The position numbers and the translations under genes were made by a program. The notes beneath the pieces are model-generated. The model made no database searches. It had not been told where the DNA came from and saw only the letters and a program-made list of their open reading frames with translations. This document shows positions 1 to 37,422 of a DNA stretch of 37,422 nucleotides, in pieces; positions within the stretch are counted from its first letter, which is position 1, and each line of letters opens with the position of its first letter. Source of the DNA: Dehalococcoidia bacterium (GTDB taxonomy: Bacteria; Chloroflexota; Dehalococcoidia; Dehalococcoidales; G020351185); contig CP070729.1 of NCBI GenBank assembly GCA_020351185.1, forward strand, positions 986,915-1,024,336, given 5' to 3'.

Positions 1-211
1 GTGTTATCTTGACCTCTATAAGAGCCCAAACATGTTCGTCACCGACTTTATTCCAATTTACCAGTGTCTTGTATTTGAGTATGGTTTGTGTTTCCTCAGC
101 CTGTTTTATGATTTTCTTTACCTCGCTCTCGGTGTTACCGATCATTGTGGCAAGTTGCTTCGGAGAGATGCGAGAATCGTCCTCTAGAATTTTGAGTATT
201 TCTTTTAGCAT
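1..211 (-). CDS. Lrp/AsnC-family transcriptional regulator, N-terminal part (gene continues beyond the window start)
   Basis: Not in the ORF track because there is no stop in the window. Minus-strand ATG at 211-209, with AAGGAG at 225-220. Translation is MLKEILKILEDDSRISPKQLATMIGNTESEVKKIIKQAEETQTILKYKTLVNWNKVGDEHVWALIEVKI: an AsnC-type HTH followed by the start of the effector domain. Confidence 0.75.
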   Translation of the reverse strand, partial: MLKEILKILEDDSRISPKQLATMIGNTESEVKKIIKQAEETQTILKYKTLVNWNKVGDEHVWALIEVKIT

Positions 212-502
212 TTTCCTACTCCTTGAACGATTTGGATACTAGCCATTCATTTTGTACCTCATTATAGCAGAGTTTAAGGTATTTGTTATCATTCGCTTTT
301 ACAAAAAACCACCTTTCCCCTGGCAATAGCCAACCTTATTCTATACGCCCAATACCGTATTTTTATTATAGCTAGGTGAAACAGATTAGTCTTTTAGAAT
401 AAGTAAAGCTAGAGTAGCGCCTGATGAAGGTAATCTATAACTCTGTTACTCCCTTTTTCAAAAACTGGAGGATGGGGTAGATTAATTACGTTATATCCCG
501 AG

Positions 503-1990
503 TTAATTCCTATCCTTTGTGTTTACGTTCCTATCTAAAGCTTTATGCTTATGCCAGTTAGTTACCTGTTGGTAAGCATGGGCGATTTTAAGAATGGTTT
601 CTTCGGCAAAAGGCTTGGCGATAATCTGTAAACCTATGGGTAAACCATCAACAAAACCGGCCGGGATGGAAATTGCCGGTAGACCAGCGATGTTTATTGG
701 TAGGGTACAGACATCGCTCATATACATCTGCAGAGGATTTTCAATTTTCTCGCCGATTTTAAAGGGAACAGTGGGAGATGTGGGGGTTAACATGGCGTCG
801 TATCTTTCAAACGCGCTGTCAAACTCGCGCCGAATGAGGGTTCGAACCTTCTGTGCCTTGAGATACCAAGCATCGTAATAACCCGCCGATAGAGCATAAG
901 TGCCCAGCATTATACGTCGCTTCACCTCGGAACCAAAACCATACTGGCGTGTTTTTTCCATCGCCTGCCACATATTGTCAGTATCTGTAAAGGAAAACCC
1001 GTATTTGACACCATCGTAGCGAGCTAAATTGGCTGAGGCTTCAGAAGGGGCAATTATATAGTAGACAGCTAGAGCGAAAGGAGTATGAGGTAGGGATACC
1101 TCCCAGTCTATTTCTGCCCCAAGATCATCAAGTGTAGCAATGGCGCTTTTTATGGCATTGGCTACTTCTGGCTGCATACCTTCGACGAAGTACTCTTTGG
1201 GGATACCAATCCGCAAACCCTTAATTTCACCGGTAAGACACTGCGTATAGTCGGGAACTGGTAAGGAAACGGAAGTGGAGTCCTTGTCATCAAAACCGGC
1301 GATGGCGTTGAGAACTAAAGCTGCATCAGTAACGTCTTGGGTCAATGGTCCAATCTGGTCTAGAGAACTAGCAAAGGCGATCAGCCCATAGCGGCTTACA
1401 CGGCCATATGTAGGTTTCAGGCCGGTGACACTGCAAAAGCTTGCTGGTTGACGGATGCTACCACCGGTATCAGAACCTAGCGCGTAAATAGCCTCACCGG
1501 CGGCCACTCCCGCGGCTGAACCGCCACTAGAACCACCGGGGACGCACTCGATATCCCAGGGATTGTGGGTGGTGAAGAAAGCTGAATTTTCGGTGGAAGA
1601 ACCCATGGCGAACTCGTCCATATTGGCTTTCCCAACGACGACTATACCGCATTTATTTAATCTTTCCATTACAGTGGCATCGTAAGGAGGGATGAAGTTC
1701 TGCAGCATCTTAGACGAACAGGTGGTGCGTATCCCCTTTGTACAGATAACATCCTTTATAAGCGATGGGATACCGTTAAGTGGACTATTGTCACCATTTG
1801 CTATTCTTTCGTCAGCGTATTTAGCCTGCCTGAGTGCCAGCTCATCTGTAACGGTCACAATAGCCTTTATTTTGGGCTCAACCTTCTTTATCTGTTCCAG
1901 AGTTGCCTTAGTCAATTCACAGGATGAGACCTGCCTGTTTTTAAGCAAACTGCTTGCCTCACGGATAGTTAATTGTTTGTCATCTATCAT
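503..1990 (-). CDS. gatA: Asp-tRNA(Asn)/Glu-tRNA(Gln) amidotransferase subunit A
   Basis: 495-aa ORF with the amidase signature [14 protein letters not shown] and a typical GatA N-terminus ([23 protein letters not shown]). TAA stop. Confidence 0.95.
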
Positions 1991-1999
1991 AAATACTCC

Positions 2000-2704
2000 T
2001 TAGTCTGAAGTTCTTCCCACTGGCATTATATACAATGGCACTTCGTTTTCGGCCAGCGCCATTATATTTGACACTCCGTCGTCATTGAAGGCGCCGACGA
2101 CCACTGTTCCTAGGCCTAGAGAAAATGCCTGTAGATAGACGTTTTCTGCCGCATGTCCCGCTTCCATATGTACGTACCTAATTCCTCTCTCTCCGTATCT
2201 GGCTGTAGTCCGCTCGTATATAGCTGTAATGACGATATCCAGCGAAGCATCGGCGATAAATCGCTGGTTCAGAGCCGCTTTGGAAAGGGCTTCTCTATGT
2301 TGCCCACCAAGTATTTTAATAAGCTCATTCTGTTGTGGATTATATCTGTAGATGCCATCATTGATACCATAGACGTCACCCACTACAATGTAAATTTCAA
2401 GTGGGTATGTAGCACCAGCAGAGGGCGCAGCTCTATTACCATTGGTGTTTGTAATTCCCTGAGCTGACCATAGAAGCTGAGATACTTCCTGAAGGGTCAG
2501 AGGTTGGTTAATATAATTCCTTATAGACCTTCTATTGAATATAGCTTCTTCAACGGAGACATCACCGTCGTAGTTTGGTTCAGGTAGGGTTATATTCATA
2601 TTATCTTTTAGTGGTAATGTACCGCTGTCGGATGGACTGCATGCTGAGAAATAAAGTGCTAAACAGAACATCGACAATAAGGTGAATAATTTTTTATTAA
2701 GCAT
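2000..2704 (-). CDS. SagB-type dehydrogenase / nitroreductase-family protein with a probable lipoprotein signal peptide
   Basis: 234 aa. The N-terminus MLNKKLFTLLSMFCLALYFSAC is a hydrophobic signal ending in a lipobox-like FSAC. The body carries RRSIRNY, LSQLLWSAQGIT, RAAPSAGATYPLEIYIV and GIYRYNP motifs, typical of the SagB/ThcOx nitroreductase fold. Confidence 0.75.
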   Translation of the reverse strand: MLNKKLFTLLSMFCLALYFSACSPSDSGTLPLKDNMNITLPEPNYDGDVSVEEAIFNRRSIRNYINQPLTLQEVSQLLWSAQGITNTNGNRAAPSAGATYPLEIYIVVGDVYGINDGIYRYNPQQNELIKILGGQHREALSKAALNQRFIADASLDIVITAIYERTTARYGERGIRYVHMEAGHAAENVYLQAFSLGLGTVVVGAFNDDGVSNIMALAENEVPLYIMPVGRTSD

Positions 2705-3329
2705 CGTTATTCCCCTCCTCTTCTACACCGGATTCTTTCCAAACCTCCCATCCCTCACGGAATAGAAAGACTACAATTACCAATGCAACAATCGGATCTG
2801 CCTGCCAGAAACCATACAGATAGTTGGCACCCAGACCAATTAGCAGAGCTACTGAGATAAAAACACAAGCAAGGTTTTCCTAGGCATCAGCCATCAGGGC
2901 TCTGCTGTTTATCTTTTTACCTATATTATACTTCTGCCGTGTTAATATAGGCATTATAACAATTGACAGTAATGCAATGATTATTCCCGGTAGGGAAGGT
3001 TCTGGTATTTCTTCGGCTACCAGTTTCTCGATAGACTCATACAATAGGTAACAACCGAGTATAAAGAAGGTGACAGCAACCAGTTTCCTCGCCCTATTTT
3101 CTATCTTTTCTTCGGCTTCGACTGGTATCTTACCGTGTTGCCTGAGCCGCCAAATTAAAACCAACCCCGATAGAGATTCGACCACACTATCCAGGCCAAA
3201 ACCGATTAGCGCAACGCTGCTGGCAATACTGCCGAAAACAATTGAGGCTATTGCTTCGAAGATATTATAGACAACGGTGAAATACTCGAACAGAAGACCC
3301 TTTTTATACAATCTGTCGACATCGGCCAT
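2697..3329 (-). pseudogene. Cation-efflux (CDF-like) membrane protein interrupted by one in-frame TAG (2882-2880)
   Basis: The track ORF 2880-3329 (FGLDSVVESLSGLVLIWRLR, a CDF TM2-like motif) ends ...SRALMADA-TAG. The same frame then continues for 60 more codons, ENLACVFISVALLIGLGANYLYGFWQADPIVALVIVVFLFREGWEVWKESGVEEEGNNDA, to TAA at 2699-2697. That stop overlaps the ATG of the downstream gene by 8 nt. Confidence 0.6.
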
Positions 3330-3368
3330 TTTTATTCCGCGGTAAAGGTAACGGAAATCAAGTCTCTA

Positions 3369-3656
3369 TCATTCGAGCACAGCCTTCACCCTGAAGAATT
3401 CATTCTCTCTATTGGGTGCATTGATCAGTACTTCGTCCTGTGTTAATGACGGTTTTATTTTGTCCTCTTTTAAAATATTATTAAGGGGATTTGGCTGTGC
3501 GGTTGGTGGCACACCCTTGGTATCGACTTGTTGTAGAGCTACAAAGCTTTCTAGTATATGGGATAACTCTTCACTAAGTTTGTTGACTTCATCATCGTTT
3601 AAACCCAACTTGGCAAGGTGGGCAATGTGAAGAACCTCTTCTCGGCTTAATTCCAA
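3369..3656 (-). CDS. gatC: Asp-tRNA(Asn)/Glu-tRNA(Gln) amidotransferase subunit C
   Basis: 95 aa. LSREEVLHIAHLAKLGLNDDEVNKLSEELSHILESF...VDTKGVPPT is the canonical GatC pattern. Confidence 0.9.
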   Translation of the reverse strand: MELSREEVLHIAHLAKLGLNDDEVNKLSEELSHILESFVALQQVDTKGVPPTAQPNPLNNILKEDKIKPSLTQDEVLINAPNRENEFFRVKAVLE

Positions 3657-3748
3657 ATAATACTCCTTTAAACCTGTTGGTTAGCAATTATAACACCTGC
3701 TTTTAAATATCGGCAACACGAATATCCTGATATAATTAGATTTACAAT

Positions 3749-4147
3749 ATGGATAGTATTATGCGTGGTAGATTTATTCTAGCTGTATTCAGTACTATTA
3801 TTGAAGAAGTAGCGTTAGCCATTATCGTACTTGTCGGCTTACCCGAACTGGGAATAAATATCCCCGTCGCCGTTCTTATTGTATTAATGATAGCTTGGGC
3901 TGCAATTGCTATATTTAGCTACCGGGCAGGTAGCAGTGCATTAAAGAGACAACCACTAGTTGGTCTAGGTACCATGGTTGGTGTTCGTGGTACAGTAGTG
4001 AAACCATTAAAACCGGAAGGTTTAATAAAAGTCGGTGGTGAACTTTGGCGAGCAAAATCGACTGGTGTAGATATAGATAGTGGAGCTAAAATTGTTGTCA
4101 TTGGTCAGGATGGTAGAATATTGCTAGTGCGCCTGTCGATTGAATGA
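3749..4147 (+). CDS. NfeD-family membrane protein (short form, C-terminal OB-fold)
   Basis: 132 aa. Two N-terminal TM helices, then GVRGTVVKPLKPEGLIKVGGELWRAKS...GAKIVVIGQDGRILLV, typical of the NfeD C-terminal domain. Confidence 0.7.
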   Translation: MDSIMRGRFILAVFSTIIEEVALAIIVLVGLPELGINIPVAVLIVLMIAWAAIAIFSYRAGSSALKRQPLVGLGTMVGVRGTVVKPLKPEGLIKVGGELWRAKSTGVDIDSGAKIVVIGQDGRILLVRLSIE

Positions 4148-4228
4148 ATGCATAACTCAGTCATTGTTAGTCATAGTAAGAGGTGATATAATGCATATTC
4201 ACAAGGATTACATAACATTAGAGTTAAA

Positions 4229-4942
4229 ATGGAAATCATTCCTGCGATAGATATAAAAGATGGTAGGTGTGTTCGCCTATATCAGGGGGATTACACTTTG
4301 GAGACTGTATATTCAAATAACCCGGTGGAAATGGCCATAAGATGGCAATCATTGGGTGCTACTAGGCTACATATAATAGATCTAGATGGTGCCGATCTTG
4401 GTGTCTCCCGTAACCTAAGAACTATTACACAGATTAATGATGCAGTCTGGATTCCGTTACAAGTGGGCGGTGGCATCCGAACCATGGAAGCAATAGGTAA
4501 ATTGCTCAAAATGGGTATTGATCGCGTCATTCTGGGGACGGTCGCAATAGAAAATACAGAGCTTGTAAAAGAGGCATGTCGTCGCTTCGGTAATTCAATT
4601 ATTATTGGCATAGATACTAGAGAGGGCAGGGTAGCGACGCGCGGTTGGAAAACCGAAACGGAGATTACTGCTACTGAGCTTGCCATGTCTATGGCGAAGC
4701 TTGGTGCGAAACGCTTCATTTATACGGATATCAGCCGTGATGGTACGTTAACTGAACCTAATTTTTTAACCATATTTGAATTGATCGATTCAATAAGATA
4801 TCCAGTCATAGCCTCTGGTGGCGTCTCATCCATTGTGCATCTAAAACTACTGGATAGATTAGGAGTCGAAGGAGCTATCATAGGCAAGGCGCTTTATACA
4901 GGTGATATCAATCTAGATATAGCACTTAAAATGGTAGCTTAG
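4229..4942 (+). CDS. hisA: ProFAR isomerase (1-(5-phosphoribosyl)-5-[(5-phosphoribosylamino)methylideneamino]imidazole-4-carboxamide isomerase)
   Basis: 237 aa. IIPAIDIKDGRCVRLYQGDY, VGGGIR and ASGGVSS motifs. TAG stop. Confidence 0.92.
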   Translation: MEIIPAIDIKDGRCVRLYQGDYTLETVYSNNPVEMAIRWQSLGATRLHIIDLDGADLGVSRNLRTITQINDAVWIPLQVGGGIRTMEAIGKLLKMGIDRVILGTVAIENTELVKEACRRFGNSIIIGIDTREGRVATRGWKTETEITATELAMSMAKLGAKRFIYTDISRDGTLTEPNFLTIFELIDSIRYPVIASGGVSSIVHLKLLDRLGVEGAIIGKALYTGDINLDIALKMVA

Positions 4943-4956
4943 GTAGAAGGTATTAA

Positions 4957-5301
4957 TTGCAGAAAAAGTTAAAGTTTAATAACGAAGGACTTGTACCGAC
5001 TATTGTACAGGATGATAAGAGCGGCGAGGTGTTGATGTTAGGCTATATGAATAACGAGTCACTCGAGCTTACATTATCCAGCGGTGAGGTCTGGTTCTAT
5101 AGTAGAAGTCGTGGCGAATTGTGGAATAAGGGGGCTACCTCTGGTAATCGTCTCGTTGTTCGTGGGGTGTGGCTCGATTGTGATGCCGATACTGTTCTAA
5201 TAAAAGCGCATCCTCTGGGTCCAGTTTGTCATACTGGAGAAAGAACCTGTTTCTTTAATCGTTTAACCCAAGAAGATATCAGCGAGAAACCTCAACGGTA
5301 G
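4957..5301 (+). CDS. hisI: Phosphoribosyl-AMP cyclohydrolase (monofunctional)
   Basis: 114 aa with a TTG start after AGGTAGAAGG. LVPTIVQD...MLGYMN...FYSRSR..LW.KG.TSGN...DCD.D..L....P.GP.CHTG..TCF. TAG stop. Confidence 0.9.
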   Translation: MQKKLKFNNEGLVPTIVQDDKSGEVLMLGYMNNESLELTLSSGEVWFYSRSRGELWNKGATSGNRLVVRGVWLDCDADTVLIKAHPLGPVCHTGERTCFFNRLTQEDISEKPQR

Positions 5302-6181
5302 ACTGCTCTGAAGTTTGTTTATCGCCAGCCAACACCTCTTTCAGCGCAACGACAGCAACCTCAACTTGATCTTCCTCGGGCTCCCTAGTGGTCAGACTCT
5401 GTAACCACAGGCCTGGAGTCATTAACGTCCGGATAAGAATATTATCCATATGTCGTGCTCCGAATTGGGTTGCCTCATATCCCAGAGCAGCAATGACAGG
5501 AATAAGGAAAATCCGTGACAGCACCATGAGCCATACTGCTTGACGGCCAACGAGGGCGAAAACAACAATAGCTATAATCAGCACAGCAAGAAGAAAAGCG
5601 GTACCACAACGAGTATGCGCGGTGCTATAATCTTTAATGGCTCTGGCATGAAGTTCAACCCCGTCCTCATAGGCGTTTACTGTCTTATGCTCGGCACCAT
5701 GGTAACCAAAGGTACGCTTTATGTCTGGTAGGAGTGATATTAGCTTTAGGTATATAAGGAAGATAAACAGTCGTATTGCACCTTCTACAAGGTGAAAGAG
5801 AATTGATGATTCTATATAAGGATCAAGCATTTTTGCTAGGAAAAGGGGTGCTACGAAAAACAGACTGATAGCCAGCGCAAAAGAAAATGCCAAAATTAAC
5901 CAAGTTGATCTGCCAGATACGTCTTCGCCTTCCTCCTCAAGTGCTATGTTGGCGGAGTAGAATAGGCTATTTATGCCTAGAATGAGTGATTCAATTAAGA
6001 CAATAATGCCACGCGAGAATGGGATTTGTCTTAAACGACCTGTATAGATTTTGGATCGTGGCTTGCTATTAATAACTATTTCGCCATTCGGGCGGCGGAC
6101 AGCGGTAGCACTTGTTTTTTTGCCCAGCATCATCACTCCCTCCATAACCGCTTGCCCTCCGTAACGGAATTCTCTTGCCAT
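5279..6181 (-). CDS. DUF1385 (YqhQ-like) membrane protein
   Basis: 300 aa. YGGQAVMEGVMM at the N-terminus, GYHGAEHKTVNAYE, and several TM helices. Its 3' end overlaps hisI convergently by 23 nt. Confidence 0.8.
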   Translation of the reverse strand: MAREFRYGGQAVMEGVMMLGKKTSATAVRRPNGEIVINSKPRSKIYTGRLRQIPFSRGIIVLIESLILGINSLFYSANIALEEEGEDVSGRSTWLILAFSFALAISLFFVAPLFLAKMLDPYIESSILFHLVEGAIRLFIFLIYLKLISLLPDIKRTFGYHGAEHKTVNAYEDGVELHARAIKDYSTAHTRCGTAFLLAVLIIAIVVFALVGRQAVWLMVLSRIFLIPVIAALGYEATQFGARHMDNILIRTLMTPGLWLQSLTTREPEEDQVEVAVVALKEVLAGDKQTSEQSTVEVSR

Positions 6182-6193
6182 TTTTACTCCTCA

Positions 6194-6226
6194 ATAAAAA
6201 AAGAGCGGACATCTTATCGCCGCTCT
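6194..6226 (-). terminator. Rho-independent terminator after rpmE
   Basis: Minus strand reads AGAGCGG-CGATAAGATGT-CCGCTCT followed by TTTTTTTT. 7-bp GC-rich stem (6226-6220 with 6208-6202) and a T-run at 6201-6194. Confidence 0.7.
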
Positions 6227-6249
6227 CGCTGTTGTTATTGATGCCTCCT

Positions 6250-6456
6250 TTAGTCCTTCATCTTGTAGCGCTGTTTGAAGCGTTCGACACGCCCGGCGGT
6301 ATCCACCATGCGGTGTTCTCCGGTAAAAAAAGGATGACACTTGCTACACAGCTCTACTTTTAAGGTTTTTTTTGTAGAACCGACGATGAAGGTATTGCCG
6401 CATGAACAACTGACAGTGGCATCATGATAATATTTAGGATGAATCTTGGATTTCAT
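6250..6456 (-). CDS. rpmE: 50S ribosomal protein L31
   Basis: 68 aa. [10 protein letters not shown]...CSCGN...[10 protein letters not shown]. Confidence 0.95.
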
Positions 6457-6461
6457 AATTG

Positions 6462-6716
6462 TTATTCGGCGTAAACGCTTACCTTCCTTTTGTTTTTTGT
6501 GGCCGGTTCATATTTGATAATGCCATCGATAAGGGAGAAAATAGTATGGTCTTTACCGACACCGACATTTTTACCCGGATATATACGGGTACCCCTCTGG
6601 CGAACTAGAATCGTGCCAGCATTAACTTTTTGACCGGCATACCTCTTTATTCCCAGCATCTTGGGCTTGCTGTCACGTCCCAGTCTGGTAGAGCCGCCAC
6701 CCTTCTTATGTGCCAC
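6462..6716 (-). CDS. rpmA: 50S ribosomal protein L27
   Basis: [15 protein letters not shown]... The track starts at GTG 6722. I prefer the second GTG at 6716, which gives the canonical (M)AHKKGGGS and lies 9 nt after GAGG (6729-6726). Overlaps the rplU 3' end. Confidence 0.9.
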
Positions 6717-7086
6717 TTTCACTTACCTCTTTTTTTCGCTTACGGGTTTTTCTGGGTTTTTCCGCTTTTTCACCTGGTTGGCTTATTGTGTCAATGGTAA
6801 GCTTGGTATGTAACTGGCGGTGTCCAGTTTTTTTGCGATAGCGTACCTTTGGTTTATATTTAAAGACGACTATCTTCTTATCTTTAATATCACCCTTGGC
6901 GGTAGCGGAAACGATAGCTCCATCTATTGTTGGATTTCCGATGGTCAGTTTTTCACCATTTGCAATCAATAGTACTTTATTAAGCTCTATAGTATCACCC
7001 TCGTTTACATCGAGACGCTCAACATCTATCGTCTGACCTGGGGCTACTTTATACTGCTTACCACCGCTTTCAATAATAGCGTAAAT
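6706..7086 (-). CDS. rplU: 50S ribosomal protein L21, apparent ATT start codon, Lys-rich C-terminal extension
   Basis: The track ORF (6706-6969) starts internally at a TTG. The same frame upstream encodes the conserved L21 N-terminus (I)[39 protein letters not shown]. An in-frame TAG sits at 7125-7123, and there is no ATG/GTG/TTG between it and YAIIE. ATT at 7086-7084 lies 6 nt after GGAGG (7097-7093). Confidence 0.85.
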
Positions 7087-7130
7087 ATTAGACCTCCATC
7101 TGGGAACTATATATTCTATCAGCTACTTTT

Positions 7131-7727
7131 TTAGTGTGTCAAATTAATATTCTGCCATAGTTCTCCCACCTTCAACTTTAACTCGTCGAGGCTGTAATCA
7201 TTTTTAATAACTACATCTGCTTGTTTCACTCGCTCATCTTCGTTTAACTGGTAGCGGATGCGAGATATTGCTTCATCACGGGAGAGCCCTGTCTTCTGTA
7301 GGCGTTTGATAATACTAGCTTCATTGGCGATGACAACCCAGACGACATCAACCATCGATACCCAGTTGGTTTCAATGAGCAGAGGAGCATCAATTACAAC
7401 TACAGCTGCTCCCCTCTTTTTATATTGTAATAGCTTTTTCTTTACCAATCGATAGATTAGAGGATGCACTATGCAATTTAGACGGGATAATGCCTTGCCG
7501 TCGGCGAAGACTATTTTACCTAACTCCTTGCGGTTTACTGACCCGTCTGTATTGAGGATTTGCTGACCGAAAGAAGCCAAGATTCCTTTTACGGCTTCGC
7601 TATCTGTATTCAGAATTTCATGGCCTATTTTATCGGTGTCTATGACTTTAGCACCTAGCTTAGTTAGCAATCTAGCTATAGTGCTTTTACCACTACCGAT
7701 ACCCCCGGTTAGTCCGATAACTTTCAT
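7131..7727 (-). CDS. coaE: Dephospho-CoA kinase
   Basis: 198 aa. MKVIGLTGGIGSGKST P-loop and overall CoaE pattern. Confidence 0.9.
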   Translation of the reverse strand: MKVIGLTGGIGSGKSTIARLLTKLGAKVIDTDKIGHEILNTDSEAVKGILASFGQQILNTDGSVNRKELGKIVFADGKALSRLNCIVHPLIYRLVKKKLLQYKKRGAAVVVIDAPLLIETNWVSMVDVVWVVIANEASIIKRLQKTGLSRDEAISRIRYQLNEDERVKQADVVIKNDYSLDELKLKVGELWQNINLTH

Positions 7728-7823
7728 ATCACCAAATCCTAACCAGTCTAATCACTAGTAATCGGGTAGTCAAGGTTCCTATTAAATAATAAATGATGTA
7801 AACTGGATTGAAGTGTATACAGA

Positions 7824-8744
7824 GTGGAATTTATGGAAGGCATTTGGATAAGTATAGCCATACTAAGTGCTGCCAGCATAGCCCTGGTGAGTATCTTTGA
7901 CAGCCACCTCATCTCTAAAAGGATGCCCAGTACCAGATCTTATCTATTGATAGTCAGCCCCATCATTATGGTTTCCGCTATTATTATTGCTTTTCTTTTT
8001 CCACTGCCGACTAATGTGAGTTTTTGGCATTTGGTAGTAGCGGTGATTTCTGGATTACTACGAGCTGTATCTGTCATCATACTACTTTATACGCTACGAC
8101 GGGAAGAGGTGTCGCGGGCGGTACCAGTAGTCAGTATATACCCTGTTTTCGTAGCTATTATGGCAGTACCACTTCTAGGTGAAACGCTGAATTACTTACA
8201 AGGATTAGCAATAGCAATTGTCGTTTTCGGTGTGGCTATTATCTCAATAAAGAAACGAACTGGTAACTCAACAAACTGGCTGGGAAAAACCTTCTTTTTA
8301 CTATTGAGTTCAAGCCTGCTTCTGGCGTCGGCTGATGTAGGTAGTAAATACGCCCTTGAACATTTCTCATTCTGGAATATGTACTGGATAAGTATTTTAT
8401 GCATAGCTACTATGCTTCTGGTGATATCATTACGTAAGAGCGTAATAAAAGAACTTACTCAGATCGTAAGGCCACGCACTGCCCTTATGTTGGTGGTCGC
8501 AAATGAAATGCTGGTTGTTGCCAGTGCCATAATGATGTTTTGGGCAATGGAAAGAGGTCCGGTATCTCTTGTTTCCACTTTAACCAGTACCCGCCCATTG
8601 TTTGTGGTCATCTATGTCCTCATTCTGAGTCGTTTCCTACCAAACCTTCTATTTGAAGGTGACTTAGGTAGGGGTGTGATGCTCGTGAGACTTGTTGCCA
8701 CTGCTATGATAGCTGGCGGCATCGCAATAATTTATCTAGTTTAA
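7824..8744 (+). CDS. EamA/DMT-family transporter
   Basis: 306 aa, about 10 predicted TM helices, with the two-fold internal repeat typical of EamA. The start could be GTG 7824 or ATG 7833. Confidence 0.7.
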   Translation: MEFMEGIWISIAILSAASIALVSIFDSHLISKRMPSTRSYLLIVSPIIMVSAIIIAFLFPLPTNVSFWHLVVAVISGLLRAVSVIILLYTLRREEVSRAVPVVSIYPVFVAIMAVPLLGETLNYLQGLAIAIVVFGVAIISIKKRTGNSTNWLGKTFFLLLSSSLLLASADVGSKYALEHFSFWNMYWISILCIATMLLVISLRKSVIKELTQIVRPRTALMLVVANEMLVVASAIMMFWAMERGPVSLVSTLTSTRPLFVVIYVLILSRFLPNLLFEGDLGRGVMLVRLVATAMIAGGIAIIYLV

Positions 8745-8880
8745 TAGTTACCTTCAAACTAACCAGCTGTTTTTAAAAAACAAACTTCACAATCCATCAA
8801 CTCTCGAGAAAGTAAGCAAGCTTTGGTCGTGTCTATAATTAGTGGTTTCCGGGTGATATAATTAGTTAAAGGGTAGAGTT

Positions 8881-9891
8881 ATGCACCGGGCGATGCTCCA
8901 TGAGAGCCTGCTGCAATCTAGAATACGCTGCAATATCTGCCAGTGGCGCTGCCAGATTGGTAAGGGCAAGGGTGGCGTTTGCAAGATGTACCGCAATATA
9001 GAGGGCATCCTGTATAACATGAATTACGCCCAAGTTTCTTCAGTCGCCATTGATCCTATTGAAAAGAAGCCTCTCTTTCATTTCTTTCCAGGTAGTTTGG
9101 CTTTTTCTATCGGTGGTTGGGGCTGTAATTTCCACTGTCAGGGTTGCCAGAATTGGCAGATATCATGTGTTGATATTCCGCAGCATGGACGACGGATTGA
9201 ACCCGAAGAAACTGTAAAGCTGACGAAGGAATACGACTGCCAAGGTATTGCTTGGACATATAATGAACCTACCATGTGGTTTGAATATACACTTGACTCC
9301 GCGCGACTGGCAAAAGAAAGCAATCTTTATACCGTCTATGTTACCAATGGCTATATGACGCCGCAGGCATTAGATACCATAGGTCCCTATTTGGATGCTT
9401 GGCGAGTGGATGTAAAGGGTTTCAGTGATAACCTTTATCGCAAACTGGCGGGGATAAACCACTGGCGCGGTATCCTTGAAGTTGCTATCAGAGCTAAAAA
9501 AAAATGGCAGATGCACATAGAGGTTATTACGAATATCATACCGGGTATGAATGATGACAAAACACAACTTGAAGGTATAGCTGACTGGATTTATGATAAA
9601 CTGGGAGAGCTCACTCCTTGGCACGTAACCCGCTTCTACCCCCATCATGAAATGGCAGACTCACCACCTACCCCAATATCCACGTTGGAGCGTGCCATTG
9701 ATATCGGTAGGAATGCCGGACTTAAATTCGTTTATCTGGGTAACGTGCCAGGGCATGGGGGAGAAAATACGACCTGCTATAACTGTGGTAATGTCATCGT
9801 TAAGAGGTACGGTTATCACGCAGAGGTAGTAGGTGTAAGAGGTTCTCAATGTAAGTTCTGCCGAGCAGAACTTAATATCAAAAAACTTTAG
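8881..9891 (+). CDS. AmmeMemoRadiSam system radical SAM enzyme
   Basis: 336 aa. N-terminal Cys cluster CNICQWRCQIGKGKGGVCKMYRN, DPIEKKPLFHFFPGS, the radical SAM motif CNFHCQGCQNWQIS, and the C-terminal CYNCG...CKFC. Confidence 0.85.
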   Translation: MHRAMLHESLLQSRIRCNICQWRCQIGKGKGGVCKMYRNIEGILYNMNYAQVSSVAIDPIEKKPLFHFFPGSLAFSIGGWGCNFHCQGCQNWQISCVDIPQHGRRIEPEETVKLTKEYDCQGIAWTYNEPTMWFEYTLDSARLAKESNLYTVYVTNGYMTPQALDTIGPYLDAWRVDVKGFSDNLYRKLAGINHWRGILEVAIRAKKKWQMHIEVITNIIPGMNDDKTQLEGIADWIYDKLGELTPWHVTRFYPHHEMADSPPTPISTLERAIDIGRNAGLKFVYLGNVPGHGGENTTCYNCGNVIVKRYGYHAEVVGVRGSQCKFCRAELNIKKL

Positions 9892-9894
9892 GGG

Positions 9895-11220
9895 GTGGTT
9901 ACTATGATAAGAGAAGCGGTAGTGGCGGGCAGGTTCTATCCAGCTTCACCGATTGAGCTCAGGGAAATGATAGCCAGTATGATTGATCAAATGGCGACAA
10001 AAGAAGATGTAATTGGGCTGGTATCGCCTCATGCTGGTTATATCTATTCTGGGCCTGTAACTGGTGCGACGATTTCTCGTGTCAGAATGAGAGATACCTT
10101 TATTATTCTAGGTCCAAACCACACGGGAATGGGTAAAGCTTTCAGTATTATGACCCAGGGTTTTTGGCGTACACCACTGGGTGATGTAGAGATAGATTCA
10201 GAGTTTGCTGGAAACATTGCAGCATTATCAAGCTATTTGGAAAAAGACAGTGATGCCCACCGCTACGAGCATTCCATAGAGGTTCAACTGCCTTTTCTGC
10301 AGTATTTAAAAAAAAATATTAAGTTCGTGCCGATTGTACTAGCCCAGGCTGACGGTACTGTATATAAGGAGATCGGGGAGGCAATAGCTGGAGCTGTAAA
10401 GAAAATAAAGAGAGAAGTTATCATTATAGCTTCCAGCGATATGACACACTACGAATCGCAGACTTCAGCAAAGGAGAAGGATAACCGAGCAATAGAAGCT
10501 ATGCTAGCGCTTAACGAGGATGAATTGATGGAGAAGGTTGAGAGATTAAAAATTTCAATGTGTGGCTATGCCCCCGTGATAAGCCTTATAACAGCCACAA
10601 AAGCACTGGGAGCGGACAAAGCCGAACTGGTAAGATACCAGACTAGTGGTGATACCACCGGCGATTATAGTTCCGTTGTCGGTTATGCTGGTTTAATATT
10701 TAAAAACTACAAGATGTCACCGATTGCGAAATTAGCAAAGGAGGCGGTGGAGACCTTTGTCAAGGATGGCAATATCATATCACCACCGGCTAAACCTACC
10801 ACCGAAATGAAAAAGAAAGCCGGGGTTTTTGTATCAATACATAAATTTGGCCAGTTGCGAGGCTGCATTGGTACTTTTGAGCCAGCACAGGAGGATATCG
10901 CTCGGGAAATAATAGCCAATGCCATTAGTTCAGCTACACGAGATCCCCGTTTTCCAACGATTACCACCAGTGAATTAGGTGATTTAAGATACAGTGTGGA
11001 TGTGTTGACAAAACCTGCGCCAGTGAAGGATAAAAATAGACTGAATCCAAAAAAGCACGGTGTGATAGTGGAGGGTAATTTGAGAAGAGGTTTATTACTG
11101 CCGGACCTGGAGGGAGTAGACACTGTCGAAAAACAGATTGATATCTGCTGCCAGAAAGCTGGTATAGATCCTGATGAGCCGGTGAATCTGTATTGTTTCT
11201 CGGTGAAGAGGTTTAAATAA
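9895..11220 (+). CDS. Fused Memo-like (AmmeMemoRadiSam protein B) / AMMECR1 (protein A) protein
   Basis: 441 aa. The N-terminal half has VAGRFYP, SPHAGYIYSG and LGPNHTG (Memo). The C-terminal roughly 170 aa has GVFVSIHKFGQLRGCIGTFEP and RDPRFP (AMMECR1). The start could be GTG 9895 or ATG 9904; the latter lies 8 nt after GGGGG. Confidence 0.85.
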   Translation: MVTMIREAVVAGRFYPASPIELREMIASMIDQMATKEDVIGLVSPHAGYIYSGPVTGATISRVRMRDTFIILGPNHTGMGKAFSIMTQGFWRTPLGDVEIDSEFAGNIAALSSYLEKDSDAHRYEHSIEVQLPFLQYLKKNIKFVPIVLAQADGTVYKEIGEAIAGAVKKIKREVIIIASSDMTHYESQTSAKEKDNRAIEAMLALNEDELMEKVERLKISMCGYAPVISLITATKALGADKAELVRYQTSGDTTGDYSSVVGYAGLIFKNYKMSPIAKLAKEAVETFVKDGNIISPPAKPTTEMKKKAGVFVSIHKFGQLRGCIGTFEPAQEDIAREIIANAISSATRDPRFPTITTSELGDLRYSVDVLTKPAPVKDKNRLNPKKHGVIVEGNLRRGLLLPDLEGVDTVEKQIDICCQKAGIDPDEPVNLYCFSVKRFK

Positions 11221-11238
11221 AATCAGCAAATGAGGTGA

Positions 11239-12573
11239 TTGAGAATGGATATGTTTGAGCATCAGTTTGAAAAGAAAAGATTGAGAGAAGCACCTCTGGC
11301 GGCACGAATGAGACCAACCGGCTTTGACGAGTTCGTTGGACAGGAACGCCTTGTGGGTAAACGGCGGGTTTTAAGACGGGCAATTGAATCAGGCAAGCTA
11401 CCATCAATTGTCCTGTGGGGACCGACAGGCTCCGGTAAAACTACACTCGCATTTATTATCGCTAGTGTTACCGAATCCCATTTTAGCCCGGTCTCTGCTG
11501 TTAGTGCTGGTGTTGCTGACTTGAGACGCATAATTGAGCAAACGACAGAGAATCGCAAGATACAACATAAGAGAACCATACTCTTTATAGATGAAATTCA
11601 CCGCTTCAACAAAGCACAACAGGATGCTATCCTACCCTTTGTTGAAGATGGCACTATAACGCTTATCGGGGCAACGACTGAAAATCCCTCTTTTGAGGTT
11701 ATTTCGCCACTACTTTCACGTTGTCAGGTTTTCAGATTAAATCCCCTTACTGCAGACGAACTCCGCATAATAATATTCAGAGCGTTGAAGGATGGATTGC
11801 GTGGCCTCGGTGCTTTGAAGGTAGAGCTAGCTGATGATGCTATGGAACATATTATTGCAATGTCAAATAATGACGCCAGAGCTGCCCTTAATATACTTGA
11901 AATGGCAGCACTAACCACGCCTGAAGGTGACAACGGTAAACGCTGTATTTCGTTGGAAACAATTGAAGAAGCCATTCAACAACGCTCCTTAACCTATGAC
12001 AAAGGTGGTGAACAGCACTTTGATACAATATCCGCCTTGCATAAATCAATGCGAGGTTCAGATCCAGATGCATCTATCTATTGGTTAGCGCGTATGCTGG
12101 AAGCAGGAGAAAATCCCCTATATATCGCCCGCCGTCTAGTGCGTTTTGCGTCTGAGGATGTCGGCATGGCTGATCCTCAGGCACTGGTAGTAGCTATGGC
12201 GGCACAGCAGGCAGTTCATTTTATCGGTATACCGGAAGGCAATCTGGCTCTAGCAGAGGCGGCGGTCTATCTTGCAACTGCCCCCAAGAGCAATTCCCTT
12301 TATCGAGCTTATTCACAAGTACAGGAAGAATTAAAAAAGGGCTCGGCTGAAGAGGTACCGCTGCACCTGAGGAATCCAGTAACATCTCTGATGAAGAATG
12401 TTGGCTATGGCAAAGGTTATAAATATGCCCATGACTACCCTGGTCATTTTGTAAAACAGCAAAATCTCCCCGATTCACTTAAGGATAAACGCTTCTATGC
12501 GCCTGGTGATCACGGCTACGAGAGACAAGTTGCCAAACGTCTGAAAAATTGGTGGCACGGAAGAGATTCTTAG
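11239..12573 (+). CDS. rarA: Replication-associated recombination protein A (AAA+ ATPase)
   Basis: 444 aa. [15 protein letters not shown], Walker [29 protein letters not shown], and the MgsA C-terminal domain ([26 protein letters not shown]). Confidence 0.92.
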
Positions 12574-12627
12574 ATTAGAGAATGAACAGCTGTTTATCCT
12601 GTCGGTAGGAGTAACTCTTTTATCTCC

Positions 12628-12657
12628 TTGACACCCCTTCCTGCCGGTGTTTATACT
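12628..12657 (+). promoter_or_regulatory. Putative sigma-70-type promoter for the tRNA gene
   Basis: TTGACA at 12628-12633, a 17-18 nt spacer, then TTATACT at 12651-12657. About 20 nt upstream of the mature tRNA 5' end. Confidence 0.5.
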
Positions 12658-12675
12658 AGTATTGTATAGTTTTAT

Positions 12676-12750
12676 CGCGGGGTGGAGCAGTGGAAGCTCG
12701 TCGGGCTCATAACCCGAAGGTCGTTGGTTCGAATCCAACCCCCGCTACCA
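12676..12750 (+). tRNA. tRNA-Met (CAT), initiator type, CCA encoded
   Basis: Hand-folded cloverleaf: acceptor CGCGGGG/CCCCGCT, D-stem GAGC/GCTC, anticodon arm TCGGG-CTCATAA-CCCGA, variable loop AGGTC, T-arm GTTGG-TTCGAAT-CCAAC, then ACCA. Initiator hallmarks are three G:C pairs closing the anticodon stem, A11:U24, and an unpaired 1:72 position (C1/U72). Near-identical in layout to E. coli tRNA-fMet as I recall it. Confidence 0.9.
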
Positions 12751-12764
12751 ATTATTGACGTCAT

Positions 12765-12784
12765 GAGGCGAAAGCCTCTTTTTT
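12765..12784 (+). terminator. Short terminator hairpin after the tRNA
   Basis: GAGGC-GAAA-GCCTC followed by TTTTTT (12779-12784). Confidence 0.5.
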
Positions 12785-12793
12785 ATTAGCGGT

Positions 12794-13006
12794 ATGAAAA
12801 TCATCTGTTACTGTTACAAATACACCGAAGCTGATATCAAAGACGATTTATTGAAAAACAATGGGCGTTCATCTATCCTGGAGCAGATAGTCGAAGAGGC
12901 GAGGAACAAGACGTGCCAGTGTGACATCTACCACCCCGAAAAAAGATGATGCCTTGAGGATATCCGCCGTGTAGTGGACAAATATAAAAAGAGTAAAAGG
13001 TTTTAA
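12794..13006 (+). CDS. Small Cys-rich BFD-like ([2Fe-2S]-type) protein with in-frame TGA; candidate selenoprotein (or recent nonsense pseudogene)
   Basis: Not in the ORF track. ATG at 12794. Translation: MKIICYCYKYTEADIKDDLLKNNGRSSILEQIVEEARNKTCQCDIYHPEKR-TGA(12947-12949)-CLEDIRRVVDKYKKSKRF-TAA. CxC...CxC...(U)C layout. The frame stays open and sensible for 18 codons after the TGA. Confidence 0.55.
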
Positions 13007-13007
13007 T

Positions 13008-13048
13008 GAAGGTCGTTAATTCGAATCAAACCCCCACTATTAATTATT
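13008..13048 (+). repeat. Degenerate copy 1 of the tRNA-fMet 3' end (att-like remnant)
   Basis: gaaggtcgttaattcgaatcaaacccccactattaattatt compared with tRNA 12716-12756 gaaggtcgttggttcgaatccaacccccgctaccaattatt. 35 of 41 positions are identical by manual alignment, including 6 nt 3' of the CCA. Confidence 0.75.
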
Positions 13049-13058
13049 TGAAAGTGGA

Positions 13059-13088
13059 ACACAGGTGAGAGAACCTGTGTCTTTTATT
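13059..13088 (+). terminator. Terminator-like hairpin following repeat copy 1
   Basis: ACACAGGT-GAGAGA-ACCTGTGT (8-bp stem) followed by CTTTTATT. Lies between the convergent genes ending at 13006 (+) and 13090 (-). Confidence 0.6.
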
Positions 13089-13089
13089 A

Positions 13090-13554
13090 CTAGAAGCATC
13101 CCAGCTGGCATCCGCTAATTTTGAGACCCTGAACGCTTGCTTCATTTGCAATAGTAATTGGTTTTAGCTTAAATTCTTGACCTAGTTCAAATATTTTTGT
13201 ACATGTAAGCTGATTGCTTTCTGCTAATGTCATAAGCATTGTAACAATTTCACCATCTAGACATTTATTTGCTGGATTATCATAAGTAGTCTTCTCTTTC
13301 TTGTAAAAACCAATCTGGCAATCGGTTATCCGGATACCTAATTTATCAGCAATTTCTCCTACGGCAATTTTAGTAACCCTCGCTTCCTTTGCTATATCCC
13401 ATGCAACGGGACAAGAAATATACCCATCTCCTAATGCAGCCTTAACCATGGATTCTAAATGGGCAAGCTCTTCTTTCGAGAGGTTGTCGGGGTTATTTGG
13501 TATTTGGATTCTTGCACTCTTTTTTACTCTACTGGCATCATTAAAATCTCTCAT
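13090..13554 (-). CDS. Hypothetical protein with two tandem Cys-bracketed HTH-like modules
   Basis: 154 aa. AGGAG lies 5 nt upstream of the ATG. Internal duplication: ISCPVAWDIAKEARVTKIAVGEIADKLGIRITDCQIGFY and LTCTKIFELGQEFKLKPITIANEASVQGLKISGCQLGCF. I do not recognise the family. Confidence 0.6.
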   Translation of the reverse strand: MRDFNDASRVKKSARIQIPNNPDNLSKEELAHLESMVKAALGDGYISCPVAWDIAKEARVTKIAVGEIADKLGIRITDCQIGFYKKEKTTYDNPANKCLDGEIVTMLMTLAESNQLTCTKIFELGQEFKLKPITIANEASVQGLKISGCQLGCF

Positions 13555-13663
13555 AATAACTCCTACAATTTATATAATAAGATTATATTACATAGCTAAT
13601 TAAATTGTATTTCATCAAGTGTATATAAGACTTTCTCGCTACAGGAAACAGCCTAGTAGTATT

Positions 13664-13696
13664 GTTGGTTCGAATCAAACCCACGCTACAAATTAT
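13664..13696 (+). repeat. Degenerate copy 2 of the tRNA-fMet 3' end
   Basis: gttggttcgaatcaaacccacgctacaaattat compared with tRNA 12723-12755. 30 of 33 identical by manual alignment. Followed by a hairpin plus T-run at about 13709-13739. Confidence 0.75.
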
Positions 13697-13762
13697 AGAA
13701 GTTGAGATCGCAGGTCTAGAGGCCTGTGTTATTTTTTTATCCAATATTTTAGGAAACCAAGA

Positions 13763-14290
13763 TTAGTACTTCTGCCATCCCATACCTTGTATTAAACCCC
13801 GTATATAAGACATCTGACCTGCATGCAAGAGACTGTCTTCTAAAACACTTATGATACGTACACCCACAGTCGGTAGCGGTTGAAACCAGGGTTCGTTAAG
13901 CTCTTTATCTAAGTCAGATTTAGATAAGGTTGTAAAGTATTTCATTGAGCGCCCCGAAACCGCTTTTTGGTAATCAAGCAAAATTTGTATATCTGGTGAT
14001 GTAAAATCTTTTAATTGTTCCGTATTATGACCAAATCCGATATCCCCTGGATCAGCTGGCCGGTTAAACCTTGTATACCATTTGTCTTTAATCCATAGTT
14101 GTTCCACTCCTATTAAAGAAGAAATTTGGGCATCCTGTTGACGTGTGAGATGCCAGGCAAGCCAACCTATACTATTGCTATCATCCTGAGGTTGCCAGTT
14201 GAGGTCATCATGTTTTAATCCTGTCAGAGTATGTTTCATGAATTCGTAAATTCGTGAGTAACCATCCTCGATTAAACCTTGCCACTCCAT
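13763..14290 (-). CDS. DinB-family protein
   Basis: 175 aa. Four-helix-bundle DinB pattern: L.GL..DDLNWQP....NSIGWLAWHLTR..D, and a C-terminal HAGQMSYIRGL. Confidence 0.75.
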   Translation of the reverse strand: MEWQGLIEDGYSRIYEFMKHTLTGLKHDDLNWQPQDDSNSIGWLAWHLTRQQDAQISSLIGVEQLWIKDKWYTRFNRPADPGDIGFGHNTEQLKDFTSPDIQILLDYQKAVSGRSMKYFTTLSKSDLDKELNEPWFQPLPTVGVRIISVLEDSLLHAGQMSYIRGLIQGMGWQKY

Positions 14291-14410
14291 ACGGTACCTT
14301 CCTTCGCATAAAAATATCGCTACAAAGAGTAGTGTGAACAGTTAAAATGATTGAACCTTGTGGATTCTTTTTACCATAGAGCTTACTTGAACCTCGGCTG
14401 CTAAACTTAA

Positions 14411-14438
14411 TTGGTTAGAATTCAATCCTCGGCACCAA
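14411..14438 (+). repeat. Possible third, most diverged copy of the tRNA 3' end
   Basis: ttggttagaattcaatcctcggcaccaa compared with ttggttcgaatccaacccccgctaccaa. Weaker similarity may extend upstream to about 14392 (tcggctgctaaactta versus tcgggctcataacccga). Confidence 0.4.
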
Positions 14439-14468
14439 AAGGATTACTTAGGATGATATCCAGAAACA

Positions 14469-14987
14469 TCATTGTTTAAAGATGCCTTCATTAGAGAATT
14501 TCTTGTTGCCCCTAAGGAAAACTATTGAGAAACGACCACCTTGTCTAAGCTTAGAAATCGCAATTTCAAAGTCAGATGCATTAGCAATATTCTGCATGTT
14601 TAATTCTGTAATAATATCATGAGGTTTCAAGCCTGTTCTTTGAGCGGTTGAATCTGGTTTAACACTACCGATGTATGCACCAAACACGGTACCTATTCCT
14701 TGTTGAGTAGTTATTTTACTAGCATCTGTTATAGAAACACCAAAAGAGATCTTTTGCTTTTGGTTGAGGGCTTTTTTCAATTTTACTTGATCGAAGCCAA
14801 CGATTGTTTGATCATTGATTATGGTAACCGGCACTCCCATTTTACCGGTTCTATTGATAAGTTCTCTTGCTGCGCAAGGATCGGCAGAAACATCACGTTT
14901 AGTGTAATCTATTTTTTGTTGCGAAAGGAAATCTTCCACCATATTACAGTAGGGTCATGTGGGGCTTGTGAAAATGGTTACATCCAA
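14469..14987 (-). CDS. Glutaredoxin-like (UPYC) - PDZ fusion protein with in-frame TGA; candidate selenoprotein
   Basis: The track ORF (14469-14942) starts after the active site. The same frame extends upstream to TTG 14987-14985, 8 nt after AGGAG (15000-14996). Translation: (M)DVTIFTSPT-TGA(14957-14955)-PYCNMVEDFLSQQKIDYTKRDV...GVPVTIINDQTIVGFD. The TGA sits exactly at the first Cys of the CPYC glutaredoxin motif. The C-terminal half has a PDZ-like pattern (GAYIGSVKPDSTAQRTGLKPHDIITELNMQNI...FSIVFLRGNKKF). Confidence 0.65.
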
Positions 14988-15235
14988 TTAAGTAACTCCT
15001 GCGTTATTTTTTAATAAAAGTATATTATAAAACTTGAACAAAAGATACATCGATAAGTATTTGCCATTATTGGATGAATAAAACCAGAAGTTCTAGGTTT
15101 ACCGCTAAACCGAGATCACTTTTTCGGATGATACTACAGATTAATACCATATGATCGATGTGATTTAAGTCATATACAATCAGCCATAAACTTAATAAAA
15201 TAATGTTAAGTTAAAAAAAGAAAGGAGACGTTGTT

Positions 15236-15724
15236 ATGAGCTTAATTATAAGAAGAAATGGTGGAGAGAGAGCTTTGGTACCGTTATTTAGTGCGCCGAG
15301 TGTGCTTGAGGAATTTGATGCACTTGCAAGGAAAACTTGGGATTACTGGCCATTTTCAACGATTGAAAATGTAATGCCAACGATTGATGTTTATGAGGAG
15401 AAAGGCGAGCTAGTAGTAAAGGCGGAATTACCTGGTATCAGTAAGGAGGACTTGGATGTAACCCTTGAGGGTGATAAGCTAACCATAAAAGCCGAGAAGC
15501 AGGAAGAGATAGCTGAGGAAACTACCCTACACAAACGCGAGCGCTATTATGGGCAGTATTTCCGTTCCGTTACACTACCTTATCCGGTTTTGGAAAATGG
15601 AATATCGGCTACAATGGAAAATGGTGTTCTTGAATTAAGGTTTACCAAGGCTGAAGAGGCGAGGGCTAAAAAGATCGAAATTAAGGGTCAGTTAACAAAA
15701 GGAAAAAAGAGAGCTAAGAAGTAA
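15236..15724 (+). CDS. Hsp20/alpha-crystallin small heat-shock protein
   Basis: 162 aa. AAAGGAGA RBS. Alpha-crystallin domain PTIDVYEEKGELVVKAELPGISKEDLDVTLEGDKLTIKAEK...ENGVLELRF. Confidence 0.9.
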   Translation: MSLIIRRNGGERALVPLFSAPSVLEEFDALARKTWDYWPFSTIENVMPTIDVYEEKGELVVKAELPGISKEDLDVTLEGDKLTIKAEKQEEIAEETTLHKRERYYGQYFRSVTLPYPVLENGISATMENGVLELRFTKAEEARAKKIEIKGQLTKGKKRAKK

Positions 15725-15747
15725 GGTTGAATAATTGGGAGATTGCC

Positions 15748-15780
15748 AAAGGCTGGGTTTCGGCCCAGCCTTTTGATTTC
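15748..15780 (+). terminator. Rho-independent terminator after hsp20
   Basis: AAAGGCTGGG-TTTCGG-CCCAGCCTTT followed by TGATTT. Confidence 0.7.
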
Positions 15781-15980
15781 CGAATATATATTGATGTCCT
15801 GTAACATTCTCACGAGGAATGTAAAATTTGTAGATATGGGGATAGTTTATCCGAGACGAATAATTATCGAAAACGATAAAGCGAAATCACAGAAAAATGT
15901 GATTTCTATTACATCCGTAAATGCATATCAATATTATATTACTTTAATATAGTTTATATATATTAACAGGAGTCAGGGTA

Positions 15981-16160
15981 ATGCCTTTATATGAGTATAG
16001 TTGTAATAAATGCGATCATATATTTGAAAAATTTAAAGAAACTGGTAGTAGTGCTGCAAGCGTAGTATGTCCAAAGTATGGTGTAAAGAATTCAAAGCGG
16101 ATTTATTCAATATTCAACAGCTTAAGTCAAAATTACATTCCACGGTTTAGTGGTGGTTGA
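15981..16160 (+). CDS. FmdB-family zinc-ribbon protein with a degenerate second Cys pair
   Basis: Not in the track (59 aa). AGGAG lies 9 nt upstream. MPLYEYSCNKCDHIFE...VVCPKYG. The family consensus is MP.YEY.C..C...FE....CP.CG; here the last Cys is Tyr (TAT). Confidence 0.6.
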   Translation: MPLYEYSCNKCDHIFEKFKETGSSAASVVCPKYGVKNSKRIYSIFNSLSQNYIPRFSGG

Positions 16161-16356
16161 GGGTTATAAAAATGAGGCAGTTTGCTTCGAATGCTAAGTC
16201 TATGAGTGGAAATTACTTCTATGAATGGAGTAGTCTTTATCGACAGGAATATGTGTTGGAATTAATAACGATTACAATATCGAGAAATAAATAGCTAATG
16301 AAGTCATACAAGAGGCAATAAGATTCAGTTGAGCACCAGCTTTATCAACGATGTAA

Positions 16357-16542
16357 TGGATAAGTTATTATCCATTGATGATATTAATAATCGGGCTATG
16401 TTTGATGGTTATGGAATATTCTACGAAGAGGTTTTGTTTGCTATAATCATGAAGGAGATGCTTTTTTAAAATGAATGAAACAAATCTAACATGTATGAAG
16501 AAGCTACGAGCAGAAGATTTCAACATGGTATATCGTACTAGG
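16357..16542 (+). pseudogene. Decayed TfoX/Sxy N-terminal-domain gene
   Basis: One frame reads MDKLLSIDDINNRAMFDGYGIFYEEVLFAIIMKEMLF-TAA-NE-TGA-NKSNMYEEATSRRFQHGISY-TAG. This matches the TfoX_N pattern (..MFGGYG.FY.G..FA.I....L.FK....N...YEEAGS..F) but has three in-frame stops. Confidence 0.55.
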
Positions 16543-16687
16543 AAGTATCAGCAAAAATTCTAGGCGACGGGAATCGATTGAGTAAGTGAGCTGAAATATC
16601 ATTAGATATAGCAGCAAGAAAAGCCATTAAAAACCGATGATAGCAAAACCAAATTACTAGTATATTATTACACATCATTAAAGTGTT

Positions 16688-17017
16688 ATGAGTAAAAATA
16701 ATCCTAGGCTTTTCCGTGAGGGCAAAACCATTGAGGTAATGATAGCTATTTATTGTCGGAAAAACCATTTTACTGACCCATTATGCCAACAATGTGAAGA
16801 ACTCCTAAAGTATGCCCACAAAATGCTTGATAGATGTCCTTTTGGTGAGAACAAAACTACCTGTGTAAAATGTCCGATACATTGCTATAAACCCCAGGCA
16901 AGACAAAAGATAAGAGAGGTAATGCGTTATTCTGGACCGCGAATGATATATCGCCATCCGTTAATAGCAATACGACATCTTGTAGACGGGTGGAGAACAA
17001 AGACAATTAAGAATTAA
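16688..17017 (+). CDS. Nitrous-oxide-stimulated promoter (YgbA-like) family protein
   Basis: 109 aa. Cys pattern C..C......C.F...K..C..C..HCYKP..R..IREVMRYSGPRM...HP, typical of this family. Confidence 0.75.
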   Translation: MSKNNPRLFREGKTIEVMIAIYCRKNHFTDPLCQQCEELLKYAHKMLDRCPFGENKTTCVKCPIHCYKPQARQKIREVMRYSGPRMIYRHPLIAIRHLVDGWRTKTIKN

Positions 17018-17028
17018 AGAAAATAGTT

Positions 17029-17604
17029 ATGGAACAGGATAAGGTGCATTATTTCAAAGACCGCTATCAATGGTACCAATGGTTGTTAAAAAACCACAAT
17101 ACCACTCATGAAATATGGTTGCTGCATTACAAGAAGAGTAGCAACAGAGTCGGTATGACGTATGACGAGGCTGTCGAAGAAGCAATTTGCTTTGGGTGGA
17201 TAGACGGTAAGTTAAAAAGCATCGATAACGAGACGTTTCTTCTTAGATATTCACCGCGAAAGGCTAGGAGCGTTTGGTCGATGTTAAACAAAGAAAGGGC
17301 AGAGAAGCTCATAAAAATGGGTAAGATGACAAGTGCCGGACTGTTAAAAATAGAAGAAGCGAAAAGAAATGGATATTGGAACAAGGCCTATACAAATAAA
17401 AAGAAGGACAAATTGCCTGATGACCTCAAACAGGCTCTATTAAAGGATTCTAAAACGTGGAGTAATTTTAGTAATTTTGCTAACAGTTATCGCAATACAT
17501 ATATAGGTTGGGTAGAAAGTGCTAAGACGGAGGAGACAAGAAAAAGACGTATTGCTGAAGTCGTAAGGCGTTCTCTGATAAACAAAAAACCTGGAATTGT
17601 ATAG
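17029..17604 (+). CDS. YdeI/OmpD-associated family protein
   Basis: 191 aa. WLLKNH....IWLLHYKK......MTYDEAVEEAICFGWIDG......D...FLLRYSPRK..S.WS..N, plus the C-terminal ...YIGWVESAKTEETRKRRI. Confidence 0.75.
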   Translation: MEQDKVHYFKDRYQWYQWLLKNHNTTHEIWLLHYKKSSNRVGMTYDEAVEEAICFGWIDGKLKSIDNETFLLRYSPRKARSVWSMLNKERAEKLIKMGKMTSAGLLKIEEAKRNGYWNKAYTNKKKDKLPDDLKQALLKDSKTWSNFSNFANSYRNTYIGWVESAKTEETRKRRIAEVVRRSLINKKPGIV

Positions 17605-17625
17605 CCAAAGGAAAAATTGATATTT

Positions 17626-18387
17626 TTACCATATCTTAGGTATTAGGGCTTTACGCTCTGGTGGGTAATCAGTAAAATTATTTCGATACCACAGGTGATG
17701 AGCCCATGCCCTAGGACTAAGATTGGCGAATGTCCAGAATGCAAATGCTAACCCAGGTAGCGACCATGTTGCCACTGCCCAACCACTCCATATCATAATT
17801 TCACCGAAATAATTGGGGCATGATATAAAGCGAAAGAGTCCCGAATTTGATATTTTGTAATCGCACGAATCAGATCTACGAAGCTGCCGCAGAGAATTAT
17901 CCGCCTGACGGTTTATAATAAACCCGACGATAAAAAGGACAAGACCGGTTATAAATCGCGGGTCGGTGAGCCATTCATTTGTATAGCCAGAAGAGAAGGT
18001 AAAGATATAACGACCGTTTAAATATCCATTTACCGTATTAAAAAATAAGGCGAAAATAATAATTATTACAGGTATCCGGTTGGCTGAGGTTTGCAATCCG
18101 AAGGGATAGATGAAGGACCTATGAATATAATGTAATAGCCAAAGGGTGAGGAACACCAGTATAGTCGGTGTGATTTTATTGTCACCGAAAACAAATAATA
18201 TAAAGAATACAATAGGAGCTGGGGCTTCCATAACAATCCAGCTTAGTTTGTTATTGATAGCGGGTCCCCAGCCACGGCGTGAATGCCGACCATAAGGAGC
18301 GGCAACAAAGAATAGAGTACCGAATACGGCTAATGCCAATACAAACCAACTGATAAGAAGTGTGTTGAAAAAGGTATGTTCACTCAT
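17626..18387 (-). CDS. 3-oxo-5-alpha-steroid 4-dehydrogenase (SRD5A/DUF1295-like) family membrane reductase
   Basis: 253 aa, polytopic. C-terminal CPNYFGEIMIWSGWA...NLSPRAWAHHLWYRNNFTDYPPERKALIPKIW matches the steroid 5-alpha-reductase C-terminal domain. Confidence 0.75.
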   Translation of the reverse strand: MSEHTFFNTLLISWFVLALAVFGTLFFVAAPYGRHSRRGWGPAINNKLSWIVMEAPAPIVFFILFVFGDNKITPTILVFLTLWLLHYIHRSFIYPFGLQTSANRIPVIIIIFALFFNTVNGYLNGRYIFTFSSGYTNEWLTDPRFITGLVLFIVGFIINRQADNSLRQLRRSDSCDYKISNSGLFRFISCPNYFGEIMIWSGWAVATWSLPGLAFAFWTFANLSPRAWAHHLWYRNNFTDYPPERKALIPKIW

Positions 18388-19399
18388 GATTTACCCAATA
18401 TATTTTATCTTCTATGGCTTTATTATATCCGTTTTGCCCGAACCAGGAGACGGAATCTCTAATGGACTGTATTGCAGGTCGGGTAGTAAAACCAAGCTGC
18501 AGTCGGGCTTTCTCGGAGCTTATTAAAGAATTGCTACGGAGCACATCTATAGAATAGGTAGTAAAACGAGGTTTCCTTCTGGTCAGTCTGTAGTAAATGG
18601 GCGAAAAATAAGCTGCAATTCTAGCTAACCATAGAGGTATTTTTATATTAGGTGCCTTCACTCCGCTTATTTTCTGTAAGATTTTCATCAATCGGTAGAC
18701 GCTAATTTGTTCCCCAGAAAAAATATACCTCTCACCGCTTTGTCCTTTCTCACCAGCAAGGATAATGCCCTTTGCCACATCACGCACATCCACATAATCG
18801 TAAGTACCATCTATATAGGCTTTCAAGTTACCATTGATGAAGTCTAAGATGAGCTGACCCATCTCAGATATACGAAAATCATAGGGACCGATAATTCCCG
18901 TAGGGTGGACTATCACTGCATCCAACCCTCGCTTCACTCCTTCCAATATCACCATTGTAGCTCGGGCTTTGCTTCTACCGTAATTTTCAGTCACCCTCCT
19001 GGGATTACATGAAAGTGATTCATCGAAAATGGTGCCATGCGGCGGCTCTTCAATGGCATGAATAGAGCTTATATAAACGAGTCTCCTAACGCCTACCCGC
19101 ATGCAAGCTTCTACAACGTTTTGAGTACCAGTTACATTAACCTGCTCTACAAGTTTATCCCTACCTGGTAGAATCGATATGATACCGGCTAGATGGTATA
19201 CCATTCTGCTACCTTTGAAAGCTTGTATGAGAGTGTTAAGGTTGCGTACATCACCTTCAGCTATTTCTACCTTGAGTCCTTTAAGGGGATTCAAGTCTTC
19301 TGTAGGTAGCGTTAACGCCTTAACTTTCAAGCCCCTTTTTAAAAGCTGGCGGACGAGGACATTTCCAATATGACCGGTAGCGCCGGTAACTACAACCAT
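18380..19399 (-). CDS. NAD(P)-dependent epimerase/dehydratase (extended SDR; 3-beta-HSD / dihydroflavonol-reductase-like)
   Basis: 339 aa. VVVTGATGHIGNVLVRQL Rossmann motif and a YGRSK catalytic motif. Overlaps the downstream reductase gene by 8 nt. Confidence 0.8.
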   Translation of the reverse strand: MVVVTGATGHIGNVLVRQLLKRGLKVKALTLPTEDLNPLKGLKVEIAEGDVRNLNTLIQAFKGSRMVYHLAGIISILPGRDKLVEQVNVTGTQNVVEACMRVGVRRLVYISSIHAIEEPPHGTIFDESLSCNPRRVTENYGRSKARATMVILEGVKRGLDAVIVHPTGIIGPYDFRISEMGQLILDFINGNLKAYIDGTYDYVDVRDVAKGIILAGEKGQSGERYIFSGEQISVYRLMKILQKISGVKAPNIKIPLWLARIAAYFSPIYYRLTRRKPRFTTYSIDVLRSNSLISSEKARLQLGFTTRPAIQSIRDSVSWFGQNGYNKAIEDKIYWVNHE

Positions 19400-19487
19400 A
19401 ATTATCCACCAGAGCTGTATTTTATATTATCCGATGTTTTATATAAAAATACTGAGAAATTTAATATCGAGCTTAATAAATTGTCTT

Positions 19488-20831
19488 TTATTTTAGTAAA
19501 TATAATATTAAATCTCCAACATTAGTATTAGTATTACCAGTTTTAACTAGTGAATCACCGATCTTGCTAAGTAGTGCGTTACTGTCATATCTTGCGATAT
19601 AAGCATCAAAATCCGATTTGCTGGTTCTAGCTTTGGTCTGAGAGTTTTTATCAACAATAGCACCTGCGACATCTGGCAAAAAATCCGAACCATCGGTGTT
19701 AATACTAGCTACCACCCACTGACCAGGGTATCTATTCATAGCTATTATGGATTCTGCAGCATAGTGCTGGTTGCGACCTCCCATACCGACTGAATTTGGT
19801 AATCTTGGAGTCGTTTCACCTCCAAGAATTAAGGCATCATAACCAACGTATTTCTTTTGAAGTACTTCGTTAGCCCGTTCAACAGCAGCATTGGTAGTAT
19901 CCCCCTGCTGCTCGGCGGTAACTAGAAGCGGAGTGAATCCAATTTCTCGTGCTTTGATTAACATAGCTTCCAGAGCCACCTTGTTATCGCCGATTATATG
20001 GTTGTAACAGTTATCTAAATGTTTTGCTGTTTCGGAAACAATCCCATAACAGCCTTTTTCGAGATGAGTAAGGACATTTTTGGGTGTTTTGGATAATAAT
20101 TCGTATTTCTTCAGCACATTGAGGGCATCCGAGAATGTTGATTTATCAGGATAAGTAGGCCCAGATGCGATGACCGATAGATCATTACCGATAACATCAG
20201 ATATTATCAATGTAATCACACTCGAGGGAGCAAAATGAGAACCGAGCTGCCCTCCTTTTGTTGAAGAAAGGTGCTTCCTAACGATGTTGACTTCCGCAAT
20301 ACTGGCTCCGGAAGCAAGCATAATTGAGGTTATTTTTTGTTTATCTTTTAGGCTGATTCCAGTAGCAGGATAGGGCATCAATGCCGAACCGCCCCCTGAA
20401 ATCAAACATATTATTGTATCATCCCTGCCGATAGCGTATTTTTGCTTTAATGCCAGCATTTCTTTCACACCGATGATACCCCTATGGTCAGGAATGGGGT
20501 GGCTGGCAGTGATTAACTTTATATTTTTCGTTTCGTAGTCATTACCTTTACAGTTAACAATACCTGCCGTAATATGTGTAGCTGGTATTATATCCTCCAG
20601 TTCCTTTGCCATCTTAGCGGAGGCCTTACCACCACCGATGATAAAAATCCTGCCTCTGGCCAAATTATAAGTGGTATGATTTATATTCAATACCCTGCTT
20701 GTTATATCATAATGCAGTGCCCTTCTCATAAGGTTCGACGGTAATACATGCTCGATACCGGCTTCAATAATATCAAGGGCATTTTTTCTCAGTTCGGTTG
20801 TAGCTAGTTGTATTCTATTTTTTATTATCAT
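19488..20831 (-). CDS. Glycerate 2-kinase (DUF4147 + MOFRL family)
   Basis: 447 aa. IFIIGGGKASAKMA, CLISGGGSALM and LGGETTP.....GMGGRNQHYA are typical of MOFRL glycerate kinases / TtuD-like proteins. Confidence 0.8.
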   Translation of the reverse strand: MIIKNRIQLATTELRKNALDIIEAGIEHVLPSNLMRRALHYDITSRVLNINHTTYNLARGRIFIIGGGKASAKMAKELEDIIPATHITAGIVNCKGNDYETKNIKLITASHPIPDHRGIIGVKEMLALKQKYAIGRDDTIICLISGGGSALMPYPATGISLKDKQKITSIMLASGASIAEVNIVRKHLSSTKGGQLGSHFAPSSVITLIISDVIGNDLSVIASGPTYPDKSTFSDALNVLKKYELLSKTPKNVLTHLEKGCYGIVSETAKHLDNCYNHIIGDNKVALEAMLIKAREIGFTPLLVTAEQQGDTTNAAVERANEVLQKKYVGYDALILGGETTPRLPNSVGMGGRNQHYAAESIIAMNRYPGQWVVASINTDGSDFLPDVAGAIVDKNSQTKARTSKSDFDAYIARYDSNALLSKIGDSLVKTGNTNTNVGDLILYLLK

Positions 20832-20933
20832 AGTAATTAACCAGGGTTATAGTCATTAAACTACCAATTAACCAGATTAGGCTGTTGATAGTATATTCGT
20901 TTGATATAATAAAACCAAAAAGGGAGGAATACA

Positions 20934-21182
20934 ATGACGAAAAGAGAAAAAAAAATAGTTGTTGTCTATTCTACTCCTGCCTGTCCCATTTGCAGACGAG
21001 CAAAAGCTTATCTTAAAAAGAGGGGTGTCGACTATAAGGATATTGATGTCTCTGCCAGCGAAGAATCCGCACATGAGATGATTCACCGCTCTGGACAGCT
21101 GGGGACACCAGTAATCTTCGTTGGTGAGAAAATGATGATTGGTTTTAACCAGAAGAAAATGGAAGAGATGTTAGCAAGGTAG
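20934..21182 (+). CDS. Glutaredoxin-like protein (YruB/NrdH-like, CPIC active site)
   Basis: 82 aa. VVVYSTPACPICRRAKAYLKKRGVDYKDIDV...GTPVIFVGEKMMIGFN. Confidence 0.85.
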   Translation: MTKREKKIVVVYSTPACPICRRAKAYLKKRGVDYKDIDVSASEESAHEMIHRSGQLGTPVIFVGEKMMIGFNQKKMEEMLAR

Positions 21183-21237
21183 GACCGGTATATTATCAAG
21201 ACTTCATGAGGAGCTGGTTTTACTGTTAACTAAATGA

Positions 21238-22107
21238 TTAAAGATTATCTGCAATCTTGTACATATTATCATAGGACTTGCCAAAGTTTGGATTCTTGGC
21301 CTCAAGTTTTTGCCTGATTATTTTCATGTGGCTAATGAATTGCTGCTTGTCCTTTTGTTTTACAAGCTCAGCCCAATTTTCGCAACTTTGGAGAAAAAGC
21401 TTTTGGAAATGTGGTAGGTTTGGGAGATTCATTTGTAAGGAAGCATAGAGTTCGGGGTCCTCTGAAATGACACTTTCCACCAGAGTCAATAATACCTTAT
21501 AGGTTATACCACCCACGGACTCCATTTCTTTCATTCGCTCAAGGTTTGCCAAACTGTCAGCGGAGGCTATAGCAATGAAATGAGCTAGCCCTAGAATGAC
21601 AGCCATCAAATCATCGTGCTCTAGCGGAGTCATAAAGCGGACTTTAGCTCCCTTTGTTTCTAGGTATGATTTTATTTTGTTTGCTAGTCCCCTTTCCTGT
21701 TCAGTTGTAGGAGTCAGCACGAAATTCTGATTAACAAGGCTTCTAGCACCAGGACCGAATACCGGGTGTGTTCCTAGAATTCGACCTTTTGCTATGTACT
21801 TATGCATGGTCTCCACCGGAAGTGTTTTTACCGAAGTAATGTCAATAATGGTTTGCTCAGAGTGGGTATATGGGCTGAGTTTCTTTACAGTCTCTTCGAA
21901 ATTGTCTACCGGCACGGAGATTAAGATTACATCTGCCTGCCTGGTATCCTCCATACTCGTGGTTATGGAAACATCAAGCTGCTGTTTGATTTTTTCAAGC
22001 TTTTGATTGCTTCTACCCACTAGCAATACCTCTTTACCCTCTTGTAAAAAAAAGCGGGTAAACCAATTCCCCATTTTACCCGAACCGCCAATAATAGCCA
22101 CTCGCAT
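21238..22107 (-). CDS. tyrA: Prephenate dehydrogenase
   Basis: 289 aa. MRVAIIGGSGKMGNWF Rossmann motif, THPVFGP, and the PDH C-terminal helical domain. Confidence 0.88.
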   Translation of the reverse strand: MRVAIIGGSGKMGNWFTRFFLQEGKEVLLVGRSNQKLEKIKQQLDVSITTSMEDTRQADVILISVPVDNFEETVKKLSPYTHSEQTIIDITSVKTLPVETMHKYIAKGRILGTHPVFGPGARSLVNQNFVLTPTTEQERGLANKIKSYLETKGAKVRFMTPLEHDDLMAVILGLAHFIAIASADSLANLERMKEMESVGGITYKVLLTLVESVISEDPELYASLQMNLPNLPHFQKLFLQSCENWAELVKQKDKQQFISHMKIIRQKLEAKNPNFGKSYDNMYKIADNL

Positions 22108-22111
22108 CTCT

Positions 22112-23194
22112 TTATTCCCTGGCTTTAAATCTAGCTTTTGGATAGGAGCCTAAAACCTTCATAAAAATAACATAGTCTTCAAGTTGAATTAACGTTTCCT
22201 TAACTGCTGAATCGAGACGGTGTCCGTCGAAATCTAAATAGAAGTTATAATCCCAAGGTTTTTGCCTGGTTGGCCTTGACTCCAGCTTGGTCATATTTAT
22301 CTTGTTTATTGCCAATTGTTTGAGGAATTCAAAAAGAGCACCTGGCTTATGCTTTACGGCAAAGACGACTGATGTTTTATCATGACCTGAAGGTGGAGCA
22401 TCATCTTTAGATAGCACGAAAAAGCGCGTGAAATTGTTGGGATTGTCTTCAATGCCACATGTAATGATATTCATACAGTAGATTTCGGCAGCTCTGGGGC
22501 TGGCAATGGCGGCGCCATCAGTGATCTTCTTTTCCTTGATGAATTTGACACTACCAGCCGTATCGTATGTAGGTATTAGTTCACAGTTTAAGTGCTTAAT
22601 AAAAGCTTGACTCTGTCCTAGTGCCTGAGGGTGGGAGTAAATCCGCTTTATTGAACTTAAAGTAACACCTCGATTGGCTATTAAGCAATGTGACACTGGT
22701 AGTTCGATTTCACCACATACCTTAAGGGTGGAATCTAGTAGTAGATCATAGCTCTTACTGATACTACCCTCAATCGAATTTTCTATGGGTATAATTCCAA
22801 ACTGGGATTCGTCCCGTTCAACAGATTTAAAAACTTTTTCAAAGCTTTCAAAGGGTTTTACTTGAATGCCGGCACCGAAGAAATTAGCAGCTGCCTCTTC
22901 GCTATAAGCTCCTATCTCGCCTTGGAAGGCAACAATAGCTCCTTGGATGCTTTTGGAAGTGGTGAATATTTTGCGATAAATACCTTCGATATCCGTTTCA
23001 TTTATCCCCTTTTTACAGGCAATCTCACGGATATGCTCTAAAATCACGTTTTCCCTCTGCCTATCCTCAATCTGCTGCCCCTGTTTTCTTTTTAGACAGC
23101 CAATATGCTCGGCAAGGCTCAGCCTTTCAGCTATAAGCCGTACAATAGCGGTATCAACCTCGTCTATCTTTTTTCTAAGTTCTTCTATTTTCAT
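22112..23194 (-). CDS. pheA: Bifunctional chorismate mutase / prephenate dehydratase
   Basis: CM domain ([24 protein letters not shown]), PDT domain ([15 protein letters not shown]...ENS.EGS) and an ACT domain. I place the start at ATG 23194-23192, which forms an ATGA overlap with the aroC stop, rather than the track start at 23239. Confidence 0.9.
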
Positions 23195-24282
23195 TTTATT
23201 ATCCTTGGTATTAACCCAGCTCTTAGAGCAAAGTCGCACAGGGTTATAGCCATTATTGACTCTACAACTATCAACGCCCTTGGGACAATGCAGACATCAT
23301 GCCTACCTTTTAATTCAATTTTAGCGTTTTTCATTTCGCTTATGTTAACCGTTTGCTGTTTTTTAGCTATGGATGCGGTTGGTTTTATGGCCACTCTTAC
23401 TATAAGAGGCATCCCGTTACTCATACCACCCAGTACACCGCCGGCATTGTTACTATTGGTCGCCATCTTATCATTCTCAATAGTGAATGGATCGTTAATC
23501 TCAGAGCCTTTTTTGCGAGCTGCCTCAAAACCAATACCAAACTCCAATCCTTTTACTGCTGGGATCGCGAACAAGCCTTTGGCAAGTTCTGCATCAAGGG
23601 AATCGAAAACTGGCTCACCAATACCGGCAGGTAAACCGATGGCAACAGCCTCTATGATGCCACCTAGACTATCGCCTTGATTGGTGGCTTCCTCGATGGA
23701 GGCTATCATCCTATGGGTAGCTTCATCATCGGCACATCCAAGAGGATTATTGATTATCTTATGCCTTATCTCATCAAATTCCATATCCCGGGCAACTATA
23801 CCACCGATCTCAACAGCATATGCCATAACCTCGATTCTGATAATTTTGAGTAGCTTGCGGGCAATGGCTCCAGCCATAACGAAACTGGCGGTTATTCTAC
23901 CAGAGAATCTACCACCACCTCGATAATCTCCGAATCCACCATATTTGACATATGATGGATAATCAGCATGTCCTGGCCTTGGTAGAAACCGAGTTCTTGC
24001 ATAATCAGAAGAATCTATGTCCCTATTCCAAATTACTAAGCAGATCGGTGCCCCAGTAGTATAGCCATTAAAAATGCCGGCAAGGACTTCCGCTTTATCT
24101 TCTTCCCTTCTGGAAGTAGAGGCTGGATTACCCCCCGGTTTTCGCTTATTAAGCTCTTTTTGAATATCTTTCGCAGTAATAGCCAACCCCGCTGGGCAGC
24201 CGTCAATAATAACACCAATTAGTTTTCCATGACTTTCACCAAAGCTGCTTATACTAAAGAGTTTTCCGAAACTATTCGACAT
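23191..24282 (-). CDS. aroC: Chorismate synthase
   Basis: 363 aa. FGESHG, RPGHADY and [11 protein letters not shown] motifs. Confidence 0.95.
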
Positions 24283-25531
24283 TGAGTTTCACCTTTCCAC
24301 CCAGCTGTTTGAATGTCTGCCAAAAGTGTGGGTAAGTTTTAGATACACATTCGGCCCCCTCAATAATTGTATTACCAACTGCCGCACCAAGAATGCTAAA
24401 CGCCATAGCTATCCTGTGATCATTGTAACTGTTAATAACTGCACCAGTTGGATTGCCACCGGTAATTATCAACTTGTCTTTTTCTTCAGCAACGGGTATA
24501 CCCATCCTAGCTAAACCTTCTTTCAAGGCTAGCACACGGTTTGATTCCTTTAATCTCGCTCGGTTGATACCATAGAAACAGCTTTCACCATTGGCAACCG
24601 CTGCTAGCATAGCTAGTGTAGGCAGTAAGTCAATGCAGTCTGTTAAATCGGCTCTTATAGCTTTTAATCCTACTTTTCTGACCTTAACAGAATTTTCATT
24701 CACCATAACTTCACCTCCCATTGCCTGCAGTAAGTTTATCACTATCCGGTCACCCTGAAAACTTTGACTATTTAGATTAGTCACTTCTACCTGTCCTGAA
24801 AGGGCTCCCACCCCTAATAAATAGGATGCGGATGACCAATCGCTTTCGACGAAATATTCGGTTGGTCTGTAATCCTGTTTCGATATATTAAAAAACATAA
24901 AGTCAGAAGGGGCTTCCACGACGATTTCAAACCTTCGCATACATTCTAACGTCATTTTTAGATATGGCCTTGACGTGGGCGGGGTGGTCAATTGGATGGT
25001 CATACCCTTATCAGAAAGGGGTGCTACGAGCAGCAAGGCAGAAATAAATTGGGAGCTTATATCACCGGGTAAATTTACAGTACCGCCAAGTAACCGATTG
25101 CCGTTGACAATTACAGTTTTGTTTTCGAACTGGTTTTTTACTCCAAGCTGAGATAAGGCATTCAGTAGCGGTTCAATAGGCCTAAGAGCGAGGGAGGATC
25201 CTGGAACGAGATGGCATTTGCCTGGAATTACAGATGAAATAGCAATCATAAATCTAAAGGTAGCTGCTGAATCTCGGCAAAAAAGATAATCTCCCGGTTC
25301 ATGTAGACGACCACCCCGAACAAGCCAGCAGCTTTCTTCTTTAGTAATATCAGTACCTACCTGTTCTAGGACATCAGCTGCAGCTTCGGTATCATCCGAA
25401 ATTAATGGATTTAAAATACGACTTAATCCGCCAGCCAAAGAGGCACACATGAGACTACGTATGGTATAACTCTTGGAGGATGGGGCAGCTGCAACCCCAT
25501 TCATTTCAACTTTACTAATTAAAGCTTTCAT
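24272..25531 (-). CDS. aroA: 3-phosphoshikimate 1-carboxyvinyltransferase (EPSP synthase)
   Basis: 419 aa. [28 protein letters not shown] and DHRIAMAF motifs. Confidence 0.95.
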
Positions 25532-26042
25532 ATTCTTTTAATCTATCGATAATATTATCTACAGTAGCAGCTATATTCAGATACGATGTATCTATTTTAA
25601 TATCGGCGGCTGAATCATAAAAGGGTTGCCTAAATTCCAGCATTTTTCTGATTGTAAGCGCCCGATTACCCTTTAATAATAGTGGTCTGATTGTGCTGTC
25701 TGCATCAACCCTCTGTATTATTACCTCGGGAGTAGCCATAAGATAGATAATCACCGATCTCTTCTTAAGGCGTTCTATATTTATTTTATTCAGTACTATA
25801 CCACCGCCACAGGCAATGACCTGGTTACTACCCATAGCTACCTTTCGAGTTATTTCAATCTCAAGTTTGCGAAATGCAATCTCACCTTCCTGACGGAATA
25901 TGTCGGTTATGGACTTCCCTGCCCTAAGTTTAATCATTCCGTCGAGTTCTACAAGCTTTTTACCCAACCTATAAGCTAGGACCTTTGCTACTGCCGTTTT
26001 GCCAACTCCCATAAAACCGATAAGAGCTATATTAGTCTTCAT
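25515..26042 (-). CDS. aroK: Shikimate kinase
   Basis: 175 aa. IALIGFMGVGKT P-loop, FR..E and GGG motifs. Confidence 0.9.
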   Translation of the reverse strand: MKTNIALIGFMGVGKTAVAKVLAYRLGKKLVELDGMIKLRAGKSITDIFRQEGEIAFRKLEIEITRKVAMGSNQVIACGGGIVLNKINIERLKKRSVIIYLMATPEVIIQRVDADSTIRPLLLKGNRALTIRKMLEFRQPFYDSAADIKIDTSYLNIAATVDNIIDRLKEYESFN

Positions 26043-26898
26043 GATCCTTTAATAATTTAATCGCTTCCTTTTTCATAACATCCAAGGGGGCTCTAAATCC
26101 TGTCCATAGCTCAAAGGCCAGAGCTCCCTGCCAGACTAGCATTTCAATACCGCTTATTGTTTTGGCACCGGCTAACTCAGCATCTGATAGCAGTCTGGTT
26201 TTCAATGGGTTATAGACAGCATCAAAAACTACCAGTCCAGGCTTAAGAAGATTTTTTGGCACCAACGACCTGTCTATATTAGGACTCATGCCAACACTGG
26301 TTGCATTAACCAATATGTCAGCAGCATCCAGTGCTAGCGACAAGTTATCATCCGTTAATTCCATTGCTCTAGCCTCAGTTTTTGAGAATAGCGAGATTTT
26401 ATTCGCTAATTCTAATGCCCAGTTTAATTCCAACTTACGGTTGAGTATAACAATTTCAGCCCCTTTCTCAGCCAAAATAAATGAGATTGCCCGCGAAGCG
26501 CCACCAGCACCCAGAACAATTGCCTTTTTCCCCTTAGGTTGAATATCTTTTTCCAACAGAGCTTTTAAAAAACCGTCGGCGTCTGTATTGTAGCCTTTGA
26601 AACATCCCTCATCATTAACTATGGTATTAACTGCGCCAATTTTCATTGCCAGAGATTCAAGCTCGTCCAACAGTGGAATAACAGCAACTTTATGTGGGAT
26701 GGTTACATTAAATCCCCTTATGCCCAGCGTCTTCACTCCAGCAATTGCTCCATATAGATTATGCGTTTCCACCTTAAAGGGTAGATAGATATAATCTAGT
26801 CCAAGTTTTTTGAAAGATGCATTGTGCATTACCGGTGATACACTGTGTACCACTGGGTCGCCAATTAAACCGCAGATTCTTGTTTTTGCAGATATCAT
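26032..26898 (-). CDS. aroE: Shikimate 5-dehydrogenase
   Basis: 288 aa. GLIGDPVVHSVSPVMHN, NVTIPHK, NTD and LGAGGASRA motifs. Confidence 0.93.
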   Translation of the reverse strand: MISAKTRICGLIGDPVVHSVSPVMHNASFKKLGLDYIYLPFKVETHNLYGAIAGVKTLGIRGFNVTIPHKVAVIPLLDELESLAMKIGAVNTIVNDEGCFKGYNTDADGFLKALLEKDIQPKGKKAIVLGAGGASRAISFILAEKGAEIVILNRKLELNWALELANKISLFSKTEARAMELTDDNLSLALDAADILVNATSVGMSPNIDRSLVPKNLLKPGLVVFDAVYNPLKTRLLSDAELAGAKTISGIEMLVWQGALAFELWTGFRAPLDVMKKEAIKLLKDHED

Positions 26899-27551
26899 CG
26901 GAATACCATCTTGTATAAGCTATGAATTTGGCTTACGGCCATTTGACCTGGTGCTGATTGTTCACCCTTTTTAATAGAGGCATAGGTCATATAGCCACCG
27001 ACTAACGGACTGAGGATACGGCTAGACATACCTAAAGGGCCCATAGCAAAGGCTATTATATTCTGTTTTGGGAAATCCAAGATGAGCTTTAAAATGGCTA
27101 GATTATCCTCTGCGTTCGTAGCATAGGTTATTACTTTGCAGATATCAGCGCCAGATTCCAGTTGTCGCTTTACTATCTTGCTCAGGGCTTTAGAGGGGAG
27201 TGTCTCTTTAAAATCATGGAATGATAATAGGCACTTCGCTCGCTTCTTTACAAGCGGTACTATCTTTGATAAGTTTGGTGTTGAAAGCTCTATATCAATT
27301 ATGCTTGCTCCTAGTTGAATTGCTTTCAGTAACTCCTCTTTTCTTCTGGCTTCGTTCCCTTGCCAGCTACCACCTTCCACCTTGATACGGTTACAGGCTA
27401 TCCACGGTTTTTCCAGCTGCTGGACTAGATCCTGCCAGCCATCACCGATAATATCTATGCGAACTTCAAAAAAGTCAACCAGTGGTTCAGTGGCTTTTAT
27501 TACCGTTAAATCGTTATTAATAATAGAAGCACAGATAGCAGGCTTTCTCAT
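26895..27551 (-). CDS. aroD: Type I 3-dehydroquinate dehydratase
   Basis: 218 aa. EVRID, IDIEL, SFHDF and AFAMGPLGMSSRI motifs of type I DHQase. ATGA overlap with aroE. Confidence 0.88.
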   Translation of the reverse strand: MRKPAICASIINNDLTVIKATEPLVDFFEVRIDIIGDGWQDLVQQLEKPWIACNRIKVEGGSWQGNEARRKEELLKAIQLGASIIDIELSTPNLSKIVPLVKKRAKCLLSFHDFKETLPSKALSKIVKRQLESGADICKVITYATNAEDNLAILKLILDFPKQNIIAFAMGPLGMSSRILSPLVGGYMTYASIKKGEQSAPGQMAVSQIHSLYKMVFR

Positions 27552-28625
27552 TTAACTTCTAAGTACCTCCTCAACAATGGCAAAGTCCACCTCATCTGTA
27601 ATGAAGACTTCGCCTATTTTTTTTGGCAGGACAAATTTTACTTTACCACCAGAAATTTTTTTATCGTGTTTCATTACGTGTATTATTTTACCCGTATCCA
27701 AATGGGACATTTTTGTAGGTAGACCGAGGTATTCTAGTAAGGATTTCAACCTGAATAAGTCGTGGATATCGAATACACCCAGTTTTTCAGCGATTGTAGC
27801 AGCTACTATCATGCCTATAGCCACTGCGTGACCGTGTTTAACATCGAAATCGGATGTAGTCTCTATAGCATGACCGATGGTGTGACCATAATTTAAAATG
27901 TTTCTCAAGCCAGTATCTAGCTCGTCCTGAATTACAATGTTGGTTTTGATGTTGGCTGTACGGAAGACAATCTCCTTTAGTGTGCCTTCATCCAACGCCT
28001 TTATTTTAGTTAGGTTGTTTTCAATGAATACAAAGAACTGATCGTCTTTAATAAAAGCGCTTTTGATAACTTCAGCCATACCATTTGTAAATTCATCAGA
28101 CGGTAAGGTCCTTAATACTGTTATATCAGAGAGAACCAGCTCTGGTTGATAAAAAACACCGATTTCATTTTTCAGTTTATCGTGGTTTACTGCCACCTTG
28201 CCACCGATGCTACTGTCAACTTGTGCCAGTAATGTTGTTGGTATCTGTACCAGTGGAACTCCACGCTTATAAGTAGCTGCAACGAAACCAGCCAGATCGC
28301 CGACAACACCACCCCCCAAGGCCAGAATGGGTGTCTTTCGCTCGACATGACAATCACTGAGTTCTGTATAGAGGTGACCGGCAACGTCAAGCGATTTTTC
28401 TCCCTCGCCATCAGCGACAATCAGCGTAAATACTTCAAAGCTATTGTTTGATAGCCTCTCCACCAATAAGCTTCCGTATAGAGCTTGAATTTTTGGATTG
28501 GTAATAATCACTAGTCTTCCACTGAAACCGTGCTCTTTTAAGTGGTTGCCGGCCTTCTTGAGTAGATCGCTAGCTATCAGGACATCATAGCCCCTTTCAC
28601 CAAGATTGACTCTGATTTTCTTCAT
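27552..28625 (-). CDS. aroB: 3-dehydroquinate synthase
   Basis: 357 aa. GGGVVGDLAGFVAATYKRGVPLVQIPTTLLAQVDSSIGGK and NYGHTIGHA motifs. Confidence 0.95.
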   Translation of the reverse strand: MKKIRVNLGERGYDVLIASDLLKKAGNHLKEHGFSGRLVIITNPKIQALYGSLLVERLSNNSFEVFTLIVADGEGEKSLDVAGHLYTELSDCHVERKTPILALGGGVVGDLAGFVAATYKRGVPLVQIPTTLLAQVDSSIGGKVAVNHDKLKNEIGVFYQPELVLSDITVLRTLPSDEFTNGMAEVIKSAFIKDDQFFVFIENNLTKIKALDEGTLKEIVFRTANIKTNIVIQDELDTGLRNILNYGHTIGHAIETTSDFDVKHGHAVAIGMIVAATIAEKLGVFDIHDLFRLKSLLEYLGLPTKMSHLDTGKIIHVMKHDKKISGGKVKFVLPKKIGEVFITDEVDFAIVEEVLRS

Positions 28626-28628
28626 TTT

Positions 28629-29702
28629 TTATACTTTAACTTTTTTTCGGTGAATTTGCACTGTTTTACTAATTTCCATGCAGGTATCGATAATTTGTTT
28701 CAATTCTTGCGGTGTAATCATCTGTTGTGCATCGACTTTAGCTTCAGAAGGATTGTAATGTACCTCTATTGCTAGTCCGCTAGCACCGGCTGCTATTGCA
28801 GCGCAGCTCATATCAAAAATCAGATCGCGACGACCAGCAGCATGACTAGGATCAACCAGTATAGGTAGATAACTTTCTTTTTGAATAACTGGCACCGCAG
28901 CAAGGTCTAAGGTGTATCTAGTATAACTCTTACCCTTGCCAACAGGTACTATCCCACGCTCACAGAGGATAACGTCTTTGTTACCTTCAGCAACGATATA
29001 TTCAGAAAAGGAGAGAAACTCTTCAATACCGGCGCCAAAGTGACGCTTAAAAAGTATCGGTTTGCCCTTTTGGGCTACCTTACCGAGCAAATCCTGGTCG
29101 TACATATTTCTGGCGCCTATCTGTAGTATATCGACATATTCGGCTATAAGATCAGCCTGCATCTCGCCTCTTACCTCAGTCATGACCGGCATATCGAATC
29201 TGCGTCCAGCTTCGCGTAGCCATTCTAAAGCTTCTATGGCTTCATCGTTACCTAGAGAACCTAGTCCCTGAAAAGAGTGAACTGAGCTTCGTGGTTTGAA
29301 GATACCACCTCTCAATACATTGCCACCAGCAGCTTTTACTTCTTCAGCAATCCTAAACAATTGCTGTTTACTCTCGACGGCACAAGGGCCGGCGATGAAT
29401 ATAGGCGATTCGCCACCAATTCTGACATCACCTATTTGCACTATGCGGCTTTCATCTCTGCCCTCGAAGAGTTCGCTATACTCACGGCTGATAAGTTTAT
29501 AGGGAATCTCCACCATTCTGGCTTCTTTGACTCCCGATAGAACGGCTAAGTGAGTAAAAGATATCTTGCTCTCATCGCCTACGAGACCGATGACCGTTCT
29601 GAATTCTCCTCTGGAAACATCAGCTTTAAGTCCATGCTTCTCTACCTCTGTTACTACATGTTTTATTTCTTCCTCTGTAGCATCCTTTTTCATTATTATC
29701 AT
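28629..29702 (-). CDS. aroF: 3-deoxy-7-phosphoheptulonate (DAHP) synthase, type I-beta with an N-terminal ferredoxin-like regulatory domain
   Basis: 357 aa. The N-terminal roughly 70 aa (IIMKKDATEEEIKHVVTEVEKHGLKADVSRGEFRTVIGLVGDE) resemble the regulatory domain of Thermotoga-type DAHPS. The catalytic core has KPRSS..SFQGLG and DPSHA.GRR. GGAGGGG RBS. Confidence 0.92.
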   Translation of the reverse strand: MIIMKKDATEEEIKHVVTEVEKHGLKADVSRGEFRTVIGLVGDESKISFTHLAVLSGVKEARMVEIPYKLISREYSELFEGRDESRIVQIGDVRIGGESPIFIAGPCAVESKQQLFRIAEEVKAAGGNVLRGGIFKPRSSVHSFQGLGSLGNDEAIEALEWLREAGRRFDMPVMTEVRGEMQADLIAEYVDILQIGARNMYDQDLLGKVAQKGKPILFKRHFGAGIEEFLSFSEYIVAEGNKDVILCERGIVPVGKGKSYTRYTLDLAAVPVIQKESYLPILVDPSHAAGRRDLIFDMSCAAIAAGASGLAIEVHYNPSEAKVDAQQMITPQELKQIIDTCMEISKTVQIHRKKVKV

Positions 29703-29750
29703 TTGCCCCTCCTGAATGTTGTGTCAGATACCCGATTTTTTGGATTTTGT

Positions 29751-29784
29751 ATAAAGAAAAATCCTCCCACCCGGGAGGATTTTT
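29751..29784 (-). terminator. Intrinsic terminator in the 5' leader of the aro operon (attenuator)
   Basis: Minus strand reads AAAAAUCCUCCC-GGGU-GGGAGGAUUUUU (12-bp stem, 29784-29757), then CUUUAU. It lies 55 nt upstream of the aroF ATG and downstream of the putative promoter. Confidence 0.7.
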
Positions 29785-29809
29785 CTTTTTAGGTGTTATT
29801 TTACTTTAA

Positions 29810-29911
29810 TTATGCTCCAGAGCCTCCCGGGTGCGACTGACATCGCCAGGAAAATGTAAAACAAGAATATACGTAGCTATAAAACCGGTAAAGCTCAATA
29901 TTTACTAACAT
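29810..29911 (-). CDS. Putative aromatic-codon-rich leader peptide (33 aa)
   Basis: Not in the track. Minus-strand ATG at 29911. Translation: MLVNIELYRFYSYVYSCFTFSWRCQSHPGGSGA-TAA. 8 of the 15 codons at positions 8-22 are Tyr, Phe or Trp. Codons 27-30 are the antiterminator element. No clear SD (AAAGAAA upstream). Confidence 0.55.
   Translation of the reverse strand: MLVNIELYRFYSYVYSCFTFSWRCQSHPGGSGA
29823..29833 (-). promoter_or_regulatory. Antiterminator 5' element
   Basis: Minus-strand CACCCGGGAGG is the exact reverse complement of CCUCCCGGGUG (29778-29768), which is the terminator 5' arm plus its loop. The two pairings are mutually exclusive. Confidence 0.55.
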
Positions 29912-29938
29912 TTTCTTTATTTCGAATCACTCGTCAAG

Positions 29939-29967
29939 AAGATATCACGTAATTGATGTTTTGTCAA
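29939..29967 (-). promoter_or_regulatory. Putative promoter of the aro operon leader
   Basis: Minus strand TTGACA (29967-29962), a 17-nt spacer, then TATCTT (29944-29939). This would give a leader of about 20 nt before the leader-peptide ATG. Confidence 0.4.
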
Positions 29968-30009
29968 GCAACCATTGAGTATTAATTAGATTTAATTAGC
30001 TTTATTTTA

Positions 30010-30039
30010 TTGACATCACCCCTATAAGTATGATAAAGT
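30010..30039 (+). promoter_or_regulatory. Putative promoter of the rpsL operon
   Basis: TTGACA (30010-30015), then TG (30031-30032), one nt, and TAAAGT (30034-30039): an extended -10-like arrangement. Confidence 0.4.
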
Positions 30040-30119
30040 TTCATCTGATATTTGTTAGTTCACTATAGAGGATTGATTTAACAAATCCAAAAACTGTTTT
30101 ATCAATTCTTGTGGCTTAC

Positions 30120-30145
30120 AAAGGATGAGCTTAGGCTCATCCTTT
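30120..30145 (+). promoter_or_regulatory. Perfect 11-bp hairpin in the rpsL 5' UTR
   Basis: AAAGGATGAGC-TTAG-GCTCATCCTTT, 28 nt upstream of the rpsL start. No T-run follows it, so it is not an obvious terminator. Confidence 0.45.
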
Positions 30146-30173
30146 GAGTTGTGTGCTAATAAAAGGGGGAAAA

Positions 30174-30605
30174 TTGCCAACTGTAAATCAACTGGTACGC
30201 AAGGGGCGCAAGACAGTCAGCCGAAAGGCAAAAACACCAGCATTGCGTTTTAATTATAATGCCCTGAAAAACAAGATGGTTCGTGAAAAAGGTGCGCCGC
30301 AGAAGCGTGGAGTCTGCGTACAAGTAAAAACAACAACACCCAAGAAACCAAACTCAGCTCTGCGAAAGATCGCCCGAGTGCGATTGAGCAATGGCATGGA
30401 GGTAACAGCCTATATCCCAGGAGAAGGACATGAACTACAAGAGCATTCGGTAGTACTTATACGTGGAGGGCGGGTACCGGATCTACCCGGTGTCCGCTAT
30501 CATATTATTAGAGGAGCACTGGATTCAAGTGGTGTAACAAACCGAAAACAAGGGCGAAGTAAGTATGGCAGTAAACGGATAAAACCTACCGGTGAAACTG
30601 AGTAG
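30174..30605 (+). CDS. rpsL: 30S ribosomal protein S12
   Basis: TTG start at 30174 after AAAAGGGGGA gives the canonical (M)[12 protein letters not shown]. The track start at 30144 adds 10 non-conserved residues. PQKRGVC and [11 protein letters not shown] motifs. Carries the longer loop insertion between the N-terminus and PQKRG that B. subtilis S12 also has. Confidence 0.95.
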
Positions 30606-30619
30606 GTATTGGAGGAGGG

Positions 30620-31090
30620 ATGCCAAGGCGAGCTACGGCAAAAAAAAGAAATATACCACCCGATGCGATTCATGGCAGCGTAACTGTAGCCATGATTGTC
30701 AACAAAGTGATGTTGAATGGTAAGAAAACAACTGCTGAGAGAATTGTTTATCGTGCATTGGATATCATCGAAGACAGAGAAAAGAAAAAGCCGGTTAGTA
30801 TCTTAAAACAGGCAGTGCGTAATGCTACTCCATTACTTGAAGTCAAACCAAGGCGAGTTGGCGGGGCCACCTACCAAGTACCTGTTGAGGTAAGAGCTGG
30901 TCGTGATACAGCTCTGGCTATCAGATGGATACTCAAAGCTGCTAGAGCTAGAACGGGTAAATCAATGTCGGAGAAATTAGCGGCTGAGCTCTTGGATGCA
31001 TCAAATGGGCAGGGAGCAGCCGTTAAAAAACGTGAAGATACTCATAAAATGGCCGAAGCTAATAGAGCTTTCGCCCATTATAGATGGTAA
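30620..31090 (+). CDS. rpsG: 30S ribosomal protein S7
   Basis: 156 aa. MPRR...[19 protein letters not shown]...AHYRW. Confidence 0.96.
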
Positions 31091-31142
31091 GGGGTTTCCA
31101 ATTATCAATATAAAGGCAATAGAAAAAAGGTCGGGGACTAAA

Positions 31143-33224
31143 ATGCCTAGAAGTTATCCTCTGGACCATATACGCAATATAGGGATTATTGCTCATATAG
31201 ATGCCGGTAAGACAACTGTTACCGAGCGAGTGCTATATTACACCGGCAAGACGTATAAAATAGGCGAAGTTCATGACGGTACTACTGTAATGGACTGGAT
31301 GGAGCAAGAAAGGCAGCGCGGCATTACTATCACTGCAGCCGCAACCACATGTTATTGGAAGGAGCACCGCGTAAATATTATTGATACTCCTGGGCATGTA
31401 GATTTCACAGCCGAGGTTGAACGCAGTTTGCGGGTTCTTGACGGCGGAGTTGTCGTTTTTGATGCCGTAGCAGGTGTTGAAGCTCAATCGGAAACAGTAT
31501 GGCGCCAAGCCGATAAATACGGGGTTCCACGTATTTGCTTTATTAATAAGATGGATAGGGTAGGCGCTGATCTATTTCGCTGCCTATCAATGATTGAAGA
31601 ACGGTTACATTCCAGGCCGTTTTTGGTCCAGTTACCGTTGGGTAACGAGGATTCTTTCTATGGGATTATCGATATTTTAGAAAACAAAGCTTGGGCTTTT
31701 GATGGGAATATTAACTCAATACCCAAAGAAATAGACATTCCTGAGGCAGAACGAGAGAAGGCTATAAGATTTCGACAGGCTCTTATTGAAAAATTGGCTG
31801 AAGAAGATGATCATATAATGTCAGCATATTTAGAGGGCGTTAATATAGACGGCGATGATATAACAACAGCGCTGAGAAAGATAACCCTGGCGAATAAAGG
31901 TATACCCGTTCTATGTGGTAGCGCTTTAAGAAACAAGGGCGTAAGACTACTACTTGATGCAGTTGTAGATTATCTTCCGTCACCACTTGATATGCCGCCA
32001 GTAATGGCAGTTCGTGTTAAGACGGATGAGAAGGTTACCCGTGCCGCCAGTGATGAAGTTCCCTTTGCGGCACTTGCATTTAAGGTTGTTGCTGACCCGT
32101 TTGTCGGACGACTCGTATACCTGAGGGTATACTCCGGAAGAGTTAAAGCTGGAGCGCAAATTTTTAATTCAACAAGAGGTAAAAAAGAGCGTATCGGTCG
32201 ATTGATGCTAATGCACGCTAACCGTTACGAGGAAGTGAGCGAAGCCGATACCGGTGCCATTGTGGCTGCTATGGGCCTCAAAGAAACCTTTACTGGGGAT
32301 ACCTTAAGTGAGGCTACGCAGCAAGTAGTATTGGAGTCTATTCGTTTCCCAGAACCCGTGTTATCCGTTGCGATCGAGCCGAAGACGAAAACCGATAGGG
32401 ATAAAATGGGTGACGCTTTACAAAAGTTGGCTGAAGAGGATCCAACGTTTAGAGTTACTTACAATGAAGAAACGGGACAAACAGTAATTTCAGGTATGGG
32501 TGAACTTCATGTTGAGGTTATTATCAGCCGACTCCTCGGTGAATATAAGGTATTAGCCAAAGTAGGCAATCCGCGAGTTGCCTACAAGGAAACGATTACA
32601 TCTTCGGCTAAAGCAGAGGGTAGGTTTATTAGACAGAGTGGTGGGCGTGGACAATATGGTCACGTATGTATTGAGATGGAACCATTGGGGCGTGGAGGAG
32701 GTTTTCAGTTTGTTGATAAAACAAAAGGTGGCATACTATCAAAACCATTTATCCAAGCTACTGAAAACGGGATAAAAGAAGCTATGGAAACCGGAGGCTC
32801 TGCTGGTTATCAGGTAGTTGATGTCCAAGTTTGCCTCTACGACGGCAGCTACCATGAAGTGGATTCTTCAGAATTGGCTTTCAAAATGGCTGGTTCTTTG
32901 GCATTTAAAAAGGGATTTGATAGGGCTCATCCTATTATCCTCGAGCCGATTATGAAGTTAGAAATAATAACACCGGGTCAGTTCTTGGGGGATGTGGTTG
33001 GCGATGTAAGTTCAAGGAGGGGCCATATCGATTTAATAGAAACACGCGGTGAAACCTCCACTATCCGCTGCAAGATACCCCTAGCAGAGACATTTGGTTA
33101 CACAACCATACTGAGGTCACTAACGCAAGGGAGAGCCACACATTCTATGGAGTTCTACCAATATAGGGAATTACCTATGGAACTTGCTAAAGACTTCAGA
33201 GATAAGGCTATCGGTAGAAAATAA
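31143..33224 (+). CDS. fusA: Elongation factor G
   Basis: Start placed at ATG 31143 ([25 protein letters not shown]). The track ORF starts 49 codons earlier, inside rpsG. G1-G4 motifs ([17 protein letters not shown]). Confidence 0.95.
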
Positions 33225-33238
33225 ATAAAGGACAATAG

Positions 33239-33547
33239 ATGGCGAAGCAGAAAATACGTATAAAATTGAAGGGATTTGACCACAAGATATTAGATCAGGC
33301 AGCCCAACAGATAGTAGAAGCACTCGAAAGAACCGGTGCAGTTGTTACGGGTCCGGTACCACTGCCGACACATATTAGAAAACTAGGCGTTATCCGCTCG
33401 CCCTTTATTGATAAGGATTCACAGGAGCAATTTGAAATCAGAACATATAAACGACTTATTGATATAGTTGAAACAACCTCAAAGACGATAGACGCTTTGA
33501 CAAACCTGAATCTACCGTCCGGGGTTGGAATAGATATTAAGTCATAA
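33239..33547 (+). CDS. rpsJ: 30S ribosomal protein S10
   Basis: 102 aa. [16 protein letters not shown]... Confidence 0.96.
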
Positions 33548-33566
33548 TCAATTGTGGTATTAAAAA

Positions 33567-34184
33567 ATGATAAACGGGATTTTAGGGCAAAAACTCGGCA
33601 TGACCCAAATTTTTAGGGAAAACGGTAGAGCGGAGGCGGTAACTGCTATCGTCGCCGGACCATGTGCTGTCATACAAATTAAAAAAGAGAGCAAAGAGGG
33701 CTACAATGCCGTCCAGCTGGGTTTCGTTGAAAACAAGAAAAGAAAACCTGTCCGCCAAGGACAATTTAAAGAAATTGGTAATTATCGCTATCTCAGGGAA
33801 ATAAGGCTAAATGATACAAAAGGAGTAGAAGTAGGCGATAAAGTAAACGTAAATTTGTTTGATATCGGTGATATGGTGGATATTACCGGCATTTCGAAAG
33901 GTAAAGGATTTGCTGGGGTCGTAAAACGCTATAATTTTGCTGGTGGACCTAAAACGCATGGTCAGTCTGATAGGCATCGTGCCGTCGGCTCTATCGGTGC
34001 TTCAGCTTCACCTGGACGAGTGCTAAAAGGTACAAAAATGCCTGGACATATGGGTGGTGAACGGGTAACCACTCGTAAGCTTGAAATTGTTCATCTTGAT
34101 GACGAGAGGAACATAATGCTAGTTAAAGGAGCGATACCTGGGGCTAAGAATGGATTATTGATAATTAAGAAGTCAGGTAAATAA
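33567..34184 (+). CDS. rplC: 50S ribosomal protein L3
   Basis: 205 aa. GILGQKLGMTQIF and GKGFAGVVKR motifs. Confidence 0.96.
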   Translation: MINGILGQKLGMTQIFRENGRAEAVTAIVAGPCAVIQIKKESKEGYNAVQLGFVENKKRKPVRQGQFKEIGNYRYLREIRLNDTKGVEVGDKVNVNLFDIGDMVDITGISKGKGFAGVVKRYNFAGGPKTHGQSDRHRAVGSIGASASPGRVLKGTKMPGHMGGERVTTRKLEIVHLDDERNIMLVKGAIPGAKNGLLIIKKSGK

Positions 34185-34185
34185 A

Positions 34186-34818
34186 ATGCAAGTTCCAGTT
34201 TATAATATTAACGGTGAAAAAGTGAAACAGATAGATATTGACGATAGTGTCTTTGATATTCCATTAAACGAAGCAATTGTCCACCAGGCATTAGTAAGAC
34301 AGCTAGCAAATGCCCGGCAGGGAACTGCCAGTACAAAGACACGCAGTGAAGTAGCTGGTAGCAAACAGAAGATGTATCGACAGAAACATACCGGGCGTGC
34401 TCGCGCAGGGAGTATAAGATCGCCACTACGCCGTGGTGGAGGTGTAACTTTTGGGCCGAAGCCAAGAGACTATAGTCAGTCGATGCCCAGGAAAATGCGA
34501 CAATTGGCGTTAAAGTGTATGTTATCAACCAAAGTACATAAACAAGAAATGATAGTCCTCGAAGAAATAAAGCTAAATCAGCCAAAAACAAAGGAAATCG
34601 AGAAGTTGCTTACTATGCTGGGAATTGATTCAACAGCGATTATAGCCATTGATGAAAAGATAGACAATGTAGTTAAATCAGCTCGTAATATTCCTGGTAT
34701 TACCACAATTCCAGCTCGACTACTCAATGTTGTTGACATTACTAGCCATAAAAATTTATTGATAACGGAGGATGCGGTAAGGCAAGTTGAAAAAATATGG
34801 GGTAGGAAAGTAGCTTAA
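34186..34818 (+). CDS. rplD: 50S ribosomal protein L4
   Basis: 210 aa. HQALVRQLANARQGTASTKTRSEV.GS..K.YRQKGTGRAR-like pattern. Confidence 0.95.
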   Translation: MQVPVYNINGEKVKQIDIDDSVFDIPLNEAIVHQALVRQLANARQGTASTKTRSEVAGSKQKMYRQKHTGRARAGSIRSPLRRGGGVTFGPKPRDYSQSMPRKMRQLALKCMLSTKVHKQEMIVLEEIKLNQPKTKEIEKLLTMLGIDSTAIIAIDEKIDNVVKSARNIPGITTIPARLLNVVDITSHKNLLITEDAVRQVEKIWGRKVA

Positions 34819-34822
34819 GCTT

Positions 34823-35107
34823 ATGAATGTCTATGAAGTATTACGGCGTCCACTTATCACCGAGAAGAATTCGCAGCTTCAAATTCTGAATAAATACGTT
34901 TTCGAGGTTATGGATGAAGCTAATAAGAATCAAATTAAACAAGCTGTAGAAAAAGTCTTTAAGGTGGATGTGGTTTCCGTTAACATAATTGCAGTACCAG
35001 GTAAGCAGCGACGGCTAGGCAGGCATCAGGTATTGACATCGCCCTGGAAAAAAGCGATCGTTACTTTAAAACCGGGTGATAAAATAGAACTATTCGAGGG
35101 AGTTTAG
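34823..35107 (+). CDS. rplW: 50S ribosomal protein L23
   Basis: 94 aa. LRRPLITEK...KNQIKQAVEKVFKVDV..VN. Confidence 0.95.
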   Translation: MNVYEVLRRPLITEKNSQLQILNKYVFEVMDEANKNQIKQAVEKVFKVDVVSVNIIAVPGKQRRLGRHQVLTSPWKKAIVTLKPGDKIELFEGV

Positions 35108-35136
35108 TATCTTCTGAAGGGGAGTTATAATAGATA

Positions 35137-35964
35137 ATGGCATTAAAGACGTATCGTCCGACTTCACCCGGCAGACGGGGCATGACCGGCTCTAACTTTG
35201 CTGAAATCACTAAAGACAAACCCGAAAAATCTCTACTCACATCTTTAAAGAAGAACGCCGGGCGTAACAATCTAGGAAGAATAAGTGTTAGACACCGAGG
35301 TGGTGGCTCAAAACGCCGGCTACGTATTATTGATTTCAAACGTGAAAAATTCGGAATACCTGGTAGGGTAGCAGCAATCGAATATGACCCCAACCGCTCG
35401 GCTAATATCGCTCTCATATATTATGTTGACGGTGAAAAGCGTTACATTCTATCACCTCAAGGACTCAATGTTGGGGATATTATTAAATCAGGTGAGAACT
35501 CAGAATTAAAGCCGGGTAACGCAATGCCATTAAAGCAAATGCCGGGTGGTACGTTGATCCATAATATTGAAATTGAGCCTGGAAAGGGTGCACAATTGGT
35601 ACGCAGCGCTGGTGTAGCGGCGCAGCTTATGGCAAAAGAGGGTGAATATACCCTTATCCGTTTACCCTCTAGTGAGATGCGTCGTATTCGCAGTGATTGC
35701 ATAGCAACAATTGGACAAGTAGGTAATGTTGAACACCAGAATATAAAGATGGGTAAGGCTGGTAGAGTGCGATGGCTCGGTCGTCGGCCACAGGTAAGAG
35801 GTTCAGCAATGAATCCCAATGATCATCCCCATGGAGGTGGTGAAGGTAGGTCGCCAGTTGGCATGCCAGGCCCCAAGACGCCTTGGGGTAAACCGGCAAT
35901 GGGTTATAAAACAAGAAAGCCGAAGGCTTCAGATAGGGTTATAGTAAAACGTAGGGGTAAGTAA
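35137..35964 (+). CDS. rplB: 50S ribosomal protein L2
   Basis: 275 aa. [17 protein letters not shown] and [13 protein letters not shown] motifs. Confidence 0.97.
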
Positions 35965-35969
35965 ATAGA

Positions 35970-36260
35970 ATGTCGAGATCAGTTAAAAAAGGACCAGCAG
36001 TTGATACAAAACTGCTGGCAAAGGTAGAAAAGGTAAGAGGTACTGGTAAAAAGGTGATTATTAAGACATGGGCACGTTCATGCACGATACTTCCGCAGAT
36101 GGTGGGACTTAATATCGGAGTACACGACGGGCGTAGGCATGTTCCAATATTCATTACCGAGAATATGGTTGGACACAAACTCGGAGAATTTGCTCCTACT
36201 AGGACTTTCAGGGGGCATGTAACGAAAGGAGAAAGGATAGGCCAGCCAAAAAAAGGATAA
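35970..36260 (+). CDS. rpsS: 30S ribosomal protein S19
   Basis: 96 aa. MSRSVKKGP...[30 protein letters not shown]. Confidence 0.96.
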
Positions 36261-36294
36261 TGGAAAATCCTTTGGTTCTATTATTATTAAAAAA

Positions 36295-36633
36295 ATGGAA
36301 GTTAGGGCAATAGCCAAGGACACAGGTATATCTACGCAGAAGATTCGACCACTAGTGGATATGGTGAGGGGTAAAAAAGTTGAAGATGCCCTAAATATGT
36401 TGAAATTCACGCCGTCACCATTGGCACGAACAGTTGCCAAGGTGGTGAAATCGGCGGCAGCCAATGCTGAGAATAACTTTCAGATGACACCCGCAGATTT
36501 GAAGATCGTTAGTATATATGCTGATGAAGCTAGGAGCTTGAAAAGGTATCGTCCTCGGGCTAGAGGACGGGCTAGCCGTATTACAAAGCGTTCTAGTCAT
36601 ATTACAGTTATTGTTGATGAGCAGGAGGGTTAA
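36295..36633 (+). CDS. rplV: 50S ribosomal protein L22
   Basis: 112 aa. [26 protein letters not shown] and [19 protein letters not shown] motifs. Confidence 0.96.
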
Positions 36634-37422
36634 TGGGGCGCAAAGTTCATCCGATGGGATTCAGAATAGGTATCATAAGAGACTGGCAAGCTAAGTGGTA
36701 TGCGGATAAACATTACCCTGAGTTTCTCCAGGAAGACGTGAAGATCAGAAAAGCTATTCGCGCGAGGTATGCCGAAGCCGGTATATCTTTAGTCGAAATA
36801 GAGCGACAAGCGAATAGAGTGACAATAACCATATATACTTCGCGACCTGGAATCGTCATTGGACGGGGCGGACAACGGGTTGATGAAACTCGCCATTATC
36901 TTGAAGAAATTATCGACAAGAGAGTTCAATTAAACATACAAGAGATTCGTCAACCAGAACTTGATGCCTATCTGGTAGCCAGGATGGTCGCTGAGCAAAT
37001 GGAACGTCGTATTGCATATCGAAGAGCAATGAAACAGGCACTATTCCGTACGATGCAGGCTGGTGCAAAAGGAATGAGAATAATATGCTCGGGTAGACTG
37101 GGAGGTGTTGAGATAGCTCGTCGGCAAATGATGCATCAAGGGCGGGTACCGTTACATACGTTAAGAGCTGACATCGATTATGGATTTACGGAAGCCCATA
37201 CAACACTAGGGCTAATTGGCATAAAAGTCTGGATATACAGAGGTGACATATTACCAGAAGTTGAAGAAATGGTTGAAGAGGTTGTTTTGGAGCCAGTAGC
37301 TGAAATAATAGATACAGCAGTTACGGAAGGGAAACCGGAAGAGAAGGCAGAAAAGAGGGTTACCACCAAGAAAAAGGTAACAACAGCTGCTGACAAAAAA
37401 GAAGTAGACAAGCCAAAAGAGA
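36633..37422 (+). CDS. rpsC: 30S ribosomal protein S3 (3' end beyond the window), with a Glu/Lys-rich C-terminal extension
   Basis: Not in the track because there is no stop in the window. ATG at 36633 overlaps the rplV TAA (TAATG). [13 protein letters not shown]...[10 protein letters not shown], then [55 protein letters not shown], still open at 37422. Confidence 0.93.

Follow-up and report, generated by a model that had tools for sequence, protein, structure and literature searches.

A probable serial-insertion island of single-gene cassettes at the 3' end of an initiator tRNA gene in a Dehalococcoidia bacterium

An initiator tRNA gene of a Dehalococcoidia bacterium is followed by a region (12751-17625 of the 37,422-nt stretch of DNA that was analysed, hereafter the window) that is probably an 'additive' genomic island, to which DNA was added in successive insertions at the 3' end of the tRNA. 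The region contains repeats of the tRNA 3' end, terminators and DNA of low GC content, and comparison with related genomes revealed empty sites, conserved cassette boundaries and fast turnover beside the tRNA. It is from the empty sites, the fixed cassette boundaries and the turnover that we derive the serial-insertion reading. The features of the locus are listed in Table 1.

Table 1. Features of the array at the initiator tRNA and of its flanks, numbered from the first nucleotide of the window.
Feature	Position	Strand	Basis or remark
Left core flank: RarA/MgsA replication-associated recombination ATPase	11239..12573	+	75-90% homologues upstream of the same tRNA in 9 relatives
Initiator-type tRNA-Met(CAT), array head	12676..12750	+	ARAGORN; Rfam tRNA 64.6 bits
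Reference repeat, equivalent to attL	12716-12756	+	3' part of tRNA-fMet region, 41 nt
Cassette A, whole	12751-13007		Absent from L084 and L082
Terminator hairpin GAGGC-GAAA-GCCTC + T-run, 3' of tRNA, left end of cassette A	12765..12788	+	Terminator scan
Cassette A gene: small BFD-like / CopZ-N-terminal-like 2Fe-2S protein	12794..13007	+	Pfam Fer2_BFD (weak)
Copy 1, displaced attR-like relic	13008..13048	+	35/41 (ungapped scan and blastn)
Terminator hairpin ACACAGGT..ACCTGTGT + T-run, 3' of copy 1, left end of cassette B	13059..13090	+	Terminator scan
Cassette B gene: 154-aa Cys-rich protein, no family assigned	13090..13554	-	ORF
Copy 2	13657..13697	+	32/41; core 13664-13696 = 30/33 (blastn)
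Terminator hairpin CGCAGG..CCTGTG + T-run, 3' of copy 2	13709..13738	+	Terminator scan
Cassette C gene: DinB_2 / mycothiol-transferase-like protein	13763..14290	-	Pfam; common to L082
Copy 3	14403..14443	+	25/41
Older island part, repeats not detectable	14444..17625		GC 36.1%
Grx-PDZ	14469-14987	-	Pfam; in-frame TGA 14955-14957
Hsp20	15236-15724	+	Pfam
Zn-ribbon	15981-16160	+	Pfam
YgbA_NO	16688-17017	+	Pfam
YdeI/OmdA	17029-17604	+	Pfam
Right core flank: steroid-5-alpha-reductase-like membrane protein and NAD-dependent epimerase	17626..19399	-	Pfam

The tRNA at the head of the array bears the marks of an initiator that can be read from its sequence, namely GGG/CCC pairing in the anticodon stem and a mismatch between C1 and U72, and a promoter-like site lies 5' of it at 12628-12657. 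The two same-orientation repeats of its 3' end that the initial annotation had reported (copies 1 and 2) were recovered by an ungapped scan and by blastn, and a repeat finder independently returned a family of four copies with identities of 100/85/78/61%. As a null for the scores, 300 Markov-1 randomised windows were scanned on both strands. The best randomised score was at most 27/41 in 300 of 300 windows, and since copies 1 and 2 beat all of these randomisations, they are not chance matches. A score of at least 25/41 was reached in 12% of the randomised windows, and copy 3 taken alone is not significant; the chance is 0.55% when only the plus strand of the island is considered, a restriction made post hoc. 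In the related locus L082, copy 3 is kept in the corresponding position, flanked by the DinB-like gene and the Grx-PDZ gene, where it is more tRNA-like than in the window and has the T-arm motif TTGGTTCGAAT intact. The scan also recovered the weaker third copy proposed earlier, which is conserved in a relative but is not significant by its score. Despite the weak match, this comparison suggests that copy 3 is probably a real old relic.

The orthologue of copy 2 in L082 is the genuine 3' end of the tRNA together with its flank. Decay among the copies does not follow strict distance order, copy 1 being 85% identical and copy 2 91% identical over a shorter core, and all six differences between copy 1 and the tRNA change G/C to A/T. 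The minimum shared by all copies extends from the T-loop through the CCA. How far a copy reaches on the 5' side differs with the cassette, in line with elements that each bring an attP of their own. All copies run at least 6 nt past the CCA. Because they include genomic sequence beyond that point, they are derived from DNA and not from mature tRNA, and a retro-element or tRNA-primed origin is ruled out. An Rfam search at a permissive threshold detected no pseudo-tRNA and no SECIS family, tRNA-fMet being the sole match, and a profile of the repeat unit run over 2.3 Mb of loci matched only downstream of the tRNA-fMet genes of relatives and at one Acidobacteria locus (L077). One additional 'copy' returned by find_repeats at 14303-14326 was judged to be due to chance; it comprises 24 nt at 75% identity, in the UTR just upstream of the DinB-like start codon.

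Scanning of the plus strand confirmed the hairpin and T-run that had been described behind each of copies 1 and 2; the terminator-like hairpins were located at 12765-12778 (behind the tRNA), 13059-13080 (copy 1) and 13709-13728 (copy 2). The hairpin of cassette B is homologous to the one directly 3' of the tRNA in L084 and to those at the cassette boundaries of L085. The hairpin behind copy 2 has no upstream plus-strand gene to terminate and is therefore the remnant of a terminator that once served a tRNA. A homologous hairpin, GCRCAGGY..RYCTGYGC, is common to at least seven cassette boundaries, and of the 13 pairs predicted for it, 6 are maintained in at least one sequence by changes on both sides.

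Each repeat-bounded interval contains one credible gene, and the earlier assignment of one small gene per interval (a BFD-like gene with a TGA codon, a Cys-rich protein and a DinB-like protein) held up; the one-gene cassettes measure approximately 260-750 bp. The protein of cassette A matches NCBIfam CopZ_Nterm_CC (4.8e-12) and a CU '(seleno)protein' model, both below curated cut-offs. Its in-frame TGA at 12947-12949 is conserved in homologues together with the downstream frame, and this codon probably specifies selenocysteine. The Cys-rich protein of cassette B had no match in Pfam, NCBIfam or PDB sequence searches and no viral relatives in IMG/VR, while the protein of cassette C scored 170.2 bits against NCBIfam MST_Rv0443, for which the cut-off is 170. 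One cassette gene lies on the plus strand and two on the minus strand; the latter two have approximately 110 nt of upstream DNA inside the cassette, leaving room for promoters of their own.

Of the older part of the island, beyond copy 3, L082 and L083 have some pieces in a patchy pattern, whereas L166 has none. No repeat copy was found upstream of YgbA_NO in the window, though L083 has one there. The array starts at the tRNA, as the initial annotation had it, but the island reaches 17625, well past the end that was given for it. The GC content of the island is 36.8%, against 43.4% in the left flank and 42.2% in the right flank, a deviation for which a check had been proposed. In the left flank, the remaining ORFs match L082 housekeeping genes by order and length.

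The comparison set consisted of nine relatives in which RarA (75-90% identity) lies just upstream of the same tRNA. The DNA directly 3' of tRNA-fMet is different in all nine, and the cargo, which comprises redox and thiol genes, chaperones, transporters and a defence-type ATPase, differs in every relative examined; several relatives have multi-gene operons in place of single genes. In L082, which lacks cassettes A and B, the DNA adjoining the tRNA is orthologous to the flank of copy 2 and is followed by the DinB-like gene. In L084, it is directly joined to the copy-1 flank with its hairpin and to the Cys-rich gene, so that cassette A is absent, and a perfect 32-nt repeat follows the Cys-rich gene. 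In both loci the presence/absence junctions fall exactly at the repeats, which supports the repeated integration at the tRNA 3' end that had been suggested from the window; deletion between repeats would explain these empty sites equally well. Neither of the two outcomes that the initial annotation had named as refuting was thus seen: the repeats exceed randomised sequence, and relatives vary at the repeat boundaries.

The Cys-rich cassette (approximately 650 bp) occupies array positions 2, 1 and 3 in the window, L084 and L085, respectively; the alignment of the three runs from repeat to repeat and stops there, and the copies are 70-75% identical as protein. Units bounded by tRNA 3' copies also include a one-gene FKBP unit in L179-L181 and the cupin and ICMT-like methyltransferase units of L085. 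The perfect repeat cores in L084, L085 and L179 are 27-32 nt long, a length typical of att cores at tRNA genes. In L166, there is an overlap between the outermost tRNA 3' copy and the stop codon of the gene that forms the conserved right flank, steroid_dh; the variable region is closed by the steroid_dh/epimerase pair in L166 and by steroid_dh in L083, where the locus ends inside the gene. The 3' end of a second tRNA(CAT) bounds one-gene intervals in L176 and L177. A 'copy' at 20390 in L081 was ruled out as a tRNA-fMet relic because it represents the 3' segment of another tRNA(CAT). With RarA as the query, the best relatives among species-representative genomes were at most 69% identical, with a tRNA next to RarA in none of the 13 loci checked; among the matches listed for JGI metagenomes, the best were 78% and 75% identical, and L087 was informative.

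Pfam searches of the island genes and 20 flanking ORFs of the 37-kb window found no recombinase domain, consistent with the earlier statement that the window contains no integrase, and no recombinase gene was found downstream of the tRNA in nine related arrays covering 2-10 kb per locus. Small HTH_17/MerR-like genes in L084 and L085 are the only hint of an excisionase. In IMG/VR, a 32-mer of the site had no match, and a 28-mer matched only complete tRNA-Met genes of large phages, with no phage or provirus carrying a partial copy of the site. Public reads cover the population at 2-5x with contigs of 150-800 nt, and no skipping joints were seen at such depth. In one X6 contig, the BFD gene is joined at its 3' end to a copy of the tRNA 3' end that is well preserved, but unlike sequence follows.

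We propose that tRNA-fMet originally stood back to back with the steroid_dh/epimerase genes. DNA segments, mostly single genes, would have been inserted serially by recombination within the segment of the tRNA that runs from the T-loop to the 3' end, every incoming segment supplying its own copy of that stretch along with a terminator hairpin, so that the tRNA would stay intact and terminated. The older 3' end and its terminator would be displaced downstream, where they would decay as copies 1, 2 and 3. Since older ends would be pushed downstream in this way, the order of the array would reflect age, from the BFD-like gene as the newest, through the Cys-rich gene and the DinB-like gene, to the repeat-less remainder as the oldest; the array was probably also trimmed by deletions between repeats. 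Because neither the window nor the DNA downstream of any related array contains a recombinase gene, we infer the joining enzyme, which would be a site-specific recombinase, most likely a tyrosine recombinase with its crossover in or near the T-loop. It may be encoded elsewhere in the genome or on a transient element, or may have been lost. The lack of a recombinase gene speaks against this reading, as do the decay of the copies out of distance order and the lack of partial site copies among the viruses of IMG/VR. The single-gene units would then be cis-mobilizable modules that are flanked by att sites and carry no integrase, or the remains of such modules; cassettes A, B and C each consist of one non-mobility gene between repeats. 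Of the features that characterise tRNA-targeted, additive islands, the region has an adjoining intact tRNA, direct repeats, empty sites in relatives and deviant GC, but not an integrase gene inside or beside the island.

The same arrangement might conceivably be a still active, integron-like platform, which we regard as possible but unlikely. Here, the tRNA 3' end would dock single-gene circles that a remote dedicated recombinase inserts, excises and reshuffles, and each circle would bring one unit of approximately 75 nt consisting of tRNA 3' end, spacer and hairpin. The one-gene length of the cassettes, the identical boundaries of the Cys-rich cassette at three array positions and the two-sided changes in a hairpin found at so many boundaries fit such a platform, as do the perfect repeats of L084 and L085, which suggest recent events. 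The one-gene intervals beside the second tRNA(CAT) point the same way. An integron-like system headed in this lineage by the initiator tRNA and by one or more further tRNA(CAT) genes, in which a remote recombinase captures, excises and shuffles single-gene, integrase-less cassettes, is likewise possible but unlikely. However, a recombinase lies beside none of the arrays, the multi-gene operons of several relatives do not fit, and genes in both orientations with room for their own promoters are unlike integron cassettes. The hairpin resembles an ordinary rho-independent tRNA terminator, from which its conservation alone could stem, and the divergence of the Cys-rich proteins gives no sign of recent movement. 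Insertion at the tRNA only, combined with deletions between repeats, also fits the patterns.

Far less probable is that no dedicated recombinase was involved and that homologous recombination between repeats of approximately 30-80 nt (tRNA 3' end plus terminator) excised circles, re-inserted imported ones and deleted cassettes. The duplicated homology does pass from the tRNA into the spacer and hairpin, at approximately 75 nt exceeding a minimal att core, and the absence of an integrase near any array would suit this explanation. Perfect identity, however, extends over only 24-41 nt, which is close to or under the length that RecA-dependent recombination needs to be efficient. On the 5' side, the copies end at the T-loop or close to the variable loop, and those of the second tRNA type at the anticodon loop, the T-loop and the anticodon loop being the classic crossover sub-locations of tRNA-targeting integrases; an intact tRNA is, moreover, regenerated at every insertion. 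Crossover in the T-loop is stated for tmRNA (McMurdie et al. 2011, PMC3146451). It is scarcely credible that the copies match by chance, that they stem from tandem duplication and decay of the whole tRNA gene, or that they are functional tRNA-like RNA elements. Copy 3 alone is within chance over the whole window and the hairpins can still fold, but the scores of copies 1 and 2 lie above every randomisation, the 5' half of the tRNA has left no trace upstream of any copy, and Rfam sees a single tRNA. In the T-stems of copies 1 and 2, every change replaces G/C by A/T and none is compensated, a sign of decay rather than selection, and it is at the copies that genomes differ in the presence or absence of cassettes.

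Read as an island built by serial insertion, the locus would provide a nucleotide-resolved record of accessory gene gain in an uncultured, small-genome Dehalococcoidia lineage from sediments, at a single hotspot between RarA/tRNA-fMet and the steroid-dehydrogenase-like gene. The picture drawn from the ssrA islands of Dehalococcoides would thereby be extended to a tRNA site and to units down to one gene. The boundary unit of tRNA 3' end and hairpin offers a practical search key for the flexible gene pool in metagenomes. If the units are individually mobile, they would represent a cassette system working without an adjacent integrase; should the integron-like reading be true, small genomes would swap redox and stress genes, selenoprotein genes included, cassette by cassette. 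Tandem islands linked to a tRNA are a kind already described; what is unusual here is that the cassettes hold one gene each and no integrase. To our knowledge, additive islands have not been described for Dehalococcoidia or for an initiator tRNA with one-gene units.

The array resembles integron arrays in its short, mostly single-gene units, in boundary sites that contain a hairpin and in an order that varies between genomes. Unlike integrons, it has neither intI nor attI and is headed by a tRNA gene; whereas integron cassettes are bounded by attC, mostly promoterless and in one orientation, the boundaries here are tRNA-derived direct repeats with a terminator, and genes occur in both orientations. 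In the additive flexible islands of Alteromonas (Lopez-Perez and Rodriguez-Valera, PMC4898812), tRNA and tmRNA genes are likewise hotspots with nearly strain-specific combinations of cassettes, although those islands belong to Gammaproteobacteria and have larger cassettes. The tycheposons of Prochlorococcus (Hackl et al., bioRxiv 10.1101/2020.12.28.424599) use few tRNA targets, among them tRNA-Met(CAT). Islands shaped by them share with our array a target of this kind, newcomers that push older elements inward, and scattered partial tRNAs and degraded remnants. The hallmark tyrosine or large serine recombinase of tycheposons and the replication module that many of them carry are both missing here, and our units are much smaller, most with a common conserved terminator hairpin.

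The initial annotation had correctly pointed to the tandem 3'-end repeats at the ssrA islands of Dehalococcoides, which are low in GC and bounded by direct repeats of the ssrA 3' end; integrase-less islands were discussed there as cis-mobilizable elements joined by accretion (PMC3146451). Our array comes from the same bacterial class and is likewise a tandem of low-GC DNA 3' of a single small-RNA gene with its insertion point in the T-loop region. It differs in its target, an initiator tRNA instead of tmRNA, in the size of its single-gene units (0.26-0.75 kb, against at least 10 kb), and in its cargo of redox and stress genes instead of rdhA; the DsiB/DsiA serine-recombinase module that lies beside attL in the ssrA islands was found in none of the arrays studied here. 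The same architecture has been described as serial integration (PMC3146451; bioRxiv 10.1101/2020.12.28.424599; PMC4898812), which supports our reading of the array at the initiator tRNA as a product of serial integration.

The sole tRNA gene of the window was called as tRNA-Met(CAT) by ARAGORN (64.6 bits with Rfam), and its GGG/CCC anticodon stem and C1-U72 mismatch, read from the sequence, mark it as the initiator type. As the initial annotation had proposed, the 3' end of this tRNA-fMet recurs downstream in the same orientation: a reference 41-mer that begins at the variable loop and ends 6 nt beyond the CCA has three further same-strand occurrences, and an independent repeat search of the window recovered the identical four-copy family. 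Copies were evaluated against 300 Markov-1 randomisations of the window, with both strands scanned. Copies 1 and 2 are real, since no best score in the randomisations exceeded 27/41. The weaker third copy that had been claimed is not significant alone, because 12% of randomisations reached at least 25/41, but it is kept at the same intergenic spot in the related locus L082, with its TTGGTTCGAAT motif intact, and is probably an old relic. All six differences between copy 1 and the tRNA are G/C to A/T and the T-stem changes are uncompensated, which indicates decay and not a conserved tRNA-like fold. A repeat-unit profile search of 2.3 Mb of fetched loci gave matches only downstream of the relatives' tRNA-fMet, plus one Acidobacteria locus (L077); judging from where these matches fall, L077 apart, the unit is not a dispersed repeat family.

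Features of the tRNA-fMet locus in the window
Feature	Position	Strand	Remark
tRNA-Met(CAT)	12676-12750	+	
Reference 41-mer	12716-12756	+	
Hairpin + T-run, terminator type	12765-12778	+	behind tRNA
BFD-like gene	12794-13007	+	in-frame TGA 12947-12949
Copy 1	13008-13048	+	35/41 vs tRNA
Hairpin + T-run, terminator type	13059-13080	+	behind copy 1
Cys-rich gene	13090-13554	-	154 aa; no known family matched
Copy 2	13657-13697	+	32/41; 30/33 within 13664-13696
Hairpin + T-run, terminator type	13709-13728	+	behind copy 2
DinB_2 / mycothiol-transferase-like gene	13763-14290	-	
Copy 3	14403-14443	+	25/41
Grx-PDZ gene	14469-14987	-	start TTG 14985-14987; in-frame TGA 14955-14957
Island	12751-17625		GC 36.8%

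Each of the three repeat intervals holds one credible gene, in line with the single-gene cassettes described initially. Both flanks are core genome, with amidase, CoaE, radical-SAM, Memo/AMMECR1 and RarA genes on the left and a steroid-5-alpha-reductase-like gene (steroid_dh), an epimerase, a glycerate-kinase-like gene, the shikimate operon and ribosomal protein genes on the right; the other left-flank ORFs agree with the housekeeping genes of L082 in order and length. The island departs in GC content from its left (43.4%) and right (42.2%) flanks, and a scan of the island genes and 20 flanking ORFs revealed no recombinase domain, which bears out the remark that the window retains no integrase.

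Two genes of the island are likely selenoprotein genes that gene callers truncate, as judged from the conserved context of their in-frame TGA codons. In the BFD-like gene, the TGA is kept in all three related loci read as DNA, and each of the five database homologues either stops or reads through here. Behind the TGA the frame goes on with a conserved C[LI]x[DE][VI]RRVVD, the hairpin GUCCGC-CGUGUU-GUGGAC, also conserved, is found 14-15 nt downstream of the UGA, and NCBIfam models of the CopZ-N-terminal 2Fe-2S '(seleno)protein' family match below their curated cut-offs. In the Grx-PDZ gene, which starts upstream of the listed ATG, the TGA falls within T-U-P-Y-C, at the classic glutaredoxin CPYC position; the arrangement is identical in L082, with synonymous changes upstream. 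The Cys-rich protein belongs to a small family (44 clusters) with a length of exactly 154 aa in nearly every case; it has an apparent internal duplication (C-x30-C-Q-[IL]-G twice) and relatives in Geotalea at 49% identity. In another Chloroflexi lineage (L168-L174) it is encoded by an ordinary chromosomal gene beside Fer4_5, flavodoxin, NifU and TsoX, neighbours that hint at an Fe-S or redox role.

RarA, which ends about 100 nt before the tRNA-fMet, was chosen as the anchor for finding relatives. The species-representative genome set held only relatives with at most 69% RarA identity and without the tRNA; a large protein collection yielded many at 75-90%, whose contigs were fetched. All were Dehalococcoidia/Chloroflexota MAGs or metagenome contigs with the tRNA-fMet right behind RarA, and the DNA behind the tRNA was different in every one. 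This differing content defines a conserved hotspot composed of RarA, tRNA-fMet, variable DNA and steroid_dh, followed by the epimerase on long enough contigs. In L178, the first post-tRNA genes (6585-8294) encode a defence-type ABC ATPase, NsnB/AriA-like according to PADLOC (E 3e-49), together with a 142-aa partner, so candidate anti-phage systems also enter the hotspot. A heliorhodopsin gene lies in the variable region of L083 (14075-14848), between an OmdA-like gene and steroid_dh.

Gene content behind the tRNA-fMet in related loci
Locus	RarA identity	Content
L081	90%	HAD, radical-SAM genes, ArsA/D/R, RimK
L178	87%	defence-type ATPase, 142-aa gene
L082	86%	DinB-like, Grx-PDZ, Hsp20, Zn-ribbon
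L179-L181	85%	FKBP isomerase, then others
L083	84%	122-aa gene, racemase, lactamase_B, ABC transporter, then YgbA_NO, OmdA, heliorhodopsin, steroid_dh
L084	84%	Cys-rich gene, two HTH_17 genes, peptidase M73
L166	82%	69-aa gene, CapK, ATPase genes, TauE, GH10, then steroid_dh, epimerase
L087	75%	ABC transporter, NYN protein

Presence/absence breaks among these relatives coincide with the repeats. The intact tRNA of L082 continues into ATTATTGAAGTTGAGACATAAGC..., and the DinB-like gene comes next with its 3' end first; the stretch is the orthologue of window copy 2 and its flank ATTATAGAAGTTGAGATCGCAGG..., so that window 12751-13690 is, relative to L082, an insertion with a direct repeat at its bounds. 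L084 lacks the BFD-like cassette: its tRNA, also intact, leads straight into the hairpin GCACAGGC..GCCTGTGC and on to the Cys-rich gene, a stretch orthologous to the window copy-1 flank. Past the Cys-rich gene, the tRNA 3' end recurs as a perfect 32-nt match, accompanied by another hairpin. L085 reads tRNA, cupin, copy, ICMT-like methyltransferase, copy, Cys-rich gene, copy, DUF1295, with the same hairpin type behind each copy. When the Cys-rich cassettes of the window, L084 and L085 are aligned, homology reaches from one repeat to the other, with divergence immediately outside. L179-L181 carry a lone FKBP gene between the tRNA and a near-perfect copy. L166 has copies at 5741 and 10426, and the latter overlaps the steroid_dh stop codon, so the tRNA and steroid_dh originally lay back to back, and all the DNA now separating them was added later. 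In sediment metagenome run X6, a single 151-nt contig (depth 3) from a related strain joins window 12923-12996 to 12715-12753, reading from the BFD gene 3' end through 10 nt into a well-preserved copy of the tRNA 3' end, beyond which the contig no longer resembles the window; that strain may carry its BFD cassette in a different array context.

Common to all copies is the segment that starts at the T-loop (TTCGAATCC...) and stops a few nt beyond the CCA. Because they include genomic sequence past the CCA, the copies must stem from DNA rather than mature tRNA, and an origin by tRNA-primed reverse transcription is ruled out. Their 5' reach depends on the cassette, at about 24 nt in the cupin and methyltransferase units, about 33 nt in the Cys-rich and FKBP units and 41 nt in the BFD-like unit, and is the same for the Cys-rich cassette in three genomes, as expected if each inserted element brought its own attP-type copy. 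Perfect repeat cores measure 27-32 nt, the usual size of tRNA att sites. The hairpins and T-runs initially described behind copies 1 and 2 are present, and at least seven boundaries have a common spacer followed by a hairpin GCRCAGGY-loop-RYCTGYGC and T-run, in which 6 of 13 predicted pairs stay paired despite two-sided change in at least one sequence. Since no + strand gene in need of termination lies upstream of the copy-2 hairpin, it is best read as a displaced tRNA terminator. The boundary hairpin looks like the lineage's tRNA-fMet terminator, brought by the inserted elements, with the tRNA staying terminated. Serial partial copies are also seen for a second tRNA(CAT), whose 3' end is GGTTCGAATCCAATCGCTGCCACTTTT. 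They lie in L176 3031-4213 and L177 295-1316 (repeats on the - strand), with one gene per interval (acetyltransferase, 120-aa protein, BFD-like TGA gene), and a further copy sits 9 kb inside the L081 tRNA-fMet island (20390-20430). No full gene for this tRNA was found on these short contigs.

Serial insertion at the tRNA 3' end is the best-supported mechanism, and the break points in relatives thus uphold the repeated integration proposed initially, with the recombinase itself inferred. Each insertion would push the earlier 3' end and its terminator downstream, where they would decay; by this order the BFD-like cassette would be younger than the Cys-rich cassette, and the latter younger than the DinB_2-like cassette. 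An empty site alone cannot distinguish insertion from deletion, and deletions between repeats would also contribute. Homologous recombination across the ~75-nt unit is a less likely alternative. The short identity segments, and copy limits that fall at the T-loop and, in the second tRNA type, at the anticodon loop, speak for a site-specific recombinase that either acts in trans or has since been lost. The T-loop and anticodon loop are classic crossover positions for tRNA-targeting integrases, and T-loop crossover has been described for tmRNA (PMC3146451). No recombinase was found in the window or within 2-10 kb per locus downstream of the tRNA in nine related arrays. Just past the perfect repeat, L084 encodes two HTH_17/MerR_1 proteins of an excisionase-like type (1515-2533; 68-69 aa); apart from their genes and a similar HTH_17/MerR-like gene in L085, no mobility-flavoured genes were seen near any array.

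Four aspects of the locus are unusual: each unit comprises a single gene (0.26-0.75 kb), one small unit occupies different array positions with its boundaries fixed, the conserved boundary contains a terminator, and parallel one-gene intervals are bounded by another tRNA(CAT) 3' end in L176 and L177. These leave some room for an integron-like reading of the array, which we consider unlikely; as the defining recombinase modules are absent, the locus is not an integron, nor an ssrA-GI or tycheposon. Dehalococcoides ssrA islands do carry tandem 3'-end repeats, as the initial annotation stated, and some without integration genes have been discussed as cis-mobilizable elements (PMC3146451). In Prochlorococcus islands, elements integrate at tRNAs and newcomers push older ones inward, leaving partial tRNAs (bioRxiv 10.1101/2020.12.28.424599), and the same tell-tale repeats mark the 'additive' islands of Alteromonas at tRNA genes, including tRNA-Met (PMC4898812). 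Like these three, the present locus is of a known kind, and it is a clear and well-documented example of the tRNA-linked additive island type.

Follow-up and report, generated by a model that had tools for sequence, protein, structure and literature searches.

A probable selenoprotein gene encoding a small predicted [2Fe-2S] domain beside tRNA-Met in a Dehalococcoidia genome

The reading frame at 12794-13006 and its surroundings

The window, i.e., the whole stretch of DNA that was analysed, comprises 37,422 nucleotides of a Dehalococcoidia genome. On its forward strand, at positions 12794-13006, lies a complete open reading frame of 70 residues plus TAA, which translates as MKIICYCYKYTEADIKDDLLKNNGRSSILEQIVEEARNKTCQCDIYHPEKR, followed by an in-frame TGA, CLEDIRRVVDKYKKSKRF and the stop. 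The frame is laid out as 51 codons, the TGA (12947-12949), the adjoining Cys codon TGC (12950-12952), 17 more codons and the terminal TAA. When TGA is read as selenocysteine (Sec), the product contains a CxC...CxC pattern made up of C5, C7, C41 and C43, and a U52-C53 dyad, and these six residues are invariant in the domain. The dyad stands in the context K-R-U-C in the window copy, without the Gly of a GxUC motif. The preliminary description of this DNA had reported an ORF missing from the annotation track directly after a tRNA terminator, with CxC...CxC and a U-C dyad and a frame that stays open for 18 codons past the TGA; translation confirmed the frame and its motifs, the 18 codons being TGC and the 17 that follow it. 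A protein-collection search gave no identical match to the N-terminal 51 residues, while other proteins of the window were present in the same collection, which fits a gene that was left unannotated in its own genome.

Directly upstream of the ORF is a gene for tRNA-Met (CAT) at 12676-12750 on the forward strand, the 3' end of which is a repeated, att-like sequence. Between the two genes a terminator-like hairpin with a GAAA loop (12765-12778) and a T-run occupy positions 12765-12788 of the same strand, and the ORF starts 8 nt past the T-run. The same GAAA-loop hairpin and T-run were found upstream of the ORF in three homologous loci (L005, L006, and L018). A promoter-like site, TTGACA-18-TATACT with 11 of 12 positions matching, is located at 12628-12657 on the forward strand, upstream of tRNA-Met. 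No promoter or Shine-Dalgarno sequence belonging to the ORF itself was detected, and the ORF sits between two terminator-like hairpins. The one good promoter candidate for the ORF is the site at 12628-12657, whose use would require read-through of the tRNA terminator. Given the strong promoter-like site before tRNA-Met and none belonging to the ORF, the simplest supposition is co-transcription with tRNA-Met by read-through from the promoter of the latter.

The 3' end of tRNA-Met (12718-12756, forward strand) recurs in degenerate form on the same strand. One copy (13010-13048; 6 mismatches in 39) begins 3 nt past the stop codon of the ORF and is followed by a terminator at 13059-13080, and a second copy (13659-13697; 8 mismatches in 39) is followed by a terminator at 13709-13728, so that each clear copy of the repeat has its own terminator hairpin. 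Shuffled sequences gave no matches to the repeat in 20 trials. A possible fourth and more degenerate copy was seen near 14411-14438. The GC content falls from 0.46 to 0.35-0.38 between 13000 and 17000. Homology of the window to its closest relatives (L004, L005, L006, and L018) is confined to a module of approximately 270-315 bp, in which a tRNA 3' fragment is followed by a GNRA hairpin plus T-run and then by the ORF, and the flanks are otherwise different. In four of five contigs the module ends at another tRNA-like 3' fragment or approximately 20 nt before it. No synteny with the homologous loci was found beyond this module, and there is therefore no conserved operon partner from which a function could be inferred. 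The modules contain no integrase, and the ORFs of the island gave no matches in PHROGs.

This arrangement looks like the result of repeated site-specific integration at tRNA-Met, each event leaving a single-gene module behind. In its most specific form, this would make the ORF the sole cargo of a cassette of approximately 290 bp, comprising an att copy of the tRNA-Met 3' end, the small hairpin and the ORF up to its stop codon. The locus would then consist of several such modules in a row, each holding one gene between repeats of the tRNA-Met 3' end, and an integrase acting in trans would move them. We regard the cassette as a rather doubtful proposal.

A second gene with an in-frame TGA lies approximately 2 kb from the ORF. 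It is a glutaredoxin-PDZ selenoprotein gene at 14469-14987 on the reverse strand, with a T-U-P-Y-C active site and its TGA at 14955-14957, and it is annotated only from an internal ATG at 14942. The minus strand reads TTG GAT GTA ACC ATT TTC ACA AGC CCC ACA TGA CCC TAC TGT AAT ATG, which corresponds to (M)DVTIFTSPT-U-PYCNM and runs into the frame that is open from that ATG. The TGA takes the position of the catalytic Cys of CPYC, and Cys forms read MDVVVYTSPTCPYCNMV here. Some homologues of this protein are full-length, with TSPTCPYC (170-173 residues), and the others are called from the internal Met (155-158 residues). The preliminary description had pointed to a second TGA at a Cys position, in a UPYC gene at a distance of 2 kb; this TGA is real, and the gene is independent evidence lending indirect support to Sec decoding in this genome. 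A scan of the window for further ORFs with TGA at a Cys position returned none besides the glutaredoxin gene. No sel genes were present among the ten window ORFs that were scanned, and tRNA-Met was the only tRNA found. Metagenome-assembled genomes (MAGs) of Dehalococcoidia are listed with 46-49 predicted selenoproteins (PMC13326102), which is further indirect support.

Conservation of the TGA codon and of the hairpin behind it

A first protein search gave five relatives of the ORF product. Four of the five were called as ending in P[EQ]KR, and in one homologue, P0001, the TGA had been rendered as W. A profile search across a library of 1.84 billion representative proteins yielded 303 relatives at E ≤ 0.001, and 155 of these were retrieved. 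Half of the retrieved set (78 of 155) were short forms with a stop exactly at the Sec column. Nine other short forms had W-C at the dyad, where the gene caller reads TGA as Trp, and C-C was found both in 21 short forms and in 22 long forms of approximately 140-175 residues. Cys-Cys at the U52-C53 position was thus present in 43 representatives. These Cys-form homologues are read straight through, with CC followed by the same C[LI]xDVRRVV helix. Among the aligned short forms C5, C7, G24, S26, C41, C43, P48, C53, and V61 are invariant, and C5, C7, C41, C43, and P48 remain so once the long forms are added. By the counts of the retrieved forms, the stand-alone form is mostly a predicted Sec form with genuine Cys counterparts. 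In a few of the retrieved proteins the Sec column is occupied by R, S, or Y; these may mean that Sec is not essential there, or not an obligatory ligand, or the entries may be errors.

The DNA of homologues was fetched from genome and metagenome collections, giving 22 copies including that of the window. The scan for loci used alignment A1, the broad alignment A3 being too divergent. In 22 of 22 copies the TGA occupies the same codon, with TGC or TGT directly after it, and in every one of them the frame continues past the TGA for 12-24 more codons with C[LI]xDV[RH][RQ]VV. Copies with TGA-TGY originate from at least four lineages, namely Dehalococcoidia, Desulfobacterota, Syntrophaceae, and Thermodesulfovibrionales; the named sources also include Desulfobacterales, Desulfobulbaceae, and the isolate Desulfopila sp. 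IMCC35006. The closest loci belong to Dehalococcoidia MAGs, at 60-66% identity. A codon table revealed synonymous changes on either side of the TGA. Compared with the three closest relatives, pS was 0.53-0.65 and pN 0.07 upstream of the TGA, while the 13 codons downstream of it gave pS of 0.37-0.71 and pN of 0.06-0.10. With pN far below pS and the frame kept, the stretch past the TGA is translated and under purifying selection. The refuting conditions of the preliminary description that these data address did not hold: the downstream codons are conserved at the protein level with synonymous change, homologues ending at residue 51 exist only as gene calls, since the DNA continues in frame in 22 of 22 copies, and non-TGA homologues have Cys at the column (21 short and 22 long).

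The coding region past the TGA contains a hairpin of the bacterial SECIS type at 12963-12978 on the forward strand, recognised from the alignment and from synonymous resampling. In the window its stem is formed by UCCGC (12963-12967) and GUGGA (12974-12978), enclosing the apical loop CGUGUA (12968-12973), which begins 18 nt past the UGA. The hairpin is present in every copy, with the stem (G/A)UCCGC / GUGGA(C/U) and the loop CGUGUN or AGGU. RNAalifold, applied to 18 aligned sequences, predicted exactly this 6-bp stem, with 106 of 108 cells paired. A compensatory change from C-G to U-A was found in loci L015 and L017, and all one-sided changes retain the pair. Because the stem overlaps the conserved residues VRRVVD, resampling of synonymous codons was performed on the 22 sequences; 130 of 132 cells were observed to be paired, against an expected 86±3.4 and a maximum of 98 in 2000 trials. 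Of the fourfold-degenerate sites, the three within the stem are almost fixed (C in 20 of 22, C in 21 of 22, and G in 22 of 22), whereas the two in the loop vary freely. The hairpin is hence under RNA-level selection.

The published model of bacterial SECIS elements has a loop of 3-9 nt with G in one of its first two positions, a stem of 4-16 bp, a distance of 16-37 nt between UGA and loop, and a minimum free energy (MFE) at or below -7.5 kcal/mol (PMC13188914). The window hairpin agrees with it in its 6-nt loop, in the G at loop position 2 with U after it, and in the 18-nt spacing. Its stem is 5 bp long, and those of the homologues 6-7 bp. It is the weakest hairpin of the set, with an A·C mismatch at the base of the stem. 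Folded alone it has a free energy of -5.3 kcal/mol, and in context one of -7.0 to -8.1, which is borderline with respect to -7.5, whereas the homologues range from -7.6 to -24.7 kcal/mol. By shuffling of the window sequence alone the hairpin was not significant (z -0.3 to -1.5), and the support for it comes from the 22 homologous sequences and not from the window sequence by itself. A hairpin at a SECIS-compatible distance had been proposed previously; it does exist with such a spacing, but its register differs slightly from the one first drawn, the conserved stem being UCCGC/GUGGA. A lower SECIS stem in fixed register was considered and rejected, as covariation was limited to 4 of 12 pairs and pairing was absent from many cells. 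Most individual folds have a lower stem in shifting registers, and our claim is limited to the upper stem. In the DNA of two Cys forms, examined as a control, the hairpin is retained in one and weakened in the other. In Rfam, at gathering thresholds, the tRNA was the sole match.

Taken together, the conserved TGA, the pairing of Cys with Sec, the constraint on the downstream codons at the level of translation and the constraint on the hairpin at the level of RNA argue that 12794-13006 is very probably a genuine selenoprotein gene in which TGA encodes selenocysteine. The proposal of Sec decoding in the preliminary description is supported by TGA-TGY in 22 of 22 copies, the Cys-Cys forms, the downstream constraint and the SECIS-type hairpin. 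UGA-52 would be decoded as Sec by SelB and tRNA-Sec, and the decoding signal would be the small SECIS hairpin inside the coding region, its loop 18 nt past the UGA.

One of the other explanations accepts the family as real and takes the window copy as a silent or decaying relic, unexpressed in an integration scar by tRNA-Met. The surroundings are compatible with such a relic, as the ORF lies between two terminator-like hairpins without its own promoter or Shine-Dalgarno sequence, degenerate tRNA-Met 3' repeats are found on its flanks, and its SECIS stem, with the A·C mismatch, folds less stably than any other in the set. However, the ORF is intact with every invariant residue present, its dN/dS is 0.05-0.08 against the three closest relatives, and the same arrangement of tRNA fragment, hairpin and ORF recurs in L005, L006, and L018. 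We consider a relic very unlikely.

Another explanation takes the TGA as a genuine stop, which would leave a 51-residue peptide and assign the downstream conservation to an RNA element, i.e., a 3' stabilising or regulatory hairpin. The frame is open for 12-24 codons in 22 of 22 loci despite near-saturated synonymous divergence, pN is far below pS in the codons past the TGA, and the Cys forms read through with CC and the same helix, with C53 invariant in the aligned short forms. A genuine stop would agree with the gene callers, which end 78 of the 155 retrieved proteins at the TGA, and with the conserved hairpin under RNA-level selection just downstream, and its 51-residue product would retain four Cys (C5, C7, C41, and C43); all the same, we judge it highly improbable. 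Decoding of the UGA as a standard amino acid (Trp, Gly, or Cys), whether by a variant genetic code or by near-cognate suppression, is scarcely credible, for although nine database entries translate the TGA as W, TGA is the ordinary stop of 4 of 24 long frames in the window, the in-frame TGAs of both genes stand exactly at functional Cys positions of their homologues, and a selected SECIS-type hairpin lies at the correct spacing.

Family relationships and predicted cofactor

Judged from its sequence relationships, the ORF encodes a BFD-like domain of the [2Fe-2S] type that stands alone, and its kinship is with the C-terminal half of the N-domain of Archaeoglobus fulgidus CopZ. On the window sequence the Pfam model Fer2_BFD (PF04324) scored 16.9 bits against a gathering threshold of 26, and it matched 50 of 77 family members (E<0.01). 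The zinc domain zf_CopZ was found only in the long homologues, at the N-terminus. Searched against the PDB, the family profile matched 2HU9, the N-domain of A. fulgidus CopZ, at E=5e-8, with CYC and CC aligned; the single-sequence search of the PDB had no meaningful match, and 2HU9 was reached by profiles only. The AF2 model of a Cys homologue, P0010 (pLDDT 97.7, pTM 0.85), consists of a short strand and four helices, and the U/C-C dyad opens the last helix. Its best PDB matches were to Pseudomonas aeruginosa Bfd, with TM of 0.50-0.62 and a weak Foldseek E (~1.6). The resemblance to BFD-like domains in the preliminary description is thus supported by the Fer2_BFD matches in 50 of 77 members, the profile match to 2HU9, and Bfd as the best match of the model.

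Among the known systems, Bfd (PF04324; PDB 4E6K, 6E6R) likewise forms a small, entirely helical [2Fe-2S] domain whose N-terminal part carries CxC, but its second ligand pair is CxxC, where the ORF family has CxC-x8-(U/C)C; Bfd is not known to have a Sec form, and nothing ties the ORF to bacterioferritin. Residues 73-123 of A. fulgidus CopZ (2HU9) align with the ORF, C75/C77 with C5/C7, C109 with either C41 or C43, and C118/C119 with U52/C53. The N-domain of that protein carries Zn in addition to a [2Fe-2S] cluster, whereas the ORF has neither the zf_CopZ zinc subdomain nor the fused CXXC copper-chaperone domain; furthermore, the ORF has CxC where A. fulgidus CopZ has a single Cys, and Sec replaces C118.

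Two NCBIfam models matched the ORF, both of them below their own cutoffs. NF047645 (CopZ_Nterm_CC) gave E 4.8e-12 and 46.3 bits, against a cutoff of 100, over positions 86-137 of 138, and NF045877 (CopZ_Nterm_CU) gave E 1.9e-6 and 27.9 bits, against a cutoff of 190, over positions 98-158 of 161. The C-terminal Cys-rich domain is homologous in both, and Sec and Cys forms both exist. However, the proteins of these two families have approximately 140-160 residues with an N-terminal zinc domain, and the ORF matches only the last 55-60 positions or so. NF045877 has its Sec in second place in the dyad, as C-U (PMC13188914), while the ORF has U-C. Assignment of the ORF to NF047645 was rejected on account of the score below cutoff and the absent zf_CopZ, and assignment to NF045877, the Csac_0668 family, on account of 27.9 bits against 190, the reversed order of the dyad and the absent N-terminal domain. 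The named family of small 2Fe-2S-binding (seleno)proteins which the preliminary description mentioned, i.e., NF045877 (Csac_0668), therefore belongs to the right superfamily but is the wrong sub-family.

Two forms of a CopZ-related selenoprotein family have been catalogued previously. The Csac_0668 family, with the motif CU, is form 2 of the CopZ family (2Fe-2S)-binding protein, and the other predicted selenoprotein is listed as “(2Fe-2S)-binding protein, CopZ family, form 1 (GxUC)” (PMC13188914, PMC9312934). Form 1 appears to be the right match, and the ORF a new, unannotated member of it. Both have a CopZ-like Fer2_BFD-like domain with Sec first in the dyad (U-C), and many homologues of the ORF read G-[RK]-U-C, whereas the window copy has K-R-U-C with Gly replaced by Lys. 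The reference protein of form 1 is WP_245779778.1, and the ORF is placed in this form by its motif and domain. The family is unnamed in the main text of the cited GOS and ISME papers. We know of no experimental work on the form 1 (GxUC) family.

The cluster ligands of 2HU9 are C75, C77, C109, and C119. Based on the homology to Bfd and to 2HU9 and on the alignment with these ligands, the ORF protein is likely to bind one [2Fe-2S] cluster, with C5, C7, one of C41/C43, and C53 as the putative ligands. Sec-52 would then be the neighbour of the last ligand, where the C-terminal helix begins. It may act jointly with the spare Cys of the CxC pair as a reactive selenol/thiol centre that is coupled to the cluster and suited either for redox chemistry or for binding of a soft metal. 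As a selenolate, Sec-52 could also coordinate the [2Fe-2S] cluster directly. The Fe-S domain of A. fulgidus CopZ mediates reduction of Cu(II) (PMC7558416), and by analogy with this Cu(II)-reducing N-domain the protein may have a small electron-transfer or metallochaperone-type role.

Significance of the locus

Two corrections of the annotation follow from this locus, a missing selenoprotein of 70 residues and a glutaredoxin-PDZ selenoprotein which is truncated at the N-terminus. The novelty is modest, an annotation correction and not a new kind of system; no new principle is involved, since the predicted selenoproteins catalogued so far already include this family. The omission is part of a systematic blind spot. 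In the library of 1.84 billion proteins most stand-alone members of the family are stored as fragments of 51-55 residues cut at the Sec codon, and the NCBIfam models that recognise the ORF leave it below their cutoffs. If the doubtful cassette arrangement were true, such cassettes would represent a tRNA-targeted, integron-like spread of selenoprotein genes with internal SECIS elements among Dehalococcoidia. With a selenol directly beside a predicted [2Fe-2S] ligand in only 70 residues, the protein would offer a compact system for the role of Sec near an Fe-S cluster.

Neighbouring genes

The glutaredoxin-PDZ selenoprotein gene, located about 2 kb from the BFD-like selenoprotein ORF, occupies 14469-14987 on the reverse strand with its in-frame TGA at 14955-14957. 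Its annotation or gene call starts only at an internal ATG at 14942, giving 157 aa, while the true N-terminus of the protein lies upstream across the TGA and reads (M)DVTIFTSPT-U-PYC. Full-length Cys homologs from Chloroflexota carry TSPTCPYC and are 170-173 aa long; many homologous gene calls in this phylum were shortened in the same way. On the other side of the BFD-like ORF, judged by reading the sequence only, a radical-SAM ORF (8881-9891, forward strand) is followed by a fused MEMO-like/AMMECR1-like ORF (9895-11220, forward strand), and this pair (8881-11220) resembles the AmmeMemoRadiSam arrangement.

Repeat-bounded modules and the low-GC region

Direct repeats of a tRNA-Met 3' end were found in the window at 12718-12756, 13010-13048 and 13659-13697, and possibly once more at 14411-14438. 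Each clear copy has its own terminator downstream. The repeats delimit single-gene modules, containing the BFD-like selenoprotein ORF (12794-13006, forward strand), a 154-aa ORF (13090-13554, reverse strand) and a DinB/mycothiol-transferase-like ORF, respectively, after which the glutaredoxin-PDZ gene follows. The 154-aa ORF contains Cys, with GCQLGCF at its C-terminal end; it had no match in Pfam or PHROGs, and only insignificant ones in NCBIfam (E ≥ 0.039). The module of the BFD-like ORF, about 290 bp comprising tRNA fragment, hairpin and ORF, was also present in the closest relatives (L004, L005, L006 and L018), in unrelated contexts. No integrase was seen with the repeat-bounded modules. 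The array looks like the result of repeated integration at tRNA-Met, or like a cassette-like system. Across 13000-17000 the GC content was 0.35-0.38, against 0.42-0.46 in the flanks; the drop begins at the first repeat, a pattern that fits foreign or island DNA. The region encodes Hsp20 and several ORFs without family matches, and includes a small Cys-rich ORF (16688-17017).

Hairpin and possible leader in homologous loci

In two of the relatives, the tRNA-Met 3' fragment lies 5' of the ORF and outside any tRNA gene (L005:171-312 and L018:520-650). Both a terminator hairpin and, with the sequence TGTTATAAT in L005, a -10-like element stand before the fragment, which may therefore be transcribed as a 5' leader of the selenoprotein mRNA. 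Two loci carry Cys-form homologs with TGC-TGC (L023:1001-1213 and L024:1001-1240). At the position of the SECIS hairpin, which in the window lies within the coding region (12963-12978), the hairpin is degraded in L024 and still strong in L023, and for this reason L023 may represent a recent Sec-to-Cys conversion.

Follow-up and report, generated by a model that had tools for sequence, protein, structure and literature searches.

The DNA analysed here (the window) is a stretch of 37,422 nucleotides from a Dehalococcoidia bacterium. On its minus strand it encodes a protein in which a glutaredoxin (Grx) domain is fused to a PDZ domain, and the reading frame of this gene is crossed by one TGA codon. 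The mechanical ORF list places the gene start at 14942, at an internal Met. A first-pass annotation, made from the sequence alone, had proposed that the frame continues upstream of this Met, through the TGA, to a TTG start with a well-spaced AGGAG, and this description proved exact for every element. The elements of the reading frame are listed below.

14469 to 14987, minus strand: full coding sequence of the probable Grx-PDZ selenoprotein, 172 codons including Sec11, with a TTG start and a TGA stop at 14471-14469
14996 to 15000, minus strand: Shine-Dalgarno motif AGGAG, 8 nt 5' of the TTG start (direct reading)
14987 to 14985, minus strand: TTG start codon, bounded upstream by an in-frame TAA at 14990-14988
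14955 to 14957, minus strand: in-frame TGA, probably read as selenocysteine (Sec), at the first position of the U-P-Y-C active site
14940 to 14942, minus strand: internal ATG used by ORF callers, very probably a conserved structural Met of helix alpha-1 and not the true start

The 8-nt spacer between the AGGAG and the TTG ends in the in-frame TAA. Ten codons precede the TGA, the TTG included, and those that follow the start read GAT GTA ACC ATT TTC ACA AGC CCC ACA. Directly after the TGA come the codons for PYC in the series CCC TAC TGT AAT ATG (14942), from which the frame stays open to the stop. The translation of this minus-strand frame is L/M-DVTIFTSPT-*-PYCN-MVEDF. Direct reading of the sequence 5' of the internal ATG revealed no Shine-Dalgarno motif. 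Reassignment of TGA across the genome was rejected as an explanation for the interrupted frame because TGA is the normal stop codon for 8 of the 43 genes in the window, the Grx-PDZ gene among them. A scan of the whole window for other ORFs that read through a TGA returned no credible candidate. Promoter and terminator predictions occurred about as often as expected from shuffled sequence, and none was useful near the Grx-PDZ gene.

Domain searches were run on the translation with Cys in place of the TGA. They define two domains, and a stand-alone redoxin encoded outside the gene provides a comparator within the window.

14805 to 14981, minus strand: glutaredoxin domain, residues 3-61, with the YruB/NrdH-like model extending to about residue 75
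14499 to 14747, minus strand: HtrA-type PDZ domain, residues 81-163, with an F-G-V carboxylate-binding-loop motif
20934 to 21182, plus strand: stand-alone Cys paralog (CPIC) of the same YruB-like Grx type

The N-terminal domain matches Pfam Glutaredoxin (PF00462) with 63.1 bits against a cut-off of 22.9 (E = 2.8e-17). The match covers model positions 1-59 of 60 when the Sec is replaced by Cys, and the added codons do, as had been claimed, restore a complete Grx N-terminus. The U-P-Y-C motif occupies residues 11-14, at the N-terminus of helix alpha-1, and the cis-Pro context (V52-P53 and G64-F65-D66) is invariant across the family described below. The alignment with the paralog is gapless, with 34% identity over 74 residues, and places the TGA on Cys17 of the CPIC motif. 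The placement of the TGA at the nucleophilic Cys, also part of the first-pass annotation, is therefore sound, and the codon aligns equally with the catalytic Cys of the Cys homologs of the fusion protein and of the selenoprotein glutaredoxin cGrx1.

The C-terminal domain matches both PDZ_2 (PF13180, 37.4 bits against 27, E = 3.1e-9) and PDZ (PF00595, 31.9 bits against 23.2, E = 1.7e-7). The phi-G-phi carboxylate-binding loop is conserved, with F82 and G83 nearly invariant or invariant. Profile searches of the PDB return the PDZ domains of DegP, DegQ and RseP, and over residues 79-170 the best matches in sequence and in fold are PDZ1 of HtrA/DegP/DegQ and the PDZ domains of RseP. In those proteins the PDZ domain is carried by a protease that acts in the envelope, whereas here it is carried by a redoxin that is cytoplasmic by sequence.

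Structural comparisons used the AlphaFold2 model of a Cys homolog (P0003) that is 63% identical to the window protein. The model has a mean pLDDT of 86, and in it a linker helix stands between a Grx fold (beta-alpha-beta-alpha-beta-beta-alpha) and a PDZ fold; the pTM is 0.57, so that the relative orientation of the domains is unreliable. Foldseek pairs the PDZ part with an HtrA PDZ domain (7l71, TM 0.73 normalised by target). Because the protein begins directly with strand beta-1, it has no recognisable signal peptide and is predicted to be cytoplasmic. Localisation in the envelope was rejected on this basis, and with it the suggestion that the PDZ domain targets the redox module to envelope substrates.

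No NCBIfam model matches the fusion protein at its cut-off. The best match, YruB-family TIGR02196, scores 75.4 bits for the Grx domain and 84 bits for the in-window paralog, both below the cut-off of 88.55, and by the NCBI criterion neither is therefore a member of the YruB family. YruB and NrdH proteins also differ from the fusion in being single-domain Cys proteins. YruB/NrdH-like relatives often use reductants other than glutathione. The UXX-star proteins (NF041212, NF041211 and NF041114) resemble the Grx domain in having a Grx-like fold and Sec-containing members, but they lack a PDZ domain, and the score against NF041212 is 55.5 bits, below the cut-off of 66. Judging by their name, the UXX-star families carry Sec near the C-terminus (U-x-x-stop) and not in an N-terminal UxxC. 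A third family, the Trx7/PDZ (seleno)protein NF041199, also joins a thioredoxin-fold redox module to a PDZ domain and has Sec-containing members; it is listed as a predicted selenoprotein (PMC13188914, PMC9312934). However, its redox module is Thioredoxin_7 and not Grx, its motif is CxxU and not UxxC, its length is about 390 residues, and the window protein matches it over the PDZ part only (27.3 bits against a cut-off of 300). Since the family has no NCBIfam model of its own, annotation pipelines will go on missing Grx-PDZ proteins.

A search of 5.8 billion proteins recovered 226 relatives that fall into two length classes. Proteins of the first class have 170-173 residues and begin M-D-V-x-V-Y-T-S-P-T-C-P-Y-C. 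Those of the second have 155-158 residues, and each begins exactly at the Met one residue past the CxxC. The best 120 clusters divide into 59 that are N-terminally truncated in this way and 61 with full-length Cys forms. The outcome was the same when 1.84 billion representatives were searched exhaustively with an HMM: at 50% identity, 26 representatives are complete, every one of them with CxxC, while 33 of 78 start at profile positions 16-18 and 18 start further in. Thus, public databases carry about half of the Chloroflexota family as proteins of 155-158 residues that lack the catalytic residue, under labels such as "PDZ domain-containing protein", "glutaredoxin 3" and "S1-C serine protease". 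With about 85 clusters at 50% identity in Chloroflexota, the family is sizeable. The Grx-PDZ fusion remains an unusual architecture, as had been remarked, but it is not a one-off.

We then compared the family at the DNA level in 47 genomic and seven metagenomic loci, almost all from Chloroflexota and mostly from Dehalococcoidia MAGs. The codon at the first active-site Cys is TGA in 29 loci (Sec forms) and TGT or TGC in 22 (Cys forms); neither TAA nor TAG occurs there in any of these. The two states are scattered among each other on a neighbour-joining tree, where at least 10 switches between them are needed under Fitch parsimony. At the loci of four database proteins of 155-158 residues, the annotated Met is preceded by the conserved N-terminus with its in-frame TGA and, further upstream, by an ATG, GTG or TTG start with a Shine-Dalgarno motif. 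The relatives share the N-terminal xDVxVYTSPT as well as the start and its Shine-Dalgarno motif. Over the nine codons upstream of the TGA, the entropies at the three codon positions are 0.31, 0.47 and 1.63 bits, and because the Cys forms show the same pattern, this segment is evidently translated in the proposed frame. Coding conservation upstream of 14942, which the first-pass annotation had named as a test of its proposal, is therefore present. The converse expectation, that orthologs would consistently start at the internal Met and lack the Grx active site, is not borne out, as the Cys orthologs have a full N-terminus with CxxC.

These comparisons bear on the start of the gene. If the annotated ORF of 157 residues were real, the TGA would end a meaningless upstream ORF of ten codons, translation would begin at ATG 14942, and the product would be a PDZ protein with a redox-dead Grx remnant. 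ORF callers and all public annotations do begin at this position, and the Met is conserved within the subfamily of the window. However, the ten codons before the TGA vary at third positions and encode a conserved protein sequence, and the conserved Shine-Dalgarno motif stands before the TTG and not before the ATG. The Met is conserved to the same degree in full-length Cys forms (CPYCxMVKEF), in which it is internal, is replaced by Thr in one Sec form (L083), and is absent from all Sec forms in the sister (GYC) subfamily, whose next Met comes 25-50 residues later. A start at 14942 would also leave the Sec-specific hairpin described below without explanation. We regard this reading as extremely unlikely and retain the TTG at 14987 as the start.

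The first-pass annotation had found no convincing SECIS hairpin downstream of the TGA and noted only a weak GGAA-GAU-UUCC stem. This stem proved to be the inner part of a longer SECIS-like hairpin that lies at 14939-14921, and comparable hairpins occur in both subfamilies of the Grx-PDZ family.

14921 to 14939, minus strand: SECIS-like hairpin of the window copy, GUGGAAG-AUUUC-CUUUCGC, 7 bp including two G-U pairs, starting 15 nt past the UGA
PYC subfamily (that of the window), stem-loop-stem: GUGAAAGA-GUU-UCUUUCAC
GYC subfamily (the sister subfamily), stem-loop-stem: GUCAAGA-GCUU-UCUUGAC, with the variants GCC...GGC, GCU...AGC and GUU...AAC

A hairpin of 7-8 bp at this fixed position is found in every Sec form and in almost no Cys form. 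In all 29 Sec forms it begins at nucleotide +19, counting the U of the UGA as 1. The mean is 7.0 contiguous pairs and -7.8 kcal/mol for Sec forms, compared with 3.4 pairs and -3.85 kcal/mol for the corresponding segment of Cys forms (Mann-Whitney p = 1.6e-7, a value that carries no phylogenetic correction and has at least 10 independent switches behind it). The two subfamilies differ in how the stem varies. Pairing reaches 97.8% of cells in the GYC subfamily, where three pairs have changed on both sides in a compensatory manner and none of 500 shuffles reached the stem score; in the PYC subfamily, 92% pair and the changes are one-sided wobble changes only, with no double compensations. With at least 10 switches between Sec and Cys, each tracked by the gain or loss of one short hairpin, the family offers a natural data set on how a bacterial SECIS element coexists with coding constraints and on the advantage of Sec in a CxxC redoxin.

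The consensus for bacterial SECIS (bSECIS) elements comprises a loop of 3-9 nt, a stem of 4-16 bp, a G in the first two loop positions, 16-37 nt from the UGA to the loop and a minimum free energy of -7.5 kcal/mol or lower (PMC13188914). Counted by eye from the fold listing, about 18 of the 29 Sec-form sequences satisfy all of these, typically with a GUU, GCUU or GUUU loop and a folding energy of -8 to -10.7 kcal/mol. The window hairpin agrees with the consensus in its loop (5 nt), stem (7 bp) and spacing (22 nt) and departs from it narrowly in two respects: the loop AUUUC has no G, and the element folds at -6.9 kcal/mol. Its stability is not exceptional relative to synonymous recodings of the same segment (z = -1.2). 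A search of the region around the TGA against Rfam, at E up to 10, returned no SECIS family, only noise from a Plasmodium snoRNA and a fly lncRNA at E 5-10.

The loop G of the window copy is missing because a Glu codon (GAG) has become an Asp codon (GAU), and the G-less loop is common to the whole clade to which the gene belongs. This MVEDF clade consists of the window and four related loci (L081, L084, L085 and L087). All five members keep the TGA, the stem, an intact frame of 170-173 codons, a Shine-Dalgarno motif and a start, at 68-83% amino-acid identity. The four relatives have CAGGAG at the same distance from the start as in the window, and TTG or GTG starts are conserved within the clade. 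L081 is a syntenic metagenome contig with 84-88% nucleotide identity over window positions 6251-23917; it retains the TTG, the TGA and the hairpin, and the codons flanking its TGA differ synonymously from those of the window.

The departures of this clade from the consensus could be taken as signs of a pseudogene, in which a recent nonsense mutation converted the Cys codon TGT or TGC to TGA in this lineage and the gene is now decaying. A single substitution suffices for this change, the loop G of the consensus hairpin has been lost in the clade, and the gene evolves fairly fast, with 30 nonsynonymous and 20 synonymous differences from L081. However, five diverged clade members all retain the TGA along with the frame, start and Shine-Dalgarno motif, and the TGA occurs in 29 loci overall. 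Decay would also strike with TAA or TAG and at other codons, and no such lesions were seen in the compared loci, while the clade maintains the stem through wobble-compatible changes. Decay of the gene is accordingly very unlikely. Because the G-less loop is shared by the entire clade and the TGA and stem are kept in all five members, we read the hairpin as a putative clade-specific SECIS variant rather than as a product of decay. A subset of bona fide bSECIS elements is known to depart from the consensus (PMC13188914).

Genes for the Sec decoding machinery were sought in the window and at related loci. Within the 37-kb window, ARAGORN and Rfam detected a tRNA-Met but no tRNA-Sec, and Pfam scans of 40 window ORFs detected no SelA, SelB or SelD. 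Searches with E. coli SelA, SelB and SelD (tblastn) had no match in the window or in 87 related loci, and ARAGORN found no tRNA-Sec in 32 related loci. Sec use is nonetheless documented in Dehalococcoidia, and MAGs with 46-49 selenoproteins are on record.

The closest relative of the Grx domain, in sequence and in fold, is cGrx1 of Clostridium (Alkaliphilus) oremlandii OhILAs (PDB 7C10 and 7C12). This native selenoprotein has a U/C-P-x-C centre and has been proposed as the reductant of the selenoprotein MsrA (PMC7642778). In both proteins, Sec is the first residue of the motif (U-P-H-C in cGrx1) and stands directly past strand beta-1 (TS.T-U-P.C), within a short YruB/NrdH-like Grx fold. The family profile matches 7c10 with E = 9e-23, the domain in the window is 38% identical to cGrx1, and the P0003 model superposes on it with a TM of 0.90 normalised by target. 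The two differ in that cGrx1 is a stand-alone protein of about 85 residues from a Firmicute, without a PDZ domain, and that MsrA is known as its partner. Glutaredoxins with UxxC are among the experimentally verified selenoprotein families (PMC13188914, PMC9312934).

These relationships bear on the identity of the residue inserted at the UGA. The codon could be recoded to an amino acid other than Sec, with Cys or Trp supplied by a near-cognate or suppressor tRNA or with Cys delivered in a SelB-dependent manner. The absence of Sec machinery from the window and the off-consensus hairpin loop of the clade would agree with such recoding. Against it stand the position of the codon, which is that of the nucleophilic Cys in a UxxC redox centre and thus the classical position of Sec, the native Sec of cGrx1 as the closest characterised relative, and the record of Sec use in Dehalococcoidia. 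We consider recoding to another amino acid highly improbable, and selenocysteine remains the preferred assignment.

Taken with the pairing of Sec and Cys forms at the catalytic codon, the coding conservation on both sides of the TGA and the position-fixed hairpin of the TGA forms, the evidence upholds the candidate selenoprotein of the first-pass annotation. The gene at 14987-14469 on the minus strand very probably is a genuine selenoprotein gene and encodes a glutaredoxin with Sec in its catalytic site fused to a PDZ domain. It is a PDZ-fused variant of a known Grx selenoprotein family, widespread in Chloroflexota and systematically mis-annotated. Knowledge of Sec decoding itself is unchanged by this finding; what it adds is the PDZ-fused form of an experimentally established family.

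Based on these features, translation of a cytoplasmic selenoprotein of 172 residues would start at TTG 14987. The UGA at 14957-14955 would be decoded as selenocysteine by SelB and Sec-tRNA(Sec), with SelB recruited by the hairpin at 14939-14921 within the coding sequence. In the YruB/NrdH-like Grx domain, Sec11 of U-P-Y-C would be the attacking residue and Cys14 the resolving residue, and a helical linker would connect this domain to the HtrA-type PDZ domain. The Sec centre may reduce disulfides, sulfenates or selenenylsulfides of client proteins, as cGrx1 does for MsrA, with electrons possibly supplied by an enzyme of the thioredoxin-reductase type or by a low-molecular-weight thiol. The PDZ domain may hold the redox module on its clients by binding their exposed C-termini or beta-strands; these clients would probably be cytoplasmic proteins that are damaged or unfolded. 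We infer that the protein would act as a thiol-disulfide reductase that depends on Sec, and that its PDZ domain would anchor it to clients or to a partner involved in pathways of proteostasis or oxidative stress.

The genes that flank the Grx-PDZ gene are stress-related: a divergent Hsp20 gene lies at 15236-15724, and a gene for a DinB-fold protein of the mycothiol-transferase type lies on the same strand at 13763-14290. These neighbours are the source of the idea that the clients of the PDZ domain are damaged or unfolded cytoplasmic proteins. In its full form, the proposal would make Grx-PDZ a new class of selenoenzyme that is targeted to clients, namely a cytoplasmic reductase that depends on Sec and repairs protein thiols. 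The HtrA-type PDZ domain would capture proteins that are unfolded or damaged by oxidation, through their exposed C-termini or beta-strands. For the window clade, the proposal would further include a non-canonical bSECIS with a U-rich loop without G, which implies a co-evolved SelB specificity. We offer this combined proposal as speculation and think it rather unlikely to hold as a whole. If its client-targeted part is true, it links selenium redox chemistry to protein quality control in the strictly anaerobic Dehalococcoidia.

The PDZ domain of the selenoprotein may instead self-assemble or dock the redoxin on a fixed partner such as a protease or chaperone, possibly via the C-terminal E-G-x-hydrophobic tail. 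In DegP and DegQ, which are the closest matches in structure, oligomerisation is driven by HtrA-type PDZ domains. The C-terminal EG(I/V/L)(F/L) shows little or no variation (E167 and G168), yet this conserved C-terminus may just be the last beta-strand of the PDZ domain. Genes near the clade members include those for an M48 peptidase, a peptidyl-prolyl isomerase (PPIase) and rubrerythrin (L084), for ClpB and DegV (L085), and for rubredoxin and a flavodiiron protein (L087). The M48 peptidase and ClpB, like the Hsp20 of the window, speak for docking, but neighbourhoods are not conserved across the clade, which counts against client capture as well. The GYC subfamily adjoins dxr-rseP in 11-13 loci, which also favours docking. 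Overall, we see self-assembly or docking on a fixed partner as possible, though with less than even likelihood. Our literature search found no paper that combines glutaredoxin, PDZ and Chloroflexi or Dehalococcoidia. The locus of the GYC subfamily is conserved and consists of genes for a response regulator, a Crp/Fnr regulator, a 2x[4Fe-4S] ferredoxin, a small C..HH..CxxC protein and Grx-PDZ, followed by dxr and rseP.

In the GYC subfamily, the sister of the PYC subfamily to which the window's glutaredoxin-PDZ (Grx-PDZ) gene belongs, the gene order is conserved for about 3 kb on either side of Grx-PDZ. A histidine-kinase fragment is followed by an OmpR-type response regulator, a Crp/Fnr regulator, a 2x[4Fe-4S] ferredoxin and a protein of about 80 aa with the motif C..HH(Y/F)W..CxxC; then come Grx-PDZ itself, dxr and an RseP-like M50 protease. 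Individual elements of this order were each found in 11-22 loci, and the loci sharing it include L011, L013, L018, L019, L022-L024 and L026-L029, among others.

Cys and Sec paralogs of Grx-PDZ occur together within one genome, that of the MAG "Chloroflexi bacterium 54-19" (MKTJ01), where the Cys paralog (L030) reads TTPTCVYC and the Sec paralog (L045) reads TTPT-TGA-PYC. Two further Sec-form loci, L014 and L015 (MEIIVYSTPT-TGA-PYCRMVKEF), gave tblastn E-values that were out of order and did not pass the downstream motif filter, which may point to a frameshift or sequencing error further into the Grx-PDZ gene.

Around the window's own Grx-PDZ gene, and further from it, lie the following features:

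15024-15047 (about 9944-9975 in L081, a syntenic metagenome contig): the stretch TTGTTCAAGTTTTATAATATACTTTTAT, upstream of the Grx-PDZ start
13763-14290, minus strand: gene for a DinB-fold protein (borderline match to NCBIfam mycothiol transferase MST_Rv0443)
13090-13554, minus strand: 154-aa ORF
15981-16160, plus strand: small FmdB-type zinc-ribbon ORF (CNKC ... CPKYG)
8881-11220, plus strand: radical-SAM gene, then a fused Memo-AMMECR1 gene
about 6250-6470, minus strand: ribosomal protein L31-like ORF

The TTGTTCAAGTTTTATAATATACTTTTAT stretch is the same in the window and in L081, without a single difference, whereas the intergenic DNA on its flanks has diverged between the two. It contains a perfect TATAAT at 15029-15024, which was not picked up by a consensus promoter scan.

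Downstream, 178 nt separate the selenoprotein gene from the DinB-fold gene, which lies on the same strand. The DinB-fold protein scores 170.2 bits against the MST_Rv0443 model, barely at the NCBIfam cut-off of 170 bits. One would not expect a Dehalococcoidia-like genome to encode a mycothiol-type S-transferase. The 154-aa ORF is downstream of both genes on this strand and matched nothing in Pfam and NCBIfam scans; from its sequence, it looks like two repeated halves, ending in ...ITDCQIGFY and ...ISGCQLGCF. The region around it (about 12761-13664) has no counterpart in L081, which is elsewhere syntenic with the window.

The FmdB-type ORF has a degenerate second CxxC in which Cys is replaced by Tyr (CPKYG). 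According to a published listing, predicted UxxU selenoproteins include FmdB-family proteins; TGA plays no part in the degenerate motif here.

The L31-like ORF sits in what looks like a gap separating the ORF at 5279-6181 from the one at 7131-7727, and falls below the 90-aa threshold of the ORF listing. The radical-SAM and Memo-AMMECR1 genes are the known AmmeMemoRadiSam trio, with two of its parts fused here.

Follow-up and report, generated by a model that had tools for sequence, protein, structure and literature searches.

A predicted ribosome-mediated transcription attenuator upstream of the aromatic amino acid operon of Dehalococcoidales

The stretch of Dehalococcoidales DNA analysed here, referred to as the window, is 37,422 nt long and contains on its minus strand a nine-gene cluster for aromatic amino acid biosynthesis in the order aroF-aroB-aroD-aroE-aroK-aroA-aroC-pheA-tyrA. 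NCBIfam assignments agreed with the aro-pheA-tyrA operon proposed in the first-pass annotation, which had been made from the sequence alone. The operon is tightly packed, with gene ends that abut or overlap, and a convergent glutaredoxin-like gene lies downstream of tyrA. The products of pheA and tyrA are a chorismate mutase/prephenate dehydratase and a prephenate dehydrogenase, respectively. The product of the first gene is a DAHP synthase, and the N-terminal regulatory domain earlier ascribed to it was borne out by a full-length alignment with the T. maritima enzyme (1RZM/3PG9) that includes this domain; layered control of the DAHP synthase step by allostery and attenuation is plausible. The gap between aroF and rpsL, previously given as 440 nt, is about 470 nt, because rpsL begins at a TTG codon at 30174 (MPTVNQL). 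The features of this gap and of the adjoining operon are as follows, listed in the direction of aro transcription.

29967-29939, minus strand: promoter, with -35 TTGACA (29967-29962), 17-nt spacer and extended -10 TGaTATCTT (hexamer 29944-29939)
29810..29911, minus strand: leader ORF, 33 codons plus TAA stop, MLVNIELYRFYSYVYSCFTFSWRCQSHPGGSGA
29846..29890, minus strand: putative regulatory codon run, codons 8-22 of the leader ORF, with 4 Tyr, 3 Phe and 1 Trp
29842..29853, minus strand: region 1, 5' half of the 1:2 hairpin, UUUCCUGGCGAU, codons for Phe20-Ser21-Trp22-Arg23
29823..29837, minus strand: region 2, 3' half of the 1:2 hairpin and 5' strand of the antiterminator, GUCGC followed by ACCCGGGAGG
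29753..29788, minus strand: intrinsic terminator, AAAGAAAAAUCCUCCC-GGGU-GGGAGGAUUUUUCUUU, present in the minimum-free-energy fold
29768..29778, minus strand: region 3, core of the terminator 5' arm plus loop and 3' strand of the antiterminator, CCUCCCGGGUG
29768-29753, minus strand: region 4, 3' arm of the terminator
29706..29713, minus strand: Shine-Dalgarno (SD) sequence of aroF, AGGAGGGG
21238..29702, minus strand: operon of nine genes under the putative control of the leader (NCBIfam assignments)

The promoter reported earlier (TTGACA, 17 nt, TATCTT) was found in the same place and scored 10/12 in a consensus scan of the window, with a TG ahead of the -10 hexamer. Related leaders were compared using the best 80 aroF loci, in which aroF is 67–89% identical; all of these loci are from Dehalococcoidia, Dehalococcoidales or Chloroflexota MAGs, Dehalogenimonas included. 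Two Dehalogenimonas-assigned MAGs carry the element. Of 76 orthologous leaders, 71 have TTGACA with a TAnnnT -10 hexamer at a distance of 16–18 nt, and the hexamer is usually preceded directly by TG. The whole arrangement is kept in about 75 related genomes, and the individual elements, that is promoter, ATG, ORF, 1:2 hairpin, antiterminator and terminator, are kept in nearly all 80 loci.

The leader ORF was confirmed as first described, a frame of 33 codons in which codons 8-22 include Y8, F10, Y11, Y13, Y15, F18, F20 and W22. The operon, which encodes the common pathway together with PheA and TyrA, makes exactly the amino acids coded in this run. A caveat raised at the outset, that AT-rich DNA inflates the number of aromatic codons, is justified: stop-free stretches with at least eight aromatic residues per 15 codons occurred nine times in the six frames of the window (42% G+C). 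Taken alone the aromatic run would be weak evidence, and the case rests on the orthologous loci. There, both the ORF and its aromatic codons persist. An automatic pipeline recovered an orthologous aromatic-rich ORF of 21–39 codons at 76 of 79 loci, and the best 12-codon window held a mean of 6.8 aromatic codons, compared with 3.6 after shuffling and 4.5 on the reverse complement. Across the span of the ORF the other two frames were open as well, one in 27 and one in 19 of the 76 loci, so that frame openness discriminates poorly and was replaced by a test for an in-frame ATG upstream of the run; 74 of 76 loci have such an ATG, compared with 11 and 8 when the other two frames are tested. Loci differ freely in how many Tyr, Phe and Trp codons they have and in what order (TAT/TAC = 199:144); ahead of region 2 the medians across the family are 4 Tyr, 2 Phe and 1 Trp, and all three amino acids are present in the run in 57 of 73 loci. 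The Tyr run is followed by a fairly conserved peptide motif, F-[TSP]-[WG]-R, while the length and the remaining sequence of the peptide vary widely. As the conserved TGG codon sits in the 1:2 stem, it is possibly kept for structure and not for Trp sensing.

Anti-SD duplex energies indicated no SD sequence ahead of the leader ORF in any branch of the family, extending to all of it the reservation already voiced for this leader. For the leader ORF in the window the duplex energy was -3.1 kcal/mol, and across the family the median was -3.85 kcal/mol, compared with -3.4 kcal/mol for shuffled sequences and -9.9 kcal/mol for the aroF family median (-10.8 kcal/mol for aroF in the window). An SD sequence is usual in leader-peptide attenuators and yet is not strictly needed for translation. 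The 5' UTR of the leader is short, and in some six to eight loci the ATG follows the -10 box by 6–10 nt, a leaderless geometry. Given the family-wide lack of an SD, translation of the leader ORF would require an SD-independent or leaderless start.

Downstream of the ORF lies the intrinsic terminator. The first-pass annotation had described a 12-bp hairpin with a U-tract at 29784-29751, 55 nt before aroF; hairpin and U-tract were confirmed and their extent revised, the stem comprising 16 bp (29788-29753) with its A/U extension included, around a G+C core of 6 bp and a GGGU loop, and ending 50 nt ahead of the DAHP synthase ATG. The minimum-free-energy fold of the leader (-51.3 kcal/mol, z = -3.7) contains this terminator, for which the hairpin by itself gave -24.2 kcal/mol. 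The built-in terminator scan of the window returned no terminator at 29788-29753, because its rule requires a run of T's downstream of the stem, and in this hairpin they are taken up into the stem itself; the rule of the hairpin finder was relaxed for the family scan, a stricter first version having missed the U-absorbing stem. In 73 of 76 loci the ORF is followed by a hairpin of the form CCYCYC...GRGRGG with a U-tract, 27–170 nt before aroF, and the loops differ among loci (AAGC, GGGU, AGGC, GAGC and others).

The claim that the 3' end of the ORF contains the complement of the terminator 5' arm and loop proved exact: CACCCGGGAGG (29833-29823) is an 11-nt perfect complement of CCUCCCGGGUG (29778-29768), with a pairing energy of -21.8 kcal/mol (z = -5.8) that was matched by none of 100 dinucleotide shuffles. 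Terminator and antiterminator share region 3 and are mutually exclusive, as had been proposed. The antiterminator energy was -20.1 kcal/mol, compared with -24.2 kcal/mol for the terminator, and a transcript ending before region 4 folded into the 2:3 helix. The stop codon does lie just past the 11-nt element, at a distance to its first base of 10 nt and not the 12 nt given before. The layout is general: in 73 of 73 loci the stop codon either falls inside region 2 or has its last base 1–28 nt beyond it.

A further hairpin was not among the features of the first-pass annotation; it joins the last Phe and Trp codons of the run to the antiterminator strand. In the minimum-free-energy fold of this segment UUUCCUGGCGAU pairs with GUCGC...CGGGAGG (-12.2 kcal/mol), and a two-part equivalent was predicted in most loci. 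The 1:2 stem comprises 52 distinct sequences in 71 loci, and its upper part was 80.5% paired on the alignment, compared with 22–54% when slid. On the predicted folds, this covarying hairpin, a putative pause and anti-antiterminator structure, completes the classical four-region design.

Comparative evidence supported the antiterminator as well as the 1:2 hairpin. The 5' strand of the antiterminator is always within the 3' end of the ORF, with a median z of -3.3 and z < -2 in 61 of 73 loci. Pairing was retained in 86% of alignment cells (slid controls, 40–63%), and 69 double changes were counted compared with 25.7 in shuffles, none of 500 of which reached the observed value; nine of the 11 pairs carry some of these changes. 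The upstream strand covaries with the variable terminator loop, and across variants the bases of region 3 remain complementary to region 2 as well as to region 4. For instance, a CCCUCU variant of region 3 is accompanied by AGAGGG-type partners in region 2 and region 4 alike. RNAalifold on a MAFFT alignment recovered a consensus helix of only 4 bp, the antiterminator core; differing loop lengths shift the register, so that the terminator and the small hairpin are lost, and per-locus analyses and counts of named structures were used in its place. Thermodynamic masking of ribosome-covered RNA, a crude simulation to be read as a trend only, gave the antiterminator as the minimum-free-energy structure in 54 of 73 loci when the ribosome was stalled, in 22 of 73 when it stood at the stop codon and in 43 of 73 when there was none. 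This ambiguity without a ribosome suggests that the default state of the switch depends on folding kinetics.

Conservation and covariation of these elements over the 80 loci support the trp/pheA-type attenuation logic originally proposed, from which we infer the regulation itself. Judged from sequence and predicted structure, the aro leader very probably belongs to the classical attenuators of transcription that are ribosome-mediated (leader-peptide attenuators). Transcription would start about 20 nt upstream of the leader ORF, and once regions 1 and 2 had been transcribed the 1:2 hairpin would form, probably pausing the polymerase until a ribosome arrives. With charged Tyr-, Phe- and Trp-tRNA plentiful, the ribosome would reach the TAA, the first base of which is 10 nt past region 2. 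Because a ribosome at the stop codon would occlude region 2, region 3 would pair with region 4 to give the 16-bp terminator with its U-tract, and termination would fall 50 nt ahead of aroF. If one of the aromatic tRNAs were poorly charged, the ribosome would stall within codons 8-22 and melt or cover region 1, so that region 2 could pair with region 3 in an 11-bp antiterminator; the polymerase could then enter the nine-gene operon for the common, Phe and Tyr pathways.

Several other explanations of the locus were considered. The switch might operate independently of translation, being set by a TRAP-like RNA-binding protein that recognises UAY/UUY triplets or by a small-molecule aptamer, with the ORF incidental. 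The leader ORF lacks an SD in every branch, its other two frames are often open too, and repeated UAU/UAC triplets could in principle form a protein-binding array. Set against this are the excess of in-frame ATGs (74 of 76 loci versus 11 and 8 out of frame), the ATG located 6–7 nt past the -10 box at several loci in a geometry typical of leaderless mRNAs, and the stop codon that is always in or just past region 2. In addition, Tyr, Phe and Trp codons change freely in order and number, with TAT and TAC in a 199:144 proportion, as codons would be expected to show, and the run is without a conserved structured aptamer or Rfam match. We consider this explanation unlikely. It is very unlikely that the leader peptide is a sensing arrest peptide similar to TnaC, in which the nascent chain would stall the ribosome in response to the free amino acid and not to a shortage of charged tRNA. 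The conserved F-[TSP]-[WG]-R motif after the Tyr run could be read in its favour, but the motif coincides with the region 1 RNA and its conservation is therefore explained by the 1:2 stem. Peptide length and the rest of its sequence vary widely, and the logic would be inverted, as a biosynthetic operon would be read through when the amino acid is abundant.

A divergent T-box or other known riboswitch deserves mention since Dehalococcoides has T-boxes upstream of trpE and trpB-like genes (PMC2494555). Searching the window against Rfam at gathering thresholds yielded a tRNA alone, and nothing was obtained at the leader in 20 related loci, so that no Rfam riboswitch family reached its gathering score in either. 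An E-value search of the leader returned only sub-threshold leader and sRNA matches driven by the terminator, including Phe_leader (RF01859; 28.3 bits, gathering score 55) and Leu_leader (RF00512; 29.7 bits, gathering score 50), both mainly on account of the terminator. The T-box model (RF00230) gave no match in the leader even at E-values of up to 10, and the leader, with a length of no more than about 180 nt, has neither specifier loop nor T-box sequence; a known riboswitch is thus scarcely credible here. Equally little weight attaches to chance, that is an aromatic-rich ORF beside an ordinary hairpin in an AT-rich intergenic region without regulatory meaning. Nine comparable aromatic runs in the six frames of the window show how readily such an ORF can arise, but the conservation of all elements at the order level with compensatory changes effectively refutes it.

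Leader-peptide attenuation is the preferred reading of the locus. Dehalococcoidia are slow-growing, genome-streamlined and environmentally important bacteria of which the gene regulation is little known. A cis-regulatory element for their entire aromatic pathway would provide a concrete, testable circuit. Leader peptides in which Tyr codons predominate are, to our knowledge, rare. If the leader is functional, attenuation would be possible with an SD-less or leaderless leader ORF, which bears on the coupling of transcription and translation in these organisms, and adding the family to RNA and upstream-ORF databases could improve the annotation of MAGs. One comparative survey suggested a possible gamma-proteobacterial origin for the amino acid attenuator motifs in Rfam at that time (PMC3766115); the Dehalococcoidales family would add a case from another phylum.

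The first-pass annotation had suggested that this type of control was undescribed in such organisms. In agreement with this, no earlier description was found in the searchable literature on Dehalococcoides and Chloroflexi, of which subscription journals were mostly not covered, and an earlier in silico mention is possible. It is likely that the leaders described here represent the first family of classical leader-peptide attenuators to be recognised in Chloroflexota, one that is Dehalococcoidales-wide, dominated by Tyr but reading all three aromatic amino acids, and placed so as to control the common, Phe and Tyr pathways, with T-boxes on the Trp branch and a leader ORF translated without an SD and from leaderless mRNA in some lineages. 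If so, attenuation in this family would require translation to begin close to the 5' end or on a leaderless mRNA, in tight coupling with transcription.

Control of aroF by leader peptides is known from Corynebacterium glutamicum, where the Phe-Tyr-Phe leader peptide AroR attenuates the aroF operon (Neshat et al. 2014, via PMC11802643), and is predicted in Acholeplasma. The C. glutamicum system resembles the present one in its mixed aromatic codons and in an operon opening with DAHP synthase. However, it belongs to Actinobacteria, has only three regulatory codons and reportedly responds to Phe but not to Tyr (PMC11802643), whereas the run in the Dehalococcoidales leaders is dominated by Tyr (medians of 4 Tyr, 2 Phe and 1 Trp) and the operon has nine genes including pheA and tyrA; a sequence relationship between the two leaders is not expected. 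In Acholeplasma, the uORFC-13-1 motif is a predicted upstream ORF before aroF (Brewer et al. 2021, PMC8632094), and it likewise combines a promoter, a start codon, Phe codons and a terminator immediately downstream with aroF as the target. This purely computational prediction concerns Mollicutes, has a described RBS and a U-run coding for at least one Phe, and lacks a Tyr run.

The T-box riboswitches on the trpE and trpB-like genes of Dehalococcoides (PMC2494555) are found in the same lineage and overall pathway and also sense tRNA charging through alternative terminator and antiterminator structures. A T-box reads uncharged tRNA directly, without translation, whereas the aro leader has no T-box features. 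The pathway appears to be split, with T-boxes on the Trp branch and the leader peptide on the common, Phe and Tyr branches. In architecture the aro leader resembles pheL-pheA and trpL-trpEDCBA of Escherichia coli, with regulatory codons in or beside region 1, a 1:2 pause hairpin, a 2:3 antiterminator and a 3:4 terminator with U-tract. The E. coli leaders each respond to a single amino acid, have an SD and end their ORF before region 2; in the Dehalococcoidales leaders the three aromatic amino acids are mixed, the stop codon follows region 2, and the ORF lacks an SD and has a very short 5' UTR or none at all. The closest analogues of the Dehalococcoidales family are aroR-aroF, pheL and trpL.

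The leader lies on the minus strand between aroF, encoding DAHP synthase, and the divergent rpsL. Its elements, identified by consensus scan (promoter), sequence reading and folding, are as follows.

29967-29939, minus strand: promoter TTGACA-17 nt-TATCTT; the -10 hexamer has a TG ahead of it
29911 (ATG) to 29812-29810 (TAA), minus strand: leader ORF of 33 codons, MLVNIELYRFYSYVYSCFTFSWRCQSHPGGSGA
29788-29753, minus strand: terminator hairpin AAAGAAAAAUCCUCCC-GGGU-GGGAGGAUUUUUCUUU
29713-29706, minus strand: aroF Shine-Dalgarno (SD) sequence, AGGAGGGG
29702, minus strand: ATG start of aroF

Translation of the ORF bore out the four Tyr, three Phe and one Trp residues that the first-pass annotation had counted in codons 8-22, and the exact complementarity it had claimed was also recovered, between CACCCGGGAGG (29833-29823, codons 27-30; region 2) and CCUCCCGGGUG (29778-29768; region 3), the latter representing the core of the terminator 5' arm plus its loop. 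The minimum free energy (MFE) structure of the 191-nt leader contained the terminator and had an energy of -51.3 kcal/mol (z = -3.7 relative to dinucleotide shuffles); a transcript ending ahead of the terminator 3' arm (region 4) adopted an 11-bp antiterminator fold instead, and the two structures are mutually exclusive. Energies in the window were -24.2 kcal/mol for the terminator and -20.1 kcal/mol for the antiterminator, its 44-nt loop included.

Considered in the window only, the aromatic run is weak evidence, nine stop-free stretches with at least eight aromatic residues in 15 codons being found across the six frames (42% G+C). The 11-nt complementarity is significant alone (z = -5.8; matched by 0 of 100 shuffles). 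Comparison with related genomes decides the question of chance. A search for DAHP synthase relatives, one genome per species, gave 80 loci whose proteins were 67-89% identical at the amino acid level. The source genomes were without exception Dehalococcoidia, Dehalococcoidales or Chloroflexota MAGs, among them Dehalogenimonas and Dehalococcoidaceae, and the 500 nt upstream of aroF were analysed for each. The promoter was kept in 71 of 76 leaders, as TTGACA followed after 16-18 nt by a TAnnnT -10 hexamer, mostly directly preceded by TG. An automatic pipeline detected an ORF of 21-39 codons with a dense aromatic run (for example, YYAYFTFTWR, YYYYYFSWR or YYWYYYYFTGH) in 76 of the 79 loci with sufficient upstream DNA; in the three that it missed (L026, L047 and L074), aromatic-rich frames were nevertheless visible. 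The best 12-codon window held on average 6.8 aromatic codons, compared with 3.6 after shuffling and 4.5 on the opposite strand. Median numbers of residues ahead of region 2 were four Tyr, two Phe and one Trp, all three amino acids occurring together there in 57/73 loci, and TAT:TAC usage in the family was 199:144.

A terminator of the form CCYCYC-loop-GRGRGG with a U-tract was present in 73 loci, 21-61 nt past the stop codon and 27-170 nt upstream of aroF. When the ORF region was paired with the terminator 5' arm and loop, the best duplex had a median z of -3.3 (z < -2 in 61/73), and in every case the antiterminator 5' strand lay within the 3'-terminal part of the ORF, with the stop codon inside that strand or no more than 28 nt beyond it. 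The terminator loop varied by lineage (AAGC, GGGU, AGGC, GAGC and CAGA being examples), changes that the upstream strand tracked (GCUU, ACCC, GCCU, GCUC and CUGG). With 72 leaders aligned by MAFFT, the antiterminator helix of 11 pairs was 86% paired (40-63% in slid controls); nine pairs had double changes, and double-change cells numbered 69 where shuffles gave 25.7, none of 500 shuffles scoring as high. The helix core GGGAGG/CCUCCC was near-invariant, as expected of a region 3 that has two partners to match, regions 2 and 4; where the core variant CCCUCU occurred (about 10 loci), both partners carried the matching AGAGGG-type change, a triple covariation. The ORF, its aromatic codons, the terminator and the antiterminator were all conserved upstream of aroF, confirming in relatives what the first-pass annotation had observed in the window. 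Throughout the loci, regions 2 and 4 resemble SD sequences (GGGAGG; 29823-29828 and 29763-29768, minus strand, in the window) and region 3 an anti-SD (CCUCCC); the in-ORF GGGAGG could conceivably pair with the 16S rRNA 3' end and pause the ribosome over region 2.

Immediately upstream of the antiterminator strand we identified a small G+C-rich hairpin absent from the earlier description (GCGAU-GUCA-GUCGC in the window, -12.2 kcal/mol; commonly GCGCAC-AAG-GUGCGC elsewhere), in whose lower stem UUUNCC, made up of the final Phe codon and the one after it, pairs with the GGGAGG of region 2. It was predicted in 66/71 loci with 52 different stem sequences, and was 80.5% paired on the alignment (slid controls, 22-54%), where double changes numbered 31 versus 14.2. 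This hairpin is the 1:2 pause or anti-antiterminator structure of the classical model, and the leader therefore has the full four-region architecture.

The caveat that no convincing SD precedes the leader ORF proved true throughout the family: for the strongest anti-SD pairing ahead of the leader ATG, the median was -3.85 kcal/mol, on a par with shuffled sequence (-3.4), against -9.9 for aroF. The -10 box lies only 6-42 nt from the leader ATG, and in about six to eight orthologous loci (L042, L045, L059, L062, L063, L070, L073 and L076) the spacing is 6-10 nt, a leaderless-mRNA geometry in which the ORF would be read from leaderless or nearly leaderless mRNA. Given the missing SD and this short spacing, the ORF is most probably translated through 5'-proximal, SD-independent or leaderless initiation.

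Ribosome-mediated attenuation, as the first-pass annotation had proposed, would best explain these sequence and comparative data, and we regard it as highly probable. When aromatic tRNAs are amply charged, the ribosome would reach the stop codon and occupy region 2, leaving regions 3 and 4 to form the terminator and transcription to halt ahead of aroF; when one of them is scarce, it would stall in the Tyr/Phe/Trp run and cover region 1, so that region 2 could pair with region 3 and polymerase continue into the operon. From this arrangement we infer that the ORF is translated, that the polymerase pauses and that the cell's physiology sets the response. A switch independent of translation, for example through a protein binding UAY triplets, is unlikely: no more than 60 nt ahead of the aromatic run, an in-frame ATG occurs in 74/76 loci, compared with 11 and 8 in the other two frames, and such strongly frame-specific conservation argues for translation. 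With attenuation modelled by a crude thermodynamic ribosome-footprint simulation, the antiterminator was the MFE structure in 54/73 loci with a stalled ribosome, 22/73 with the ribosome at the stop and 43/73 with none, which gives just the expected trend; the default state must, as with other attenuators, depend on folding kinetics.

Downstream of the leader are genes for DAHP synthase, aroB, aroD, aroE, aroK, aroA and aroC, followed by chorismate mutase/prephenate dehydratase and prephenate dehydrogenase, with ends abutting or overlapping, and then a convergent glutaredoxin-like gene; the earlier description as a nine-gene operon is therefore correct. That last gene, absent from the ORF list, converges on the tyrA end and marks the operon boundary.

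20934-21182, plus strand: glutaredoxin/NrdH-like ORF of 82 codons, MTKREKKIVVVYSTPACPICRRAK...

Residues 2 to 344 of the DAHP synthase align with the T. maritima enzyme (1RZM/3PG9), N-terminal domain included; since in the T. maritima enzyme this domain is the Tyr/Phe-binding allosteric gate, the remark that control may be layered was reasonable.

On the rpsL side, a perfect 11-bp hairpin, AAAGGATGAGC-TTAG-GCTCATCCTTT (30120-30145, plus strand), lies in the 5' UTR about 30 nt ahead of the start codon, accompanied by a promoter-like site (30010-30039, plus strand). One possibility is a conserved leader element belonging to the str (rpsL-rpsG-fusA) operon. The hairpin had no Rfam match, and near-identical ones occur comparably far upstream of aroF (some 405-435 nt) in loci L008 and L030, where the divergent neighbour may or may not be rpsL. 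The rpsL start is most likely TTG 30174 (plus strand; product beginning MPTVNQL), preceded by AAGGGGG, rather than TTG 30144 of the mechanical ORF list, and fusA, whose listed start (30996) overlaps rpsG, probably begins at the internal MPRSYPLDH. Elsewhere, a radical SAM gene followed by a single Memo-AMMECR1 domain fusion gene (8881-11220, plus strand) look like components of AmmeMemoRadiSam, a three-part system of which two parts would here be fused. At 17626-19399 (minus strand), the genes for a membrane protein resembling steroid 5-alpha-reductase (PF02544) and for a 3-beta-HSD/NAD-epimerase-like protein overlap, an odd pair for an anaerobic Dehalococcoidia genome.

At the leader, no Rfam family reached its gathering score, whether in the window or across 20 related loci. 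Phe_leader and Leu_leader scored 28-30 bits, chiefly on the terminator, against thresholds of 55 and 50, and a covariance-model search gave no T-box match in the leader; membership of these sequence families was therefore rejected, and the element would work like the Phe_leader and Leu_leader types while lying outside them. We found no prior description of leader-peptide attenuation in Dehalococcoidia/Chloroflexota, for which a passing mention in subscription-journal in-silico surveys is possible. This kind of attenuator is well known; within its phylum, the family is new. Unusual are the Tyr-dominated tri-aromatic run, the SD-less or leaderless ORF, the order-wide conservation and the nine-gene target. 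Specialists would find nothing startling in the mechanism; the family has very strong support, can be tested directly and is of use in annotation. The closest case by function is the aroR leader peptide upstream of the C. glutamicum aroF operon (Phe-Tyr-Phe), described, in the part of PMC11802643 that cites Neshat et al. 2014, as responding to Phe limitation and not to Tyr. An upstream-ORF motif has been predicted 5' of aroF in Acholeplasma (PMC8632094). In Dehalococcoides, T-boxes have been reported on trpE and a trpB-like gene (PMC2494555); the aromatic pathway thus seems to be under split control, with T-boxes serving the Trp branch and a leader peptide the common, Phe and Tyr branches.
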